From assembly GCA_044229445.1 (NCBI GenBank), contig JBGASX010000010.1:1106-65105 (forward strand): DNA of 64,000 bases, read 5' to 3'. Source of the stretch: Gemmatimonadales bacterium. GTDB lineage: Bacteria; Gemmatimonadota; Gemmatimonadetes; Gemmatimonadales; GWC2-71-9. This document shows, piece by piece, positions 1 through 64,000 of the stretch. The translations under genes and the position numbers were made by a program. The notes beneath the pieces were generated by a model, which was not told the DNA's origin, searched no databases, and saw only the letters and a list, made by a program, of their open reading frames with translations. Within the stretch, counting starts at the first letter, position 1; each line of letters opens with the position of its first letter.

Positions 1-1480
1 GGTGCTGCTGCTCCGATCCGACCTCGGCCTGATAGGTCTCCGCGAGGTCGACAGAGAACTTCTCGAAGTCGCCAGGCACCGCGGGGGACGAGCCGAGCCC
101 GACACCGTCGCCGACGAGATAGCTGGCCGGAAGGGCCGACTGCTGCCACTCGCGCCGCGACGACCGGATCCCGATGCGAAGTTCATTGGCCGAGGTGGCC
201 CAGCCGGATGCGAGGGCGACACCACCGGAAAAGTCGCGCTCGTCGAGGCGGGCGCCCGCGCCGGTCAGCACGTCGAGACCCAGCTGGGGGCTCCACTCGT
301 GATGCCGGGAGAATTCACCCCGGGCCACGACGGCGTGGGTGGGGGAGAGCCGCCAGTCGATCCGGAAACCGCCGGTCCCGCCACGGTAACTGCGGACCGG
401 GGACCGGGTGAAGCTGCGGACGTCGCGGCCGAAGCTGTCCTGGGCGATCGTCTCGATCGTCTGGGCCAGAGGCACCGTCAGGCCGCCGAAGCTGCCGCTG
501 TCGTTCTCCCAGGGCCTGGCGGTGGGAATCTCCGACTCCTCGTAGCTGAAGCCGGCGAAGTAGTTCGCCTTGCCCGGCACGAGTTCCCCGGAGACCGTCG
601 CACCCGCCTGGAATGAGGTGACCGACGAGTCGCTGGCGTTGTCCACCTTGGGAATCCCCAGCTTCCCGGACCAGAAGGCGAACGGCTCGAAGCGGAACCG
701 GCTGACGCCACGGCGAGAGACTGCCGTCAGCATGCCGCCATTGCCACCGACCAGCTCGGCATCCGTTCCGTGCGAGATCACCCGCATCTGGCGGAAGAGG
801 TAGCTGGGATAGGCGGGGGCACCGATCGGATCGGCCTCGAAGCCGGGATGCCTGAGCCACGTCCCGGGCAGGCCGTCGACCAGCAGTCGGGATTGGGTCT
901 GGGGGAGTCCGCCGAAGCTCTGGGCGAAGCCGAATCGCTGATCGCGCGGCGCGGCCGCGAGCGCGCTGTTCCTGCCGTCGGCGCTGATTTCGGGCCGGGG
1001 GGAGAACCAGTCACTCCACGGCAGCTCCGCCACATCCGCGACGGTTGGCGAGGAAGTGAGGAACCGCTGGTCCGCGATCTGGACTTCTTCGACCTTGGAG
1101 ATCGGCGGTGGACGCCGGGTGACCCGAATCCAGAGACGGGTCGCCGCATCGGCGACGACCTCGATCCCGTGCTGCCGGGTCGGCTGGTAGCCGTTCTTCT
1201 CCACCAGAATGGAGTAGCGACCGGGGGAGATCAGCGGGACGATGAAGCGGCCGCGAGTATCCGACTTGAACTGCCTGATGACGACCCCGGTCTCGTCCTC
1301 GAGCGTCAGCGTGGCACCTGGCACCGGCGTGGCCGCGCTGCCGAGAATGATCTCGCCGCGCAGGCTGCCTTCGGTGAGACTCTGGGCCGCTGCCCGATTC
1401 GGGAGAACCACGGCGGTCAGCACGACAGCCGCAGCCGCCAGCATATGCCGGCGGAAGCACCGGAGACTGGGAGCGGCCAT
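1..1480 (-). CDS. TonB-dependent receptor-like outer membrane protein with N-terminal carboxypeptidase-regulatory-like domain (3' end runs off the window)
   Basis: Not in the ORF track because there is no stop in the window. Manual translation from ATG at 1480 gives a signal peptide (..LAAAAVVLTAVVLPNRAAAQ), then GATLTLEDETG..SDTRGRFIVPLISPGRYSILVEKNGY (CarboxypepD_reg-like), LLVDG plug-like motif and beta-strand-rich sequence; open to position 2. Confidence 0.75.
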   Translation of the reverse strand, partial: MAAPSLRCFRRHMLAAAAVVLTAVVLPNRAAAQSLTEGSLRGEIILGSAATPVPGATLTLEDETGVVIRQFKSDTRGRFIVPLISPGRYSILVEKNGYQPTRQHGIEVVADAATRLWIRVTRRPPPISKVEEVQIADQRFLTSSPTVADVAELPWSDWFSPRPEISADGRNSALAAAPRDQRFGFAQSFGGLPQTQSRLLVDGLPGTWLRHPGFEADPIGAPAYPSYLFRQMRVISHGTDAELVGGNGGMLTAVSRRGVSRFRFEPFAFWSGKLGIPKVDNASDSSVTSFQAGATVSGELVPGKANYFAGFSYEESEIPTARPWENDSGSFGGLTVPLAQTIETIAQDSFGRDVRSFTRSPVRSYRGGTGGFRIDWRLSPTHAVVARGEFSRHHEWSPQLGLDVLTGAGARLDERDFSGGVALASGWATSANELRIGIRSSRREWQQSALPASYLVGDGVGLGSSPAVPGDFEKFSVDLAETYQAEVGSEQQH

Positions 1481-1578
1481 GGAGAATCCGGGGGAGAGGT
1501 TGAGATTCGACACTATTGGTAGAGTGGATAGTGCAGTTATGATGCCACCCGCGCAAGCGGCCTGACGAGCGGAGAAAT

Positions 1579-2808
1579 GTGGCGCTGAGTCAACGGATGC
1601 GGTGGGGCTTGTCCCTCACCCTGGTGGCCCTCGGAACGATCGCCTTCTTCACGCTTCGACCCTCTCCGGAGGACGCGGAGGCGGCGGCGCGATCGCCCTT
1701 CATCTGCCTCTTCCCGTGCGGGGATCAGTCGCTGCGCGACGCGATCCTCAATACGGTGCTGTTCATCCCGCTGGGCTTTGCCCTCCGGCTCTGGCTTCCC
1801 GCCTCGCGCGCGTGGCTGCTCACCCTGCTCACCACCTGCTGCATCGAGTTCACCCAGTACCACTGGCTGCTTGGCCGGGATGCCAGCCTGCGGGACATTC
1901 TGACCAATGCGCTCGGCGGTGCCATCGGCGTGGCGCTGGTGAGTCACTGGCGCGCGCTCGTGCTGCCCGATCCGCGGCAGAGCCGGGTGCTCGCCGCCGC
2001 CGGGGGGGCGGCGTGGCTGCTGATTGTCGCCGCCACGGCATGGCTCATCCGGCCCTCCCTGCCGCACAGTATCTACTGGGGTCAGTGGGCGCCGGAGCTG
2101 GGCCAGTTCGACACCTGGCAGGGCCGGCTGCTCGACGCCCGCATCAACGGCGACCGGTTGCCCACCGGACGGATGACCAACTCCGAAGCGGTGCGGAGCG
2201 CACTGCTCTCCGATTCCGTGCTGGTGGAAGCCACCATCGTCAACGGGATTGCACCCCGGGAGATCGCGCCGATCGCCAGCGTCTTTGACAGCGAGCAGCG
2301 CGAGATCTTCGTGCTGGGACAGCGCGGACGGAGCCTCGTGTTCCGGATGCGGACCGGGATCCGCGCCTTCGAGATGGGCGGCCAGATGGTCATCCTCTCC
2401 GACGCCTTCGACACCCCCGGCGACACCATGCGTGTGTACGGGGGCGCGGTGCACGGCGAGTGGGTGATCGCCGCGGAGCGGCATGGCACCCGGCGCGAAC
2501 TGCGGCTGCCCTGGAGCGCAGGCCTGCTCTGGTCGGGACTCACGCCGTTCGGCGTCTACCTGGATCCGGCGACGACATGGCTCAGTGCCCTGTGGCTCGG
2601 CGCGCTGCTCTTCCCGACGGGCTACTGGGTGCGGCGCGCCGGCTTCACTCCGCGACTCCTCATCGGGATCGGGCTGGCGGCGGGGCTCGCACTCCTGGCC
2701 ACCTATTCGCTCGCAAGACTGGACCTCCCGCAGTGGCACGAGTGGGCTGGCACCCTGACGGGACCCCTGGCCGGCTGGCTGGCGGCACGCACCACGGACC
2801 GCGGGTAG
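1579..2808 (+). CDS. VanZ-family membrane protein with a large soluble middle domain
   Basis: N-terminal TM helices with DAILNTVLFIPLG..IEFTQ..GRDASLRDILTNALGGAIG, a VanZ signature; further TM helices at the C-terminus. Confidence 0.7.
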   Translation: MALSQRMRWGLSLTLVALGTIAFFTLRPSPEDAEAAARSPFICLFPCGDQSLRDAILNTVLFIPLGFALRLWLPASRAWLLTLLTTCCIEFTQYHWLLGRDASLRDILTNALGGAIGVALVSHWRALVLPDPRQSRVLAAAGGAAWLLIVAATAWLIRPSLPHSIYWGQWAPELGQFDTWQGRLLDARINGDRLPTGRMTNSEAVRSALLSDSVLVEATIVNGIAPREIAPIASVFDSEQREIFVLGQRGRSLVFRMRTGIRAFEMGGQMVILSDAFDTPGDTMRVYGGAVHGEWVIAAERHGTRRELRLPWSAGLLWSGLTPFGVYLDPATTWLSALWLGALLFPTGYWVRRAGFTPRLLIGIGLAAGLALLATYSLARLDLPQWHEWAGTLTGPLAGWLAARTTDRG

Positions 2809-2851
2809 CCAGCCCTCCCTGCGGGCCCGCGTGGCAACCTTAGATTACCGC

Positions 2852-4057
2852 ATGCCTCTACCGTATCGCCGTCGAATCCAGTACGCGCTGATCGCGCTCG
2901 GCACGGTGCCCACGGCGGTTGCCGTGATCGGCTGGGCCCTCTCGGTCAGGCCGGCCGCCACCCCGGCCGCGCGGACCCGCGAGGCGATCGAGTCGGTGGG
3001 GCAGACCGGCCGTACGCTGCTGCAGGCAATCGATTCGACCCGGCTCGCGCCGAGCGAGCGGCGCGCCCTCTCGGCGCATGCGCGGGCGCTCAACGAAGCA
3101 CTCTCCAAGATCCAGCGTCAGGAGACGCTCGCCCCGTACTACTCGGCCGCGCTCGCCGGAACGATCCTCGCCCTCGGCGCCCTGGTGCTCTACGCTTCGG
3201 TGCGTATCGGTGGCTACCTCTCCCGCCAGCTCACGAAGCCGATCGACGAGCTCGTCGGCTGGACCGGGCTGATCCAGCGGGAAGAGCCGCTGCCCCCGGA
3301 TCGCCACGAGGGGGGCGCGCCGGAACTGGCGGTCCTGCGCCGGGCGCTGCGCGAGATGGCCACCGGTCTCGCGGAAGCGCGGAACCGGCAGCTCGAGGCG
3401 GAGCGGCTGCGGGCCTTTCGCGAAGTCGCGCGACGGGTCGCGCACGAAATGAAGAATCCGCTCACCCCGATCCGCTTCGCGGTGAGTGCACTGAGCCGCA
3501 GCGCGCACCCGGAACAGCGGGAATCGCTCGAGGTGCTGCAGGCGGAGTCGAGCCGGCTGGAGCAGCTCGCCCACGAGTTTACCGAGATGGGGCGGCTCCC
3601 CGAGGGGCCGGCGGCCGAGGTCGATCTGGGCGAGCTGATCTCCGAATTGACGCGAACGGCGCTGCCACCGGGCGTGCCGGCCACGCTCGAACTGGACCCC
3701 GCGACCCCGAGGATTACGGGGCACTACGAACCGCTCCGCCGCGCCTTCAGCAACCTGCTGCGCAACGCAGTGGAAGCCGGCGGTGGCCAGGCGGGGCTGA
3801 CGGTGCGCTGCAGTCCGCTCGGCGAGAATGGTGCCGAGGTCCGGATCATCGATCGTGGACCGGGTATCGCGCCGGAGCTGCAGGGTCGGCTGTTCGCGCC
3901 CTATGCCACCGCGGGCAAGGAGGGCGGCACGGGCCTCGGACTCGCGCTGGTGCGACAGACCATCGAAGCGCACGGGGGGCGGGTGCGGCACGAAGAGACG
4001 CCGGGCGGCGGGGCGACCTTCATCGTCACGTTACCGCGCGTGCGCCGGCCCGGGTAA
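2852..4057 (+). CDS. Sensor histidine kinase (NtrY-like, 2 TM + HAMP + HisKA + HATPase)
   Basis: ARRVAHEMKNPLTPI H-box, NLLRNAVEA, DRGPGI, GTGLGL. ATG 2852 chosen over GTG 2831. Confidence 0.9.
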   Translation: MPLPYRRRIQYALIALGTVPTAVAVIGWALSVRPAATPAARTREAIESVGQTGRTLLQAIDSTRLAPSERRALSAHARALNEALSKIQRQETLAPYYSAALAGTILALGALVLYASVRIGGYLSRQLTKPIDELVGWTGLIQREEPLPPDRHEGGAPELAVLRRALREMATGLAEARNRQLEAERLRAFREVARRVAHEMKNPLTPIRFAVSALSRSAHPEQRESLEVLQAESSRLEQLAHEFTEMGRLPEGPAAEVDLGELISELTRTALPPGVPATLELDPATPRITGHYEPLRRAFSNLLRNAVEAGGGQAGLTVRCSPLGENGAEVRIIDRGPGIAPELQGRLFAPYATAGKEGGTGLGLALVRQTIEAHGGRVRHEETPGGGATFIVTLPRVRRPG

Positions 4058-4066
4058 TATCCATCC

Positions 4067-5452
4067 ATGTCGCATCGCATCCTGATCATCGACGACGAAG
4101 CCAACATCCGGCGCATGCTCGCCGCGCTGCTGCGCGCGGAGGGGTTCACGGTCGAGGAGGCCGCGAACGGGCACGCCGGGCTGCTGGTGCTGGAGCGGCT
4201 CGAGCCTGACGCGATCTTCCTCGATCTGATGATGCCGCCGGGCCCGGACGGGCTGGAGACGCTGACCCAGATCCGGGGCCGCGGGATCGACGCGCCGGTC
4301 ATCATGATGAGCGGCAAGGCGATGCTCGCCGACGCGGTGCGCGCGACCCAGCTCGGGGCCTTCCAGTTTCTGGAGAAGCCGCTGGGCCCGGAGGCCGTGC
4401 TGGTCACGCTTCGCTCGGCGGTGGAGCTGGGACGCACCCGGCACGAGAACCGGGCGCTCCGTCAGGCGCTCGAGACCCGGGAGGAGATGGTCGGGGTGAG
4501 TGCCCCGATCCAGCAGATCCGGCAGCTCATCGCGCAGGTGGCCCCGACCGATGCCCGGGTGCTCATCACGGGCGAGTCGGGCACGGGCAAGGAGCTGGTC
4601 GCGGCCGGGATTCATCGCGGCAGCCGCCGCGCCCGGGATCCGTTCGTCACCGTGAACTGCGCCGCGATTCCGCGCGAGCTGGTGGAATCGGAGATGTTCG
4701 GTCACGAGCGGGGTGCCTTCACCGGGGCGGCAGAACGGCGGCTGGGGCGGTTCGAACTCGCCGATGGCGGGACGCTCTTTCTCGATGAGATCGGGGATCT
4801 GAATCTCGAGGCGCAGGCCAAACTGCTCCGGACCCTCGAGACCGGCGTCCTGCAGCGGCTCGGCGCGGAGCAGCCGACGCAGGTAAACGTCCGGGTCGTG
4901 GCCGCGACCAACCGGCGCCTCGATCAGGCCGTCGCGGCGGGAACCTTCCGCGAGGATCTCTTCTTCCGCCTCAATATCTTCCCGATCCACATCCCGCCGC
5001 TCCGCGACCGGCTCGACGACCTGCCGCTCTTGGTGTCGCATCTCGCCCAGCGGGTCCGGCCGGGGAAGCCGCAGCTCTATTCCGCCGACGCGATGGCGTT
5101 GCTCCGGGGCTACCCCTGGCCTGGCAACATCCGCGAACTCGCCAACCTGATCGAGCGGCTGGCGATCCTCGGTGGCGAGACGATCGGGCCGGATGACGTG
5201 CGCATGGTGCTGCCGGAGGGACGGGCCGGGGGAAGCGCGGCGCGGCGGTTCAGCGGCGTGGAGCCCGGAGGCGAAGGGGTTCCGCTGACCGAGGCGCTCG
5301 ACGACTACGAGCGGGAGCTGATCGGCGCCGCCCTCCGCACCGCGGACGGCAACGTCGCCGAGGCGGCCCGGCTGCTGGTCACCGACCGCGCGAACCTGTA
5401 CCGGCGGATGAAGCGGCTGGGGCTCGCCGCCCGGGGAGAACCCATTGCCTAG
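4067..5452 (+). CDS. Sigma54-dependent response regulator (NtrX/NtrC family)
   Basis: REC domain, GESGTGKE Walker A, intact [14 protein letters not shown] Walker [10 protein letters not shown]-terminal Fis-type HTH. Confidence 0.92.
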
Positions 5453-7256
5453 CACACCACGGGGAGCCGGCACGCGGCGCGCAGAGACGGGGTGCCGGTG
5501 CGCCGCCTCCGTCACCGCGATCCTCGCCCCGCTTCCCTGGCTCCTGCTGCTCCTCTGCTGCCTGATACGCCCGGTCAGGGCGCAGGACAGCGTGATCGTC
5601 ATCAACCCCGACGAGCCGGGAGAGGACTCGGCCGCGCTCGGACTGCCGGCGGATGTGCTGAGCGAACTGCTCGACACGTGGAATGACAGTGCCACGGTGC
5701 GGCTTCCGGGCGGGTTGCTGCTGCCGGCCGGCGCGAGACTCTCCGGCTCGGTGGCCGTCCTCCGCGGCACGCTTCGCGTCGCCGGAGCCGTGGAGGGACG
5801 ACTCACCGTGATCAATGGCGATCTGGTGATCCTGCCCGGCGGCAGCGTGCAGGGCCCGGTGCTGGTGGCCGGTGGGCGAATGACGGTGCAGGAGGGCGGG
5901 ACGCACGACGGCCCGCTCCGGGTGTACTGGGATGCCGCTCCGGTCGCGCGCCAGTCGGACGGGGACCTCGCGGTGCGGGAGCGGCGCCGGGGGATCGGCG
6001 AGCTGGCGACGGCGGAACGGACCTTCGGGACGGGACACATCCGTACCACGATCCGCCTGACAACGACCCAGACCTACAATCGCATCGAAGGGCTGGGCCT
6101 CGTCTTCGGGCCGGCCTTCGAATGGCGGCCCACCCGCGCGCTGGTCGCGACGCTCGACATGCGCGGCATCCTGCGCACCGCGCCCGACCCTTCCCCCTTC
6201 CGTCGCGATCTCGGCTGGCTGATCCGGACCGACTGGCGCTTCCATGGCCAGCGGGGGTACGGCTTCGGGGCGCGGACCTACTCGGTGATCGCAGGGGTGG
6301 AGGAGCAGACGCTGCCGCGCGAGGAAGTCGGCTGGAACGCCTTCCTCTTCCAGCGCGACAACCGCGACTACTACTCGAGCGAGGGGGTCAGCGGTAACGC
6401 CTACGTCTACCTGACACGACGGCTGCGTCTCGACGGCAGCGTGCGGCACGAGAAGCAGGGCTCGGTCCGCGCGAACGACCCGTGGAGCCTCTTCCGCAAC
6501 ACCAACCGGTGGCGCCCCAATCCGCTGATCGACGACGGCCATTACACCACGGTCGGCGGCAGTGTCGAGTACGATTCGCGCAACACCCGGAGCGGCGCGT
6601 CCTCCGGCTGGTGGCTCCGGGGGAGCGCGGAGCATTCGTCGAGCAACGACGCGGCGCCGGTGGCACTCCCGACCACGGTCCGGAGCGCGGTCCCCACGCG
6701 CGGCTACGGGTTCGGGCGGTTCACGCTCGACCTGCGGCGCTACAACCGGCTGAGCCCCGAGATCACCCTCAACTTCCGGGTCTGGGCCGGGGGCTGGCTC
6801 TCGGGCGATCCCCTGCCCCTGCAGCGGCGGCTCTCGCTCGGTGGGGCCGACCTGCTACCGGGCTACGCCTTCCGGTCGCTCGACTGCGCCCCCGCGGGAT
6901 TCAGCGACCCCGCCCATCCGGCGCTCTGCGACCGCGAACTCATCACCCAGATGGAGTTCCGGCATCGCCTGAAGTTCCGCGCCGGCTACACGGTTCGCGA
7001 CGCGAACCACAAGGAGCTGGACCGCTTCCTCGGCATCGAGGATCCGGATCTCGTGGTCCTCGCCGACGCGGGGTCGGCGTGGCTCGCGGGGAACGGCCCA
7101 GGCCAGGTGGCGAGCAACCGGATCCGCTCGATCAGCGAGTGGAAGGCGGACGTCGGGGTCGGCATCGACGCCGGCGGGGTCGCGCTGTACCTGGTGAAGG
7201 CGGTCACCGACGGTGAACCGCTCCGCGTGTATCTGCGACTCGAACGACGGTTCTAG
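5445..7256 (+). CDS. Omp85/surface-antigen-like outer membrane beta-barrel protein with N-terminal beta-helix-like repeats
   Basis: Signal peptide, YNRIEGL motif, LSLGGADLLPGY (Omp85 loop-6-like), C-terminal Phe. Start codon uncertain. Confidence 0.6.
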   Translation: MPSTPRGAGTRRAETGCRCAASVTAILAPLPWLLLLLCCLIRPVRAQDSVIVINPDEPGEDSAALGLPADVLSELLDTWNDSATVRLPGGLLLPAGARLSGSVAVLRGTLRVAGAVEGRLTVINGDLVILPGGSVQGPVLVAGGRMTVQEGGTHDGPLRVYWDAAPVARQSDGDLAVRERRRGIGELATAERTFGTGHIRTTIRLTTTQTYNRIEGLGLVFGPAFEWRPTRALVATLDMRGILRTAPDPSPFRRDLGWLIRTDWRFHGQRGYGFGARTYSVIAGVEEQTLPREEVGWNAFLFQRDNRDYYSSEGVSGNAYVYLTRRLRLDGSVRHEKQGSVRANDPWSLFRNTNRWRPNPLIDDGHYTTVGGSVEYDSRNTRSGASSGWWLRGSAEHSSSNDAAPVALPTTVRSAVPTRGYGFGRFTLDLRRYNRLSPEITLNFRVWAGGWLSGDPLPLQRRLSLGGADLLPGYAFRSLDCAPAGFSDPAHPALCDRELITQMEFRHRLKFRAGYTVRDANHKELDRFLGIEDPDLVVLADAGSAWLAGNGPGQVASNRIRSISEWKADVGVGIDAGGVALYLVKAVTDGEPLRVYLRLERRF

Positions 7257-7943
7257 GTGGCGACGTTTGGCGCGGTGAGCTGGAAGCGGGAGAGCGGGGG
7301 GCGGTTCCGCGCCTCTCAGCTCCGACTGTTTGCCACCCTCGCGATGCTTCTCGTGAGCGGCGCCGCGTCGGCCGAGGCCCAGGACAGTGCGGCCGTCCAC
7401 CTCACCGTGACCCTCGCGGGCAGTGCCCGCGACCCGCTGGTCAGCACCGAGAACCTGCTCGAGGATACGCCCTGGCTCTCGGCGCTCCGCCAGGGGCTGC
7501 CCGTGCGGCTCCAGTACCGGCTCGAGATCTGGCGCTCACGCGAGGCCTGGCTCGACGAGGTGCAGCGACAGATCGAGTGGACCGTGGTGATCCGGCACGA
7601 GCCGTTGCTCGATCAGTTCTCGGTGGTCCGGCTTCTCCCCAACGGCGTCCGGCGGAACGTCTATGGCACCCCGGGCGCGCTCGCGGCAGCGCTCGGGGTC
7701 CCCGTCCGGTTCACCGTCGCCCCGCGCGAGCCCGGCACCTTCTACTACGCCGCGACGCTTGCGGTCGCGACGCTCTCCGACTCCGATCTGGATCAGTTCG
7801 AGCGGATTCTGAGGGGCGAGCTGGATCCGGCCAATGGCGAGGGAGGCACGCTGTTGCAGCGAGCGCGACGGCTGGTGCTCAGGCTGGCGGGGCTGCCGAC
7901 GGCGAATCTGGCGGCGAAATCGGAGAGCTTCGAAGTGAAGTAG
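7257..7943 (+). CDS. DUF4390-like exported protein
   Basis: Signal peptide; ALRQGLPVRLQYRLEIWRSREAWLD..HEPLLDQFSV resembles DUF4390. True start may be downstream. Confidence 0.6.
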   Translation: MATFGAVSWKRESGGRFRASQLRLFATLAMLLVSGAASAEAQDSAAVHLTVTLAGSARDPLVSTENLLEDTPWLSALRQGLPVRLQYRLEIWRSREAWLDEVQRQIEWTVVIRHEPLLDQFSVVRLLPNGVRRNVYGTPGALAAALGVPVRFTVAPREPGTFYYAATLAVATLSDSDLDQFERILRGELDPANGEGGTLLQRARRLVLRLAGLPTANLAAKSESFEVK

Positions 7944-7955
7944 TCGGCGCCCGGG

Positions 7956-8537
7956 CTAGCGGACCAGGCCCTCGGCGCCGTGGGCCCCGCCCCCGAGCGC
8001 CTTGAGCGCCTCCGCACCATAGAACAGCCGGATGTACTTCGACTGGGTCATCGTCAGGCGGCGGACCGCCCACGACAGATGCACGAAGTGCGGCTCGTGC
8101 GGCTGCGTGAGGGGATGCATCCCGCACTCCTCCGGCAGCCGGTTACCCTTGCGGGTGTTGCACGTGGAGCAGGCGGTCACCACGTTGGTCCACTCGTTGG
8201 AGCCGCCCCGGGAGAGCGGCATGAGGTGGTCACGGGTGAGGCACTCGCGGGGCCGCAGTTCCAGATGGGAGCGGTGACAGTACTGGCAGCGGTAGGCGTC
8301 GCGGGCGAAGAGGAAGGTGTTGGTGACCTGGCGGCGGAACCGGCGAGGGACGTGCACGAACTTGACGAGACGGATGATCGCCGGTTTGGGGAGGACGAGG
8401 CGCTCACTGCGCACCACGTCCGCTCCCTCCGCTTCGACGATCTCGGCCTTGCCTTCGATCACCAGCCGCAAGGCGCGGCGCACGGGCACCATGGTGAGGG
8501 GCTCGAACGACGCGTTCAACGCCAGACAGCGCACCAT
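7956..8537 (-). CDS. HNH endonuclease (McrA/HNH_5 type)
   Basis: CLALNASFEPL, RDAYRCQYC, TRDHLMPLSRGG, NVVTACSTCNTRKG; AGGAG SD upstream of ATG 8537. Confidence 0.9.
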   Translation of the reverse strand: MVRCLALNASFEPLTMVPVRRALRLVIEGKAEIVEAEGADVVRSERLVLPKPAIIRLVKFVHVPRRFRRQVTNTFLFARDAYRCQYCHRSHLELRPRECLTRDHLMPLSRGGSNEWTNVVTACSTCNTRKGNRLPEECGMHPLTQPHEPHFVHLSWAVRRLTMTQSKYIRLFYGAEALKALGGGAHGAEGLVR

Positions 8538-8605
8538 TCTACTCCTGCTGTGCGAAAGACTTTCCAATCGTAGCGGCCCCCCCGGCAGGGGCGCAAGCAA
8601 CCCGG

Positions 8606-9049
8606 CTAGCTGGTCATCGCGGCGAGCCGGACCTCCACGAGCTGCCGCATCCGCTGGTTCTTCGCGATGATGAGCAGGGTGTCGTCGCCGGCCAGGGTGC
8701 CGATGATCTCCTTCCAGCCGGCCTGATCGAGCGCCGCCGCGACCGCGGGGGCGCCGCCGGTCGCCGTCTTGATCACGATCAGCGGGCCGGTGCTCTCGAT
8801 GCTCACGAGCAGCGTGGGCAGGATCTGGCCGAGATCGGGACGCAGGGAGCCCTCGTGGGGGTTGGCGTAGAACGAGCCGCCCTGCGGGTCGACCAGCTTG
8901 GCGAGCCCCAGCTCGCGGATGTCCCGCGACAGCGTCGCCTGGGTCACCATGATCCCTTCCGCGGCGAGCGCTTCGCGCAGCCCGTCCTGACTCTCGATGC
9001 GCTTCTCCCGAACGGTGCGAACGATCGCGGCGTGGCGCTGCAGTTTCAT
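8606..9049 (-). CDS. argR: Arginine repressor
   Basis: VTQATLSRDIRELG winged helix and GTLAGDDT arginine-binding motif. Confidence 0.93.
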   Translation of the reverse strand: MKLQRHAAIVRTVREKRIESQDGLREALAAEGIMVTQATLSRDIRELGLAKLVDPQGGSFYANPHEGSLRPDLGQILPTLLVSIESTGPLIVIKTATGGAPAVAAALDQAGWKEIIGTLAGDDTLLIIAKNQRMRQLVEVRLAAMTS

Positions 9050-10305
9050 GGGCGAGCGACTCCTCGACGATAGACTACGCGGCCGGCCAGCACAGTGAGG
9101 TTCACATCGCCGTTCTGCCGCGTCAATACGGTATCCATCAGCTGCGCAGCGTCAACCACCCCGGGCAGCGTGAACATCGCGAGATCGCCCCACTTCCCCG
9201 GCGCCAGGGTGCCCAGTTCGCCGTCGAGGCCGAGCGCGCGCGCGGCATCGACTGTCACGAGCCGCAGTGCCTCCGCCGCGCTCAGCCCGGCGATGGCGCG
9301 CGCCGCCCGGACTTCGGCGAGCAGGTCGAGCGGGCTCACGCTGGCCACGGAGTCGGTCCCGACCCCCACCCGAAGTCCGCGGTCCAGCATCCCGCGCACC
9401 GGCGCGGTCCCGTGGCCATGCCGCTGATTGGAGCGGGGGCAGTGGGCGATCGCCACGCGGCGGACCGCGAGGCGGTCGAGATCGGCGTCATTGACCTGCA
9501 CCACGTGAATACACAGCGTCTGCGGCCCGAGCACGCCGAGCTGATCGAGCCAGCGGACCGGGGACGTCCCGGGCATCGCCGGGAGCGGGATGCCCCGGCG
9601 GTTCCATGCCTCCGCGAAGCCACCCTCCGCCCGTTCGAGCAGCGCCGACTCATCCACTGACTCGGCCAGATGCACGGCGAGCGGCATGCCGTAGTCACCG
9701 GCGAGTTCCGCGATGTGGGTGTACAGCGGTCCGCTGACCGAGTAGGGCGCGTGGGGCGACAGCCCGAGCCGCACCCGGCCTCCCACCAGGCGGCTGAGTT
9801 CCGCGATCCGCCGGATCGCGGCGGCCATCGCCGAGTCGGCCTGATCGGGGTGCGGGCCGAAGACCTCGTGGTAGGCGATCCCGCTCGCCCCGAGTTCCGA
9901 CAGCGCCTGAATCACCGCGCCCGAGTCGCCGGTGTCGGCGATGGTCGTGACCCCCGCGGCCCAGCAATCCTGAATCCCGCGGCGGGCGGCCGCCAGGAAA
10001 TCGGCGGGTCCTCGTGCGGCCTTGAGCGCGATGATGCGGGCGATCCAGGCGGGGAATTCACTCGCGCTGTCCTGGCCATCGAGGCCGGTCAGCTCGAGAT
10101 GGGTGTGCGTGTTGACGAGTCCCGGCAGTATCGCCGCATGCGCGAGCCGCTCGCGCACGACCCCTGGCGGCGACGGTACGGCCGCCTCGGGCCCGACCGC
10201 GAGAATTCGTCCATCACCACCGATCAGCACCGCCCCGTCGGCAATCGGTGGGGCATCGATCGGCAGCACCCACGGAGCGGCGTAGCGCTGGACGACGCCG
10301 TTCAC
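9046..10305 (-). CDS. Amidohydrolase family protein (MTA/SAH or aminodeoxyfutalosine deaminase-like)
   Basis: PGLVNTHTHLE, SPHAPYSVS, HLAES, HCPRSN, GTDS. GTG 10305 overlaps the PBP1A stop (GTGA). Confidence 0.85.
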   Translation of the reverse strand: MNGVVQRYAAPWVLPIDAPPIADGAVLIGGDGRILAVGPEAAVPSPPGVVRERLAHAAILPGLVNTHTHLELTGLDGQDSASEFPAWIARIIALKAARGPADFLAAARRGIQDCWAAGVTTIADTGDSGAVIQALSELGASGIAYHEVFGPHPDQADSAMAAAIRRIAELSRLVGGRVRLGLSPHAPYSVSGPLYTHIAELAGDYGMPLAVHLAESVDESALLERAEGGFAEAWNRRGIPLPAMPGTSPVRWLDQLGVLGPQTLCIHVVQVNDADLDRLAVRRVAIAHCPRSNQRHGHGTAPVRGMLDRGLRVGVGTDSVASVSPLDLLAEVRAARAIAGLSAAEALRLVTVDAARALGLDGELGTLAPGKWGDLAMFTLPGVVDAAQLMDTVLTRQNGDVNLTVLAGRVVYRRGVARP

Positions 10306-12467
10306 CGTGGCGAGCCCGGGGTGAGCGGACTCGCGCCCGCTCCCCACGGATTGTGAATCGGGCAGAAGTCCTTCGGTTCGGTTCCCGGGAGGAACGACTC
10401 CACCGCGAGCGAATCCTTGGGGCAGAAGGGCGTGAATTTCTTGCCCGTCTGTCGATCCACGTCCACGACAGTCAGGCCGTCCGGGCGGGGCCACGCCCCC
10501 GGGGCCGGCCGCCGCTCGTAGACCTCTTTCATCATCATGGTCCACGCCGGCGCCGCGAGCCGGCCGCCCTGGGCGTTGTCCATGATCTTCTGCGGGGCAT
10601 CCATCCCGATCCACACGCCGGCGACGAGGTCCGGCGTGAAGCCGATGAACCAGACGTCCGCGCCATCGTTGGTCGTGCCGGTCTTGCCTCCGGCCGGGAT
10701 CGGGCCGAGCTGGGCGCCGACGGCACTGGCCGCGGTCCCGCGGCGGACCACATCGCGCAGACCGTCGAGCATGAGCCAGGCAAGCGTCGAGTCCATCACC
10801 TGCTCGGTCCGGGGTTTCGGCGCCCAGAGGACATTCCCCTTCCGGTCCTCGACCCGGTCGATCGAGTAGGGCGTCGTGCGGGTGCCCATCGTGGCAAAGG
10901 CGCTGAAGGCCGAGATCATTTCCAGCGGGATGACCTCGGAGGAGCCGATGTAGCTCGCCGGATAGGGCTGCACCTTGGTGCTGATGCCGAAGCGTGCCGC
11001 CTCGCCGATCACCGCCTGGGGACCGATCTCCATGCCGATCTTGATCGCCGGGATGTTGCGGCTCTCGTAGAACGCCTCCTTGAGCGACATCGGTCCGGCG
11101 AAGCGGTTGTCGTAGTTGGCCGGCTCCCAGGGTGGTTCCCCCGGAAGCTGCTCGACGCTGAGCGGCGAGTCCTCCACGATCTCCGACCAGGGGTGCCCGG
11201 CGCGGAGGGCGGCCGTGTAGACGATCGGCTTGAAGGTCGAGCCGGGCTGGCGCGTCGCCTGGATGGCGCGATTGAACTTGCTGTCGTTGAAGTCGCGGCC
11301 GCCGACCATCGCCAGGATCTTGCCGGTCCGCGCCTCGAGGACCACCATCAGCCCCTGCAGATACGGTGACTGCGCCTGGGAGACGGCGTCGTCGCCCCGC
11401 TTCTCGAGATAGTCGGTGTACGTGGCCCGGGGATACTTGCCGTAGCGGGCCTTGTCGCGCTCGATCTCATCGAGCTGCTTGGCCAGCGCCCGCTCGGCCG
11501 CCTGCTGGACGTCGAGATCGACGGTGGTGTAGATCCGGAGGCCGCCCTTGTAGAGCTCCGAGCCGAAGCGGGTGCGGAGCTGCTGCCTGACGTACTCGGT
11601 GAAGTAGGGCGCGACCTCGCTGAAGTCGGAGCGGGTCGACAGCAGCAGCGGGTAGGCCTTCCACCGCTCCGCGTCGTCCTCGGTCAACACCCCCTCGTCG
11701 GCCATCAGGTCGAGGATGAGGTTGCGCCGCTCGACGGAGAGATCGGGGTTGCGGCGCGGATTGTAGCGGGTCGGCGAACGGGGAATGCCGGCCAGGGTCG
11801 CCGCTTCGGCGACGTTGAGGTCGCGTGCCGACTTGCCGAAGTAGCGCTGGGCGGCCGCCTCGATCCCGTTGGCCCCGTTGCCGAGGTTGATCTGGTTGAG
11901 ATAGAGCTCGAGGATCCGGTCCTTGGAGAAGTTGCGCTCGAGCTCGAAGGCGACGTGCATCTCGCGCAGCTTGCGCTTCACCGAGCGGTCCTGCCGGTTG
12001 ATGTCTTCCGGAAAGAGGTTGCCCGCGAGCTGCATGGTGATGGTCGAGAATCCCTGCACCCGGCCGCGCCGGGTCAGGGCATAGACCAGGGTCCGCCGGA
12101 CGGCGCCGAAGGCGCGAATCCAGTCCACCCCGCCATGCTCGTAGAAGCGCTTGTCCTCGACCGAGATGAAGGCGGCGATCGCGGCGGGGGAGATCTGGGT
12201 GATCGGAATGACGGTCCGCCGCTCCTCACCGAGATCGGTAATGAGCCGGCCGTCGGCCGCGTAGACCTTGGAGGCCTGCGCCGGGTCCCAGGTACCCGTC
12301 ACCTTGGCGATCGAGGGGCAGGCGTTGTTGGCGCAGGCGCGCGTCCACGCACCGATCAGCACCCCGGTACCGAGCATGCCCACCGCAAGCACGGTGGTGA
12401 TGAAGGCACTGCGGATGCGGGGCGTGTACCACCAGCGGAGCAGCGTATTGATGGGACCCGGAGGCAT
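10302..12467 (-). CDS. mrcA: Class A penicillin-binding protein (PBP1A family)
   Basis: [17 protein letters not shown] and RKLRE transglycosylase motifs; GSTFKP (SxxK), SRN, GKTGT. Confidence 0.92.
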
Positions 12468-12616
12468 GGGGAAGGAATCTAGGCGGGCGCCGGGGTGCCG
12501 GGTATGGCCTGGCTCACATCGCGCTCACCGGTTGGCCGCGGCGGACGGCGTTCCAGGCAGGGGAGGCGCCCCGCCCTGCTTGCCCGGCGAGCACGGCGTC
12601 CCTTAGGTTCGGCGCC

Positions 12617-13882
12617 ATGAGCAACCTCCTCGACGCCCTCATCGCCCGCGGCTTCGTCCACGACGTCACCCCCGGCCTGGCGGAGCGGCTCTCGGCCGGC
12701 CCGGTGACGGGGTACGTCGGCTTCGATCCCACGGCGGACTCGCTCCACGTCGGCAACCTGGTGCCGGTGATGGGGCTCGCGTGGCTGCAGCGCTTCGGCG
12801 GGACCCCGATCATCGTGGTGGGAAGCGGGACCGGGATGGTGGGCGACCCCAGCGGGAAGCGGTCGGAGCGGCCGATGCTGACCGTCGAGGAGATCGACCA
12901 CAACACCGCCCGGATCCGGCGCCAGCTGGAGCAGTTCGTGACGTTCGAGGGGGCCAACGCCGCCCGGGTGCGCGACAATGGCGACTGGCTCCGCAATCTC
13001 CGCCTGATGGAGTTCCTGCGCGATACCGGCAAGCACTTCACCCTGAACTACATGCTGCAGAAGGACTCGGTGAAGAGCCGGATGGAGACCGGCATCTCGT
13101 ACACCGAGCTGAGCTACATGCTGGTGCAGGCCTACGACTTCTGGCACCTGTGGAAGACGGAGCGGTGCGAACTGCAGATGGGCGGGAGCGACCAGTGGGG
13201 CAACATCACTGCCGGCACCGAACTGATCGGCCGGCGGGAGGGGGCGCAGGCGCACGGCCTGGTGTTCCCGCTGCTCACCAACGCGGCGGGGGGCAAGTTC
13301 GGCAAGAGCGAGTCGGGCAACGTCTGGCTCGATCCCGCGAAGACGTCGCCGTACCAGTTCTACCAGTTCTGGCTTAACTCCGACGACCGGGATGTCGAAC
13401 GGCTGCTCCGTTTCTTCACCTTCCTCCCGCTCCCCGAGATCGAGGCGGTGATGGCGGCGCAGTCGGCCGATCCCGGCAAGCGTGCGGCGCAGCGGATGCT
13501 GGCCGAGGATGTCACCACCCGAGTCCACGGCGCAGCGACCACCGCCGGCGTGATCCAGGCGAGCCGCCTGCTCTTCGGCGGCCTGAAGCTGGACGAGGTG
13601 GATGCGGGGACCTTCGCGGTGCTGGCGGGAGAGATCCCGACCACCCGCATTGCGCGCGGGGCGTTCGAGGGGGTCTCCGCGGTCGATGCGCTGGTGCAGG
13701 CCGGGCTCGCCGCTTCCAAGGGGGAAGCGCGCCGCGGCATTCAGCAGAATGGCTTCTCGATCAACGGCGCCCCGGTCGGCGAGGCGGACCGCCAGCTAGG
13801 CACCGGCGACCTCCGCGCCGGCTCGTACGTGCTGCTCCAGAAGGGGAAGCGCAACTACGCGCTGATCGTCGCCGAGGCCTGA
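12617..13882 (+). CDS. tyrS: Tyrosine--tRNA ligase
   Basis: [30 protein letters not shown]-terminal S4 domain. Confidence 0.97.
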
Positions 13883-14041
13883 CGGTCCGGCTGTCACGCC
13901 GGTCACACGCTGCCCCATCGCCAGGATCGGTCCGGCCTGCGCCACTGGCGCTCCCTCCCTCCCGCCTCAATATTCGCGCTGCCCCGGCCCGTGGTCCGGC
14001 CGGGGCGCCTCCCCATTCACCCCCTGCGAGTGGAGCTGCGC

Positions 14042-14329
14042 ATGCAAGGCGAATTCATGAAGTTCCTGAAAGAGTACGGCGTGATCGGCCTGGCCATCGG
14101 CGTGATCATCGGCAGCAAGGCGGGCGAGCTGGTGAAGGCGATCGTGGACGGCCTGCTCATGCCTGTCGTCGGCCTGGTGCTGCCGAGCGGCGACTGGCAG
14201 AAGCTGGTGATCGGCCCCTTTCAGGTCGGCGTCGTGCTCGCCTCGCTCATCAACTTCGTGATCGTCGCCTTCCTGGTCTTCCTCTTCGCCAAGAAGGTGC
14301 TGCGCGAGGAGCAGGTCACCAAGAAGTAG
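14042..14329 (+). CDS. mscL: Large-conductance mechanosensitive channel (short form)
   Basis: EFMKFLKEYGVIGLAIGVIIG..LVKAIVDGLLMP..INFVIVAFLVF. Confidence 0.88.
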   Translation: MQGEFMKFLKEYGVIGLAIGVIIGSKAGELVKAIVDGLLMPVVGLVLPSGDWQKLVIGPFQVGVVLASLINFVIVAFLVFLFAKKVLREEQVTKK

Positions 14330-14341
14330 TCGGGGCGCGAT

Positions 14342-15907
14342 CTACCATCTCGTCCTGCTGGTCCCCCGCGGCGCCTTGCCGGTGAGCATCCCGAAGACGC
14401 CGCGGATCAGTTCCCTCCCGACCGTGCGCGCCATCGTGGTGCCGAGTGCGGCCACGACGGCCGTCCCGATCTTCGCCCCCGCCGACATGCCACCTCGCCC
14501 GCCACCGCCTGACGGAGCGGCTGGCGCCGGCGCAGTACCGGCCGTCGCCGCCGGGGTGCCCGTGTTGAGGCGCGCCGCGAGCATCTCCCGCGCACTCTCG
14601 CGGTCCACCGACTTTCCGTACTCGGCGAGCAGGTCGGAGTGGGCGATGTCCGCCTGCAGTTCGTCAGGCGTGAGCGGCGCCATCCGGGACGACGGCGGAA
14701 TCAGCCGGGTCGCGATGACCGGGGTGGGCACGCCGCGCGGATCGAGCACCGTCACGATCGCCTCGCCGATGCCGAGCGAGGTGAGCGTCTCCGCGAGGTC
14801 GTAGTAGGTCGTCTTCGGGAAGGTGCGGACGGTGGCGTTGAGCGCTGCTTCGTCGTCCGGCGTATGGGCCCGGAGCGCATGCTGCACCCGGTTGGAGAGC
14901 TGGGCCAGGATGTCGGTCGGGACATCCTTCGGCGTCTGGGTGACGAAGTAGACGCCAACTCCCTTCGAGCGGATCAGCCGCACCACCTGCTCGACCTGCT
15001 GCAGAAACGCCTTGGAGGCGTCGTTGAAGAGCAGATGCGCCTCGTCGAAGAAGAACACCAGCTTCGGCTTGTCGAGGTCGCCGGCTTCGGGCAGGTTGTG
15101 ATACAGCTCGGCCAGCATCCACATCATGAACGTGGAGAAGAGCATCGGCTTGTCCTGCACGTCGGAGAGCTCGAGGCAGGTAACGACGCCGCGGCCCTCC
15201 TTGGTGGTGACGAGCAGGTCGCGCACGTCGAACTCGGGCTCGCCGAAGAAGGCCTGGGCGCCCTGCATCTCGAGCTCCACCATCTTCCGCAGCAGGACGC
15301 CGACCGTCGCGGCGGACATCCCGCCGAGACCGGACAGCGCCTCCTTGCCCTGGTCGCCCGAGAGATACTGCAGCACCGCGCGGAGATCGCTGAAGTCGAG
15401 CAGCGGCAGCCGGGCATCGTCGCAGTACTTGAAGACCATCGTGAGCACGCTGGTCTGGGTGTCGTTGAGCCCGAGCACCTTGGCGAGGAGCAGCGGCCCG
15501 AAGCTCGCCACGGTCGCGCGGAGCTGCACGCCGAGCTTGCCGGTGAGGCTGACGAACTCGACGGGTGCGCCCGCGGGCGTCCAGGTCCAGCCCACATCGG
15601 TCGCGCGCTGCGTGACGCGGTCGCTCTTCTCGCCAGGCATCGCGAGGCCGGAGAGGTCGCCCTTGATGTCGGCGACGAAGACCGGAACACCGGCCGCGGA
15701 GAGCTGCTCGGTGAGGAGCTGCAGCGTCTTGGTCTTGCCGGTGCCGGTCGCGCCGGCGACCAGGCCGTGGCGATTCATCATGGCGAGCGGGAGACGGATC
15801 TTCGGTTCGGCGATCACGGCCTGGCCGTCGAGCGCGGCGCCCAGGGTGAGGGAGGCGCCGGAGAAGCCGTAGCCGGCCTTGAGTGCGTCAGCGAAGGATG
15901 CGGGCAT
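14342..15907 (-). CDS. DUF853/YjgR HerA-like ATPase
   Basis: NRHGLVAGATGTGKTKTLQ, FFFDEAHLLF, VRLIRSKGVGVYFVTQ; start at MPASFAD. Confidence 0.92.
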   Translation of the reverse strand: MPASFADALKAGYGFSGASLTLGAALDGQAVIAEPKIRLPLAMMNRHGLVAGATGTGKTKTLQLLTEQLSAAGVPVFVADIKGDLSGLAMPGEKSDRVTQRATDVGWTWTPAGAPVEFVSLTGKLGVQLRATVASFGPLLLAKVLGLNDTQTSVLTMVFKYCDDARLPLLDFSDLRAVLQYLSGDQGKEALSGLGGMSAATVGVLLRKMVELEMQGAQAFFGEPEFDVRDLLVTTKEGRGVVTCLELSDVQDKPMLFSTFMMWMLAELYHNLPEAGDLDKPKLVFFFDEAHLLFNDASKAFLQQVEQVVRLIRSKGVGVYFVTQTPKDVPTDILAQLSNRVQHALRAHTPDDEAALNATVRTFPKTTYYDLAETLTSLGIGEAIVTVLDPRGVPTPVIATRLIPPSSRMAPLTPDELQADIAHSDLLAEYGKSVDRESAREMLAARLNTGTPAATAGTAPAPAAPSGGGGRGGMSAGAKIGTAVVAALGTTMARTVGRELIRGVFGMLTGKAPRGTSRTRW

Positions 15908-15927
15908 GGGAGGCGGGGGAGTCGGGG

Positions 15928-17109
15928 TCAGAGGAGCCGGTCGAGGACGGCGGTCACGCGGGCCATCTCGTCCACGGTGTTGTAGCAGTGGGGACTCAGG
16001 CGCAGCGCCCCTTCGCGCTGGCTGCAGTAGATCCGCGCCTCGCGGAGCGCGCGGTACGACTCCTCGAGGCGCGGCGGGGCCAGACAGACGAAACCCGATT
16101 CCCGCGCTCCATGCGGGGACGCCACCCGCACGCCGCGCCGCGCCGCCCACTCGAGGAGCGGCTGGTGCAGGCTGCGGATGTGCCGCCGGATCGCCGGAAT
16201 GCCGAGTTCCTGGAGCAGCCTGACCGACTGCAGCATCCCCACGAAGTCCTGGAAGGGGAGCGTGATCAGCTCGAAGCGCCGGGCATCGGCGCGGAGCGCC
16301 TCGCGATAGTCGGTGAGCCGGGTGAAGTCGTCGGTCCCCTCGAACGCCATCCACCCCGTCACCGTGGGGTCGAGGTGCGCGATCAGCTCGCGACGCACGT
16401 AGAGAAAGCCGCTCCCCCAGGGGGAGAGGAGCCATTTCTGGCCGCCGCTGGAGAGGATGTCGACCTGAATGTCCCGCACGTCCAGCGGGATGTGGCCGAG
16501 GGCCTGGATCGCATCGACCACGAGGTACTGGCCGCGAGCGCGGGTCTCGGCCGAGAAGCGGGCGAGATCGACGGTGTACCCGTTGGCGAACTGGGTGAGC
16601 GAGACCGAGAGACAGCGCACCCGCGGATCGGCCAGGCGGGCGAGGAGCTGGGCCTCGTCGGGCCAGCCTTCCGGCGTGACCGGCACCAGTTCGAGCGTGA
16701 CGCCCAGGTCGCCCAGCCGCTTCCAGGGATAGACGTTGGCGGGAAACTCCCGCTGACTCACCAGCACGACGTCACCCCGTTTCCAGGGGATGGCCCGCGC
16801 CGCCACCGAGAGGCCGAAGGTGGTGTTGGTCGTCAGCGCGATCTCGTCCGCTTCCGCATTGATGAGCTGCGCAAAGGCGGCCCGGGAGGCGGCGAAGGCA
16901 CCGAAAAGGTCGTCGTGGGTAAGTTCGAAGGGCCGGGCCCGCCGGAGGTTCATCCGGTCGGCCGCGTGGCGGGTCCGCTCGGGCAGCGGGCCGATCGAGG
17001 CATGGTCGAGGTAGATGGTGCCATCGGCCCAGGGGAACTCGGCCTCGCGCAGGGCGCGGACGTCGTACGAAGCGGGGGCGGGCTCGGCGGTGGAACGCAT
17101 CTCGGCCAT
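15928..17109 (-). CDS. Class V PLP-dependent aminotransferase (cysteine desulfurase/selenocysteine lyase-like)
   Basis: YLDHASIGP, EFPANVYPW, VVDAIQALG, SGGQKWLLSP, LRLSPHCYN. Confidence 0.88.
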   Translation of the reverse strand: MAEMRSTAEPAPASYDVRALREAEFPWADGTIYLDHASIGPLPERTRHAADRMNLRRARPFELTHDDLFGAFAASRAAFAQLINAEADEIALTTNTTFGLSVAARAIPWKRGDVVLVSQREFPANVYPWKRLGDLGVTLELVPVTPEGWPDEAQLLARLADPRVRCLSVSLTQFANGYTVDLARFSAETRARGQYLVVDAIQALGHIPLDVRDIQVDILSSGGQKWLLSPWGSGFLYVRRELIAHLDPTVTGWMAFEGTDDFTRLTDYREALRADARRFELITLPFQDFVGMLQSVRLLQELGIPAIRRHIRSLHQPLLEWAARRGVRVASPHGARESGFVCLAPPRLEESYRALREARIYCSQREGALRLSPHCYNTVDEMARVTAVLDRLL

Positions 17110-17201
17110 GGTGCGGTCTTTCGTCGGTGATCGCGGGGCGCGGTTCCCCGCTGCGTGCAGCGGGCGTACGTTACTGGCACAGTGACCATGCAAGCAAGGC
17201 G

Positions 17202-18278
17202 ATGACTTTCCAGACTCCATTTTCCCTGGTGCTGAGCGGCGGCGGGCTCAAGGGGCTCGCGCACATCGGCGTGCTCCGGGCCCTCGAGGAACGCGGGCTC
17301 ACCCCGGGCCTGGTCGTCGGCAGCAGCATGGGCTCGCTGGTCGCTGCGGGCTGGGCGGCCGGCATGCCGCTCGCCGAGATGACCGAGCGAGCGCTCGGCG
17401 TGCGGCGGAAGGATGTCTTCCAGGTCGCGCACGTCGACATGGCCTTCAAGCGGATGCGGGCCCCGGCGATCTACCGGCGGGAGCCGCTCGACGAACTCAT
17501 CCACTCCCTCGTCGGCGACCGCACCTTCGACGAGCTGGTCCGGCCGCTGGTCATCAACACGGTGGAGCTCAACACCGGCATGCAGGTGCTGTGGGGCCTG
17601 CCGGGACTGCGGAACGTGCGGGTCGCCGATGCGGTCTTCGCCTCCTGCGCGCTGCCGGGCATCTTCCCGCCGCGGGAGATCGACGGCCGATGGTTCGTCG
17701 ATGGCGCGGTGGTCGAGAATGTCCCGGTCCAGGTCGCGGCCTCGCATGGCGCCGGACCGGTGATGGCGGTGGACGTCGGGGCGACGAGTGCGCTCCGCAG
17801 CAACGTCCAGGACGAAGGCTTCGCCGCCACCTATGTGCGCGGCCTCGAGATCGTGATGCAGACGATGATGGAGAGCCGGCTCCGCCAGTGGACCGCACCG
17901 CCGCTGGTCCTGGTGCATCCGCGGGTCGAGCACGTCTCGATGTTCGGCTTCGGGCACAATCGGGAACTGATCGAGGAAGGCTACCGCGCCACGCTCGACC
18001 TGCTGGACCTGCTCGGCGAGCGCTTCGATCCGCAGGGGCATGGCATCCACCCCCAGCGCCGGGTGGAGATCCGGGTCGATCGCGAGCGCTGCTCGGGGTG
18101 CGGCGCCTGCGTGATGCATGCGCCGTGGGTCTTCGAGATGGACGACGAAGGGCGGGCCCGGGTCCGGCAGCCGCAGCAGTCGTGGTCCCCGCTCGACGGC
18201 TTCTACGTCCGCAACTGCCCCACGTACGCGATCAGCGCCCGCCTCGCACAGGGCCAACCGGTGGCTGCCCCGCGATAA
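17202..18278 (+). CDS. Patatin-like phospholipase fused to a C-terminal single-cluster ferredoxin domain
   Basis: GGGLKG, GSSMG nucleophile, FVDGA; C-terminus VDRERCSGCGAC..VFEMDDEGRA..NCPTYAI. Confidence 0.88.
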   Translation: MTFQTPFSLVLSGGGLKGLAHIGVLRALEERGLTPGLVVGSSMGSLVAAGWAAGMPLAEMTERALGVRRKDVFQVAHVDMAFKRMRAPAIYRREPLDELIHSLVGDRTFDELVRPLVINTVELNTGMQVLWGLPGLRNVRVADAVFASCALPGIFPPREIDGRWFVDGAVVENVPVQVAASHGAGPVMAVDVGATSALRSNVQDEGFAATYVRGLEIVMQTMMESRLRQWTAPPLVLVHPRVEHVSMFGFGHNRELIEEGYRATLDLLDLLGERFDPQGHGIHPQRRVEIRVDRERCSGCGACVMHAPWVFEMDDEGRARVRQPQQSWSPLDGFYVRNCPTYAISARLAQGQPVAAPR

Positions 18279-19455
18279 ACGCCGCAGCCGACGCGTCGAG
18301 ATCCCCGAGCACCCGCTCCCACGCGAACTCCCGTTCCGCCCGCTCCCGCCCCGCCGCGCCCATGGCGAGGGCACGGACTCGGTCGTCCAGTAGCAGCCGG
18401 GCGGCGGCGATGACGGCCGGCACCTCTGTCGGGGGCACCAGCAGCCCGGTGCGGCCGTCGGCAACGGCGTCCGCGGTCCCACCACTCCGCCCCGCCACCA
18501 CCGGGAGCCCCGACGCTTGCGCCTCGAGGAGGGCCAGGCCGAATCCCTCGGCCTGGGGACCCTCCTCGCGGGAGAGGCCGAGGTAGAGATCCGCCGCCGC
18601 GTAGCATCCGGGCAGCGCTTCGTCAGGCAGTCCACCAAGCCAGCGCACCCGATCGGCGATGCCGAGTGAGGCAGCCCTGCCCTCGAGCGCCTGCCGGTCG
18701 GGCCCCTCGCCGACTACCGCATACCCAAGATCGTGGCCCGCGCGGGTGAGTGCCGCCACTACCTCGAGTGCCACGTCGATGCCCTTGTGGGGCACCAACC
18801 TGGCGACGGTCAGCGCCCATCGGTCGCGACCGCCGAGGCCGAGCCGCTCCCGGAGGGCGAGGCGCGCGGGATCGGGACGGAAGCGGGAGGTATCGACACC
18901 TAGCGGCACGACGCGGACCCGCCCGGCCGCGTCGGGGAGGTCCAGTTCCAGGGCGAGTTCCCGGAAGCGTTCGGCGGTCCAGCCGCTGATGGCGACGGTG
19001 CCGGCGGCCGACCCGATGATCCCCCGGGCGACGCGGCGCTTCATCGGTGAACGCTGCGCCTGGAGCCGGATCCGGTTGAGGTCGAGTCCGTAGACGAGCA
19101 GCCCGTAGGGAAGCCGGTCGCGCGCCGCGAGCCAGCGGGCGATGTGCCCAGCCGGCTTGAGATTGCCGGCCCAGACGAAGCGGACCGTGTTGTGCCGTGC
19201 GAGCGCTCGCGCGCGCATCGCCCACCGCGCCAGTCCGGTGATGTGACGCAGGCGCTCGCTCGGCACGTCGAGGCGGTCGATCTTCGAGGACACCGAGGCG
19301 TCAAACCGTTCGCTCCCGGACTCCTGTCCCGTCGAGACGATCAGCCTGCCGGGGGCCGCATGCCGCGCGAGCTCGCCCATGGCGCGGGCGATGCCGCCGC
19401 CGATCGGGGGGAAGTCGTGCACCAGCAGCAGCGCGGGGGAGACGTCGCTCAGCAT
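18232..19455 (-). CDS. GT4 glycosyltransferase (PimB-like)
   Basis: DFPPIGGGI, VARLVPHKG, EGFGLALLEAQASG. Confidence 0.9.
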   Translation of the reverse strand: MLSDVSPALLLVHDFPPIGGGIARAMGELARHAAPGRLIVSTGQESGSERFDASVSSKIDRLDVPSERLRHITGLARWAMRARALARHNTVRFVWAGNLKPAGHIARWLAARDRLPYGLLVYGLDLNRIRLQAQRSPMKRRVARGIIGSAAGTVAISGWTAERFRELALELDLPDAAGRVRVVPLGVDTSRFRPDPARLALRERLGLGGRDRWALTVARLVPHKGIDVALEVVAALTRAGHDLGYAVVGEGPDRQALEGRAASLGIADRVRWLGGLPDEALPGCYAAADLYLGLSREEGPQAEGFGLALLEAQASGLPVVAGRSGGTADAVADGRTGLLVPPTEVPAVIAAARLLLDDRVRALAMGAAGRERAEREFAWERVLGDLDASAAAFIAGQPPVGPVRGGR

Positions 19456-20537
19456 CCGAGGACCTCACCGTAGAGCGCGAGGGTCCGGTCGATGGTTCGA
19501 TCGAAGGGGAAGTCCTCTCGTGCCCGGCGCACGGCCGCCGCACCGAGGCGGGCGGCAAGCGCGGGGTCGGTCAGCACCTGGTCGATGGCCGAGGCCCAGG
19601 CCGCGGGTTCGTCCGGGGCGACGAGAAGGCCGTTCAGGCCATCCTGGAGGATCACGGCGTTGCCTGTTGCTGCGGAGGCGATGACCGGCTTGCCGAGTGC
19701 CATCGCCTCGAGCACCGCCTGGGGAAAGGCGTCATAGCGCGACGGGTGCAGCGCGACCTCGAGGAGATCGTAGAGGGGCCGTATGGCGGAAATGAACGGC
19801 AGGCGGATCACCGCATGACGCGGCGGGATGGATCCGAGGGGCGCTGAAAGCGCTTCGCCGTCGAGGCCCGCGAGCACGAGACGGACAGGTGTCTGCACCG
19901 CGGCGAGCGCGGCGAGCACCACGCGCTGATCCTTGGGCCGCGCCACGATGCCCACCGTGCGGCGCGACGGCTCCCACTCGATACGGGCACGCCACTCCTC
20001 GAGCTCTGCGTCGGTCACCGCGCGGTCGATCCGGTCGGTCATCAGGCCGCCATGAATCACCCGCAGCTTTGCCCGCGGGATCCCGCGGCGCGCGAGCAGA
20101 TCGGCCACCGGCTCGCTGAAGGCGATGATCCGCTCCGCAGCCCGCCCGGCGAGCAGGTTCTCGAGGACCGCGGTGCGCGGGTAGGAGTGGCGCGTGATGA
20201 CCAGCGGCACCCGTAGCCGGCGGGTGAGACGGAGCCAGGTGAGCGCCTCCCGATCGCGGGAGCCGTGCGCGTTGACGAGATCGAAGGGGTGTTCCGCCAG
20301 CAGACCGGCAAACGCGCGGGCATTGCCGAGCCGTCCGCCTCGGGCGAGCGGCATGGGATGCACCTCGAGGCCGCTCTCCAGGGCATCGCGCTCGATCTCC
20401 GAGCCGGGCGGACAGACGAGCCCGACCTCGTGTCCGCGCGACGCGATGCCCCGGGCGATCCGGAGCACCGACATCACCGACCCGGAGCCGCCGCCTTGAT
20501 GCAGCGTCTGCAGTACCCGAAGTTTCCGCTCACCCAT
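19449..20537 (-). CDS. GT4 glycosyltransferase
   Basis: Start MGERKLRVLQTLHQGGGSG; PSRYDAFPQAVLEAMALGKPVIAS. Confidence 0.88.
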   Translation of the reverse strand: MGERKLRVLQTLHQGGGSGSVMSVLRIARGIASRGHEVGLVCPPGSEIERDALESGLEVHPMPLARGGRLGNARAFAGLLAEHPFDLVNAHGSRDREALTWLRLTRRLRVPLVITRHSYPRTAVLENLLAGRAAERIIAFSEPVADLLARRGIPRAKLRVIHGGLMTDRIDRAVTDAELEEWRARIEWEPSRRTVGIVARPKDQRVVLAALAAVQTPVRLVLAGLDGEALSAPLGSIPPRHAVIRLPFISAIRPLYDLLEVALHPSRYDAFPQAVLEAMALGKPVIASAATGNAVILQDGLNGLLVAPDEPAAWASAIDQVLTDPALAARLGAAAVRRAREDFPFDRTIDRTLALYGEVLGC

Positions 20538-21495
20538 GCGCATCCTCATCCTTGGCGCCGCCGGCCGTGACCGGACCGAGACCGCGATCGCCCGCGCGGC
20601 GCTCGCGCTGGGGCACGAGGCGCGGATCCTCGACGCGCTGGCGTGGCGCCGCCGGCTCGGCGCCTGGGGCGACCGGTTCCTGCGCTGGCAGGCCGACCGC
20701 TTCGCGCCGCAGCTCGTGCTCTGCACCCGGCACGCCATCAGCATGGGGGAGGCGCCGCTGCAGGCGCTGCTCCGCGGGCGCCGCTCCGCCTTCTGGTACT
20801 TCGATGCGCTGACCCCGCTCCCCGAACCGGTCGTGCGGCTGGCCCGCCTGACACAACAGTGCTTTGCCACCTACGGATTCCAGGTGGAGGCACTCCGCGC
20901 CGCGGGCGCGCCCGAGGTGAAGTTCCTGCCGCAGGGCTTCGATCCCGCGATCGACGCCCCCGCCGATGCCGCGCCCGAAGGGTACCACTGCGACCTCGCC
21001 TTCGTGGGCTCGGGGCAATATCCCCGCCGCTACGACATCCTGCGCGCCTTCGCCGAGGTGGGGGCGCTGCAGATCCGCGGACCCCACTGGGAGCACGCGC
21101 CGCGCGACCTGCCGGTGGCCGGTGGGGCGGTGCGCGGGCGGGAATTTGCCAGGGTGGTGCGCGGAGGCTCCCTCTCGCTGGGCGTGCACGCACTCGACGA
21201 CCAGCGCCACGAGCATCATGGCGGCACCTCGAACCGGCTCTGGAAGGTGCTGGGCGCGGGGGGCTGCTTTCTCGGCGAGTATGTCGACAACATCGAGGAG
21301 TTCGCGCGGCACGGGGAACACGCGCTCTGGTATCGCGACGCCCGTCAGGGCGCCGAGATCGCGCGCGCCGCACTCGATGATCCGGCGATGCGGGGGCGGA
21401 TCGCCACGCAGGGACGGGCGCACGCCCTCGCGCAGCACACCTACGCGCACCGGCTGGCCCTGCTGCTCGAAGGCCAGGGCTATACCTCGATGTAG
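20536..21495 (+). CDS. CgeB/Glyco_trans_1_2 family glycosyltransferase
   Basis: LPQGFDP, CDLAFVGS, SNRLWKVLGAGGCFL, HTYAHRL. Confidence 0.85.
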   Translation: MRILILGAAGRDRTETAIARAALALGHEARILDALAWRRRLGAWGDRFLRWQADRFAPQLVLCTRHAISMGEAPLQALLRGRRSAFWYFDALTPLPEPVVRLARLTQQCFATYGFQVEALRAAGAPEVKFLPQGFDPAIDAPADAAPEGYHCDLAFVGSGQYPRRYDILRAFAEVGALQIRGPHWEHAPRDLPVAGGAVRGREFARVVRGGSLSLGVHALDDQRHEHHGGTSNRLWKVLGAGGCFLGEYVDNIEEFARHGEHALWYRDARQGAEIARAALDDPAMRGRIATQGRAHALAQHTYAHRLALLLEGQGYTSM

Positions 21496-22340
21496 TTGGT
21501 GTACTCGAAGGGGCGCCATCCAGTCAGGCGCTCGATCCCGAGCGAGGCGCGCTGCAGCAGGTGGCGGGCGCTCCAGGGGAGGGGCAGAAATTCCGGCGGC
21601 ATCTCCGGTCGCCGCCGCGCCAGCCAGTCGCGAATCACGGCGGGGTGGGTGCCCGTGAAGCGGCACAGCCCGACTTCCCACGGCAACGCGGCGCCGAGTG
21701 GCGCCCGTCCCGGCTGGCCGCGGTGGTAGAGCGCGTTGTCGATCTCCCGCTTCTCCGCCAGTGCCGTGAGAGGTCGAGCCCAACCGTAGTGGTGGTAGGT
21801 CGCCCCCGAGCGGCGTGCCCGCGGCTTCCCGGCCCCATCGCTCCGGCGGAAACCCTGCGCGTCCTGATGGCTGCGGATTCCGATCCCGGGACGGACGACC
21901 CTGACCTCGCGCCGGTACCAGGACCGGCCGCCGGCCACCCACTCTTCCCCGCCGTAGAAATGGACGAAGTCGACCAGCAAGGCGTCGACCGTCCGGTCGT
22001 CCTGCGCCGCGCTCATCGCCGCGCGGAGCGGAGCGAGCCCCGCCTCGTGGAGCACCTCGTCGGCCTGGATGTAAATTGCCCAGTCGCCACGACAGGCATC
22101 CAGCGCGCGCTGCGTCTCGGTGGCCAGCATCGCGCTGCCCGCCGTCGCATCCCAGGAGCCGTCGAGCAGCCGGAGGCGCGGATCCGCGAGACTCGCCAGC
22201 AGGTCGCGGGTGCCGTCACCGGAGGGACCGACGTTCACGATCAGCTCATCGACCAGCGGCAGGATCGAACGCAGCGCCTCGAGCACGGGGAAGTCGAGCC
22301 GCACGGCGTTGGCCACCAGGCTGAAACCGACGACGCGCAT
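21480..22340 (-). CDS. GT2 glycosyltransferase
   Basis: LDFPVLEALRSILPLVDE, GDWAIYIQADEV, HHYGWARP. Confidence 0.85.
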   Translation of the reverse strand: MRVVGFSLVANAVRLDFPVLEALRSILPLVDELIVNVGPSGDGTRDLLASLADPRLRLLDGSWDATAGSAMLATETQRALDACRGDWAIYIQADEVLHEAGLAPLRAAMSAAQDDRTVDALLVDFVHFYGGEEWVAGGRSWYRREVRVVRPGIGIRSHQDAQGFRRSDGAGKPRARRSGATYHHYGWARPLTALAEKREIDNALYHRGQPGRAPLGAALPWEVGLCRFTGTHPAVIRDWLARRRPEMPPEFLPLPWSARHLLQRASLGIERLTGWRPFEYTNYIEV

Positions 22341-22378
22341 CAGGGGTTCGTCACGGGCAGAAGAGAGGGCGGAAAGAT

Positions 22379-23308
22379 ATGCGGATCGCGCTGGCCCATC
22401 ACACGAGGCTGCCGGTGCATGGCTACGGCGGCACGGAGCGTGTCGTGGTGGCGCTGGCGCGTGGTCTCGCGGAGCTCGGGCACGGCGTCACGCTGCTCGC
22501 CCCCCAGGGCACCCGGGTGCCGGAGGCGCAAGTCGTCCCCATCGCCGCGGGGCGATTCGGCGATCGGGCCTTTGACCTCACCCCACACCTGCCGCCCGGC
22601 ACCGAGATTCTCCACGCCTTCTATCCGCTCCACACGTCACCCGCGATTCCGTGGGTCTGGACGCTCGAGGGCACCACGCGGCCCGGGACCCGGCGCCCGG
22701 AGAATACCATCTACGTCAGCGCCGACCATGCGGCCCGGCACGAGCGTACCGCCTTCGTCTACAACGGCCTCGACCCCGCCGAATTCCGCTTCCGCCGCCA
22801 CAAGGACGACTACGACCTCTTCCTCGGCCGGCTGCACCGGAGCAAGGGGTACCAGTGGGCGATCGACGGCGCCCGCGCGGCCGGACGGAGGCTGGTGGTC
22901 GCGGGCGGGTGGCGTCCCTCCCTCTCGCGCCGGATTCGTTTCGTGGGCGAAGTCGACGGGGCCGAGAAGGTGGAGTTGCTCGCCGGCGCGCGCCTCCTCT
23001 GGATGCCGGCGCAGTGGGACGAGCCGTTCGGTCTCACCCTGATCGAGGCGCTGTTCAGCGGCACCCCAGTCCTCGGCACCAGACGCGGGTCCCTGCCGGA
23101 GGTACTTTCGCCCGAGGTCGCAGAGTTCGGTGACTCGCTCGACGAGCTGCTCGCGCGACTGGCGGCGATGGCCGGGAAGGACCCGGAGGCGTGTCGGGCG
23201 AGGGCGGAGCGGTATTTCACGCATCGCCAGATGGCGGAAGGGTACCTGCGGATGTATCGGGAGTTCCTGGCGGCGGGAACTCTCCCGCCCGGGGTGCGAA
23301 CCGCCTGA
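22379..23308 (+). CDS. GT4 glycosyltransferase
   Basis: YGGTERVV, FLGRLHRSKG, WDEPFGLTLIEAL. Confidence 0.9.
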   Translation: MRIALAHHTRLPVHGYGGTERVVVALARGLAELGHGVTLLAPQGTRVPEAQVVPIAAGRFGDRAFDLTPHLPPGTEILHAFYPLHTSPAIPWVWTLEGTTRPGTRRPENTIYVSADHAARHERTAFVYNGLDPAEFRFRRHKDDYDLFLGRLHRSKGYQWAIDGARAAGRRLVVAGGWRPSLSRRIRFVGEVDGAEKVELLAGARLLWMPAQWDEPFGLTLIEALFSGTPVLGTRRGSLPEVLSPEVAEFGDSLDELLARLAAMAGKDPEACRARAERYFTHRQMAEGYLRMYREFLAAGTLPPGVRTA

Positions 23309-23327
23309 AGGACGGGGTCTCGCCGGA

Positions 23328-24338
23328 CTACTGGCCCTTCGGCGTTCCGGTGTCGCCCGGTCCGACCACCGCCTCGAGCAGCGCCGACATGCGGTGCATA
23401 TAGGTGTGCTCCCGGAGCGCATGCTGGCGGGCGCCGGCCCCGAGGCGATCGCGGTACTTGTCCTCCTGCACCGCGCGCTTCACCTGGCCTTTCAGCTCCT
23501 CCGGCGTGGTATACACCAGGACTTCGGTGCCCTCCTCGAAGTGCTGGGGGAGGTCGGTGCGGGCGTCCACCACCTGCGGCACTCCGATCGCCGCGATCTC
23601 GAAGGTGCGGCGGTTCACCCCGCTGCCATCATGCTTGCGATCCTCGGCACCGGTGCGGTGGACGTTGACCGCGACCGTCGCGCCCGCGTAGGCGCGCACG
23701 AAGTCCTCGGTGCTGGGAAGCTCACCGCGGCAGTAATCACGCAGCGAGGTCTTCCGCCACCCCGGTCCCCACAGCGCGAGCCCGAACTCCACCAGCTCCT
23801 GCAGGTAGCGCTCCCGGCGCGGCGTCGCCGTCCCGGCGAAGACCACATTGGCTCGGAAGGGCCCGCGGGCACTGAGGGGCTTGTGCACGGACGGATCGCA
23901 GCCGAGCGCGAGATAGTGTGCGTGCTTCACCCCGTGCCTGTCGAACGCCTCGAGGGCCCCGCTGGCGCCGACGAAGACGTAACTGTACTCCATCGCCTCG
24001 CGGCTCGCGGCCGTTGCGTCGTTCAGTTCGTCATCGAGCAGCTGCACCCACCGGGCGCTGCGTCCCTTGCGGAGCGTATCCACGCTGTCCGGGGAGAGCA
24101 GCCCATCTCCGGCGATGAGCACGAGGTCGGGGCTGTGCTGGTCGAGGGCGGTCTCGATGCGGTGTTCGAGGTCCCGCCGAACCAGCCGTTCGAGCCAGCC
24201 GGCCCGGTCCGGATCCAGGTGCAGCAGGTTGGCGCCGAGACGCTCGAGGGCGCGACGGCGGAGCGCGTTGTGGGCGAGTTCAGCATCGTCCACCGCCGCG
24301 ACGAACAGGATCCGGAGACCAGCGAAGGGAGCATGCAT
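23328..24338 (-). CDS. CgeB family glycosyltransferase
   Basis: LALGCDPSVH, NVVFAGT, NRRTFEIAA, EHTYMHR. Confidence 0.85.
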   Translation of the reverse strand: MHAPFAGLRILFVAAVDDAELAHNALRRRALERLGANLLHLDPDRAGWLERLVRRDLEHRIETALDQHSPDLVLIAGDGLLSPDSVDTLRKGRSARWVQLLDDELNDATAASREAMEYSYVFVGASGALEAFDRHGVKHAHYLALGCDPSVHKPLSARGPFRANVVFAGTATPRRERYLQELVEFGLALWGPGWRKTSLRDYCRGELPSTEDFVRAYAGATVAVNVHRTGAEDRKHDGSGVNRRTFEIAAIGVPQVVDARTDLPQHFEEGTEVLVYTTPEELKGQVKRAVQEDKYRDRLGAGARQHALREHTYMHRMSALLEAVVGPGDTGTPKGQ

Positions 24339-24368
24339 AGGAGTCCGGGAGACAATCTATAGCGAAGC

Positions 24369-24490
24369 GTTCCGAGTTCCGAGTTCCGAGTTCGAAGCGC
24401 CAGTGGTGGAAACTCCCGTGCTGGGTTCGCAACCTCGCAGGCGCACTAGCCGGGGATCGACTCGGAACTCGGGACTCGGAACTCGGTACT
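24369..24490. repeat. Two inverted tracts of a tandem heptamer (GTTCCGA x3-4 and ACTCGGN x4)
   Basis: GTTCCGA at 24369, 24376, 24383 plus GTTCGAA at 24390; ACTCGGA/G/A/T at 24460, 24467, 24474, 24481, the reverse complement of the same unit. Confidence 0.85.
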
Positions 24491-26302
24491 GCTCGCCAGG
24501 TGCCGATAGAGACCATCCGCGGCAAGCAGCGCCTCATGGGTGCCCCGCTCGACGATGCGGCCCTCGTCCAGGACCAGGATCTCGTCGGCGTGACGCACCG
24601 TGCCGAGCCGGTGGGCGATGACGAGCACCGTCCGGTCGCGCATCAGGCGGTGGAGCGCATCCTGTACCAGGCGCTCCGACTCACTGTCGAGCGCGCTGGT
24701 GGCCTCGTCGAGGATCAGGATGGGCGGATCGCGGAGGACCGCGCGGGCGATCGCGAGCCGCTGCCGCTGGCCGCCGGAGAGACGGGTGCCGCGCTCGCCG
24801 AGCAGGGTCTGATACCCATTCGGCAACTGCGCGATGAACGCATGCGCGTTGGCGGCGCGCGCTGCCGCCTCGACCTCGGCCTGCGTCGCCTGGGGGCGGC
24901 CGTAGGCGATGTTGGCGAAGACGCTGTCGTTGAAGACCACGGTCTCCTGACCGACGAACCCCATCAGCGCGCGCACCGAGGCACGCGTCACCGTCCCGAG
25001 CGGCACGTCGTCCAGCAGGATCGTACCCTGGGTTGGCTCCCGGAGCCGGGGCAGCAGCTCGGCAAGTGTGGTCTTGCCGGCGCCGGAGCGACCGACGAGT
25101 GCCACGATCCTGCCGCGCGGCAGGGTGAAGCTGATGTCCTCGAGAATGGGTCCTTCGCCATAACTGAAGCCCACCTTGTCGAAGCGCACTTCGCGCGCAA
25201 ACCGGGCCGCGGGCAGGCCGGCGGGCTCGGCTTCCGCGGAGGGAAGGTCCAGCACCTCGAAGACCCGTTCCGCGCTCGCAAGCGCCTGCGCCATCTGTCC
25301 CGGGAACTGGGTGATCGCCTTGAGCGGGGACATCACCCGGAGCGCAGCCACGATGAACACCATCAGCCCCTCGGGCGAGAGCCCGCCGCCCACGAAGCCG
25401 GGCGAGGCGCCGGCGGCGATGAGCACCACGAGCAGCAGCCCGCCGAAGAGTTCGCTCACCGGGCCAGTGAGCGCGGCGAAGCGCTGCGTCCGCGCCACGT
25501 GCCGGCGATAGCGATCCGCCTGGGCGCGGAAGCGCGCCCCCTCCCCCGCCTCTCCGCCGTAGGTGCGTACCAGCTTCACGGCCCCGAGCCGCTCCGCCAC
25601 GGTCGCAGTCATCTCTCCCGCCTCATCGGCGCGGGCACGCGCATGCTTCCGCAGCCGGCTCAGCAGCTGGCGAATCCCCACCAGCAGGAGCGGCGCGGCG
25701 GCGAAGGTGAGCAGGGTGAGTTGCCACGAGAGCTGCGCCAGCACCGCGAGCGTCGTGAGAATGAGGACCAGGTTCTGGAAGAACGAGGCGAGCCCCGCGC
25801 TGATGGCCCCCTTGGCCTGATCGGCGTCCTGCATGATCCGTGCGATGACCTGCCCCCCGCGAGTGCGCTCGATCCAGCCGAGATCGAGGCGGAGCAGATG
25901 CTCGAAGAGCGCCGCGCGGAGATCGCGCACGAGCCCCTCCTGCGCCTCCACGCTGAGCTGCCCCGAGAGATAGGCCAGGGCATTCTTGCCGAGCAGCGCC
26001 GCCCAGAGGAGCGCCACGAGACGCACGGTGACGCCGGACGGTGTCGCCCCGGCGAGCACCGGCGCGAGCAGCCGGTCGACCAGCCCCTCGAGACCGGTGC
26101 GAGTCGCGCCGAGACTCCCCGCGGTGCCGAAGAGATGGCGGAGCAGCGGGATCAGGAAGAGCAGCGTGGCGCCATCGAGAATCGAGGCGACGGTGGTGGA
26201 GATGACGCCGAGGCCGAGCGTCAGCCGGTAGGGGCGAAGCCAGCCGAGCAGTCGCGTCAGGGAAGACGCGGAGGGGGCGGACCGGGTGCTGCCGTCAGCC
26301 AC
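24446..26302 (-). CDS. msbA: Lipid A/LPS exporter-type ABC transporter (MsbA-like)
   Basis: TM domain, GRSGAGKT, LSGGQRQR, ILDEATSALD, IAHRL; located in an LPS cluster. Confidence 0.82.
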   Translation of the reverse strand: MADGSTRSAPSASSLTRLLGWLRPYRLTLGLGVISTTVASILDGATLLFLIPLLRHLFGTAGSLGATRTGLEGLVDRLLAPVLAGATPSGVTVRLVALLWAALLGKNALAYLSGQLSVEAQEGLVRDLRAALFEHLLRLDLGWIERTRGGQVIARIMQDADQAKGAISAGLASFFQNLVLILTTLAVLAQLSWQLTLLTFAAAPLLLVGIRQLLSRLRKHARARADEAGEMTATVAERLGAVKLVRTYGGEAGEGARFRAQADRYRRHVARTQRFAALTGPVSELFGGLLLVVLIAAGASPGFVGGGLSPEGLMVFIVAALRVMSPLKAITQFPGQMAQALASAERVFEVLDLPSAEAEPAGLPAARFAREVRFDKVGFSYGEGPILEDISFTLPRGRIVALVGRSGAGKTTLAELLPRLREPTQGTILLDDVPLGTVTRASVRALMGFVGQETVVFNDSVFANIAYGRPQATQAEVEAAARAANAHAFIAQLPNGYQTLLGERGTRLSGGQRQRLAIARAVLRDPPILILDEATSALDSESERLVQDALHRLMRDRTVLVIAHRLGTVRHADEILVLDEGRIVERGTHEALLAADGLYRHLASSTEFRVPSSESIPG

Positions 26303-27863
26303 CGCGTCTCGCCGTGAGCAGCGCGATCGGCAGGATCATCTCCTCCGGCGTCACGCCCCCATGCAGGAAGGCGCCGCGATACCGGGCCTGGTACTCGCGG
26401 AGTTTGGTCGGGTAGACGAAGAAGCGGTCGCCGGTCGCGAGCAGCATCCGGGTGCCTGGCGCCTTGGCGGGGAGTCCCCAGCCGGTGAGATCATCCACCA
26501 CGATCGCGGCGTCGCGATCCTGGGCGCGCAGATCCTCGCCGAACTTGTAGCGCAGATTCGCGGTGGCGTCGCGGCGTGCGTACACCGTGGCGGGGGTATG
26601 GCAGTGGATCGAGCCGTGATCAGTCGTGAGCAGCACCGGGACGTTGCGGCGCTCGGCCTCACGCAGGGCGCCCCAGAGCGCCGAGCGCTCGAACCAGGTC
26701 CGGGTGAGGCTCCGGAGCGCCGGCGTGTCGCGCGCGACCTCGAACAGGGTGGAGTTCTCGGTCCGGCCGTGGGTGAGCTGGTCGATGAAGTTGAAGACGA
26801 GCGCGGTCACGCCATCGGCCGAGAGATGCGCGGGGAGGCGGGTGAGCAGCGCCTCGCCGTCGGCGGCGGTGAAGACCTTCTCGTAGCGCACCGGCACCGG
26901 GCGGCCGTAGTGCGACTGGAGCTGCGCCGTGAGGAGTTCGGCCTCGTGCGCATTAAGGCTGGTCTCGTCCTGGTCGCGCCACCACTGCGGATACCGGGTT
27001 GAGAGCGCGTTCGGCAGCAGCCCGCTGAAGATCGCGTTCCGCGCGAACGGCGTCGCGGTCGGCACGATGGAGAAGTAGTACGAGGTCTCCACGTCGAAGC
27101 GCGAGCTGATCAGCGGCCGGATCGCCTCCCACTGATCCATCCGGAGGCAGTCGACCACGACGAGCAGCGCCTTGCCGTGCTGGCGGAGCGCGGGCTCCAC
27201 GAACTCCGGCACGATGTCCACGCTGAGCGGCGGCCGGTCCGCCCGGCTGCCCTTGAGCCAGCCGGGATACTGCCGCTCGACGAAGCCGGCGAAGTCCTGG
27301 CGCAAACTCTCCTGCAGGGTGCGAAGCGCCTCCGAGAGCCCCGGCTCGTCGGCCAGGCCGAGCCGCACTTCCCACTCCGCGAGCTCGACCACGATCTCGG
27401 TCCAGTCGCGCCAGTTCATGTCGTGGTTGCGGCGTGCCTCGAGTTCGCGGAAGCGGGTCGCGAAGTCGCGGGACAACCGCTGCTGACGGATCCGGTCGCC
27501 CTCCAGCAGGCGGGTCACGACCGACAGCACCTGGCGCGGGTTCACCGGCTTGACCAGGTAATCGGAGATCTCGGCGCCGATCGCATCCTTGAGCGTGGCC
27601 GGCTCCTCGCTCTTGGTCACCATCACCACCGGCATCGAGGCATCGATGCTGCGGATGGCGCGGAAGAGCTCGAGCCCACGGCGCCCCGGCATCTGCTCGT
27701 CGAGCAGCACGACGCCATACGGCTGCCGCTGCAGCATGACGAGGGCATCGTCGCCATGGGCCGCCTTCTCGACGTGGAAACCCTGTTCCTCGAGAAACAG
27801 AATGTGCGAGGAGAGGCTCTCGACCTCGTCGTCGACCCAGAGGATGCTGCGGGGGCGTGGCAT
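26295..27863 (-). CDS. PorX-like response regulator (REC + PglZ/alkaline-phosphatase-superfamily domain)
   Basis: ILWVDDE, LLDEQMPG, VMVTKSEE, VVDCLRMDQW, PTATPFARNAIFSG, TTDHG, LRYKFG, FLHGGVTPEEM. Confidence 0.88.
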   Translation of the reverse strand: MPRPRSILWVDDEVESLSSHILFLEEQGFHVEKAAHGDDALVMLQRQPYGVVLLDEQMPGRRGLELFRAIRSIDASMPVVMVTKSEEPATLKDAIGAEISDYLVKPVNPRQVLSVVTRLLEGDRIRQQRLSRDFATRFRELEARRNHDMNWRDWTEIVVELAEWEVRLGLADEPGLSEALRTLQESLRQDFAGFVERQYPGWLKGSRADRPPLSVDIVPEFVEPALRQHGKALLVVVDCLRMDQWEAIRPLISSRFDVETSYYFSIVPTATPFARNAIFSGLLPNALSTRYPQWWRDQDETSLNAHEAELLTAQLQSHYGRPVPVRYEKVFTAADGEALLTRLPAHLSADGVTALVFNFIDQLTHGRTENSTLFEVARDTPALRSLTRTWFERSALWGALREAERRNVPVLLTTDHGSIHCHTPATVYARRDATANLRYKFGEDLRAQDRDAAIVVDDLTGWGLPAKAPGTRMLLATGDRFFVYPTKLREYQARYRGAFLHGGVTPEEMILPIALLTARRGG

Positions 27864-27964
27864 GCGGGTAAGATAGACAGTCGGGAGTCGGAAGTCAGAA
27901 ACGGGCTGCCATGCGCCCTGCACACATGACTTACCTCCGGATTCGCCCGACGTAGATTTCGCAC

Positions 27965-28975
27965 GTGCCCTCCCCTCGCATTCTGCTCGTCCGGTTCAGC
28001 TCGCTCGGCGACGTGCTGCTCACCACGCCGCTCATCCGGGCCTTGCGGGCCCGGCATCCGGCCGCCACACTCTCCGCACTGACCAAGCAGAGCTGGGCGC
28101 CGCTCCTCTCCGCCAATCCGCACCTCGACGAAGTAATCGCGGTGTCGCCGGGGCAGTCGCTCGTGCCGCTGGCCCGGGCGCTGCGCGGGGCGCGGTACAC
28201 CCACCTGCTCGACCTGCACGGGAGCGTGCGCACCCGGGTGCTCCGGCTGCTCGTGCCGGGCACGTGGAGCGGCTTCGACGCCCGGCGCGGTCCGAGACGG
28301 CAGCTGATCCGCGAGCACCGGGACGTGTACACGGATCGGGTGCCGGTGCCGGAGCGCTACTTCGAGGCCGCAAGCGCCCTCGACGTGAGACCCGATGGCG
28401 GGCCGGCGGAGCTGTTCACCAGTCCGGCCGCCGAAGCCCGTGCCGAGGCCTGGCTTGCGCGGGTGGGATTCGAGAGTGAGGCACCACTGGTCGCGCTGAT
28501 TCCCGGTGCGGCGCATGCCACCAAGCGCTGGCCGGTGCGCCACTGGCGCCGCCTCGCCTCCGACCTCGTGAGGCGGGGCTACAACGTGACGGTGGTCGGC
28601 AGCAGCGGCGACCGGATTCTCGCCGCCGAGATCGCCACCTCGGCCGGCCGCAGGGCGGCGAGCGCCGCCGGCGACCTCGATCTGCAGGCCAGCGGAGCCC
28701 TGCTCCGCCGGGCCCGCGCGGCGGTCAGCGGCGATACCGGACCGATGCACCTCGCCACCGCGGTGGGAACGACGGTCGTCGCCCTCTTCGGACCGACGGT
28801 GGAGCAGTTCGGCTTCTTTCCGTACCGGGCGCGGTCCGCCGTCCTCGAGCGGTCGCTGCCCTGCCGGCCCTGCAGCAGCAAGGGCAGTCCGCATTGCCCG
28901 CTCGGCCATCACCAGTGCATGGAGGAGATCGTGCCGGAAGAGGTGCTGTCCCGCCTGACGAGTTTCGGCCTGTGA
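27965..28975 (+). CDS. waaF: GT9 LPS heptosyltransferase (WaaF-like)
   Basis: RFSSLGDVLLTTP, PGAAHATKRWP, SGDTGPMHLATA, CRPCS..CPLGHHQCM. Confidence 0.85.
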   Translation: MPSPRILLVRFSSLGDVLLTTPLIRALRARHPAATLSALTKQSWAPLLSANPHLDEVIAVSPGQSLVPLARALRGARYTHLLDLHGSVRTRVLRLLVPGTWSGFDARRGPRRQLIREHRDVYTDRVPVPERYFEAASALDVRPDGGPAELFTSPAAEARAEAWLARVGFESEAPLVALIPGAAHATKRWPVRHWRRLASDLVRRGYNVTVVGSSGDRILAAEIATSAGRRAASAAGDLDLQASGALLRRARAAVSGDTGPMHLATAVGTTVVALFGPTVEQFGFFPYRARSAVLERSLPCRPCSSKGSPHCPLGHHQCMEEIVPEEVLSRLTSFGL

Positions 28976-29361
28976 CCGGCTGGGATCCGGCCGCGCTCGC
29001 CCTCCTGACGCTGCTCCCGCGGACCGGCCGCGGGCCCAAGCGCGAAGGAATCTACGCTCTCTGGCTCACCCTCCGCGTCGCGCAGGACCTGCGGCTCGAT
29101 CCCCCGCTTTCCGAGCGCGCCGTCCGGCGCAGACTCACCGCGCTCGAGGCGCGGCTCTCGAGTCTGACGCTGCCCCCGCCCCTTCGCCGTGCCCTGACGG
29201 CGGCCCTGCAGCAACTGAAGCAGGATGGCGTGGATGCGGTCCCCCTGGTGCTCAGCACCCTCGTCGCGCCCGCACGCGACTCCGCGGGCACCGACGCCGG
29301 CGAGGCGATCCAGCTGGCCGCCCGCGCGGTCCGACAGACCGTCGCCAGCCCGTCCCGCTGA
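28972..29361 (+). CDS. Hypothetical alpha-helical protein
   Basis: GTG overlaps the waaF stop (GTGA); 129 aa with host-like codon usage. Confidence 0.65.
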   Translation: MTGWDPAALALLTLLPRTGRGPKREGIYALWLTLRVAQDLRLDPPLSERAVRRRLTALEARLSSLTLPPPLRRALTAALQQLKQDGVDAVPLVLSTLVAPARDSAGTDAGEAIQLAARAVRQTVASPSR

Positions 29362-29387
29362 GGGCGCCGCCCTCCTATCTTCTGTCC

Positions 29388-30269
29388 ATGCGTCCCACAC
29401 GACCATCCGGCAGTTCGGAGCGCGCCGCCTCGCCCGCGGAGGCGCTGGTCGCGCGCATCGATTCGCGCGCGGAGAGCGGCGGCCCCGGGGACACCGTCGC
29501 GACCGGTTTCGGATCGCTCGATCACCTCCTCGGCGGAGGGATCCGCCGCCAGGATCTGGTGGTCCTGGCCGGCGACGTCGGCGCGGGGAAGTCGTCGTTC
29601 GCGCTGGCGATCGCGCTTCGCAGCGCCGCCGCGGGCACCCCGGTCGTCTATCTCTCGGGAGAGATGTCGGAAGAACGACTGATGGAGCGGGCGCTCGCGC
29701 TGGAGGGACGGGTACCCGTCGACGCCCTGCGAGGCGGCGAGCTCGACGACGTGAGCCGCTCGGCGGTCGGCGCGGCGGCCCTCCGGCTCCGCGACCTCCC
29801 GCTCATCATTCGCCCGCTCACGGGAGAACGCTTCGAGGAGGTCGGCGCGGCGCTGGACACCGTCCCCCGCCGCGGCCTGCTGGTGCTCGACGACCTGCAG
29901 ATGACCGCGAGTCCGATTCCCCAGGCCGACGGCGACGAACGCGCCGCCGCCACGATCCGCGCCCTCAAGAGCCTCGCCCTCGAACGCGATGTCGCGATCC
30001 TGGCGCTCGCGCAGCTTCCGAAGCACCGGGCGGCACGGCGCGATCCCCGGCCCACCCTGGACGACCTGGGCGGCCAGGGGGTCGTCAAGCAGGTCGCCGA
30101 CGTGGTACTCGCGATCTATCGGGAAGAGATGTACCGGCCCGCGCACGGGGTGGAGGGCGCGGTGGAACTGATCATCGGAAAGAACCGCAACGGTCCGACG
30201 GGCTACCTGGACCTGTACTTCTACCGCAACTGGCTCCGCTTCGAGGACATGCTGGACCCGGATCGGTGA
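29388..30269 (+). CDS. DnaB-like helicase, C-terminal ATPase domain only
   Basis: TGFGSLDHLLGGG, GDVGAGKSS, LSGEM, LVLDDLQM, LAQL, ADVVLAIYRE, KNRNGPTG; no DnaB N-terminal domain. Confidence 0.85.
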   Translation: MRPTRPSGSSERAASPAEALVARIDSRAESGGPGDTVATGFGSLDHLLGGGIRRQDLVVLAGDVGAGKSSFALAIALRSAAAGTPVVYLSGEMSEERLMERALALEGRVPVDALRGGELDDVSRSAVGAAALRLRDLPLIIRPLTGERFEEVGAALDTVPRRGLLVLDDLQMTASPIPQADGDERAAATIRALKSLALERDVAILALAQLPKHRAARRDPRPTLDDLGGQGVVKQVADVVLAIYREEMYRPAHGVEGAVELIIGKNRNGPTGYLDLYFYRNWLRFEDMLDPDR

Positions 30270-30291
30270 AGCGCCAAGGCAGGCCCTGGCG

Positions 30292-30666
30292 CTACTTCGT
30301 CTTTGCTCCCGCGATATCCACGAACGACCCCGCCGCACCATCTGCCTTCCGGATCGTCACCCAGATCGACGGCCCCTCCTGTTCGGCATACAGCGTCACC
30401 GAGCCATCAGGCGCCGGCGTGTCGCTGACCAGGCGCCAGGGCGGCTTCCCCAGGACATCGCGATAGTACTGCAGCATCGGCTCGGGGGGGACGTCGCTCC
30501 GGAAGCGAAACTTGAGCGCGTCCTCGCCACCCTCGCGGGAGATGACTTCCCCGTTCGGGGGCAGCGGGAGATTGGGCAGCGTTTCGCCCACCTGGGCCTG
30601 CTTCTTGGGCGGTTCGGCACAGGCCATGAGGCCGAGCCCGAGTGCTACGAGGATGAGGCGGCGCAT
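30292..30666 (-). CDS. Putative lipoprotein
   Basis: MRRLILVALGLGLMAC lipobox-type signal; 124 aa. Confidence 0.7.
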   Translation of the reverse strand: MRRLILVALGLGLMACAEPPKKQAQVGETLPNLPLPPNGEVISREGGEDALKFRFRSDVPPEPMLQYYRDVLGKPPWRLVSDTPAPDGSVTLYAEQEGPSIWVTIRKADGAAGSFVDIAGAKTK

Positions 30667-30816
30667 AGGGCGGGGAGAGTAGCGGGGTGGCAGGAGACGG
30701 GTCAAGAGACTGGGCACGATCCCGCGCCTCGGGCAGGTGGAATATGAGGAAGAGCCGAATGGCCAACCGCTTTGCCATCCTGTATCTTCCAGCCCGATCT
30801 CTGCGTGGAGCACGTC

Positions 30817-31566
30817 ATGGCCGGCCACAGTAAATGGAAGCAGATCAAGCGCAAGAAGGCGATCACCGACGCCAAGCGGGGCGCCTCCTGGACCAAGGTG
30901 ATCCGGGAAATCACGGTCGCGGCCAAGGCCGGCGGCGGTGATCCCGGGGGCAATCCGCGCCTCAGGACCGCGATCGATGCCGCCAAGGCCGTGAACATGC
31001 CGGCGGACAACATCGAGCGTGCCGTCAAGAAGGGCACCGGCGAGCTCGAAGGCACGATCTACGAAGAGGTGATGTACGAGGGCTACGGGCCCGGAGGCGC
31101 CGCGATCATCATCGAGGCGACCAGCGACAACCCGACCCGGACCGTTGCGGACGTGCGCTTCGTCTTCAGCCGCAACGGCGGCAACCTAGGCTCCACCAAT
31201 TCCGTGGCGTGGATGTTCGATCGCAAGGGCCAGATCTTCCTCGATGCGGGCAAGTATCAGGAGGACTCGACCCTCGAAGCGGCCCTCGAGGCGGGCGCGG
31301 AGGACTTCGCACGCGACGGCGAGCAGTACGTCATCTCCACCACGGTGCCCACCTTCCATGCGGTGCAGGACGCGCTCGTGGCCCGGAAGTTCGAGATCGA
31401 GTCGGCGGAGATCGCGATGGTGCCCAAGACCTCCGTCAAGGTCGAAGGCAAGCAGGCCGAGCAGATGATCAAGCTGCTCGAGGCGCTCGAGGAGCTCGAC
31501 GACGTCTCGAAGGTCTTCTCCAACTTTGACATCGACGCGAGCGACCTGGCCGAGGCGTCGCACTGA
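30817..31566 (+). CDS. yebC: YebC/PmpR family protein
   Basis: MAGHSKWKQIKRKK, YEGYGPGG, DDVSKVFSN. Confidence 0.96.
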   Translation: MAGHSKWKQIKRKKAITDAKRGASWTKVIREITVAAKAGGGDPGGNPRLRTAIDAAKAVNMPADNIERAVKKGTGELEGTIYEEVMYEGYGPGGAAIIIEATSDNPTRTVADVRFVFSRNGGNLGSTNSVAWMFDRKGQIFLDAGKYQEDSTLEAALEAGAEDFARDGEQYVISTTVPTFHAVQDALVARKFEIESAEIAMVPKTSVKVEGKQAEQMIKLLEALEELDDVSKVFSNFDIDASDLAEASH

Positions 31567-31579
31567 CGGGGTCAGGCCG

Positions 31580-32056
31580 GTGAAGGTGCTGGGGATCGAC
31601 CCGGGCACCGCGGCCACCGGGTATGGAGTGGTGGAGACGGGGGAGCGCGGGCTCTTTCGACTGGTCGAATGCGGCGTCATTCGGACCACACCGCGCGCGC
31701 TGCTTGCACTCCGGCTGCGCCAGGTGCATGAGGAAGTCGCGGGACTGATCGCCCGGCATCGGCCGGACGTGCTCGCCGTCGAGGAAGCCTTCCACGCCAA
31801 GAACGTCCGGACCACGCTGGTGCTCGGCCACGCCCGCGGCGTCATCCTGCTCGCGGGTGCGCAGGCCGACACGACGATCGCCGAGTACTCGCCCGCGATG
31901 ATCAAGAAGACGGTGACCGGCAAGGGCGCCGCACTCAAGCCGCAGGTGGGATTCATGGTGGCGCAGCTGCTCCGGCTCAAGTCTCCGCCCCAGCCCGCCG
32001 ACGCGGCCGACGGCGTCGCGGTCGCGCTGACCCATCTCATCCGGGGACGGCGATGA
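31580..32056 (+). CDS. ruvC: Holliday junction resolvase
   Basis: VLGIDPG, LAVEE, LGHARGV, DAADGVAVALTH. Confidence 0.95.
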   Translation: MKVLGIDPGTAATGYGVVETGERGLFRLVECGVIRTTPRALLALRLRQVHEEVAGLIARHRPDVLAVEEAFHAKNVRTTLVLGHARGVILLAGAQADTTIAEYSPAMIKKTVTGKGAALKPQVGFMVAQLLRLKSPPQPADAADGVAVALTHLIRGRR

Positions 32057-32637
32057 TCGCCCTCGTCACGGGGACGCTGCGCGAGCGCGATGGCGACGCC
32101 ATCCTCATCGAGACCGCCGGCGGCGTGGGCTACGAAGTGACGGTGCCGCTCGGGGTGCTCGAGCGGCTGCCCGCGGCGGGCAGCCGGGTGAGCCTCTACA
32201 CCGAGCTGGTGATCCGCGAGGATAGCTGGTCGCTGTACGGCTTCGACCGGTCAGCGGAGCGCACCATCTTCCAGCGCCTGCTGTCGGCGACCGGATTCGG
32301 GCCCAAGCTCGCGATGGCGCTGCTCTCCACGCTCGGCCCGGAGCGCGCGGTGCGGAGCATCCAGTCGCGCGACATCGCGGCGCTGGCCACCGTCAGCGGC
32401 ATCGGCCGGAAGAAGGCAGAGAAGCTGGTCGTCGAACTGGCGGATCGCTTCAAGGAGGTCCCGCTCGACCTTCCCCCGGCCGGTCCCCGGCCCGGCGAGG
32501 AGGCGGTGCAGGCGCTCATCCGGCTGGGGTATCCGGCGGCCGCCGCCGAGGAAGCGGTCCGCGCAGTGATCGCGGACGGCACCACGGAGACCGCGAAAGT
32601 GATCCGCGAGGCGCTGCAGCGCCTCGCCCGTTCGTAA
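32053..32637 (+). CDS. ruvA: Holliday junction branch migration protein RuvA
   Basis: GGVGYEV, IREDSWSLYGF, GFGPKLA, GIGRKKAEKL. Confidence 0.96.
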   Translation: MIALVTGTLRERDGDAILIETAGGVGYEVTVPLGVLERLPAAGSRVSLYTELVIREDSWSLYGFDRSAERTIFQRLLSATGFGPKLAMALLSTLGPERAVRSIQSRDIAALATVSGIGRKKAEKLVVELADRFKEVPLDLPPAGPRPGEEAVQALIRLGYPAAAAEEAVRAVIADGTTETAKVIREALQRLARS

Positions 32638-32682
32638 CTGTCAGGGGCGACGCACCCCGTCGCCATTTACCGGAGCAACACC

Positions 32683-32859
32683 ATGACCGTCCCCGCGACG
32701 ACCGCCGAGTGGATCTGCACCCGCTGCGGCAGCACCAATCGCATGCTCGTCGCCCGCGGCACCGAGCATACGGTCGACCGCTGCAATCACTGCAAGGCGA
32801 AGCACAACATCGAACCTGGCGACCGCCCGGTTCGCTGGGACGCTCGGCTCAAGGACTGA
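32683..32859 (+). CDS. 58-aa zinc-ribbon microprotein (below the ORF-track cutoff)
   Basis: GGAG SD; [58 protein letters not shown]; two CxxC pairs. Confidence 0.75.
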
Positions 32860-32893
32860 GGCTACGCCCGCACGGCTGTGCGGGCATACTGCG

Positions 32894-33922
32894 ATGACCC
32901 GCCTCCAGATCACCACCCCCGATTCGCTGCCGGAAGAAACCGGCGCCGAGGCCGCGCTGCGTCCCGCTCGGCTGGAGGAATTCGTCGGGCAGGGCCAGGT
33001 GAAGGCGTCGCTTCGCATCGCCATCGACGCGGCGAAGGGCCGCGGTGAGCAGCTCGACCATCTCCTCTTCTTCGGCCCCCCGGGCCTCGGCAAGACCACG
33101 CTCGCCATGCTCCTCGCGAAGGAGATGGGCGTGCAGCTCCGCACCAGCTCGGGGCCGGTGCTGGAAAAGCCGGGCGATCTCGTCAGCATCCTGACCACGC
33201 TGCAGCCGGGCGACATCCTCTTCATCGATGAGATTCACCGGCTCCGGCCGGTGCTGGAAGAGTTCCTGTACCCCGCGATGGAGGACTATCGCGTCGACGT
33301 GCGCATCGCCGACGGCCCGAACGCGCAGACCATCCCGATGGCGATCGAGCGCTTCACCCTGATCGGCGCCACCACGCGGTTCGGTCTGCTCACCCCGCCG
33401 ATGCGGGCGCGCTTCGGCATGGTCGAGCGGCTGCACTTCTACACGCCCGAGGACCTGCGGGTCATCGTCGCGCGCTCGGCGGGGATCATCGGCGTACCGG
33501 CCGACGCCGAAGGAACGATGGAGATCGCGCGGCGGAGCCGCGGCACCCCGCGTGTGGCCAACCGGCTGCTCCGCCGCGTCCGCGATTTCGCCCAGGTGAA
33601 GTCGGACGGCACCATCACCGGACCCATCGCGCGGGAGGCGCTGTCGCGGCTCAACGTCGACGAGTTCGGCCTCGACGACATGGACGCGCGCATCCTCAAG
33701 ACCATCATCGAGAAGTTCGGCGGCGGTCCGGTCGGCCTCAACACCGTCGCCGTCGCCGTCGGCGAGGACAGCGACACGGTGGAAGAGGTCTACGAACCCT
33801 ATCTCATCCAGCAGGGCTTCCTCGAGCGGACACCCCGTGGTCGCGTCGCCACGCCGCTGGCGTATCAGCGCTTCGGATTTCCGCCGCCGCCCGGCGCGCA
33901 GTCCTCCATCTTTGACCGCTGA
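32894..33922 (+). CDS. ruvB: Holliday junction DNA helicase RuvB
   Basis: [42 protein letters not shown]. Confidence 0.97.
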
Positions 33923-34991
33923 GCGCCCTCTCCGCACCGCGGACTTCGACTACCTCCTCCCTCCCGAGCTGATCGCGCAGGAACCCGCGGCCGAGCGAGG
34001 GGCGAGCCGGCTGCTCATCGTGACCTCCGAATCCCGGAGTGAGACGCACCCCCCGGAACTCGGGACGCGCACCTCGGCACTCATCGACGGGACCTTCGCC
34101 GACATTGTTGGCCTGATCCCCCCCGGCGATCTCCTCGTCCTCAACACGACCAGGGTCCGCCACGCCCGCTTCCTCGGCACCCGCCCGAGTGGGGCGCCGG
34201 CCGAGGTGCTGCTCATCCACCCGGCGCTCGGCGACCACTGGATCGCGATCGGGAAGCCCGGCAGCGCGCTCCGTCCCGGCAAGCAGATCGCGCTTGGGGA
34301 AGGTGCGGCCATCGAAACGGTTGCCGTGCTCGACGAAGGCTTCCGGGAGGTGCGGTTCGTCGGGATCAGCGCCGATGAGGCCATCCGCACCTTCGGCCGG
34401 CTGCCTTTGCCGCCATACATCGAGCGGGACCCCACGGCCGATGACGAGCAGCGCTACCAGACGATCTACGCCGAGCGCGAGGCGAGCGTCGCGGCGCCGA
34501 CCGCAGGGCTGCATTTCACACCCGCGATCCTCGCGGCCCTCGCAGCGCGGGGCGTGGAGATCGCGCGCATCGATCTGGAAGTCGGGCCCGGCACCTTCAA
34601 GCCGGTCGAGACGGACGACCCTGCGGCCCACCCGATGCATCCAGAGACGTACGAGATTGCCGCGGCAGCAGTCGAAGCCATCAGGGCGCTACGGGCCCGC
34701 GGCGGGAAGCTCTGGGCGGTTGGCACCACCGTCGTCCGGGCCCTCGAGAGCGCCGCGAACGACGACGGCACCGTCCGCGCGGGCCGCGCCGAGACCCGCC
34801 TGCTCATCACGCCGGGATTCCGCTTCCGGGTCGTCGACCACCTCCTCACCAACTTCCACCTGCCGCGCTCGACACTGCTCATGCTGGTGAGTGCGTTCGG
34901 CGGCTACGACCGGATCCTCGGCGCCTATCGTCACGCGGTGGCTGCGCGCTACCGCTTCTATTCGTACGGCGACGCGATGGTGATCCTGTGA
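33912..34991 (+). CDS. queA: S-adenosylmethionine:tRNA ribosyltransferase-isomerase
   Basis: [51 protein letters not shown]; TTG start inferred. Confidence 0.95.
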
Positions 34992-36543
<1,552 letters not shown>

Positions 36544-36544
<1 letters not shown>

Positions 36545-37080
36545 TGAGCGTGCTGGACCTCCACCTTCTGGGCTCACCCGTGCTCCGGGAACAGAGCAAG
36601 CCGGTGGCGACCATCGATGACGAGGTACGGCGCTTCGTGGCCGATCTCTTCGAGACGATGCACGCGGCCCACGGGGTCGGCCTCGCCGCCAATCAGGTCG
36701 GGGTGGCGCGCCGGATCGCGGTGGTGGAGACGAACGACAAGAAGCTGGTGTTGATCAACCCCCGGATCGTCGAAGCGTCCGGGAAGGAGACCGGCGAAGA
36801 GGGCTGCCTCTCCATCCCCGACATCTACGCGGACGTCACCCGGCCCGATCGCGTCGTCCTCGAGGCGACCGACGAGCAGGGGAACCGCTACCGCGAGGAA
36901 CTGGACGGCCTCGCGGCACGGGCGGTCCAGCATGAGATCGACCACCTCGACGGGATTCTCTTCCTCGATCACCTGAGCATGCTGAAGCGCAAGCGCCTCA
37001 TGGGGCGATGGAAGAAGGAACACGCGGACGACCCGGGGTTCATCAAGGCCGTCAAGCCTGACACAGCCGAGTCGCGCTGA
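36544..37080 (+). CDS. def: Peptide deformylase
   Basis: GVGLAANQVG, EGCLSIP, QHEIDHLDG. Confidence 0.96.
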
Positions 37081-38000
37081 TGCGCATCGTCTTCTTCGGC
37101 ACGCCGGAGTTCGCGGTCCCTGCTCTCCGTGCCCTGCTCGAAGAAGGCTTCGATGTCGCCGCCGTCATCTCCCAGCCGGATCGCCCGCAGGGCCGGTCGC
37201 GCAGCCAGCTCGTTCCCCCGCCCGTGAAGGTCGTCGCCCTCGAGGAACGACTCCCCGTGCTCCAGCCGGAGCGTCCGGTGGGTGCCTTCGCCGACGAGCT
37301 GCGCGCCTTCGATGCGGACCTCGGCGTCGTCGTGGCCTATGGCCACATCCTCAAGCCGGACATTCTCGCCATTCCGCGCCACGGCATGATCAATGTGCAT
37401 GCGTCGGTCCTGCCGAAACTCCGCGGCGCAGCGCCCATTCAGTGGGCGATCCTCAACGGCGAGGAGACCACCGGCATCAGCATCATGCGGATGGAGGCGG
37501 GACTCGATTCCGGTCCCGTGCTCCATCGGATCGAGACCGAAGTCGCGGCCGATGAGACTGCCGGCGAGCTGACCGAGCGGCTGGCCGAACTGGGCGCCGA
37601 GGCGCTGATCGAGGCGCTGATGCTCGAGCAGGCCGGCGCCGCCACCGCCGAGCCCCAGAATCACGCGGAGGCCACCTTCGCGCCGAAGGTAAGCCGGGCG
37701 CTGGCCCGGCTGGACTGGTCGCGCGACGCGGCGACCCTCGCGCGGACGGTCCGCGCCTTCGACCCCGAACCGGGCGCCTGGGCGATGTTAGGCGCGCAGG
37801 AGGTCAAGCTCTTCGGCGGTCGCGCGGTGAACGCCGGCGGAGAGGCGGGAACCGTCCTCCTCGCCGGGGAGACCCTGCAGATCGCCGCGCTCGTCGGCGC
37901 GGTCGAGATCGCGGAGGTCCAGCCGGCCGGCAAGAAGCGGATGCCGGTGGGCGCCTGGACCCGCGGACGCGGAGTCGAGGTCGGCCAGCGCTTCACATGA
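37080..38000 (+). CDS. fmt: Methionyl-tRNA formyltransferase
   Basis: FFGTPEFA, INVHASVLPKLRGAAPIQ, GLDSGP. Confidence 0.96.
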   Translation: MRIVFFGTPEFAVPALRALLEEGFDVAAVISQPDRPQGRSRSQLVPPPVKVVALEERLPVLQPERPVGAFADELRAFDADLGVVVAYGHILKPDILAIPRHGMINVHASVLPKLRGAAPIQWAILNGEETTGISIMRMEAGLDSGPVLHRIETEVAADETAGELTERLAELGAEALIEALMLEQAGAATAEPQNHAEATFAPKVSRALARLDWSRDAATLARTVRAFDPEPGAWAMLGAQEVKLFGGRAVNAGGEAGTVLLAGETLQIAALVGAVEIAEVQPAGKKRMPVGAWTRGRGVEVGQRFT

Positions 38001-38629
38001 GGCCGCTCCCTCGGCTGCATGCCGTGACCGATGCCGCCGTGCTCGCGCGCGAGGACTTCCCGGTTCGGGCCGCGGCCATTGCCGCGGGTGGCGCCTGCGT
38101 GGCGATCCACGCCCGGGACCGCAGCGCCACGGCCGCCCGGCTCGTGAGTGTGACCGAGCGTCTCCTCGCGCTCGCCCGCCCCGCAGAGGCCTCCACCTTC
38201 GTCAATGCCCGCCCCGATATCGCGGCGGCGCTCGGAGCCCAAGGTACCCAGCTCGGCGCCGGCGACCTCAGCCCCCATGAGGCACGAACCGCCTTCGGCC
38301 ACGCCTGGCAGGGCTGGATCGGCGCTTCCGTCCATTCAGCCGACGAAGCCGCGAGGGCCAGGGATGACGGTGCGGACTTCCTGATGGTGGGCAACATCTT
38401 CGAGACCGCCAGTCACCCTGGACGGAGCCCCGCCGGCCTGCAGCTCGTCGCGGCCACCGCGCGCCTGGGCCTTCCGGTCATTGCGATCGGCGGAGTCACC
38501 GCAGAGCGCGCTCGGGCGGTCCTTGAGGCGGGCGCGTATGGCGTTGCGGCGATCTCGGCCGTCTGGGATTCCGACGACCCCGCCGCGGCCACGCTGGCAC
38601 TGCTGGCACCCTGGCTGGAGGGCGCATGA
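37997..38629 (+). CDS. ThiE/TenI-family protein (motifs closer to TenI)
   Basis: TIM-barrel ThiE fold: SVHSADEA, IFETASH, PVIAIGGV; adjacent to thiS-thiG. Confidence 0.8.
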   Translation: MRPLPRLHAVTDAAVLAREDFPVRAAAIAAGGACVAIHARDRSATAARLVSVTERLLALARPAEASTFVNARPDIAAALGAQGTQLGAGDLSPHEARTAFGHAWQGWIGASVHSADEAARARDDGADFLMVGNIFETASHPGRSPAGLQLVAATARLGLPVIAIGGVTAERARAVLEAGAYGVAAISAVWDSDDPAAATLALLAPWLEGA

Positions 38630-38835
38630 CCGAGCTTCACCTGATCGTGAATGGGGAGCCGCGGAGCATTCCCGCCCCCGCGACCCTGAGCACCCTCCTC
38701 GCTGCCCTCGACCTCGATCCCCGCATGGTTGTCGTCGAGCTGAATCGCGAGATCATCCGCCGGCCCCGGCTCGGCGAGGTCGCGCTGGCGAATGGGGACA
38801 GGGTCGAACTGGTTCACTTCGTGGGTGGCGGGTAA
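38626..38835 (+). CDS. thiS: Sulfur carrier protein ThiS
   Basis: VNGE, VVELNREI, C-terminal VHFVGGG. Confidence 0.95.
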   Translation: MTELHLIVNGEPRSIPAPATLSTLLAALDLDPRMVVVELNREIIRRPRLGEVALANGDRVELVHFVGGG

Positions 38836-38880
38836 CGCGTCGGTGGTCTCCAGACTGGTTCCCCCCCTTATCTTTCGCCC

Positions 38881-39675
38881 ATGACGAACATCACCTCGCT
38901 CATCGATCCGCCGCTGGTCATCGGCGGCCACCGCTTTCATTCGCGCCTCCTCCTCGGCACCGGCAAGTATCGCAGCAACAGCGAGATGGCCCAGGCCATC
39001 GAAGCCGCCGGCGCGGAGGTCGTTACCGTCGCCGTCCGGCGCGTCGACCTCGACCGCCGGAAGGAAGAGGGGATGCTCTATCACCTCGACCCGAAGAAGT
39101 TCTTCCTGCTCGCGAACACCGCCGGCTGCTATACGGCTGACGAGGCCATCCGCTACGCCCGGCTTGCCCGCGAAGCGGGGTTCAACGAGTTCATCAAGCT
39201 CGAAGTCATCGGCGACAAGGAGACCCTGCTCCCCGATACCGAGGGACTGCTCACCGCGACGAAGACTCTGGTCAAGGAAGGCTTCCAGGTCATGGCGTAT
39301 ACCAGCGACGACCTGATTACGGCGCTGCGCCTGCAGGATGCCGGCGCGGCCGCCGTGATGCCGCTCGCCTCGCCGATCGGCAGCGGTCTCGGGCTGATCA
39401 ACCCCTACAGCATCCGCACCATCAAGCGGCGCCTGTCGGTCCCGGTGCTGGTCGATGCCGGGGTCGGCACCGCCTCCGACGCCTGCCTCACCATGGAGCA
39501 GGGGGTGGATGGCATCCTGATGAACACGGCGATCGCGGAAGCCCGCGACGCGGTCGCGATGGGTGCCGCCATGCGTCACGCCGTCGAAGCGGGACGTCTC
39601 GCCTTCCTCGCCGGCCGCATGCCTCGCCGGGAGATCGCCGTTCCATCCAGCCCGTCGAGCGGGATGATCGAGTGA
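38881..39675 (+). CDS. thiG: Thiazole synthase
   Basis: SRLLLGTGKY, NTAGC, IKLEVIGD, MPLASPIGSG, DAGVGTASDA. Confidence 0.96.
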   Translation: MTNITSLIDPPLVIGGHRFHSRLLLGTGKYRSNSEMAQAIEAAGAEVVTVAVRRVDLDRRKEEGMLYHLDPKKFFLLANTAGCYTADEAIRYARLAREAGFNEFIKLEVIGDKETLLPDTEGLLTATKTLVKEGFQVMAYTSDDLITALRLQDAGAAAVMPLASPIGSGLGLINPYSIRTIKRRLSVPVLVDAGVGTASDACLTMEQGVDGILMNTAIAEARDAVAMGAAMRHAVEAGRLAFLAGRMPRREIAVPSSPSSGMIE

Positions 39676-40967
39676 CAGACGGGGTCGCGCCCCGGGCCGC
39701 CGCGTACCGCATCCTGCGCGCGGTTCAGGAGGGGCAACCCTTCGAACAGGCACTCGACCGCGGGCTGCGCGGTCTCGAGGATTCGGATCGACGACTGGCC
39801 CACGAACTGGCCGCCGGCGTCCTCCGTCGGCGCAACGATCTCGATGCCCGGCTGCAGCCCCTGGTGCATCGCGGCTGGAGTTCCGTCGCGACTGACCTGC
39901 GCGACATCCTGCGCCTCGGCGCCTATCAGCTGAGCGCACTCGACCGCATCCCCGCGCACGCCGCGGTCTCCACCACCGTCGAACTGGCCCGGACCGCGCT
40001 TGGGGAGAAGGCGGCCCGCTTCACCAACGCGATTCTGCGGGGGATGGGGGGACGGGCCGCTCCTCCCGCGGCCAGCACCGACCAAGCCGCGAATATCGCG
40101 GACCGGCACTCCCACCCCGCCTGGCTGGTGCGCCGGTGGCTCGATCGATTCGGCGCAGAGGAAACCGAACGACTGCTCGAGTGGAACAACACTCGCCCCC
40201 CGCTCGTCCTCCAGCCCGCCCGGCAGTCCCTTGAAGCGTTGCAGCGATTGCTCTGGGAACGCGGCACCAGCGCCCGTCGTGCTCCCTTCGATGCCGGACT
40301 GGTTCTGGAGAGTGCCCGTCCGCAGGACCTGCCCGGATACGCCGAGGGAGCGTTCGTGGTGCAGGACGGCGCGCAGGCACTGGTGAGCCGATTCGCCGCC
40401 GCTCCGCCAGGGGCGACGATTTACGATGCCTGCGCGGCCCCGGGGGGAAAGACGATCGCACTCGGCCGCGTCGCCGGACGCGTTCTTTCAGGTGATCTCC
40501 ACCGCGACCGGGTGAAACGGCTTGCCGAAAACCTGCGCCGCGCGGGGAGTGGCCGTGAATTCCCCGTCGTGGCATCGGCGATGGCCCCGCCCTGCCGGCC
40601 GGTCGACGTGGCGCTCCTCGACGCCCCCTGCCTCGGGACCGGCACGCTCGCCCGCCACCCCGATGCCCGCTGGCGCGTGGCACCGGAGGCCCTTGCCCGG
40701 CTGGCCGAACAGCAGCGCGGACTGCTCGAGTCGGTCGCCTCCGTCGTGCGGCCCGGCGGTTGGTTAGTTTACGCCACGTGCTCGCTCGAGCCTGAGGAAA
40801 ACGAGGAACAGGTGGCCACCTTCCTGCGGACCCATCCCGAATTTCAACGCGACTCCGGCCAGTCCGTGCCCGGGGAACTCCTGACGCCGGATGGGGACCT
40901 GCGGCTGCTGCCGCAGCGCCACGGAGTCGATGGGGCATTCGCCGCGCGCCTGCGCAGGATCGGCTGA
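39672..40967 (+). CDS. rsmB: 16S rRNA m5C967 methyltransferase RsmB/Sun
   Basis: NusB-like N-terminus, SHPAWLV, DACAAPGGKT, DAPCLGTG, YATCSLEPEENE. Confidence 0.93.
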   Translation: MTDGVAPRAAAYRILRAVQEGQPFEQALDRGLRGLEDSDRRLAHELAAGVLRRRNDLDARLQPLVHRGWSSVATDLRDILRLGAYQLSALDRIPAHAAVSTTVELARTALGEKAARFTNAILRGMGGRAAPPAASTDQAANIADRHSHPAWLVRRWLDRFGAEETERLLEWNNTRPPLVLQPARQSLEALQRLLWERGTSARRAPFDAGLVLESARPQDLPGYAEGAFVVQDGAQALVSRFAAAPPGATIYDACAAPGGKTIALGRVAGRVLSGDLHRDRVKRLAENLRRAGSGREFPVVASAMAPPCRPVDVALLDAPCLGTGTLARHPDARWRVAPEALARLAEQQRGLLESVASVVRPGGWLVYATCSLEPEENEEQVATFLRTHPEFQRDSGQSVPGELLTPDGDLRLLPQRHGVDGAFAARLRRIG

Positions 40968-41740
40968 TGCCGTTGCGCCGCCCGCGGGGAACGGGACGGG
41001 AGCGCGGGCTGCTGTCGACGATCGCCGGACGGCGATTCGTCAAACAGGCCGGGATTGTCGCCGCCATGTTCCTGGTCGGCTATCTCGTCACCATCTTCTG
41101 GCTCTTCCCCGCACCGCTCATCCGGAAGGAGCACGCCGTCCCCCGCGTCATCGATGTCGGGGCGACGGAGGCCAGGCAGCGGCTCGAGGCACAGGGATTC
41201 CGGTTGCGGATCGAAGATCAGCAATCCGACCCCGGCGCCCCCAAGGGAACGGTCATCTGGCAGGATCCGCCACCGGGCGTCGTGATGCCGCCCAACAGCC
41301 AGATCGCTCTGATCGTCAGCGACGGCCCGCCCGATGTCCCGGTCCCCGACGTCGCAAGCTTTCCGCGGGCACTGGCCGAGCGGGTGCTTCGGGCGGCCGG
41401 CTTCACCGTGGGTAGAGCGGACACATTGCCGGCGGCGACCGAGGCCGGCATCGTGGTCCAGAGCCGACCCAGCCCCGGCGTCGGGCGCGCGGCGGGCACC
41501 CCCATCGATCTGGTGATAAGTTCGGGGCCGGCCGAGCTGACGATTCCCTCGCTGGTGGGACTGTCCCTGGCCCAGGCGCGGGAACAGATCGAAGCGCTCG
41601 GCCTTGTCGTCGGAGCCACGGGTGGCCGAGTCGTGCCAGGCCGCCCCGAAGGGCTGGTACTGGAACAGCGTCCGCAAGCGGGAACTCGAAGTCCCCGCGG
41701 CGGTAGAGTCGACCTCGTCGTGACCAGAAAGGGAAACTGA
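40967..41740 (+). CDS. Membrane-anchored protein with three PASTA domains
   Basis: One TM helix, then three VP.V.G/QxPxPG repeats. Confidence 0.85.
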   Translation: MPLRRPRGTGRERGLLSTIAGRRFVKQAGIVAAMFLVGYLVTIFWLFPAPLIRKEHAVPRVIDVGATEARQRLEAQGFRLRIEDQQSDPGAPKGTVIWQDPPPGVVMPPNSQIALIVSDGPPDVPVPDVASFPRALAERVLRAAGFTVGRADTLPAATEAGIVVQSRPSPGVGRAAGTPIDLVISSGPAELTIPSLVGLSLAQAREQIEALGLVVGATGGRVVPGRPEGLVLEQRPQAGTRSPRGGRVDLVVTRKGN

Positions 41741-42405
41741 TGGCCGTCCGTATTGCCCCAAGCATCCTCGCGACCGACCTCGGTCGGCTGCGCGAGCAGG
41801 TGGAGGCCGCGCTCGCCGGCGGCGCCGAATGGCTGCACATCGACGTGATGGATGGCCGCTTCGTGCCGAATCTCACGTTTGGCGCCCCTGTCATCCGGGC
41901 CCTGCGTCGCTTCACCGAAGTCCCGCTTGATGTCCACCTGATGGTGGTGGAGCCCGAACAGTACATCGCGGAGTATGCCGACCTGGGCGTGAACGTGTTC
42001 ACCTTTCACCCCGAGGCGACCACCCACGTACAGCGCCAGCTGGCGCAGATCCGCGCCCGGGGCATGGCCGCCGGCCTCGCGCTCAATCCGGCGAGCCCGC
42101 TGAGCCTGGTGGAAGAGGTGCTCGACGATCTCGACCTGCTGCTCATCATGAGCGTCAATCCCGGATTCGGCGGCCAGTCCTACATCCCCGCCGCCACCTC
42201 GAAGATTGCCCGGGCGCGGGCGATGCTCGATCGGACCGAGACCCGCGCGGCCCTCGAGGTCGATGGCGGCATCACGGTGGACACCATCGAGGCCGCTTGG
42301 CGGGCCGGGGCAGACACCTTTGTCGCCGGCACGGCCGTCTTCGGCCAGCCGGACATCGCCGGAGCGGTCCGTGCGCTGACGCGCTGCTGCACCGTGAAGG
42401 TGTAA
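41740..42405 (+). CDS. rpe: Ribulose-phosphate 3-epimerase
   Basis: IAPSIL, HIDVMDGRFVPNLTFG, MSVNPGFGGQ, EVDGGI. Confidence 0.97.
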   Translation: MAVRIAPSILATDLGRLREQVEAALAGGAEWLHIDVMDGRFVPNLTFGAPVIRALRRFTEVPLDVHLMVVEPEQYIAEYADLGVNVFTFHPEATTHVQRQLAQIRARGMAAGLALNPASPLSLVEEVLDDLDLLLIMSVNPGFGGQSYIPAATSKIARARAMLDRTETRAALEVDGGITVDTIEAAWRAGADTFVAGTAVFGQPDIAGAVRALTRCCTVKV

Positions 42406-42408
42406 CCG

Positions 42409-43005
42409 ATGTCGAAACAGTGGGTCCTGGTTCTGGCCGTGCTCGCCGGCCTCCTCATCGGAGGGACCGCGCTCGTCTTCTATGGCCCCGAGGTGCAGCC
42501 CGTCGCCGTCGGCAAGGAGGCTCCGGACTACACGGCCATGAATCTGCAGTCCGGCGACAGCATCGCGCTCCGGACGCACTACCGGGGGCACGTCACCCTC
42601 GTCAACATCTGGGCGACATGGTGCGTGCCCTGCCGCGTCGAGATGCCGGCGATGCAGCAGCTGTACGACTCCCTCTCCGGCCGAGGGTTCCGGATTGCCG
42701 CGGTGAGCATCGATCAGGAGGGGCCCGAAGTCGTCAGGCAGTTCGCGGGCGAGCTGAAACTGACGTTCGATGTCCTCCAGGATCGGAGCGGCAACATCCA
42801 GCAGGCGTACCAGACGACGGGCGTCCCGGAGAGCTTTCTGCTGGACAGCAACGGCGTGATCATGAAGCGGGTCATCGGCGCCCATGACTGGGCCTCCGCC
42901 GCCGACCGCGCCCTGATCCGACGCCTGCTCGGCGATGCCGGGCCCGCGTCGACTCCGCTGCAGGATCGGGCGCCGGCAGATTCCGTCCCCGCCACGGGGC
43001 GATGA
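42409..43005 (+). CDS. TlpA/ResA-family thiol-disulfide oxidoreductase
   Basis: N-terminal TM; VNIWATWCVPCRVEMP; GVPESFLLD. Confidence 0.9.
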   Translation: MSKQWVLVLAVLAGLLIGGTALVFYGPEVQPVAVGKEAPDYTAMNLQSGDSIALRTHYRGHVTLVNIWATWCVPCRVEMPAMQQLYDSLSGRGFRIAAVSIDQEGPEVVRQFAGELKLTFDVLQDRSGNIQQAYQTTGVPESFLLDSNGVIMKRVIGAHDWASAADRALIRRLLGDAGPASTPLQDRAPADSVPATGR

Positions 43006-44060
43006 TCCTCCTCGCCATCGAAACATCGTGTGACGAGACTTCCGCCGCGATCCTCCGGTGCGGCAGCGGTCCCGTCGCGCTTTCCAGCCTGGTGATCCTC
43101 TCGCAGGACATTCACCGGATCTTCGGCGGCGTGGTGCCGGAACTGGCGAGTCGCGCCCATCTCACCACACTGGGCAGTGTCGTCGATCAGGCCCTCGTCG
43201 AGGCCGGCGTGAGGCTTCCGGAGGTGGAGGGCGTCGCGGTCACGGCAGGCCCCGGTCTCGTCGGGGCTCTGCTGGTCGGCGTCATGTACGGAAAGACGCT
43301 CGCCCGGCGGCTGAACGTGCCCCTCCTGGGGGTCCACCACCTCGAAGGGCACCTCTTCGCGGCCACGCTGGAAGATCCCGACCTCCAGCCGCCATTCATC
43401 GCCCTGCTGGTGAGCGGCGGACATACCATGCTGCTCGACGTGGCCGCGTGGGGCCAGTACCGGCTGCTCGGAACGACTCGCGACGATGCAGCCGGGGAAG
43501 CGTTCGACAAAGTGGGTACACTGCTCGGGCTCCCCTATCCCGGGGGACCGGAGATCGAGCGGCTCGCCGCGACGGGGCGCCCAGGCCGGTACAAGTTTCC
43601 CCGTCCGATGCTTAACACGCTCCAGGAAGACGGCCCGGATCGCTTCAGCTTTTCCTTCTCGGGGCTGAAGACGGCCGTCCTCCGGGCGGTCCAGTCCAGC
43701 GACGACCTCGAGCGGGACCGTGCCGATCTGGCCCGTGCCTTCCAGGACGCCGTGCTCGCAGTCCTCGTGGAGAAGGCCTACGCCGCGATGAGTGACCTGG
43801 GATACTCCACGCTCGTCATCGGCGGGGGGGTGGCGTGCAATCGTGCGCTCGCCGCACTGGCGAAGACCCGGGTCGACAGTGCAGCCCGCGTCGTGGTTGC
43901 CTCGAACCGCCTCAACACCGATAATGCCGCGATGATTGGCGCCGCCGCCGCGTTCCGCCTGGCCCGCGGCGAACAGAGCGGCAGCGATCTCGAACCACGC
44001 GCAGACCTCCCCTTCCCCGGTCTCGTGTCCACTTCGGCCCCGGCGGGAACCGCCCGATGA
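43002..44060 (+). CDS. tsaD: tRNA N6-adenosine threonylcarbamoyltransferase
   Basis: IETSCDETS, GGVVPELASRAH, HHLEGH, DDAAGEAFDK, TDNAAMI. Confidence 0.96.
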   Translation: MILLAIETSCDETSAAILRCGSGPVALSSLVILSQDIHRIFGGVVPELASRAHLTTLGSVVDQALVEAGVRLPEVEGVAVTAGPGLVGALLVGVMYGKTLARRLNVPLLGVHHLEGHLFAATLEDPDLQPPFIALLVSGGHTMLLDVAAWGQYRLLGTTRDDAAGEAFDKVGTLLGLPYPGGPEIERLAATGRPGRYKFPRPMLNTLQEDGPDRFSFSFSGLKTAVLRAVQSSDDLERDRADLARAFQDAVLAVLVEKAYAAMSDLGYSTLVIGGGVACNRALAALAKTRVDSAARVVVASNRLNTDNAAMIGAAAAFRLARGEQSGSDLEPRADLPFPGLVSTSAPAGTAR

Positions 44061-44887
44061 ACATCTACCCTCTGATCTTCAAGCTGGGTCCCCTCGAGAT
44101 CACCGGTTACGGCATCATGATGATGGTCGGCTTCCTGATGGGAGGCTGGCTGATCACCCTCGAACTCAGGCGTCGCGGCCTCTACGAGGAGTACGCGGCC
44201 GACATCACGGTGGCCGCCGTTGTCGGGGGCATCGTCGGCGCCAAGCTCTGGTACTGGGTCCTCAACGGCGGCAGCCTCTTCTCCCGAGGCGGACTGGTGT
44301 GGTATGGCGGGTTCGTGGGGGGCTTCCTCGCGGTCATGCTCAATGGCTGGCGGCTGAAGGTCCCCATCCGGTGGACCTTTCACCTGTGCGCTCCCGCACT
44401 CGCCGCGGCCTACGCCCTTGGCCGGATCGGGTGTTTCATCGTCAATGATGATTACGGCCACCCCACCACCCTCCCGTGGGGCGTGAAGTTTCCCCAAGGA
44501 CTGCCACCGTCCACCGCGCTGAATCTCCAGGAGCAGTTCGGCATTCCGATGGCACCCGGCACGGACCCTGCCACAGTGCTGGCCGTCCACCCGACCCAGC
44601 TCTATGAAGCGACGCTGATGCTGATCGCGTTTGCCCTGCTGTGGCGGCTGCGACTGCGGGCGCGCCCGACCGGCTGGATCTTCGGCATTTACCTGATTTG
44701 TGCAGGGGTGGAGCGGTTTCTCATCGAGATCGTAAGAGCAAAGGATGACAGGATCTTCGGCCCGCTGACGATCGCCCAGGCAGTGAGTATCGGGCTCGTG
44801 GCCGGCGGAGTCTTCCTGATGACAACGTTGGCGAAGAGCGAGGACATCGCCGCTGGCCCGTACCTGAACAAGGCAGCTGGCGGCTAG
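44057..44887 (+). CDS. lgt: Prolipoprotein diacylglyceryl transferase
   Basis: GGLVWYGG, GRIGCF, PWGVKFP, HPTQLYE, RFLIEIVR. Confidence 0.92.
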   Translation: MNIYPLIFKLGPLEITGYGIMMMVGFLMGGWLITLELRRRGLYEEYAADITVAAVVGGIVGAKLWYWVLNGGSLFSRGGLVWYGGFVGGFLAVMLNGWRLKVPIRWTFHLCAPALAAAYALGRIGCFIVNDDYGHPTTLPWGVKFPQGLPPSTALNLQEQFGIPMAPGTDPATVLAVHPTQLYEATLMLIAFALLWRLRLRARPTGWIFGIYLICAGVERFLIEIVRAKDDRIFGPLTIAQAVSIGLVAGGVFLMTTLAKSEDIAAGPYLNKAAGG

Positions 44888-44890
44888 CTC

Positions 44891-45003
44891 GGCGATTTCT
44901 TCCTGTCGGAACTTTATGCCGGAATATTTTGCCTGTTCCGGCATTTTTTGCCTATGGCGAAATATGGCGTTTTTGCCTAAGTGCTTTTTTGTGAGTCACT
45001 TAG
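44891..45003. promoter_or_regulatory. AT-rich upstream activator region: repeated GG(C/A)-N7-(G/T)CC boxes plus CTAAGTG-N13-CACTTAG inverted repeat (possible enhancer and IHF-like site)
   Basis: GGCGATTTCTTCC 44891, GGAACTTTATGCC 44908, GGAATATTTTGCC 44921, GGCATTTTTTGCC 44940, GGCGTTTTTGCC 44966; inverted repeat at 44977-45003. Lies about 40-155 bp upstream of the predicted sigma54 start. Confidence 0.6.
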
Positions 45004-45017
45004 CTGAATTGTGATAT

Positions 45018-45034
45018 TTGGCACACCGCCTGCT
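45018..45034 (+). promoter_or_regulatory. Sigma54 (-24/-12) promoter
   Basis: TTGGCACACCGCCTGCT versus consensus TGGCAC-N5-TTGCW; GG 45020-21 and GC 45032-33 are exactly 10 nt apart. Confidence 0.8.
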
Positions 45035-45044
45035 ATATGGGTGA

Positions 45045-45297
45045 AGTGAAGCGCTACGGCGCGATCGAAAAGTGGCGGGCCGAAGAAGAGTGGGGCGGAC
45101 ATCTCCGTTCGTTCCCGAAAAACTCAGGGGGCGGCCTGTCACCTCCCAGTGGCATCTGGAAACCGAATCAGGTGCCGAACAGAGTGGTAAGCCGAAGAAG
45201 AGTGGAGCGAACATCCGGTTCGCCTCCGTCCACAACTCAGGGGGCGGCTTGCCACCGCACGACGACAAAGGCCTGCCAAGTGGCAGGCCTTTGTCAT
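45045..45297 (+). ncRNA. Candidate structured small RNA with two tandem homologous domains (family not recognised)
   Basis: Lies between the sigma54 promoter and a terminator. 5' C(UACG)G hairpin 45051-62; domain 1 45072-45142; hairpin 45151-45176; domain 2 45184-45255. All non-canonical pairs are G-U on the + strand, and stems covary between the copies. Confidence 0.75.
45264..45295. terminator. Intrinsic terminator, probably bidirectional
   Basis: Perfect inverted repeat GACAAAGGCCTGCCA-AG-TGGCAGGCCTTTGTC between the convergent candidate ncRNA and the FTR1 gene; U-tracts are short. Confidence 0.8.
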
Positions 45298-45315
45298 TGT
45301 GATCGCTGCGGGCGT

Positions 45316-47454
45316 TCAGCGCGTGCGGGGCGACGACTTCTGGAGCATCCCCTTGAGCCGTTCCACCTCGGCGCGCAGCGCCGCAAGATCGGCGTCCATC
45401 CGGTCCAGCGACCGGATCATATCGGCCTCCAGGCGCATCGGTCGCTCAACGGGGATCGCCGATGAGAGCACGTCAGGTGCTTCGCTCCTCGCCGGGCCTG
45501 CAGCTTCCGGCACCAGCACGCTGGTGACGGCCAGCCGGCGTGGCTCGATCACGAACGTCCAGAGCAGGCCGGCGACGAACAGCACGAGCAGCACCACCTG
45601 CAAGGCAAGCGATTCCGCCGTCGGATAGATTCCGAGCGCCGGAATTCGGGGTGCCCAGGTGAGCACGGTCGTCCCGATCAGCCCGCCCTCCTGCAACTCC
45701 GCAATCCCCTTCCCGGCGAACACGAAGGCCATGTAATAGAGGAAGGCGCTCGTGAAACCGAAGAAGGGTTTGAGGGGGATCTTCACGCCCCACCGGTTGA
45801 TGCCGTAGTAGACCACTGCCAGAGAGATACCGCCGGCGAGCATGCCGAGCAGCACCGGCAGGATCGAGCCGGTGCCCGCCAGGAACAGCGCCTTGTAGAA
45901 CAGCACCGTCTCGAATCCCTCGCGGTAGACGGCGAGGAACGCCACCGATGCGAGGGCAAGCGCGGAACCGCTGGAGACGGCGTCCTGAACCCGTCCCTTC
46001 ACGAAGCGGTTCCACTTCGCCACCTCCATCTTCGACAGCAGCCAGTAGCTCACATAGAACAGCATCGCCGTCGCGACGAGCATCACTCCACCTTCGAGCG
46101 CCTCCTGGCTGGTGCGACCGACCTGAAAGATGGTCTCCAGCAGCAGGGCGGTCAGCAGACTCGCCCCGACCGCGGCACCGACGCCGATGTGGATGTCCCG
46201 GCGACGATGGCCCGCCCCGGTCTTCAGGAGAAACGCCATCAGGGCACCGACGACCAGTATGGCCTCCAGTCCCTCACGCAGAAGCAGGATGAACGACTGA
46301 AAGAAGAGGTTGAGGGGGGACAGCTGGTCCCCAATCGTCCGCTCAGCGTTCTCCAGATCGCTGAGCAGTCGAAGGTGGATGTCCCGCAGTTCGGCGGCGG
46401 TGGCGCCGCCGGCCGCACGGGTCCGGAGCGCGGCAAAATCCGCCTCGAGTCCGTCGGCAAGACCGGCGTTCTTCGCCCGCACACCGCGCTCGACCTTCTC
46501 GAAGGTCATGTAGGCGTCGAAGGCCGTTGAACTGGCGCGCTCCCCTTCCCCGGCGGCCGCATGCTCGAGAGCACTGTCGAGCTGGGACCGAACCGCCGTG
46601 AAGACCAGGGCCGCATCATCCGGGCGGGTTTCCGCGGTTCCAAAGGTGCGGACCGCCGCAATCCGGGCACGGACCTCCGGGGAATCAACGCCTTGTCCCG
46701 GCGCCATCGCGGCCGCCAGTTCGGCGTCCGTCATGCGGGCAGTGGCCGCAAATTCGCGGAGCGCCGCCGAGACCTCGCCGCGTGGCGCGGGGAGGCGGAG
46801 CAGTGTGGCATAAACGGCCGCGGCCCAGCGATCGTCGGCGCTCAGCCGGGTCTCGTAGGCCGGCATCGCGGTGCCGGCAACGCCGATGGTGGTGCGTCGG
46901 TAATAGTCGAGCGGAGAGACTGCGGTCAGCTTGCGAAAATCCGTGAGGTCGGCAGGCGGCGGCGTGAGCGTGGCGCCCGCCACTCCATCCCCCCGGCCGG
47001 CGGGCCCATGACAGCTCGCGCACTGCGACTGGAAGACTTCGGCTCCGCGGGTCAGGAGGGGCTGACGCACCGGTATCTCGTCGAGTGTCACGCCGAGCCG
47101 AGCGGCGAGGGCCTCCGCCAGCAGGCGCGATCGCAGCGCGACCGAGTCGGCCGGCGCGATACGCGCGACCATCGCGACCATCGAATCCAGGCCGGCGATG
47201 GCAAGCTTCGACGCGTCGGCCGGCAACAACCCGGCGGTTCGACGCGCCTCGCTCAGGAAGAGCTTCGCCTCTTCGACTTCCGCAGCCGCAACGACCTTAC
47301 CGGCCTGGACGCCGACGCCATATTCCTGGGCCGCCAGAGCGGTGGTCGCGGCGATCCGCCTCACGGCCGGGGCCTGATCACCCTGATCGGGAAGCGGAGT
47401 GGCCGGGCCTGCGAAGAGGCTCGAAAGCGCTGACGTCACCAAAATGAGAAACAT
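45316..47454 (-). CDS. Cytochrome c / FTR1-family iron permease fusion
   Basis: CASCH heme motif; REGLE and REGFE ion-transport motifs in a 7-TM FTR1 domain. Start is ATG 47454 or GTG 47439. Confidence 0.9.
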   Translation of the reverse strand: MFLILVTSALSSLFAGPATPLPDQGDQAPAVRRIAATTALAAQEYGVGVQAGKVVAAAEVEEAKLFLSEARRTAGLLPADASKLAIAGLDSMVAMVARIAPADSVALRSRLLAEALAARLGVTLDEIPVRQPLLTRGAEVFQSQCASCHGPAGRGDGVAGATLTPPPADLTDFRKLTAVSPLDYYRRTTIGVAGTAMPAYETRLSADDRWAAAVYATLLRLPAPRGEVSAALREFAATARMTDAELAAAMAPGQGVDSPEVRARIAAVRTFGTAETRPDDAALVFTAVRSQLDSALEHAAAGEGERASSTAFDAYMTFEKVERGVRAKNAGLADGLEADFAALRTRAAGGATAAELRDIHLRLLSDLENAERTIGDQLSPLNLFFQSFILLLREGLEAILVVGALMAFLLKTGAGHRRRDIHIGVGAAVGASLLTALLLETIFQVGRTSQEALEGGVMLVATAMLFYVSYWLLSKMEVAKWNRFVKGRVQDAVSSGSALALASVAFLAVYREGFETVLFYKALFLAGTGSILPVLLGMLAGGISLAVVYYGINRWGVKIPLKPFFGFTSAFLYYMAFVFAGKGIAELQEGGLIGTTVLTWAPRIPALGIYPTAESLALQVVLLVLFVAGLLWTFVIEPRRLAVTSVLVPEAAGPARSEAPDVLSSAIPVERPMRLEADMIRSLDRMDADLAALRAEVERLKGMLQKSSPRTR

Positions 47455-47459
47455 TCTCA
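47445..47459. promoter_or_regulatory. Fur-box-like operator
   Basis: TGAGAAA-C-ATTCTCA 7-1-7 inverted repeat at the 5' end of the iron permease gene. Confidence 0.65.
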
Positions 47460-47558
47460 ACCGATCTTGATTGACAGGAGTCAAACTACGGGGCGAGCAT
47501 CGGAATTGGAAGTACCGTCCCGATTCGGGCGCTCCACCGGCCTGCTAGCTTTCCAGAC

Positions 47559-49109
47559 ATGCCGACGATTCCAGCGATCGATCCAGCCACCGGGGCCGTC
47601 TTCGCCGAGACACCCGAGGCCTCCATGGCTGAGGTCGTGCTTGCCATGCAGGGTGCCAGGGCAGCGCAGCCGGGATGGGCCGCTCGCCCCCTCGCTGAGC
47701 GCCGGGCAATCATTGCGAACTTCCAGCGACTGCTCTACAGCCGCCGGCAGGAGATGGCCGAGCTGATCACCCGGGAGAACGGGAAGCCCCTGGGCGAGGC
47801 ACTTCTCACCGATGTCGCGGTCACGCTGGATCTGGCGCGGTTCTACCTCGCGGGGGCCGACTCGATCCTCCGGCCGCGGCGGATCCCGCATGGGAACATC
47901 GCCTTCCTGGGCAAGCGCGGCCGCCTGCACTGGGAGCCGCTGGGCGTGATCGCCGTCATCTCTCCCTGGAATTATCCGCTCCTGCTGCCCTTCGGGGAGC
48001 TGCTGCCCGCCCTGCTCTCGGGGAATGCCGTGCTCCTCAAGCCGAGCGAGTTCACGACGAGGACGGCGGCGTTCGGGATCGAGCTGCTGCATGAGGCCGG
48101 GGTGCCGCCTGCGGTCTGCCAGCTCGTCCCGGGAGCGGGGGAGGTCGGCGCCGCGCTCATCGCGGAAGCACCTGACAAGATCTTCTTCACCGGAAGCGCC
48201 CGCACCGGGCGGAAGGTCGCGGTCGCCGCGGCGGAGCGGTTCATCCCCGTCAGCCTCGAACTCGGCGGCAGCGACGCCTGCATCGTGCTGGCCGACGCTG
48301 ACCTCGAGCGTGCAGCCAGCGGCTCACTGTGGGCGCGATTCACCAACGGCGGGCAGACCTGTGTCGCCGCCAAACGAGTCATCGTCGAGCAGCCCATCTA
48401 CGATCAGTTCGTAACCGTGCTGGTCGAGAAGGTCCGTACCCTGATCGTCGGCGCGGGGGCGGAGCCGGGCGTGGACATGGGGCCTATGATCCGGGAAAGT
48501 CAGCTCGTCGAGTTGGAGCGGCAGCTCGCCGCCGCGACCGCCGCGGGAGCTACGATCCGGACGGGCGGCCGGCGCCGTCCCGACCTCGGTCCCACCTTCT
48601 TCGAACCGACGGTCGTCACCGACCTGCCGCTCGACTCGCCGCTGTGGCGCGAGGAGGTCTTCGGACCGGTCATGCCGGTGGTTCCCGCCCGGGACGCGGA
48701 GGACGCGCTGCGTCTCGCCAACGACTCCGCCTACGGGTTGTCTGGCAGTGTCTGGACCGGCGACCGGGATCGAGGAGTCGCGCTGGCGCGGCGGATCCAC
48801 GCGGGCGCCGTCCTGGTGAACGACGCCACCTGTCATGTCGGGATCGCCGAGGTCCCGCACGGGGGGGAAAGGGAGTCGGGGCTGGGACGAACGCATGGCG
48901 AGATCGGGCTGCTCGAGACCTGCCGTCCACGCTACGTCGGAAGCGATCTGCTGGACTGGATCCGGAAGCCCTGGTGGTTCGGCTACCATCACGAGAGCTA
49001 TGGCAACCGGGACGCCTTCCTGCGCTTCGCCTTCGCCCCGTCCCTGCTCGATCGGCTTCGGGCGGCCCCGAAGGCGCTCGGCCTGCTCTTCAACCGGCGC
49101 GCGGTGTAG
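47559..49109 (+). CDS. Aldehyde dehydrogenase family protein
   Basis: ISPWNYP, LKPSE, FTGS, LELGG, NGGQTCVA, EEVFGPV, YGLSGSVW. Confidence 0.93.
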   Translation: MPTIPAIDPATGAVFAETPEASMAEVVLAMQGARAAQPGWAARPLAERRAIIANFQRLLYSRRQEMAELITRENGKPLGEALLTDVAVTLDLARFYLAGADSILRPRRIPHGNIAFLGKRGRLHWEPLGVIAVISPWNYPLLLPFGELLPALLSGNAVLLKPSEFTTRTAAFGIELLHEAGVPPAVCQLVPGAGEVGAALIAEAPDKIFFTGSARTGRKVAVAAAERFIPVSLELGGSDACIVLADADLERAASGSLWARFTNGGQTCVAAKRVIVEQPIYDQFVTVLVEKVRTLIVGAGAEPGVDMGPMIRESQLVELERQLAAATAAGATIRTGGRRRPDLGPTFFEPTVVTDLPLDSPLWREEVFGPVMPVVPARDAEDALRLANDSAYGLSGSVWTGDRDRGVALARRIHAGAVLVNDATCHVGIAEVPHGGERESGLGRTHGEIGLLETCRPRYVGSDLLDWIRKPWWFGYHHESYGNRDAFLRFAFAPSLLDRLRAAPKALGLLFNRRAV

Positions 49110-49500
49110 CCGGCCCGGAGCGCACCAGAATCGCAACCGCACCCGCGGTCGCGTCGGAGTGCGAGAGCGACAGCTCGAAGTGCAGCGGCCCGTGGCGCTC
49201 CGTCAGGTCCTTTGCGAGCCCGGAGAGCGTCAGGAAGGGACGGCCCTCGGTCTCCCGCTGCACTTCCAGGTGGTGCCAGCTCACCGCTCTCGCGCCAGGC
49301 AGGATCTGCAGTGCCTTGTAGGCCGCTTCCTTGGCCGCGATGCGTGCGGCGATGTGCATGGCGGGGCGGTGGCGGCCCACCACGTAGACGCGCTCGCCCT
49401 CGGTCAGGAACCGGGCGAGGACCCGGTCACCGTGGCGGAGCAGCATCCGCTCCACGCGGGCGATATCGACGAGATCGATCCCTACCCCGATCAGTTCCAC
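49090..49500 (-). CDS. acpS: Holo-[acyl-carrier-protein] synthase
   Basis: IGVGIDLVDIAR, AARIAAKEAAYKA, LSLSHS. Confidence 0.93.
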   Translation of the reverse strand: MELIGVGIDLVDIARVERMLLRHGDRVLARFLTEGERVYVVGRHRPAMHIAARIAAKEAAYKALQILPGARAVSWHHLEVQRETEGRPFLTLSGLAKDLTERHGPLHFELSLSHSDATAGAVAILVRSGPATPRAG

Positions 49501-50246
49501 GCAGCCCAGATCCTCTCCACCATCCCTGACAACGGTCCCGGTACGGGCAGGTACCCGCCGAGCACCAGTCCGAAGTAGCTCGCGATCGCGAGCACGAGAA
49601 CGCCGATGGCGACAAGGGGCCAGAGCGGGCGACGCCAGGCCCGGACCTCCTCCACTTCCGCCCCCCAGGTCCGCCACTCCTCCCGCAGCACCTCCTCCAG
49701 CGCCAGCCACGCCGCTTCGAGGCGCCGCGCACTCGCCAGGAGGGCGGCCTGCCACTCGTGGACCGCGGTCAGCGGGGCCCGTTCGCTGCGCGCGGCGGGG
49801 GCGAGCTGATCGAGGGTGACGAGACTCTCACGAAGCGGCTGGCTACCGCGATCGAGGCGGGCCGCCAGTGCACGCACTTCGGCCGCATCGAGGGGGAGAT
49901 GCCGGGCGTAGCGCGCCGGCAGGCGCGACTCCCGGGCGGCGGCGAGCATGCGATCACTGATCGCCGCGGCGGCACGCTCGGCCACCGACTCCACCGCACT
50001 GCCCCACGCGGTATCCCAGGCCGCGCCATTCAGCGTGGCGAGCGCAAGCTCGCGGTCGCCCTCGCGCGCCCAGCGCCGGGCATCTCCGGCGAGTTCGAAG
50101 AGCTGGGAGACCAGAGCGACACGAATGTCCTCGAGTCCGATCCAGTGCAGGGAGCCTTGCGCGGCAGGCGTGGGCACGATGAGCCGGCCGAGCGAGGGGC
50201 CGAGCTCGGGAATCTCCAGCACTGTCCTGGTCGAGGGCGACGTCAT
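49491..50246 (-). CDS. Hypothetical helical protein with a C-terminal membrane anchor
   Basis: Overlaps both neighbours in operon fashion; hydrophobic C-terminal helix. Confidence 0.7.
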   Translation of the reverse strand: MTSPSTRTVLEIPELGPSLGRLIVPTPAAQGSLHWIGLEDIRVALVSQLFELAGDARRWAREGDRELALATLNGAAWDTAWGSAVESVAERAAAAISDRMLAAARESRLPARYARHLPLDAAEVRALAARLDRGSQPLRESLVTLDQLAPAARSERAPLTAVHEWQAALLASARRLEAAWLALEEVLREEWRTWGAEVEEVRAWRRPLWPLVAIGVLVLAIASYFGLVLGGYLPVPGPLSGMVERIWAAWN

Positions 50247-50839
50247 GCGGCGCTCCAGGCGGGGGGTTCGTCACCGAGCGCCGCCTCACACAGCACCGCG
50301 GGCCGCCCGGTTCGCGTCGCATACCGGGCGGCGAACTGCACCAGCGCGTCGGCGACGCAGCTCTCGCGCGGCAATCCGGCGATGCCGATCAGCTGCTCGA
50401 TGCCGGCAGGCGTCCCTTCGATCTCCATCAGCACATCCATGCGCGGGTACCACTCCAGCCTGGCCACCGTGCCCGAAATGCGATACACCTCGACGTACCG
50501 ATCGATGGCGTGCGTGATGCCGTAGCCCAGCGACTCGAGCAGGCGCAATGCGCCAGCGCCGTCACCTGCCACCACCTCGATCTCCTCGCGCTGCTTGTAG
50601 CCCTCGGGGCTGACCGCCGTCGGGCCCTTCCAGCCGATCTCGGCGTGCTCCGGACCCTCCTCCGGGATCCACCGGCGGAGCCGCAGCACCTGGTCGCGCC
50701 GCTCGAGCTCGCCGTCTCGATCGAGGCGACGGTCGCGCAGCATGCCTCGGAAGCTTCGCAGCGCCCCGGCCGCGAGCAGCCGCCGACGGATCGCGGCGGG
50801 ATCGGCGACGACCGCCTTCACTTCGAGTTCAGTCGCCAA
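50243..50839 (-). CDS. CYTH-domain protein (class IV adenylate cyclase / triphosphate tunnel metalloenzyme)
   Basis: ELEVK (ExExK), LRLRR, WKGP, REEIE, MEIEG; TTG start inferred. Confidence 0.85.
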   Translation of the reverse strand: MATELEVKAVVADPAAIRRRLLAAGALRSFRGMLRDRRLDRDGELERRDQVLRLRRWIPEEGPEHAEIGWKGPTAVSPEGYKQREEIEVVAGDGAGALRLLESLGYGITHAIDRYVEVYRISGTVARLEWYPRMDVLMEIEGTPAGIEQLIGIAGLPRESCVADALVQFAARYATRTGRPAVLCEAALGDEPPAWSAA

Positions 50840-51533
50840 GGATGGCCTCGAGCACCCGCGGCGTGTCACTGAGGTCGACGAACGCCGCATGCGCGCCGGC
50901 CTCCTCGAGAGAACTCAGCGGATAGGCTCCGGTCGCTACACCGATGGCGCGGGCTTCGATGCCCCGACCGCAGGTGACATCCGCGGGGGTGTCACCGATG
51001 ATGACGACTTCGCGGCCGCGGGGTTCGCGTCCGAAGTGGGGCACCGCGCGCCGTGCCGCGATCGCCGGCAGATCGGGGCGGTGCGAGGAATCGGATCCGA
51101 AGGCCCCGACGCGGAAGCGGGCGGGCTCGATCGCCGCGGCCAGGAGCTTGAGCCCGGCCCCCTCGCGCATGTTGCCGGTGAGGAGACCGAGCACCACATC
51201 AGGCTCCTGCTCGAGCGCATCGAGCAGCTCGGGAATGCCGGGCATGACGGTCGTGAGCGAGCGGGGCTGCCGCAGTTCCTCTTCCAGCAATGCGAGGTAG
51301 CGTCCGCAGAGTTCCTGGATGAACCCCGCGTCCCCCGCGCCTGCATGGCCGGTGGCCTCGAGCAGCTCCGCGACGATCTGCGGGTCGGTCTTCCCGTCGA
51401 ACCGGACCCGTTCGAACGCGTCGTTGATGTCCACATGGCTGGCGAGCGCCGCCGTGATGGCGCGCCGCCCCGCCCCCGCCGTCAGCAGGAGCGTTCCGTC
51501 GATATCGAACAGCACGAGCGTGGATGCCACCAT
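50829..51533 (-). CDS. HAD-family hydrolase
   Basis: LFDIDGTL, LLTGN, IIGDTPADV. Confidence 0.9.
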   Translation of the reverse strand: MVASTLVLFDIDGTLLLTAGAGRRAITAALASHVDINDAFERVRFDGKTDPQIVAELLEATGHAGAGDAGFIQELCGRYLALLEEELRQPRSLTTVMPGIPELLDALEQEPDVVLGLLTGNMREGAGLKLLAAAIEPARFRVGAFGSDSSHRPDLPAIAARRAVPHFGREPRGREVVIIGDTPADVTCGRGIEARAIGVATGAYPLSSLEEAGAHAAFVDLSDTPRVLEAILGD

Positions 51534-52319
51534 CTACTCCATTCTCCGGACGGCGACGAGCTGGGTCCTCAGCATCATGGCGCGGGTGCCCGGGCCCCAC
51601 GGCTCGAGCACGACTCCGCCGCACGCCACGGTGGAATGGATCAGGGTATCGCTCGGCCCGGCGAACGCGACGTGAGTGATCCGGTCACCCCGGTCCGAGA
51701 AGAAGAGCAGGTCGCCCGGCCGATGCTCGCCGAGCGGCACCGGCTCGCCCTGCTCCGCCTGCTGGGCGGCGTCGCGGTGGAGGGTGATGCCCCGGGCGAG
51801 AAAGGTGGTCTGGACCAGTCCGGAGCAATCGACGCCCCAGGGCGTGACACCTCCCCATTGATAGGGTGTCCCCGCGAAGGCGCGGAGCGCCCACAGCTCT
51901 GGCGACATCGCGCGCGCGCGCACGATCACCCGCGCGTGCGGCGTGATGGTCCCGACGCCGAGGACACCCCGGCGGCCGTCGGGCAGGTCGATGCGCGGCG
52001 ATGCGAGGCCTGCCCGGGCGCGGAGGGGGAGCCTGACAATCACTCCGTCCTCGGTCCGCATGACCGCGCCTTCGCTCCAGGCCAGCGCGGATTCCCGCCA
52101 TCCCCGGGCGATCTCATGATCGGTCTCGAGCGCATAGCCGATGTGCACCCAGCCTTCGTAGCGGTCCACGTCGAGCCGGACCCGGCGCCAGTCCCCCTGG
52201 TGTTCCAGCACCTTCGCCGTCTCGCCGAGGACGAGCTGAGTCACCTGCTCGGAACGGAGGTTGGGCTCGCGGAGGACCGGGGCGACCCCGGCCCGGCCGA
52301 TGAGCGAGGTCGTGGTCAT
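51534..52319 (-). CDS. SH3b + NlpC/P60 (C40) peptidase, YkfC-like
   Basis: SEQVTQLVLGE, YEGWV, GTPYQWGG..GVDCSGLVQ, GDLLFF, ITHV; no signal peptide. Confidence 0.9.
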   Translation of the reverse strand: MTTTSLIGRAGVAPVLREPNLRSEQVTQLVLGETAKVLEHQGDWRRVRLDVDRYEGWVHIGYALETDHEIARGWRESALAWSEGAVMRTEDGVIVRLPLRARAGLASPRIDLPDGRRGVLGVGTITPHARVIVRARAMSPELWALRAFAGTPYQWGGVTPWGVDCSGLVQTTFLARGITLHRDAAQQAEQGEPVPLGEHRPGDLLFFSDRGDRITHVAFAGPSDTLIHSTVACGGVVLEPWGPGTRAMMLRTQLVAVRRME

Positions 52320-52480
52320 TTGGCCTGGCACTCCTTGCAGAGCGAGACCCCCTGGAAGGTGCAGACGATGCAGATGAACGTGCCGCACTTCTCGCAGGGA
52401 TAGCCCTCCGAGGCCCGTTCCTCGCGCCCGCAGGCGCGGCAGTTCATGGCATCCCGTTCCTTCAGCTCTTCCTTTTTCAT
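52316..52480 (-). CDS. 54-aa microprotein with four CxxC pairs (double zinc finger; below the ORF-track cutoff)
   Basis: GGGAGG SD; MKKEELKERDAMNCRACGREERASEGYPCEKCGTFICIVCTFQGVSLCKECQAK; stop overlaps the peptidase start (ATGA). Confidence 0.8.
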   Translation of the reverse strand: MKKEELKERDAMNCRACGREERASEGYPCEKCGTFICIVCTFQGVSLCKECQAK

Positions 52481-52545
52481 ACCGCCTCCCGCGTTGCGTC
52501 GGTCCCCGGGGCCTCGACGAGGCGCCGGGCGACCGGCTGGGGACT

Positions 52546-53892
52546 TCAGGTCGTGATGGCGTACCGCTTGATCTTGTTGATCAGCGTGGCGCGCGAGATA
52601 CCGAGTTCCTGTGCCGCGCGGGTCCGGTTGCCGACATGGTGGCGCAGCGTGCGCTCGATGTGAGCCCGTTCGAGTTCGTCGAGCGTCATCGGCGTGTGGC
52701 GGCGATCGCCGGGCCCGGGCCGATTGCGGAAGTCGCCGGGCAGATGCTCCAGCCCGACGAGCGGCTGGCCGCGCGAGAGGATGAGCGCCCGCTCGAGGAC
52801 ATTGCGCAGCTCGCGGGTGTTGCCGGGCCAGGGGTGCGAGAGGAGGCGTTCGAGCGCCTCGGGACCGATCGCCGGCGCAGCGCCGGTGACCTCCCGCTGC
52901 AGTTCGTTCACGAGAGTCAGCACGAGTGTCAGGCGATCCTCGCGACTCCGCTCGCGCAGGGCGGGCAGCAGCAGCGGCATCACGCTCAACCGGTACGCCA
53001 GGTCCTCCCGGAAGGTGCCGGCCTCCACCATCGCATCGAGATCGCGACTGGTCGCGGCGATGATCCGGACGTCCGCGGCCAGCTCCCGCACGCCGCCGAC
53101 GCGCCGGAAACTCCGGGTCTCGAGGAGGCGGAGCAGCTTGGGCTGCAGTTCCGCGGGCAGGTCACCGATCTCCGGCATGACGAGCGAACCGCCCTCGGCG
53201 GTCTCCACCAGGCCGGGCCGCCGCTCGCGGGCCTCCTGCTCACTGGCGCGTTCGGTCCCGAACAGTTCGGCATCGAGCCCCGCCGGCGTCTTGCCCCAGA
53301 TCTGGACCTCGACGAACGGTCCGGAGGCCCGCGGGCTGAGAGAATGGATCATCGCCGCCATCCAGCGTTTGCCGACGCCGGTCTCGCCCCGGAGCAACAC
53401 GGGGGTGCGCTCCGACAGCGCGATGAGTCCGACCTGCCGGCCGAGATCCTTCATCGCCGTCGAATCCCCGAGGGAATCGAGACCTTCGCCAGGGGTGCTC
53501 CGGAGGAGGAGGAGTTCGTTGAGACGGCGGAGCCGGACCTTGTCCGCCACCCGGGCGACTGCCGCCACCAGATGGCCCATGTCCACCGGTTTGCTGAGGA
53601 AGTTCTCGGCTCCGCGCTGCATCGCCTCGACCGCGGTCGAGACATCGCCATGTCCGGTGAGCAGGATGACGGAGGCGTTCCGCTCCTTGAAGCGAACCAG
53701 CGCATCGAGTCCGTTCATCCCCGGGAGGTGCAGATCGAGCACCACGACCTCCGGGTGCAAGCGATCGTAGGCCGCGAGACCGCTTTCGGCATTCAGTTCG
53801 CGCGAGACCTCATACCCCGCCCGTTCGAACACCATGCCCACGGTGCGCAGCACGTCCACATCGTCGTCGATGAGCAGCACGGAATCAGGCAT
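52546..53892 (-). CDS. NtrC-family response regulator with a degenerate AAA+ domain
   Basis: REC + GETGVGKR + WPGNTREL + HTH, but GAFTGA is replaced by ASEQEA and Walker B reads MPEIGD. Confidence 0.88.
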   Translation of the reverse strand: MPDSVLLIDDDVDVLRTVGMVFERAGYEVSRELNAESGLAAYDRLHPEVVVLDLHLPGMNGLDALVRFKERNASVILLTGHGDVSTAVEAMQRGAENFLSKPVDMGHLVAAVARVADKVRLRRLNELLLLRSTPGEGLDSLGDSTAMKDLGRQVGLIALSERTPVLLRGETGVGKRWMAAMIHSLSPRASGPFVEVQIWGKTPAGLDAELFGTERASEQEARERRPGLVETAEGGSLVMPEIGDLPAELQPKLLRLLETRSFRRVGGVRELAADVRIIAATSRDLDAMVEAGTFREDLAYRLSVMPLLLPALRERSREDRLTLVLTLVNELQREVTGAAPAIGPEALERLLSHPWPGNTRELRNVLERALILSRGQPLVGLEHLPGDFRNRPGPGDRRHTPMTLDELERAHIERTLRHHVGNRTRAAQELGISRATLINKIKRYAITT

Positions 53893-56137
53893 GGCCCGTC
53901 CTCGCAATCCTGGTAGGGTCCTTCGGTAGCCGGAAGGCGAATCGCGCGCCGCCCTCCGGCCTGTTCTCCCCGTGGATCTCCCCGCCATGCGCGCGGATGA
54001 TCCCGTGGGAAATCGAGAGTCCAAGGCCGGTCCCGTGTCCCTGTGCCTTGGTGGTGAAGAATGGCTCGAAGACGCGGGTGAGCGCGGCCTCCGGGATACC
54101 GGGGCCCTGGTCGAGCACCTCGAAGCCCACCCAGTCGCGATCCGACCAGGTGCGCACCGTGGCCGCCGGCGCCGCGCTGCCGGCCATGGCCTGGGCGGCG
54201 TTCATGAGCAGGTTGGTGATCACCTGGCGGATCTGGTCGGGATCGGCGGTCACCGCCGGCAGCGTCGGATCGAGTCCCAGGGTCCAGACGACGCCGTGCT
54301 CGGCGAGACCGGGCGTGGCGGCGAAGGTTTCCCGCGTGATCAGGTTGAGATGGGTGTCGCGCCGCTCGAGCGGCCGCAGCCGGGCGAAGGTCAGCAGCCC
54401 GGTCACGATCCGGCCGGCGCGCATCGCCTCGCCGCGCATGGTCTCGATGCCGGACGCGATCTCGCCGGGCAGCTGCGGGTCGATCAGGAGGGCCTGGGCC
54501 ATGGCGGCGATCCCGGCCAGCGGGTTGTTCAGCTCGTGGGCTGCGCCCGAGACCAGTCCGCCGAGCGCCACCATCTTCTCCGAGTGACTCAGGCGCTCGC
54601 GCAGCTCGATCTCCTCGGTCACGTCGCGCACGATCGCCAGCAGGGCGTGGAGGCCGCCGCGTTCTTCGACCGGAACGACGACGGCGTCCGCCTGACGGAG
54701 CGCACCGTCACCCCGCCGGAGCCGGAACATGAACTGCCGGCTTTCGCCCTGGAAGCTCCGGGCGAGTTCCGCTTCGACCCGGGACCAGTCCTCGGGGGCC
54801 ACGAAGTCGGCGAGCTGGGCGGTGGGGTTCGGGGCGGCGAGGCCGACCAGGCGGAACCCGGCGCGATTCACGGCGAGGAAGCGCCCCTCGCGATCGAGCG
54901 TCACGATGGCGAGCGGGGCCCGGTTGAAGAGCGCCCGGAACCGGCGCTCCGAGCGGCGCAGCGCCTCGGCGGCGAGCCGCTCGCGCGTGACGTCGCGCGC
55001 GACGGCAACCGCGCCGGTCAGCGTGCCCCGCTCCTCGAGCGGGGCGATGGAGACATCGGCGATGCGCATCGCTTCGCCCCGGCGCACGAGCGATTCATAG
55101 CGCCGGGGTGCGTGCGGCGCGGCGACCGCGGACGTTCCGGCTTCGTCCGGCAGCAGCGCCGTGAGCGTGCGCCCCAGCAGTTGCGGCACGGGGAGGCCGA
55201 AGAGCTCGGCGGCGGCGGCGTTGGCGAAGAGCACGCGACCGTCGGCGCCGGACAGCACGATGGCCTCCTGGGTCGTCTCCACCAGGCGGCTGTAGCGCGC
55301 CTCGAGCCGGACATAATGGGTCAGGTCGTCGAGGGCCACCACGAAGCCACCGTCCGCGCGAGGCGCGGCGGTCAGCACCATGTGCTGGCCCCTGATCGCA
55401 TCGAGAAAGACGCTCACCCGGTGACCGCGCGTCCGCGCCTGCGCGAGCGGATCCTGTTCCGGCTCCGGCCAGCGGCTGAAGAGCCGGGGGAGCGGGAGTC
55501 CCGGGAGGTCGGTCACTCCGACACCGGCCAGGTCCGCCACGAAGCGATTGGCCCGCTCGATCTGGCCGCCGCCATCCACCAGCGCGAGTCCGCTGCCGGT
55601 ACCGTCGAAGGCGGTCTGCCATTCCGTCTTGACGCGCACCAGGGTATCGAGGAGCCGCCGCATGCCGATCGCGAGCGAGGCCTGATCGGCAAAGGCGGAC
55701 GCGAGCAGGCGCTCGTCGGCCGAGTAGACCCGGGGCGCATCGTGGTAGAACGCGAGCCAGCCGATGACCCGCTCCTGGTAGATCAGCGGCAGCGCGGCGA
55801 CTCCCGCAAAGCCTTCCGCAAGGACGACGTCGTGAATCGGACTGGTGCGGTCCTCCCGCGCATCGGGCTGGAAATACGGATCACCGCGGAGTACGGTGCT
55901 CGAAGAATGGGCCTCGCGGAACCGGGCGCGCATCGAGGCGATGTACGCAGGCGAGAGACCGATGGCGACCGGCGCCTCGATGGAGGTCTGCTGTTCGTCG
56001 ATCAGGAAGATGCCGGCCCGCTGGGCCCCGAAGACCCGCATCCCCTCCTCGGCGGCCGCGGCCATTGCCCCCGCGGCATCGGGCGCGCGCGCCAGCAGAT
56101 GCGCGACGCGGCCGAGAGCGGCGACGGGGGTCGACAT
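53885..56137 (-). CDS. Cytoplasmic GAF-PAS-PAS-PAS sensor histidine kinase
   Basis: GAF and PAS-like repeats, AHELNNPL, NLLMNAAQA, DQGPGI, FFTTK..GTGLGL. Confidence 0.9.
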   Translation of the reverse strand: MSTPVAALGRVAHLLARAPDAAGAMAAAAEEGMRVFGAQRAGIFLIDEQQTSIEAPVAIGLSPAYIASMRARFREAHSSSTVLRGDPYFQPDAREDRTSPIHDVVLAEGFAGVAALPLIYQERVIGWLAFYHDAPRVYSADERLLASAFADQASLAIGMRRLLDTLVRVKTEWQTAFDGTGSGLALVDGGGQIERANRFVADLAGVGVTDLPGLPLPRLFSRWPEPEQDPLAQARTRGHRVSVFLDAIRGQHMVLTAAPRADGGFVVALDDLTHYVRLEARYSRLVETTQEAIVLSGADGRVLFANAAAAELFGLPVPQLLGRTLTALLPDEAGTSAVAAPHAPRRYESLVRRGEAMRIADVSIAPLEERGTLTGAVAVARDVTRERLAAEALRRSERRFRALFNRAPLAIVTLDREGRFLAVNRAGFRLVGLAAPNPTAQLADFVAPEDWSRVEAELARSFQGESRQFMFRLRRGDGALRQADAVVVPVEERGGLHALLAIVRDVTEEIELRERLSHSEKMVALGGLVSGAAHELNNPLAGIAAMAQALLIDPQLPGEIASGIETMRGEAMRAGRIVTGLLTFARLRPLERRDTHLNLITRETFAATPGLAEHGVVWTLGLDPTLPAVTADPDQIRQVITNLLMNAAQAMAGSAAPAATVRTWSDRDWVGFEVLDQGPGIPEAALTRVFEPFFTTKAQGHGTGLGLSISHGIIRAHGGEIHGENRPEGGARFAFRLPKDPTRIARTGHA

Positions 56138-56138
56138 C

Positions 56139-57047
56139 TCAGCCCTTCCTCGCCGGCACGAGCACCTGAATGGCGTGCGGCACGATCTCCGCCGTGAACG
56201 GCGTGGCGCCGATCGGCTCGCCGTCGAGCTGGACCGGGGCTTCGACATCGGTCGCGATCGTGATCCGGCGTCCGCTCGCATAGCGCACGGCCCCTTGTCC
56301 GCTCGCCAGCGGCCGGCCGTCCCGGAGCAGTTCCCAGATCGCCCGCACACCCTGGAAGAAGCCGTCGGCGTTCATCACGATGACGTCGAGCAGACCGTCG
56401 TCGAGGGCGATGCCGCTCCGGAGCTTCACGTAGGGCGGAATCACCTCGCTGCAGTTCGCCACCAGCACCATCGCCCCGCGCGCCTCGTACTCCACGCCAT
56501 CGACGGTGATCCGGTGCCGGGTGCTCCGCAGGAGGGGCAGCAGCCGGAAGGTCGTGGCGACATACGCAGCGAAGCGCCAGCGCTGCTTATCCGCGGTCGA
56601 GGTCTCCGCCATCACACGGGCGTCGTAGCCCGCGCCGCAGGCCACGGCGAAGTAGTGGGGACCGTCGGCCCGCTGCATACAGCCGAGATCGATGGGCCGC
56701 CGCTTCGCATCGAGCAGTGCGCGGGCCGCGCGGAGCGGATTCGCCGGCACCCGCAGATTGCCGGCGAGCAGGTTCCCCGTGCCTCCGGGAATGAGCCCGA
56801 GCGCCGTCCGGCTCCCCACCAGCGCCGCGGCGGCCTGCATCGTGGTGCCGTCCCCGCCGAACACCACGACCACCTCCAGGCCATCCGCCACCGCCTGGGT
56901 CGCGAAGCGACGGGCATCGCCGGGACCGGTGGTCGCGCGGAGTTCGACCGTCCAGCCCCCCTGGCGGAGGATCTCGACGGCGGCCTCGACCGTGGCGTCC
57001 TGGGTGCGGGCGGCGGCGGGGTTGGCGATGAACAGGGCGCGTGTCAC
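56139..57047 (-). CDS. Diacylglycerol/lipid kinase family protein (YegS/DAGK)
   Basis: IANPAA, GGDGT, IPGGTGNL, GAGYDA, QLDGE. Confidence 0.9.
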   Translation of the reverse strand: MTRALFIANPAAARTQDATVEAAVEILRQGGWTVELRATTGPGDARRFATQAVADGLEVVVVFGGDGTTMQAAAALVGSRTALGLIPGGTGNLLAGNLRVPANPLRAARALLDAKRRPIDLGCMQRADGPHYFAVACGAGYDARVMAETSTADKQRWRFAAYVATTFRLLPLLRSTRHRITVDGVEYEARGAMVLVANCSEVIPPYVKLRSGIALDDGLLDVIVMNADGFFQGVRAIWELLRDGRPLASGQGAVRYASGRRITIATDVEAPVQLDGEPIGATPFTAEIVPHAIQVLVPARKG

Positions 57048-57049
57048 GG

Positions 57050-60000
57050 TCAGTACTCCCGTTCCCACAGCACGTCGAGGCCGACCTGGTACTTGTTGGT
57101 CGAGAGGGCCGGGTTGATCACGGCCGCCTGACAACTGTACGCGGGCTCGACGCTGGCCTTGAGGCGGAGGGCCCGGCTGATGCGGAATTCGGCGCTGGGG
57201 TAGAAGCGCTGGGCATTGGTGCAGAGATCCGCCACCAGCGTCACGAACCAGCGGCGGCCGATCTGCCAGCCGGCGGCGACCTGGGCCACCTGGGCGGAAC
57301 CGCTCTGGCTGGACAGCCCGGAGGTCCCGGCGCCGCCGGTCCGGATGTCGATGAAGTCGATCGGCACCCCCAGGTCGCTGATCAGCGTTCGCTGCAGCTC
57401 GCTGGAGAGCGCGCTCGAGAGATAGGACAGCCCCGCCTGCACCGCCGCATACTGGCTGCTCTGGTTGCCCTGTCCCTGCAGGCTGAACGTGGGACGGCGG
57501 AACATCAGGTACGAGACCAGTTCGGTCTGGGAGAGGCTGGGCCGCTGCGGCGTCGGGGTGCTCGTCAGCTCCAGCTTCGGCTGCAGCATGGTGCCGGTGA
57601 TCTTGGCGATGACCGGAATGTCCTCATTGCTCTCGATGTCGGTGACGACGTGCTTCGCTTCGATGTCGAGATCGGCATTCAGGTCGGGCGTGCCGAAGTA
57701 GCGCACCGTGCCGCGCTCGACGGTGAAGTCGACCGTGACGAACCCGCCAAGACGGAGCGCGTAGTTCCCGCGGACCGCGTTCAGGGTCCCATCGTAGCGA
57801 TAGCGGTCGCGGATCTTGTTGACGGTCAGGTTCCCGTCGAGCTGGATGTTGGCCTCGCTCGAGCGGAGCCAGAAATTCTCGCCCATCTGCACCTGCAGAT
57901 TGTCGATCGTCAGCGAATCGAGGAACCGGCTCTGGAAGTTGGCGCCGAGTTTCTCGGTGCGCACGAGATCGAGATCGATCAGCCCGGAATCGCCCGGGTT
58001 CTCGAGGTCCACGATCCGCTTGGTGAGCAGATCGGCGAAATGGAGGTTGCCCGCGTCGGCCGTGACGCGGCCGCCAAGGTGCGCCTGCCAGATCGGTCCG
58101 GTGAGACGCACGGTGCCCGAGGCGTCGAGGGTGACGAAGCGCCGGGCATCGATCGCCCGGAAGCGCTGCGCGCGGAGGGTCAGATCCAGCACCGGCCGGG
58201 TCAGCTGATCGAGCCGGAGGCCGCCGGAGACCCGCAGGGTTCCCTCGCCACTCCGCGCCGTCAGGGTGTCGATGGTGATCGAGTCGCCGGAGAGATGCGC
58301 GCGGGCGTTGACCGCGCTGTAGGTGACCCCGAGCCCGGGCACGCTGGCCGAGGCGCCGAGGATCTCGACGTTGCCGCCGAGGCGGGGGTGCTCCCAGGTT
58401 CCGCCGACTTCGACATTCGCGCGAAGCATGCCGCGCACCCGGCGAAGATTGCGCGTGAACGCCTCGGCGACGGCGAGGTCGGTGCTGTCGGCGATGGCCC
58501 GCACGGAGAGTGGTCCCTCCACCTGGCGATGCGGCACCGACTGCAGGGCCAGGTCGAGCGGGAGCTGGGCCTCGAGCCGCAGCACCGGCTCCCCCGTCTT
58601 CCAGAGCAGCAGGTTCGCGTCGAGCCGCTTGTCGGCGTAGTCGATCACGCCCTGCACGAACGGGGAGCCGAGATCCCCGAAGGCGAGATCGCTGAGGGTC
58701 CCGGTGCCGCGCAGTGTCGGCTTCGCCGCGGTCCCGCCGACCTCGAGATCGACCTGGACCGTCCCGGCGACGCCGGTGGTGTCGAGCTCGAGGAGCGCGT
58801 AGACGTCATTGAGATCCACGCCGAGTGCGCTCACCGTGAGCGCTCCCGGAGCGGTGCGCGGCACGCTCCCCGTCAGGTGGAGCGAGCCGGAGCCGTCCGT
58901 CGCATCGAGGGCGATCGGTGAGAGGTCGAACCGGCCGCCCCGTTGCACGATGGTTGCCCGGTCGCGGAGGCGCCACTCGTGGCGCGGGAGGGTCGCGATC
59001 GCGCTGTCGAGGGCGAGCACGCTCGCACTGTCAGGCGGCAGCCACCACTCACCACCCGCCGTCAGGCCGGCCATGTTGCCGAACTGGGCCCCGCCACTCC
59101 AGTGGAGCGAATCCTCGAACCCCGCCGCGACCAGGTTCACCTCCTGCGCCGCCCAGCTTCCGGCGACGACGGTATCGGCTCGCAAGGCCGCACCGATCTC
59201 CGGACGCGCGGCCCGCTTCCAGCCGAAGGCGAACGCCAGTGCCGGCGAACGGGTGCCGCGCCAGGAGAGTTCCTCCCCGCGCGCCCGGATCAGGAGCCTG
59301 GGGTCCTGCGCATTCCCGGAGAGCTCGAGCTCGCCGCTGACTCGCCCCTGCAGCCGTTGCTTCGCCACGATGGTATCGGCGGGCGGCCCGGCATAGCGAT
59401 TGACGATGTCTTCGAACGGCAGGAGGCTGTCCGCCACGAACTCCACGTGGATCTGCCGGTCGTCCGCGCCGCGCCAGGCGAGGCGCCCGTTGCCGGCCAT
59501 CTGGCCCGACGGCCACCCGGCCGTCAGCGTATCGACGACGACATAGCCCGCTTCGCCGCGCAGCCGGAGATGCAGGGTATCGAGGGTGAAATCGAAGGCG
59601 CGGCCCTGGCTCAGATCGATCCCGAGCGCACCCGATGGTCCCGCGAGTGAATCGAGACGACCATCCGCGCTCATCGTTCCGGACAGCCGGGTGTGCGGTC
59701 CGGTGCCGCGCACCAGCGCGAGATCGAGACTCGCGAAGCGGGCGGTGAGGCTCTCCGCCTGGAGCGCAAGCGAGTCGCGCACGATCGTGCCCTGCAGCGC
59801 GAGCGCACCGAGGCCGCCCTGGACGGAGGACACGACGTGAAAGCGCTCGGTCGTCCCTTCGACCGCAACCAGCCCGCGCACCGCGCCCTGCACCGGAATG
59901 CCAGGATAGCTGGGCCGAATCCCGTCGAAGCTGAGCGAGTCGAAGTTGAGCCGGGTGGAGAAGACCAGCATCTCCTGGCGGGTATCGAGGGTGGCCGTGC

Positions 60001-61477
60001 CCTCGGCGCGGGTTTCGGGCAGGTCCCCGTCGCGATGGCGGAGCAGTCCCTGGTAGGTCACGTCGTGCCACGGTCCCCGCAGCACGCCCGCCAGGGCCAT
60101 GCGGCCGCGCAGTTCCACCCCGGGCGTGATCCGGTGGACAGTGCGCAGATCCACGTCGCCGTCGGTCACGACCATGGTGTCGAAGATCGTGCCCTCGGCG
60201 CCCCCCAGGATCAGGTGTCCGGTGCCGGCGAGGTGCGACGTCGCGCCCCCCTCGACCAGCGCATCGCGGAAGATCACATCGGCGTCGATATCGATCCCGT
60301 CCTTGAAGCCGGCGCCGTCCAGCCGACCATCCAGGGTTCCCTGCAGCGGGAGGGTGTCCAGGTAGGGCCGCGGCACGTCGAGGTCGAGGCGGGTCAGGTT
60401 GAGCGCCATGTCCTCGACCCCGAGACCACGATGGGAGTCGACGAGCGCGGTGACGTGACCCGCGATCCTCCCCTTCGGACCCTGCACATCGAGTTCGGTG
60501 AGCGTGTAGGCCGTCAGCTGTTCGGAACGGGAGCGCGCCGTGATCAGCGCGCGTCCGGTCATCTCCGGGAGATCGGGCGACACCCAGTCGAGGTCGCGCA
60601 GGTTGAGCCGCGGTGCGGTCAGCGAGAAATCATAGAGCACGGGGCCGTTGGGCCAGGTGACGACGCCGCCACCCGAGAGGCGGCTGTCGGGCAGCGCGGC
60701 CCGGTGAATCGTGAAGCCGAGGCTGTCGTCGTGGGTCCAGGCGTGGGCAGCCAGATCGACGACGGTGATCGCCGGATCGCTGATGCGGGTGGAGAGCGAG
60801 TCGATGTCGAAGGTGAGCGGCGTATGCTCCGGCGTGCTGATCTGGAGGAGCGGCAGCCGCACGTTGAGCGCCTGCAGTTCCGTCACCCGCCGCAGTCCGT
60901 CCGGCGTCTCGAGCACCACCCGCCCGGGCTTCTCCCGGTCGGCCGCGAGCGCGGCGGCCACCTGGGAGGGGGTGCGCGCCGTGTCAGGCGGATTCCAGGG
61001 CAGTCGCAGCTCGATGCGGCCGCGCCGCGCCCGGAGATCGTGGACCTCGATGAGCGGCGAGGCCCCGCCCGGGGGCCCCTCGCCCAGGCGGAAGATCTCC
61101 TGGTAGTTGAGCCGGCCGTTCGCGCGCTTGACCACCCGGATGTCCGGCGCATCGAGTTCGGCATGGCTGAACACGATCCGCCCGGCAAGCAGATTGGGCA
61201 GGGCGTACCGCACCAGAATCCGGTCCACGGAAGCGAAGGTCTGGCCGGCGGAGTCGCGGATGACGACGCTGTCGAGCTGCAGCGAACTCAGGAAGGTGCC
61301 GCTCACCCGCGACATCTCGAAGCCGCCGCGGAAATGCCCGGAAAGGATTTCGCCGGCCAGCCGGGCGAGCAGGCGCGTGCCGGCACCGGTGTACATCACC
61401 GCGGTCGCGGTCCCGAGCACCGCCGGCACCAGTGCCAGCAGGAACGCCGCCGAGAACCGGCCGAGGTGGCGCCGCAT
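57050..61477 (-). CDS. tamB: Translocation and assembly module TamB/AsmA-like protein
   Basis: 1475 aa with an N-terminal TM, a beta-rich body and a DUF490-like C-terminus (LSQTELVSYLMF); adjacent to an Omp85 gene. Confidence 0.85.
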   Translation of the reverse strand: MRRHLGRFSAAFLLALVPAVLGTATAVMYTGAGTRLLARLAGEILSGHFRGGFEMSRVSGTFLSSLQLDSVVIRDSAGQTFASVDRILVRYALPNLLAGRIVFSHAELDAPDIRVVKRANGRLNYQEIFRLGEGPPGGASPLIEVHDLRARRGRIELRLPWNPPDTARTPSQVAAALAADREKPGRVVLETPDGLRRVTELQALNVRLPLLQISTPEHTPLTFDIDSLSTRISDPAITVVDLAAHAWTHDDSLGFTIHRAALPDSRLSGGGVVTWPNGPVLYDFSLTAPRLNLRDLDWVSPDLPEMTGRALITARSRSEQLTAYTLTELDVQGPKGRIAGHVTALVDSHRGLGVEDMALNLTRLDLDVPRPYLDTLPLQGTLDGRLDGAGFKDGIDIDADVIFRDALVEGGATSHLAGTGHLILGGAEGTIFDTMVVTDGDVDLRTVHRITPGVELRGRMALAGVLRGPWHDVTYQGLLRHRDGDLPETRAEGTATLDTRQEMLVFSTRLNFDSLSFDGIRPSYPGIPVQGAVRGLVAVEGTTERFHVVSSVQGGLGALALQGTIVRDSLALQAESLTARFASLDLALVRGTGPHTRLSGTMSADGRLDSLAGPSGALGIDLSQGRAFDFTLDTLHLRLRGEAGYVVVDTLTAGWPSGQMAGNGRLAWRGADDRQIHVEFVADSLLPFEDIVNRYAGPPADTIVAKQRLQGRVSGELELSGNAQDPRLLIRARGEELSWRGTRSPALAFAFGWKRAARPEIGAALRADTVVAGSWAAQEVNLVAAGFEDSLHWSGGAQFGNMAGLTAGGEWWLPPDSASVLALDSAIATLPRHEWRLRDRATIVQRGGRFDLSPIALDATDGSGSLHLTGSVPRTAPGALTVSALGVDLNDVYALLELDTTGVAGTVQVDLEVGGTAAKPTLRGTGTLSDLAFGDLGSPFVQGVIDYADKRLDANLLLWKTGEPVLRLEAQLPLDLALQSVPHRQVEGPLSVRAIADSTDLAVAEAFTRNLRRVRGMLRANVEVGGTWEHPRLGGNVEILGASASVPGLGVTYSAVNARAHLSGDSITIDTLTARSGEGTLRVSGGLRLDQLTRPVLDLTLRAQRFRAIDARRFVTLDASGTVRLTGPIWQAHLGGRVTADAGNLHFADLLTKRIVDLENPGDSGLIDLDLVRTEKLGANFQSRFLDSLTIDNLQVQMGENFWLRSSEANIQLDGNLTVNKIRDRYRYDGTLNAVRGNYALRLGGFVTVDFTVERGTVRYFGTPDLNADLDIEAKHVVTDIESNEDIPVIAKITGTMLQPKLELTSTPTPQRPSLSQTELVSYLMFRRPTFSLQGQGNQSSQYAAVQAGLSYLSSALSSELQRTLISDLGVPIDFIDIRTGGAGTSGLSSQSGSAQVAQVAAGWQIGRRWFVTLVADLCTNAQRFYPSAEFRISRALRLKASVEPAYSCQAAVINPALSTNKYQVGLDVLWEREY

Positions 61478-63600
61478 CAGAACGGCTGCCCGAAGCTGAA
61501 GTGATAGGTCAGACGGCTCTTCCGCTGCTGCACGAAATCGGGCCGCAACAGGGTCAGGCTGTTGTTGAGCTGCAGGTAGAGCGCACCGGGGGGCTGATCG
61601 TAGCCATTGTAGGCGACGTCGAACCGCGCCGGGCCGAGCGGGGTGCTCAGGCGGAGGCCCACCCCCGGGGTCACCCGCACGCGCACCGGCGCGAGATTGG
61701 TCTTGCCCCGCTCGTAGAGCGTCCCCGCATCGACGAAGAGGGCCAGCCGGAGCCGCTCGCCCCAGATCGGCGCCGGAATGCGCAGCTCCAGCTGGCCGAC
61801 GGCGAGGGTGTTGCCGCCGGTCGCGGAGAACCGGGGGCGGATATTGCCCGAATCCACCTGCGCCAGGGTGCGCGCGCCGGTCACGTCGAGCGTGTCGACG
61901 GCATTGACGACGTAGACGACCGGGCCGAGCTCATTGCGATCGTAGCCCCGCACATCGTTGGGGCCGCCGGCATAGAAGCGCTGATCGGGCGGAATGAAGT
62001 TGCCGCTCGCGCTGTCGAGCGACACGCGCGGCGCGAAGATCGCCCCGCCCCGGAGGTGCCAGCTCAGCACGGTGCCGCCGGAGCCGATGGTCTGATACCA
62101 GGCCACATCCCCCGTCAGGCGGGTGAAGCTCTGCAGCGCCGCCGAACCGGTGAACCGGGAGCTGTGACTGACGTCGAAGGCGTAGAGATGCCCGCGGCTC
62201 GGATCGAGTGGATTGTTCTGCCGGGGCCAGGACACCCCGGCGGTCACGATGCCGAGCAGCCGCTTCTGCCGGAGCCGCACGGCATCCTGGGGCGAGCAGG
62301 CGTTGAAGAAGGCGCAGAACGTCGCCGCGGAGGCCTCGGTCGCGCCGTAGGAGAGCCGGTAGGCCAGGGACATCGGGACCCGTCGCACCGTCTCGCGGGT
62401 GAGCGCAAGGCTGGTACCGACTTCCTCCCGGCGATAAATCTCGAATTCGCTGCGCCGTTCGGCGAAGACGCTGAAGGTCCCGGTGATCGTCGGGGTGAAG
62501 AAGCGTGGCTGGCGCACCGCGGCGGTGACGTTGTAGTTCGCCTTCGAGGAACCGATCGTATCGCTGCGCAGACTCTTGCAGAGCGAGTTGTCCAGCCCGA
62601 AATCGAACGGCCGTCCGACGCCGACCTTCGACACCCGCGCCGAGAGATCGAAGAGACGGCCGGTATTGAACAGGTTGCGGCTGGTCCACCCCGCGCCGCC
62701 CCGGAAGCAGTCGTTGGTCGCAAAGCCGAGGCTGCTGCGAATCCGGTGGGCCCGGCCCTCGGAGACCAGCACCGCCATCGGGACCACTGCGCTGTCCGCC
62801 TGATACCGGGACGAGTCGATGGTGACCGTCGCGAGGCGGAAGAGTTCGGTCTGGTAGAGCTTGCGCTGGCTCTGGAAGATGTCCTGCTGCGCGAACGGCT
62901 CGCCCGGACGGGTCGAGAGCAGCTGACGGATAAAGGTTGTGTCGACCTTGGTCGCCCCCTCGACGCGGATCGGCCCGAAGACCGAATACCGGCCGGGAGC
63001 CACATCGAGCGAGACGGTCGCCGAGCGCTTCTCGCGGTCGACCGCATAGTTGCGGAAGACCTCGGCCGCCGGATAGCCGCGGTTGCGGAGCCGCGCGATG
63101 ATCGAGTCGGCGCTGGCCTGGAAGAGAAAGCGGTTGAACGGCGCGCCCTCGCGCAGCGGCAGATCGACGGCGAGATCCCGCGCGTCGGCGATGGTATCCA
63201 GCCCGGTCACCTTCATCGAGTGGACCACGATCGGCGGACCCTCGGTGATCAGGAAGCGGAGGTGGATGTCCCGCCCCGATCGCCGCACCAGGGTGTCGAC
63301 CTTCACTTCCATGAATCCGCTCTGCCGGTAGAACAGCGTCAGGCGGAGCACGTCTCGGCGGAATTCGACCGGGTCGAAATAGCGCTTCTCCCCGAGCCCC
63401 AGCCACCGCACGAACCATTTGCGGGCAAACCAGCTGGAATTGGTGGTGCCGATCGCGATGCTGAGGGTATAGTCCGGAATCGCGTGGTTGCCGTCGAAGG
63501 CGAGGCTCCGCACCACCGGCGCCGGCTCCTGCGCGGCGGCAGGGATGGCGGCGCCGAGCAGCGCCGGGATCAGCGCAAAGGCGGCGAAACGACGCGTCAC
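61477..63600 (-). CDS. tamA: TamA/BamA-family outer membrane protein (POTRA + barrel)
   Basis: POTRA repeats, RFYAGGPNDVRGY, FVDAG, TPLGPARFDVAY, C-terminal FGQPF. Confidence 0.88.
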   Translation of the reverse strand: MTRRFAAFALIPALLGAAIPAAAQEPAPVVRSLAFDGNHAIPDYTLSIAIGTTNSSWFARKWFVRWLGLGEKRYFDPVEFRRDVLRLTLFYRQSGFMEVKVDTLVRRSGRDIHLRFLITEGPPIVVHSMKVTGLDTIADARDLAVDLPLREGAPFNRFLFQASADSIIARLRNRGYPAAEVFRNYAVDREKRSATVSLDVAPGRYSVFGPIRVEGATKVDTTFIRQLLSTRPGEPFAQQDIFQSQRKLYQTELFRLATVTIDSSRYQADSAVVPMAVLVSEGRAHRIRSSLGFATNDCFRGGAGWTSRNLFNTGRLFDLSARVSKVGVGRPFDFGLDNSLCKSLRSDTIGSSKANYNVTAAVRQPRFFTPTITGTFSVFAERRSEFEIYRREEVGTSLALTRETVRRVPMSLAYRLSYGATEASAATFCAFFNACSPQDAVRLRQKRLLGIVTAGVSWPRQNNPLDPSRGHLYAFDVSHSSRFTGSAALQSFTRLTGDVAWYQTIGSGGTVLSWHLRGGAIFAPRVSLDSASGNFIPPDQRFYAGGPNDVRGYDRNELGPVVYVVNAVDTLDVTGARTLAQVDSGNIRPRFSATGGNTLAVGQLELRIPAPIWGERLRLALFVDAGTLYERGKTNLAPVRVRVTPGVGLRLSTPLGPARFDVAYNGYDQPPGALYLQLNNSLTLLRPDFVQQRKSRLTYHFSFGQPF

Positions 63601-63719
63601 AAAATCAGACAGAGCTATAGGCCTCGCACCGGGGGCGCGGAAGATTTGACGACATGGTCCAAGTGCTGTAGGATGGCGGGGTTACATCACATAGTCAACG
63701 CTGCGGAAGCGGGGTCACA

Positions 63720-64000
63720 TTGAAGCGTACAATTGCCGTCTTTTCAGTCCTGGCTGCGCTGGCCGCGCCGCTCAACGCTCAGCTGTCCAAGGCCGCGGTT
63801 CGCCAGCTCGATTCCCTGCTCGATGCGCCGCCTTTCAACCGCAACCTGTGGGGCGTCGCGCTCGTGGACGAGCAGGGTCGGCTTCTGTACGGCAGGAACG
63901 CCGACAAGCTCTTCATCCCCGCCAGCAATACGAAGCTGGTCGTCACGACAGTCGCTTCGGCGCTGCTCGCCCCCGACTGGACCGTGCGCACGAGTCTCTA
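63720..64000 (+). CDS. dacB: D-alanyl-D-alanine carboxypeptidase/endopeptidase (PBP4, S13 family), truncated by the window end
   Basis: Manual translation from TTG 63720 gives a signal peptide, then WGVALVD..NADKLFIPASNTKL (SxxK)..WTVRTSL. Confidence 0.85.
   Translation, partial: MKRTIAVFSVLAALAAPLNAQLSKAAVRQLDSLLDAPPFNRNLWGVALVDEQGRLLYGRNADKLFIPASNTKLVVTTVASALLAPDWTVRTSL

What the first reader, a model, noticed from the sequence alone, without database searches (positions are those of the whole stretch)
45018..45297. Stand-alone sigma54-driven structured ncRNA with two tandem covarying domains
Seen in sequence: a complete promoter-RNA-terminator unit with no credible ORF. A sigma54 promoter predicts +1 near 45045, followed by a C(UACG)G hairpin and two ~71-nt homologous domains separated by an 8-bp hairpin. 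Each domain is an 11-bp basal stem (GUGGCGGGCCG/CGGCCUGUCAC versus GUGGUAAGCCG/CGGCUUGCCAC), an invariant purine internal loop (AAGAA opposite AGGGGG), an invariant GAGU/ACUC stem, a 3' bulge, and an apical 9-bp stem with an AUC-starting loop. Stem differences between the copies preserve pairing (G-C to A-U, G-U to G-C, C-G to U-G), and the wobble pairs work only on the + strand, which matches the promoter orientation. Established: sigma54-dependent sRNAs exist (Qrr, GlmY, CrcZ, NrsZ, Myxococcus Pxr), but I do not recognise this fold as any of them. Inference: a previously undescribed regulatory RNA, either a bivalent protein sponge whose invariant loops are the binding sites or a precursor processed into two sibling sRNAs.
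Basis: partly seen in the sequence, partly recalled or inferred. Interest (0 to 1): 0.9.

Follow-up and report, generated by a model that had tools for sequence, protein, structure and literature searches.

The report
New sigma54-driven small RNA in Gemmatimonadaceae
This is a real, previously uncatalogued small noncoding RNA gene with its own sigma-54 promoter and terminator, built from one or two copies of a strongly conserved 72-base folded module and found only in part of one family of soil and sludge bacteria; what it does is not yet known.

Summary
Window 45019-45297 (+) is a promoter-RNA-terminator unit. It has TGGCAC-N5-CTGCT (+1 near 45045), a UACG hairpin, two 71/72-nt homologous modules (45072-45142, 45184-45255) split by a hairpin, and a 14-bp terminator.

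Each module is an 11-bp P1, an invariant purine loop (AAGAA opposite AGGGGG), a GAGU/ACUC helix and a 9-10-bp apical stem with a 3' bulge.

- **Structure:** in 87 distinct homologous modules 98.3% of cells pair, and 14 of 24 pairs show compensatory changes.
- **Rfam:** no hit for the window or for 10 homologous loci.
- **Distribution:** an exact-motif scan of 185,579 species found 45 loci, all Gemmatimonadota MAGs. A covariance model found the RNA in about a quarter of Gemmatimonadaceae genomes sampled and in no other family of the phylum.
- **Context:** it is usually a single locus per genome, between lgt and a convergent FTR1-cytochrome c gene.
- **Copy number:** most genera carry one module. 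The two-module form is a duplication seen mainly in this genus.
- **Expression:** sludge and wastewater metatranscriptome contigs from four studies match only the predicted RNA.

Function is inferred only. The most likely reading is a trans-acting RNA whose invariant loop binds a factor. It is a new RNA family of a known kind.

The parts
44900..44955 (+). Putative upstream activator sequence: an array of CCGG-centred repeats (TGTCGGAA, TGCCGGAA, CCTG, TTCCGGCA, then TTTTGCC), 65-120 bp upstream of the -24 element. It overlaps the terminator-like hairpin 44916-44944 that follows lgt.
   Evidence: The blocks are conserved in an alignment of 29 same-genus upstream regions. An nhmmer profile of that alignment hits only this locus in the own genome, at E 1.4e-13 with the next hit at E 0.72. 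The hairpin was flagged. The function is inferred, not shown.
45019..45034 (+). Sigma54-type -24/-12 promoter TGGCAC-N5-CTGCT; predicted +1 near 45045.
   Evidence: Sequence. The strict motif TGGC[AT][CT]-N5-NTGC lies 41-64 nt upstream of P1 in 55 of 73 assessable unique homologous units. rpoN is present in the genome, along with 16 strong bEBP matches.
45051..45062 (+). 5' hairpin GCGC-UACG-GCGC.
   Evidence: MFE fold. Homologs have a hairpin of different sequence at the same place, seen by eye. It is too variable to align.
45072..45142 (+). Module 1: P1 (45072-82 / 45132-42), loop AAGAA (45083-87) opposite AGGGGG (45126-31), P2 GAGU/ACUC, apical P3 with loop AUCUCC, and a 3' bulge.
   Evidence: cmsearch 89.8 bits, E 3.1e-23. 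Covariation.
45143..45149 (+). Pyrimidine-rich linker CUCCCAG directly 3' of P1. With the end of P1 it reads CACCUCCC, which resembles an anti-Shine-Dalgarno sequence.
   Evidence: A C/U-rich tract follows P1 in homologs, by eye and not quantified. The resemblance to the 16S 3' end is recalled, not tested.
45150..45177 (+). Spacer hairpin between the two modules. It corresponds to the 5' hairpin of a duplicated unit of about 112 nt.
   Evidence: MFE fold. The module starts are 112 nt apart. Other two-module homologs have a hairpin of different sequence here.
45184..45255 (+). Module 2 (same architecture; P1 GUGGUAAGCCG / CGGCUUGCCAC).
   Evidence: cmsearch 84.3 bits, E 1.1e-21. Covariation.
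45264..45303 (+). Intrinsic terminator: a 14-bp hairpin (45264-45295) with a U-rich tail. It reads as a hairpin on both strands and sits 13 nt beyond the stop (45316) of the convergent FTR1-cytochrome c gene, so it is probably bidirectional.
   Evidence: MFE fold. All 14 pairs are predicted and several covary in 23 homologs. A hairpin plus T-rich tail follows P1 in 74 of 75 unique units. The simple scanner did not flag it.

Best explanation
Window 45045 to about 45300 (+) encodes an independently transcribed small noncoding RNA of about 250 nt. It belongs to a family not in Rfam and restricted, as far as sampled, to part of the Gemmatimonadaceae.

**How it is made.** Transcription starts from an enhancer-dependent sigma54 promoter. 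That promoter is presumably switched on by an unidentified bEBP bound to the CCGG-repeat array upstream. Transcription ends at a strong hairpin terminator shared with the convergent gene.

**The functional unit.** It is a module of about 72 nt. An 11-bp stem and a 9-10-bp apical stem, whose sequences are free to covary, hold an invariant core in place. The core is the asymmetric all-purine loop (AAGAA opposite AGGGGG), the near-invariant 4-bp helix GAGU/ACUC and the two closing C-G/G-C pairs of P1. The ancestral RNA has one module. In this genus the hairpin-plus-module unit was duplicated in tandem.

**Proposed mechanism (inferred, not shown).** The RNA acts in trans. The invariant folded core is a recognition site for a cellular factor, most likely an RNA-binding protein that it titrates or recruits, less likely a small ligand. 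Two modules double the valency.

**What is shown:** the gene anatomy, the structure, the distribution, the copy-number variation and presence in RNA libraries.

**What is inferred:** sigma54/bEBP dependence in vivo, trans action and the binding partner.
For: **Gene anatomy**
- The promoter, hairpins, modules and terminator are in place.
- The strict -24/-12 motif sits at a fixed distance in 55 of 73 assessable unique units, with 4 more relaxed matches.
- A terminator-like hairpin is present in 74 of 75 units.
- rpoN is present, and there are 16 strong bEBP matches.

**Structure**
- A1, 64 distinct modules: 97.2% paired, 14 of 25 pairs with double changes, 0 of 500 shuffles reach this, slid controls 29.5-47.6%.
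- A2, 87 distinct modules: 98.3% paired, 14 of 24 pairs.
- Full-length alignment of 23 two-module RNAs: 24 of 54 pairs compensatory.

**Not coding.** Single-module lengths vary as 71:9, 72:20, 73:8, 74:7 and 75:5. The two invariant blocks therefore fall in different reading frames in different species.

**Recognition site rather than seed**
- Both strands of the loop are fixed, as are the flanking helical pairs: 26 invariant columns against freely covarying stems.
- No extended complementary target was found in the genome.
- Hfq was not found in a genome 98.9% complete.

**Trans-acting.** In 93 of 110 loci held the next gene is the convergent FTR1-cytochrome c gene. These loci are not independent genomes.

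**Expression.** Contigs from 4 RNA libraries of 4 studies match at 100% (45059-45242, 45073-45246, 45090-45241, 45046-45218). All lie inside the predicted RNA and none reaches into the promoter or upstream IGR.

**Discrete gain and loss.** Of 19 genomes without the RNA, at least 7 have lgt abutting the convergent gene, and one keeps only the 3' half of the module.
Against: - No binding partner is identified and no experiment exists.
- The invariant loops cannot covary, so their conformation is unknown.
- P2 varies only by A-U to G-U (23 of 87). That is compatible with pairing but does not prove it.
- One genus (loci L112/L113) keeps the synteny, promoter, P1 and AGGGGG but replaces the 5' loop, P2 and P3. 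This weakens the idea that the whole two-strand core is needed and fits a single-strand seed (AGGGGG) better.
- A pyrimidine-rich, anti-SD-like linker follows each module, as in C-rich base-pairing sRNAs.
- The contigs do not show transcription, strand or ends, and DNA carry-over in the RNA libraries cannot be excluded.
- Ten of 73 assessable units have no recognisable promoter by my patterns, and 4 have a sigma70-like one.
- The nearby NtrC-type regulator is syntenic whether or not the RNA is present, so the activator is unknown.
Confidence: 0.45

Rival explanations
1. It is a base-pairing sRNA. The exposed conserved stretches are antisense seeds that bind mRNAs without Hfq, for example at Shine-Dalgarno regions, as C-rich sRNAs of Firmicutes do. 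The candidate seeds are the pyrimidine-rich linker CUCYC after each module, the AGGGGG run and the apical loop. The folded module is a scaffold or stabiliser, and duplication gives two seeds.
For: - A C/U-rich tract follows P1 in nearly all homologs, by eye.
- With the end of P1 it reads CACCUCCC.
- The g58 variant keeps AGGGGG and P1 while losing the opposite strand of the loop.
- The architecture of a promoter, a 5' hairpin, an unpaired stretch and a strong terminator is that of classic sRNAs.
- NrsZ shows that a sigma54-driven sRNA with repeated modules can work by pairing (PMC4253122, passages read).
Against: - The linker is less conserved than the internal loop.
- Helical pairs next to the loop are invariant, which a seed does not require.
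- AGGGGG is enclosed between stable helices.
- No extended complementary site was found in the own genome: the exact 10-mer complement occurs 3 times outside the locus, which I judge near chance.
- Hfq was not found. This does not exclude pairing.
Confidence: 0.3
2. It is a precursor that is cut into module-sized sRNAs (NrsZ-like processing). This could hold together with either mode of action above.
For: - The modules are separated by a spacer hairpin, and copy number varies between species (1 or 2).
- NrsZ has the same layout, including a conserved RpoN promoter and 1-6 modules (PMC4253122).
Against: - Most members have one module only, so processing cannot be the general point.
- RNA-library contigs run across both modules, but contigs cannot show ends.
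- In g77-like genomes the two copies are separate transcription units, each with its own terminator.
Confidence: 0.1
3. It is a ligand-sensing, riboswitch-like element. Each module is an aptamer, and binding controls termination at 45264-45295. Read-through would make antisense RNA against the convergent FTR1-cytochrome c (iron permease) gene.
For: - The core is invariant and riboswitch-like, with covarying stems.
- Tandem aptamers are known; the glycine riboswitch is recalled as an example.
- The convergent FTR1-cytochrome c gene is the neighbour in 93 of 110 loci held.
- In the window the terminator arms resemble the P1 strands (GGCCUGCC vs GGCCUGUC/GGCUUGCC), which would allow alternative pairing.
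Against: - That resemblance is limited to some species of this genus. Other genera have unrelated terminator stems (GGCCCGYC...) and no evident antiterminator.
- The terminators are long and strong.
- Some loci have a different, co-directional downstream gene.
- No weak match to any riboswitch family was found.
Confidence: 0.07
4. It is not an RNA gene. It would instead be a small protein-coding frame (45037-45465), a 3'UTR of lgt, or a chance or repeat artefact.
For: An open frame of 142 aa exists in the window. Open frames are common in this GC-rich DNA: only 19 of 75 units have stops in all three frames.
Against: - Indels of 1-4 nt between the invariant blocks shift the frame between species.
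- Substitutions follow base-pairing, not codons.
- The ATG at 45037 lies upstream of the predicted +1 and is absent in the closest homolog.
- Pfam finds nothing for this frame.
- The unit has its own conserved promoter downstream of lgt.
- It is a single locus per genome, so not a repeat element.
Confidence: 0.03

Closest known systems
NrsZ of Pseudomonas (sigma54/NtrC-dependent modular sRNA; PMC4253122, abstract and passages read)
   Same: Both have a conserved RpoN-type promoter. Both carry conserved structured modules separated by spacer stem-loops. Module number varies between species (NrsZ 1-6; here 1-2). Both sit in an intergenic region with a stand-alone terminator.
   Different: There is no sequence or structure homology and no Rfam hit. 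The NrsZ motif sits in a hairpin loop and pairs with rhlA, whereas here the invariant part is a two-stranded internal loop. nrsZ lies next to ntrC, whereas this gene lies between lgt and an iron-permease gene. The phylum is different. Processing is untested here.
GlmY/GlmZ, Qrr and other sigma54-dependent sRNAs of Proteobacteria (PMC3045617 and PMC10162802, seen as search listings and abstract starts only; details recalled)
   Same: These are enhancer-dependent sRNA genes with a UAS upstream of a -24/-12 promoter. GlmY acts by titrating a protein (RapZ), which is the kind of mechanism proposed here. Some relatives have sigma70 instead of, or overlapping, sigma54 promoters; this last point is recalled. 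Here one genus has a sigma70-like promoter.
   Different: The folds are unrelated and there is no Rfam match. The activator and partner are unknown here.
Protein-titrating RNAs CsrB/RsmZ and CrcZ (recalled)
   Same: They carry repeated short recognition elements on a structured scaffold, with copy number variable between species. A CsrA gene is present in the genome.
   Different: Those RNAs carry many GGA or A-rich motifs in hairpin loops or single strands. Here there are only 1-2 sites, of a different sequence (AGGGGG opposite AAGAA) and in an internal loop. Hfq, the CrcZ partner, was not found.
Orphan structured RNA motifs and riboswitch aptamers with tandem domains (e.g. nadA/NAD+-I, glycine; recalled)
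   Same: They have an invariant internal-loop core held by covarying stems, in tandem homologous domains.
   Different: This RNA is not in a 5'UTR: the next gene is usually convergent. It has its own terminator. It gives no hit to those Rfam models.

Membership tests
Any Rfam 15 family | Score at or above the family's gathering threshold | tested here: not met
   There were 0 matches in the 64-kb window and 0 in 10 homologous loci, 31,062 bases. With E up to 10 on 44850-45450 there were 18 matches, all far below gathering. Most fall on the terminator hairpin. The best match over a module is Thr_leader at 21.8 bits against a threshold of 55.
Bacterial stand-alone sRNA gene (generic kind) | Own promoter | tested here: met
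   The sigma54 -24/-12 motif is in the window and in 55 of 73 assessable units at a fixed distance. Four more are relaxed matches, 4 are sigma70-like and 10 have none found. This is a sequence prediction only.
Bacterial stand-alone sRNA gene (generic kind) | Intrinsic terminator, with no downstream gene in the same transcript | tested here: met
   The hairpin with a U-rich tail appears (74 of 75 units). The convergent gene lies downstream in 93 of 110 loci held.
Bacterial stand-alone sRNA gene (generic kind) | No conserved reading frame | tested here: met
   Module length varies from 71 to 75 nt between the invariant blocks. There is no Pfam hit for the 142-aa frame.
Bacterial stand-alone sRNA gene (generic kind) | Transcript detected with defined ends and strand | tested here: inconclusive
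   Identical contigs from 4 RNA libraries of 4 studies are confined to 45046-45246. Contigs give no ends, strand or proof of transcription.
NrsZ | RpoN promoter and repeated modules separated by spacer hairpins, with variable copy number | tested here: met
   compared with passages of PMC4253122. This shows it works like NrsZ, not that it is a member.
NrsZ | Conserved loop motif ACAGGCAG, the NrsZ fold, and location beside ntrC | tested here: not met
   No Rfam hit. The motif is absent from the RNA. The neighbours are lgt and the FTR1-cytochrome c gene.
Csr/Rsm-type sponge | Many GGA motifs presented in hairpin loops | tested here: not met
   By inspection, there are one or two modules and the invariant motif is AGGGGG in an internal loop. 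CsrA binding was not tested.
Riboswitch | Lies in the 5' leader of the regulated gene, with an expression platform of alternative pairing | tested here: not met
   The next gene is convergent in most loci. No conserved antiterminator was seen across genera.
Riboswitch | Binds a small ligand | not testable with these tools
   This needs in-line probing or ITC.

The most novel reading that the evidence does not exclude
The 72-nt module is a new RNA fold in which the 3' bulge lets the apical stem fold back, so that its pyrimidine-rich loop docks on the invariant G-run of the internal loop. That fold would be the specific receptor for a protein or metabolite. The RNA would then be a dedicated, sigma54-induced antagonist or sensor, for example of CsrA or another global regulator, in a phylum where no such riboregulator is known.
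Probability: 0.15. Interest if true: 0.8.

Novelty: new member of a known kind. Interest (0 to 1): 0.58.

Why it matters
My three full-text searches listed no paper describing a regulatory RNA in Gemmatimonadota (listings only). The phylum is common in soil and wastewater sludge.

This is a well-supported RNA family with an enhancer-dependent promoter and a very strongly conserved folded core. It shows clear gain, loss, duplication and promoter swapping within one bacterial family. It gives a concrete handle on sigma54 signalling and post-transcriptional control in this phylum. It also gives a compact motif (AAGAA / AGGGGG flanked by fixed pairs) to test for a protein or ligand partner. It is ready to be submitted to Rfam as a family.

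It is not a new kind of system. Sigma54-driven, modular sRNAs are already known.

Tried and rejected

**Activator, own genome.** I looked for further copies of the upstream array to define a regulon.
- Simple CCGG patterns are uninformative in this GC-rich genome.
- A profile of the array hits only this locus.

**Activator, nearby regulator.**
- The NtrC-type regulator and kinase about 7 kb away lie within 8 kb of the RNA in 6 loci held.
- Orthologs at E <= 1e-110 occur in 110 of 151 family genomes, including genera without the RNA, on the same contig as lgt.
- There is therefore no specific link.

**Activator, other genera.** A GTYRA-N4-6-TYRAC palindrome is upstream in only 9 of 31 loci. Half-sites average 2.55 against 0.85 in shuffles. 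This is a lead only.

**Antisense targets.** Complements of the invariant blocks show no exact extended site outside the locus.

**Loop docking.**
- Apical loops pair better with AGGGGG than shuffled loops do (mean 3.54 against 2.86; the highest of 200 shuffle means was 3.08).
- The G-run is invariant, so this cannot be tested by covariation.

**Stop-codon test.** Counting stops to test coding is uninformative here.

**Weak model hits.**
- Those in G093 and G162 (L115, L114) lie in coding-like sequence outside the synteny, and I dropped them as false.
- With them removed, the family tally is 36 of 151 rather than 38.

**Simple scanner.** It found no sigma70 promoter and did not flag the terminator.

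**Uncovered flanks.** The parts of the laid stretch without cover are not evidence of silence.

**Literature.** Three searches listed nothing on such an RNA. I saw listings and abstract starts only. Supplements were not consulted.

**Unpublished genomes.**
- G232 (locus L110) counts in the tally and was left out of all alignments and scripts.
- G073, G127 and G193 count in the tallies only.

Full report
**What is there.**
- Promoter TGGCAC-N5-CTGCT at 45019-45034, with +1 near 45045.
- A GCGC-UACG-GCGC hairpin at 45051-45062.
- Two homologous modules at 45072-45142 and 45184-45255.
- A spacer hairpin at 45150-45177.
- A 14-bp terminator hairpin at 45264-45295.

The MFE fold reproduces this at -124 kcal/mol, z = -5.77, with 0 of 200 shuffles as stable. 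The opposite strand also folds well (z = -5.32). The strand is therefore set by the promoter, the U-tract and the many G-U pairs. I add up 175 of 2085 pair cells as G-U or U-G from the rows.

**It is not a known family.** Rfam 15 gives no match at gathering thresholds in the window or in 10 homologous loci. A permissive search of 44850-45450 gives only sub-threshold matches, mostly to the terminator hairpin. Three full-text searches listed no paper describing such an RNA in Gemmatimonadota (listings only).

**Homologs and distribution.**
- The own genome has a single locus.
- BLASTN finds it in 29 of 36 other genomes of the genus and in 0 of 24 genomes of two other families of the order.
- An exact scan for the two invariant 12-mers over one genome for each of 185,579 species returned 45 loci. 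All are titled Gemmatimonadota, Gemmatimonadales, Gemmatimonadaceae or Gemmatimonadetes MAGs.
- A covariance model of the module (R1) hits 38 of 151 sampled genomes of the family, in 21 of 78 genera.
- I dropped two weak hits as false and kept two diverged ones by synteny, leaving 36 of 151.
- In a phylum-wide sample, 27 of 71 genomes of this family hit. That tally includes one weak hit (G093) that I judged false and one unpublished genome (G232).
- Of 79 genomes from eleven other families, only one gave a marginal hit, at 24.6 bits.

**Structure.** The module is:
- P1 (11 bp);
- a loop AAGAA opposite AGGGGG;
- P2 GAGU/ACUC;
- P3 (9-10 bp, loop CA-YNYCN-G);
- a 4-8-nt A-rich 3' bulge.

On 64 distinct modules aligned by MAFFT, 97.2% of cells pair. 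Fourteen of 25 pairs show changes on both sides. No shuffle of 500 reaches any of the five measures. Sliding the partner by 1-3 columns drops pairing to 29.5-47.6%. RNAalifold predicts the same fold independently.

On 87 distinct modules from 75 loci, aligned to the model (which leans towards it), the figures are 98.3% and 14 of 24. P1 and P3 carry the covariation. P2 varies only A-U to G-U, in 23 of 87 sequences. Twenty-six columns are invariant in A1. These include both loop strands, P2 and the two inner pairs of P1. My extraction pattern forced part of that invariance. In the CM-derived set the only core variants are GAGU to GGGU and two singletons. A full-length alignment of 23 two-module RNAs recovers both modules and the terminator, with 24 of 54 pairs compensatory.

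**Gene signals in homologs.** Results come from 75 unique units.

| Promoter class | Units |
|---|---|
| Strict -24/-12 motif, 41-64 nt upstream of P1 | 55 |
| Relaxed match | 4 |
| TTGACA-N16-18-TANNNT instead | 4 |
| No recognisable promoter | 10 |
| Not assessable | 2 |

A hairpin with a T-rich tail follows in 74 of 75 units. The genome has rpoN and 16 strong bEBP matches.

Upstream of the promoter, the genus shares an array of CCGG-centred repeats. The array is unique in the genome and overlaps the hairpin after lgt. Other genera show a different, weaker palindrome signal.

**Evolution.**
- Outside the genus the RNA is about 150 nt with one module: promoter, variable 5' hairpin, GAAAAGUG, module, pyrimidine-rich linker, terminator.
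- The two-module form is a tandem duplication of a hairpin-plus-module unit of about 112 nt.
- Some species of the genus have one module, of either subtype.
- One group has a sigma70-like promoter, two complete units in tandem and, in one genome, a third copy elsewhere.
- One genus keeps the synteny, promoter, P1 and AGGGGG but has replaced the rest of the module.
- Synteny is strong: lgt is present in 105, tsaD in 99 and the FTR1-cytochrome c gene in 93 of 110 loci held. These loci are not independent genomes.
- Of 19 genomes without the RNA, none has the promoter motif. At least 7 have lgt abutting the convergent gene. One retains only the 3' half of a module plus the terminator.

**Expression.** Of 24 public runs listed as holding part of the stretch, 21 are on record as RNA; the 24 runs come from 12 studies. 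I laid four runs from four studies of sludge or wastewater metatranscriptomes. Each gave a 100% identical contig: 45059-45242, 45073-45246, 45090-45241 and 45046-45218. All lie within the predicted RNA. One run also had a lower-depth contig in lgt. Contigs cannot prove transcription, strand or ends, so this is a supportive hint only.

**Not coding.** Module length varies from 71 to 75 nt between the invariant blocks. Substitutions follow pairing. The 142-aa frame has no Pfam hit, and its ATG is not conserved in the closest homolog.

**Mechanism.** Nothing here measures function. Three points favour a folded recognition site, with a protein more likely than a ligand.
- Both loop strands and the adjacent helical pairs are fixed while the stems drift.
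- Copy number varies, as in titrating RNAs.
- Hfq was not found, and no extended antisense target was found.

A CsrA gene exists, but the motif is not a classic GGA hairpin.

The main rival is Hfq-independent base pairing through the pyrimidine-rich, anti-SD-like linker or the G-run. The g58 variant fits this rival better. NrsZ of Pseudomonas is the closest working analogue: RpoN promoter, modules with spacer hairpins, and 1-6 copies (PMC4253122). It is unrelated in sequence, fold and context.

The nearby NtrC-type two-component system is not specifically linked to the RNA.

**Verdict.**
- This is a new, well-supported RNA family of a known kind, with function still open.
- My confidence that it is a genuine ncRNA gene of an undescribed family is about 0.9.
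- My confidence in the proposed factor-binding mechanism is about 0.45.

Noticed in passing
window 52546-56350 (-): An NtrC-type response regulator (REC-AAA+-HTH_8) and a GAF/PAS histidine kinase form a pair about 7 kb from the RNA. Orthologs of the regulator lie near lgt in genomes both with and without the RNA. Many tblastn matches show a stop in the first ~40 residues, so the listed ORF start (TTG) is probably too far upstream.
   Followed up: partly
window 45316-47484 (-): This 722-aa protein fuses a cytochrome c domain to an FTR1 iron permease. Its C-terminal tail is conserved at the DNA level across genera, and its 3' end shares the RNA's hairpin terminator.
   Followed up: no
L122 (G162:C12:14830-16100), bases ~115-190: A decayed copy. 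Only the 3' half of a module (…GUAAACUCAGGGGGCG…) and the terminator remain directly after the lgt stop, with no promoter.
   Followed up: partly
L100, L103, L048, L066, L044, L116, L117: One genus-level group has a sigma70-like promoter (CTTGACAGG-N17-TAGGTT) in place of the sigma54 one. It has two complete units in tandem, each with its own terminator. One genome has a third copy at another locus.
   Followed up: partly
L112 and L113 (G170, G104): An orthologous RNA in the same synteny keeps the sigma54 promoter, P1, AGGGGG and the linker. Its 5' loop, P2 and P3 are replaced by unrelated GC-rich sequence (38.9 bits to R1).
   Followed up: partly
window 44916-44944: The terminator-like hairpin after lgt is the same DNA as the TGCCGGAA…TTCCGGCA palindrome of the putative enhancer. 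It may serve both roles.
   Followed up: no
window 47481-48092 (-), 48324-49142 (-), 49491-50890 (-), 41218-43026 (-): Several sizeable ORFs near the locus have no Pfam match. They may be unreal ORFs in GC-rich DNA or uncharacterised proteins.
   Followed up: no
own genome (G000): No Hfq match was found in a genome 98.9% complete. One CsrA and one RpoN are present.
   Followed up: yes
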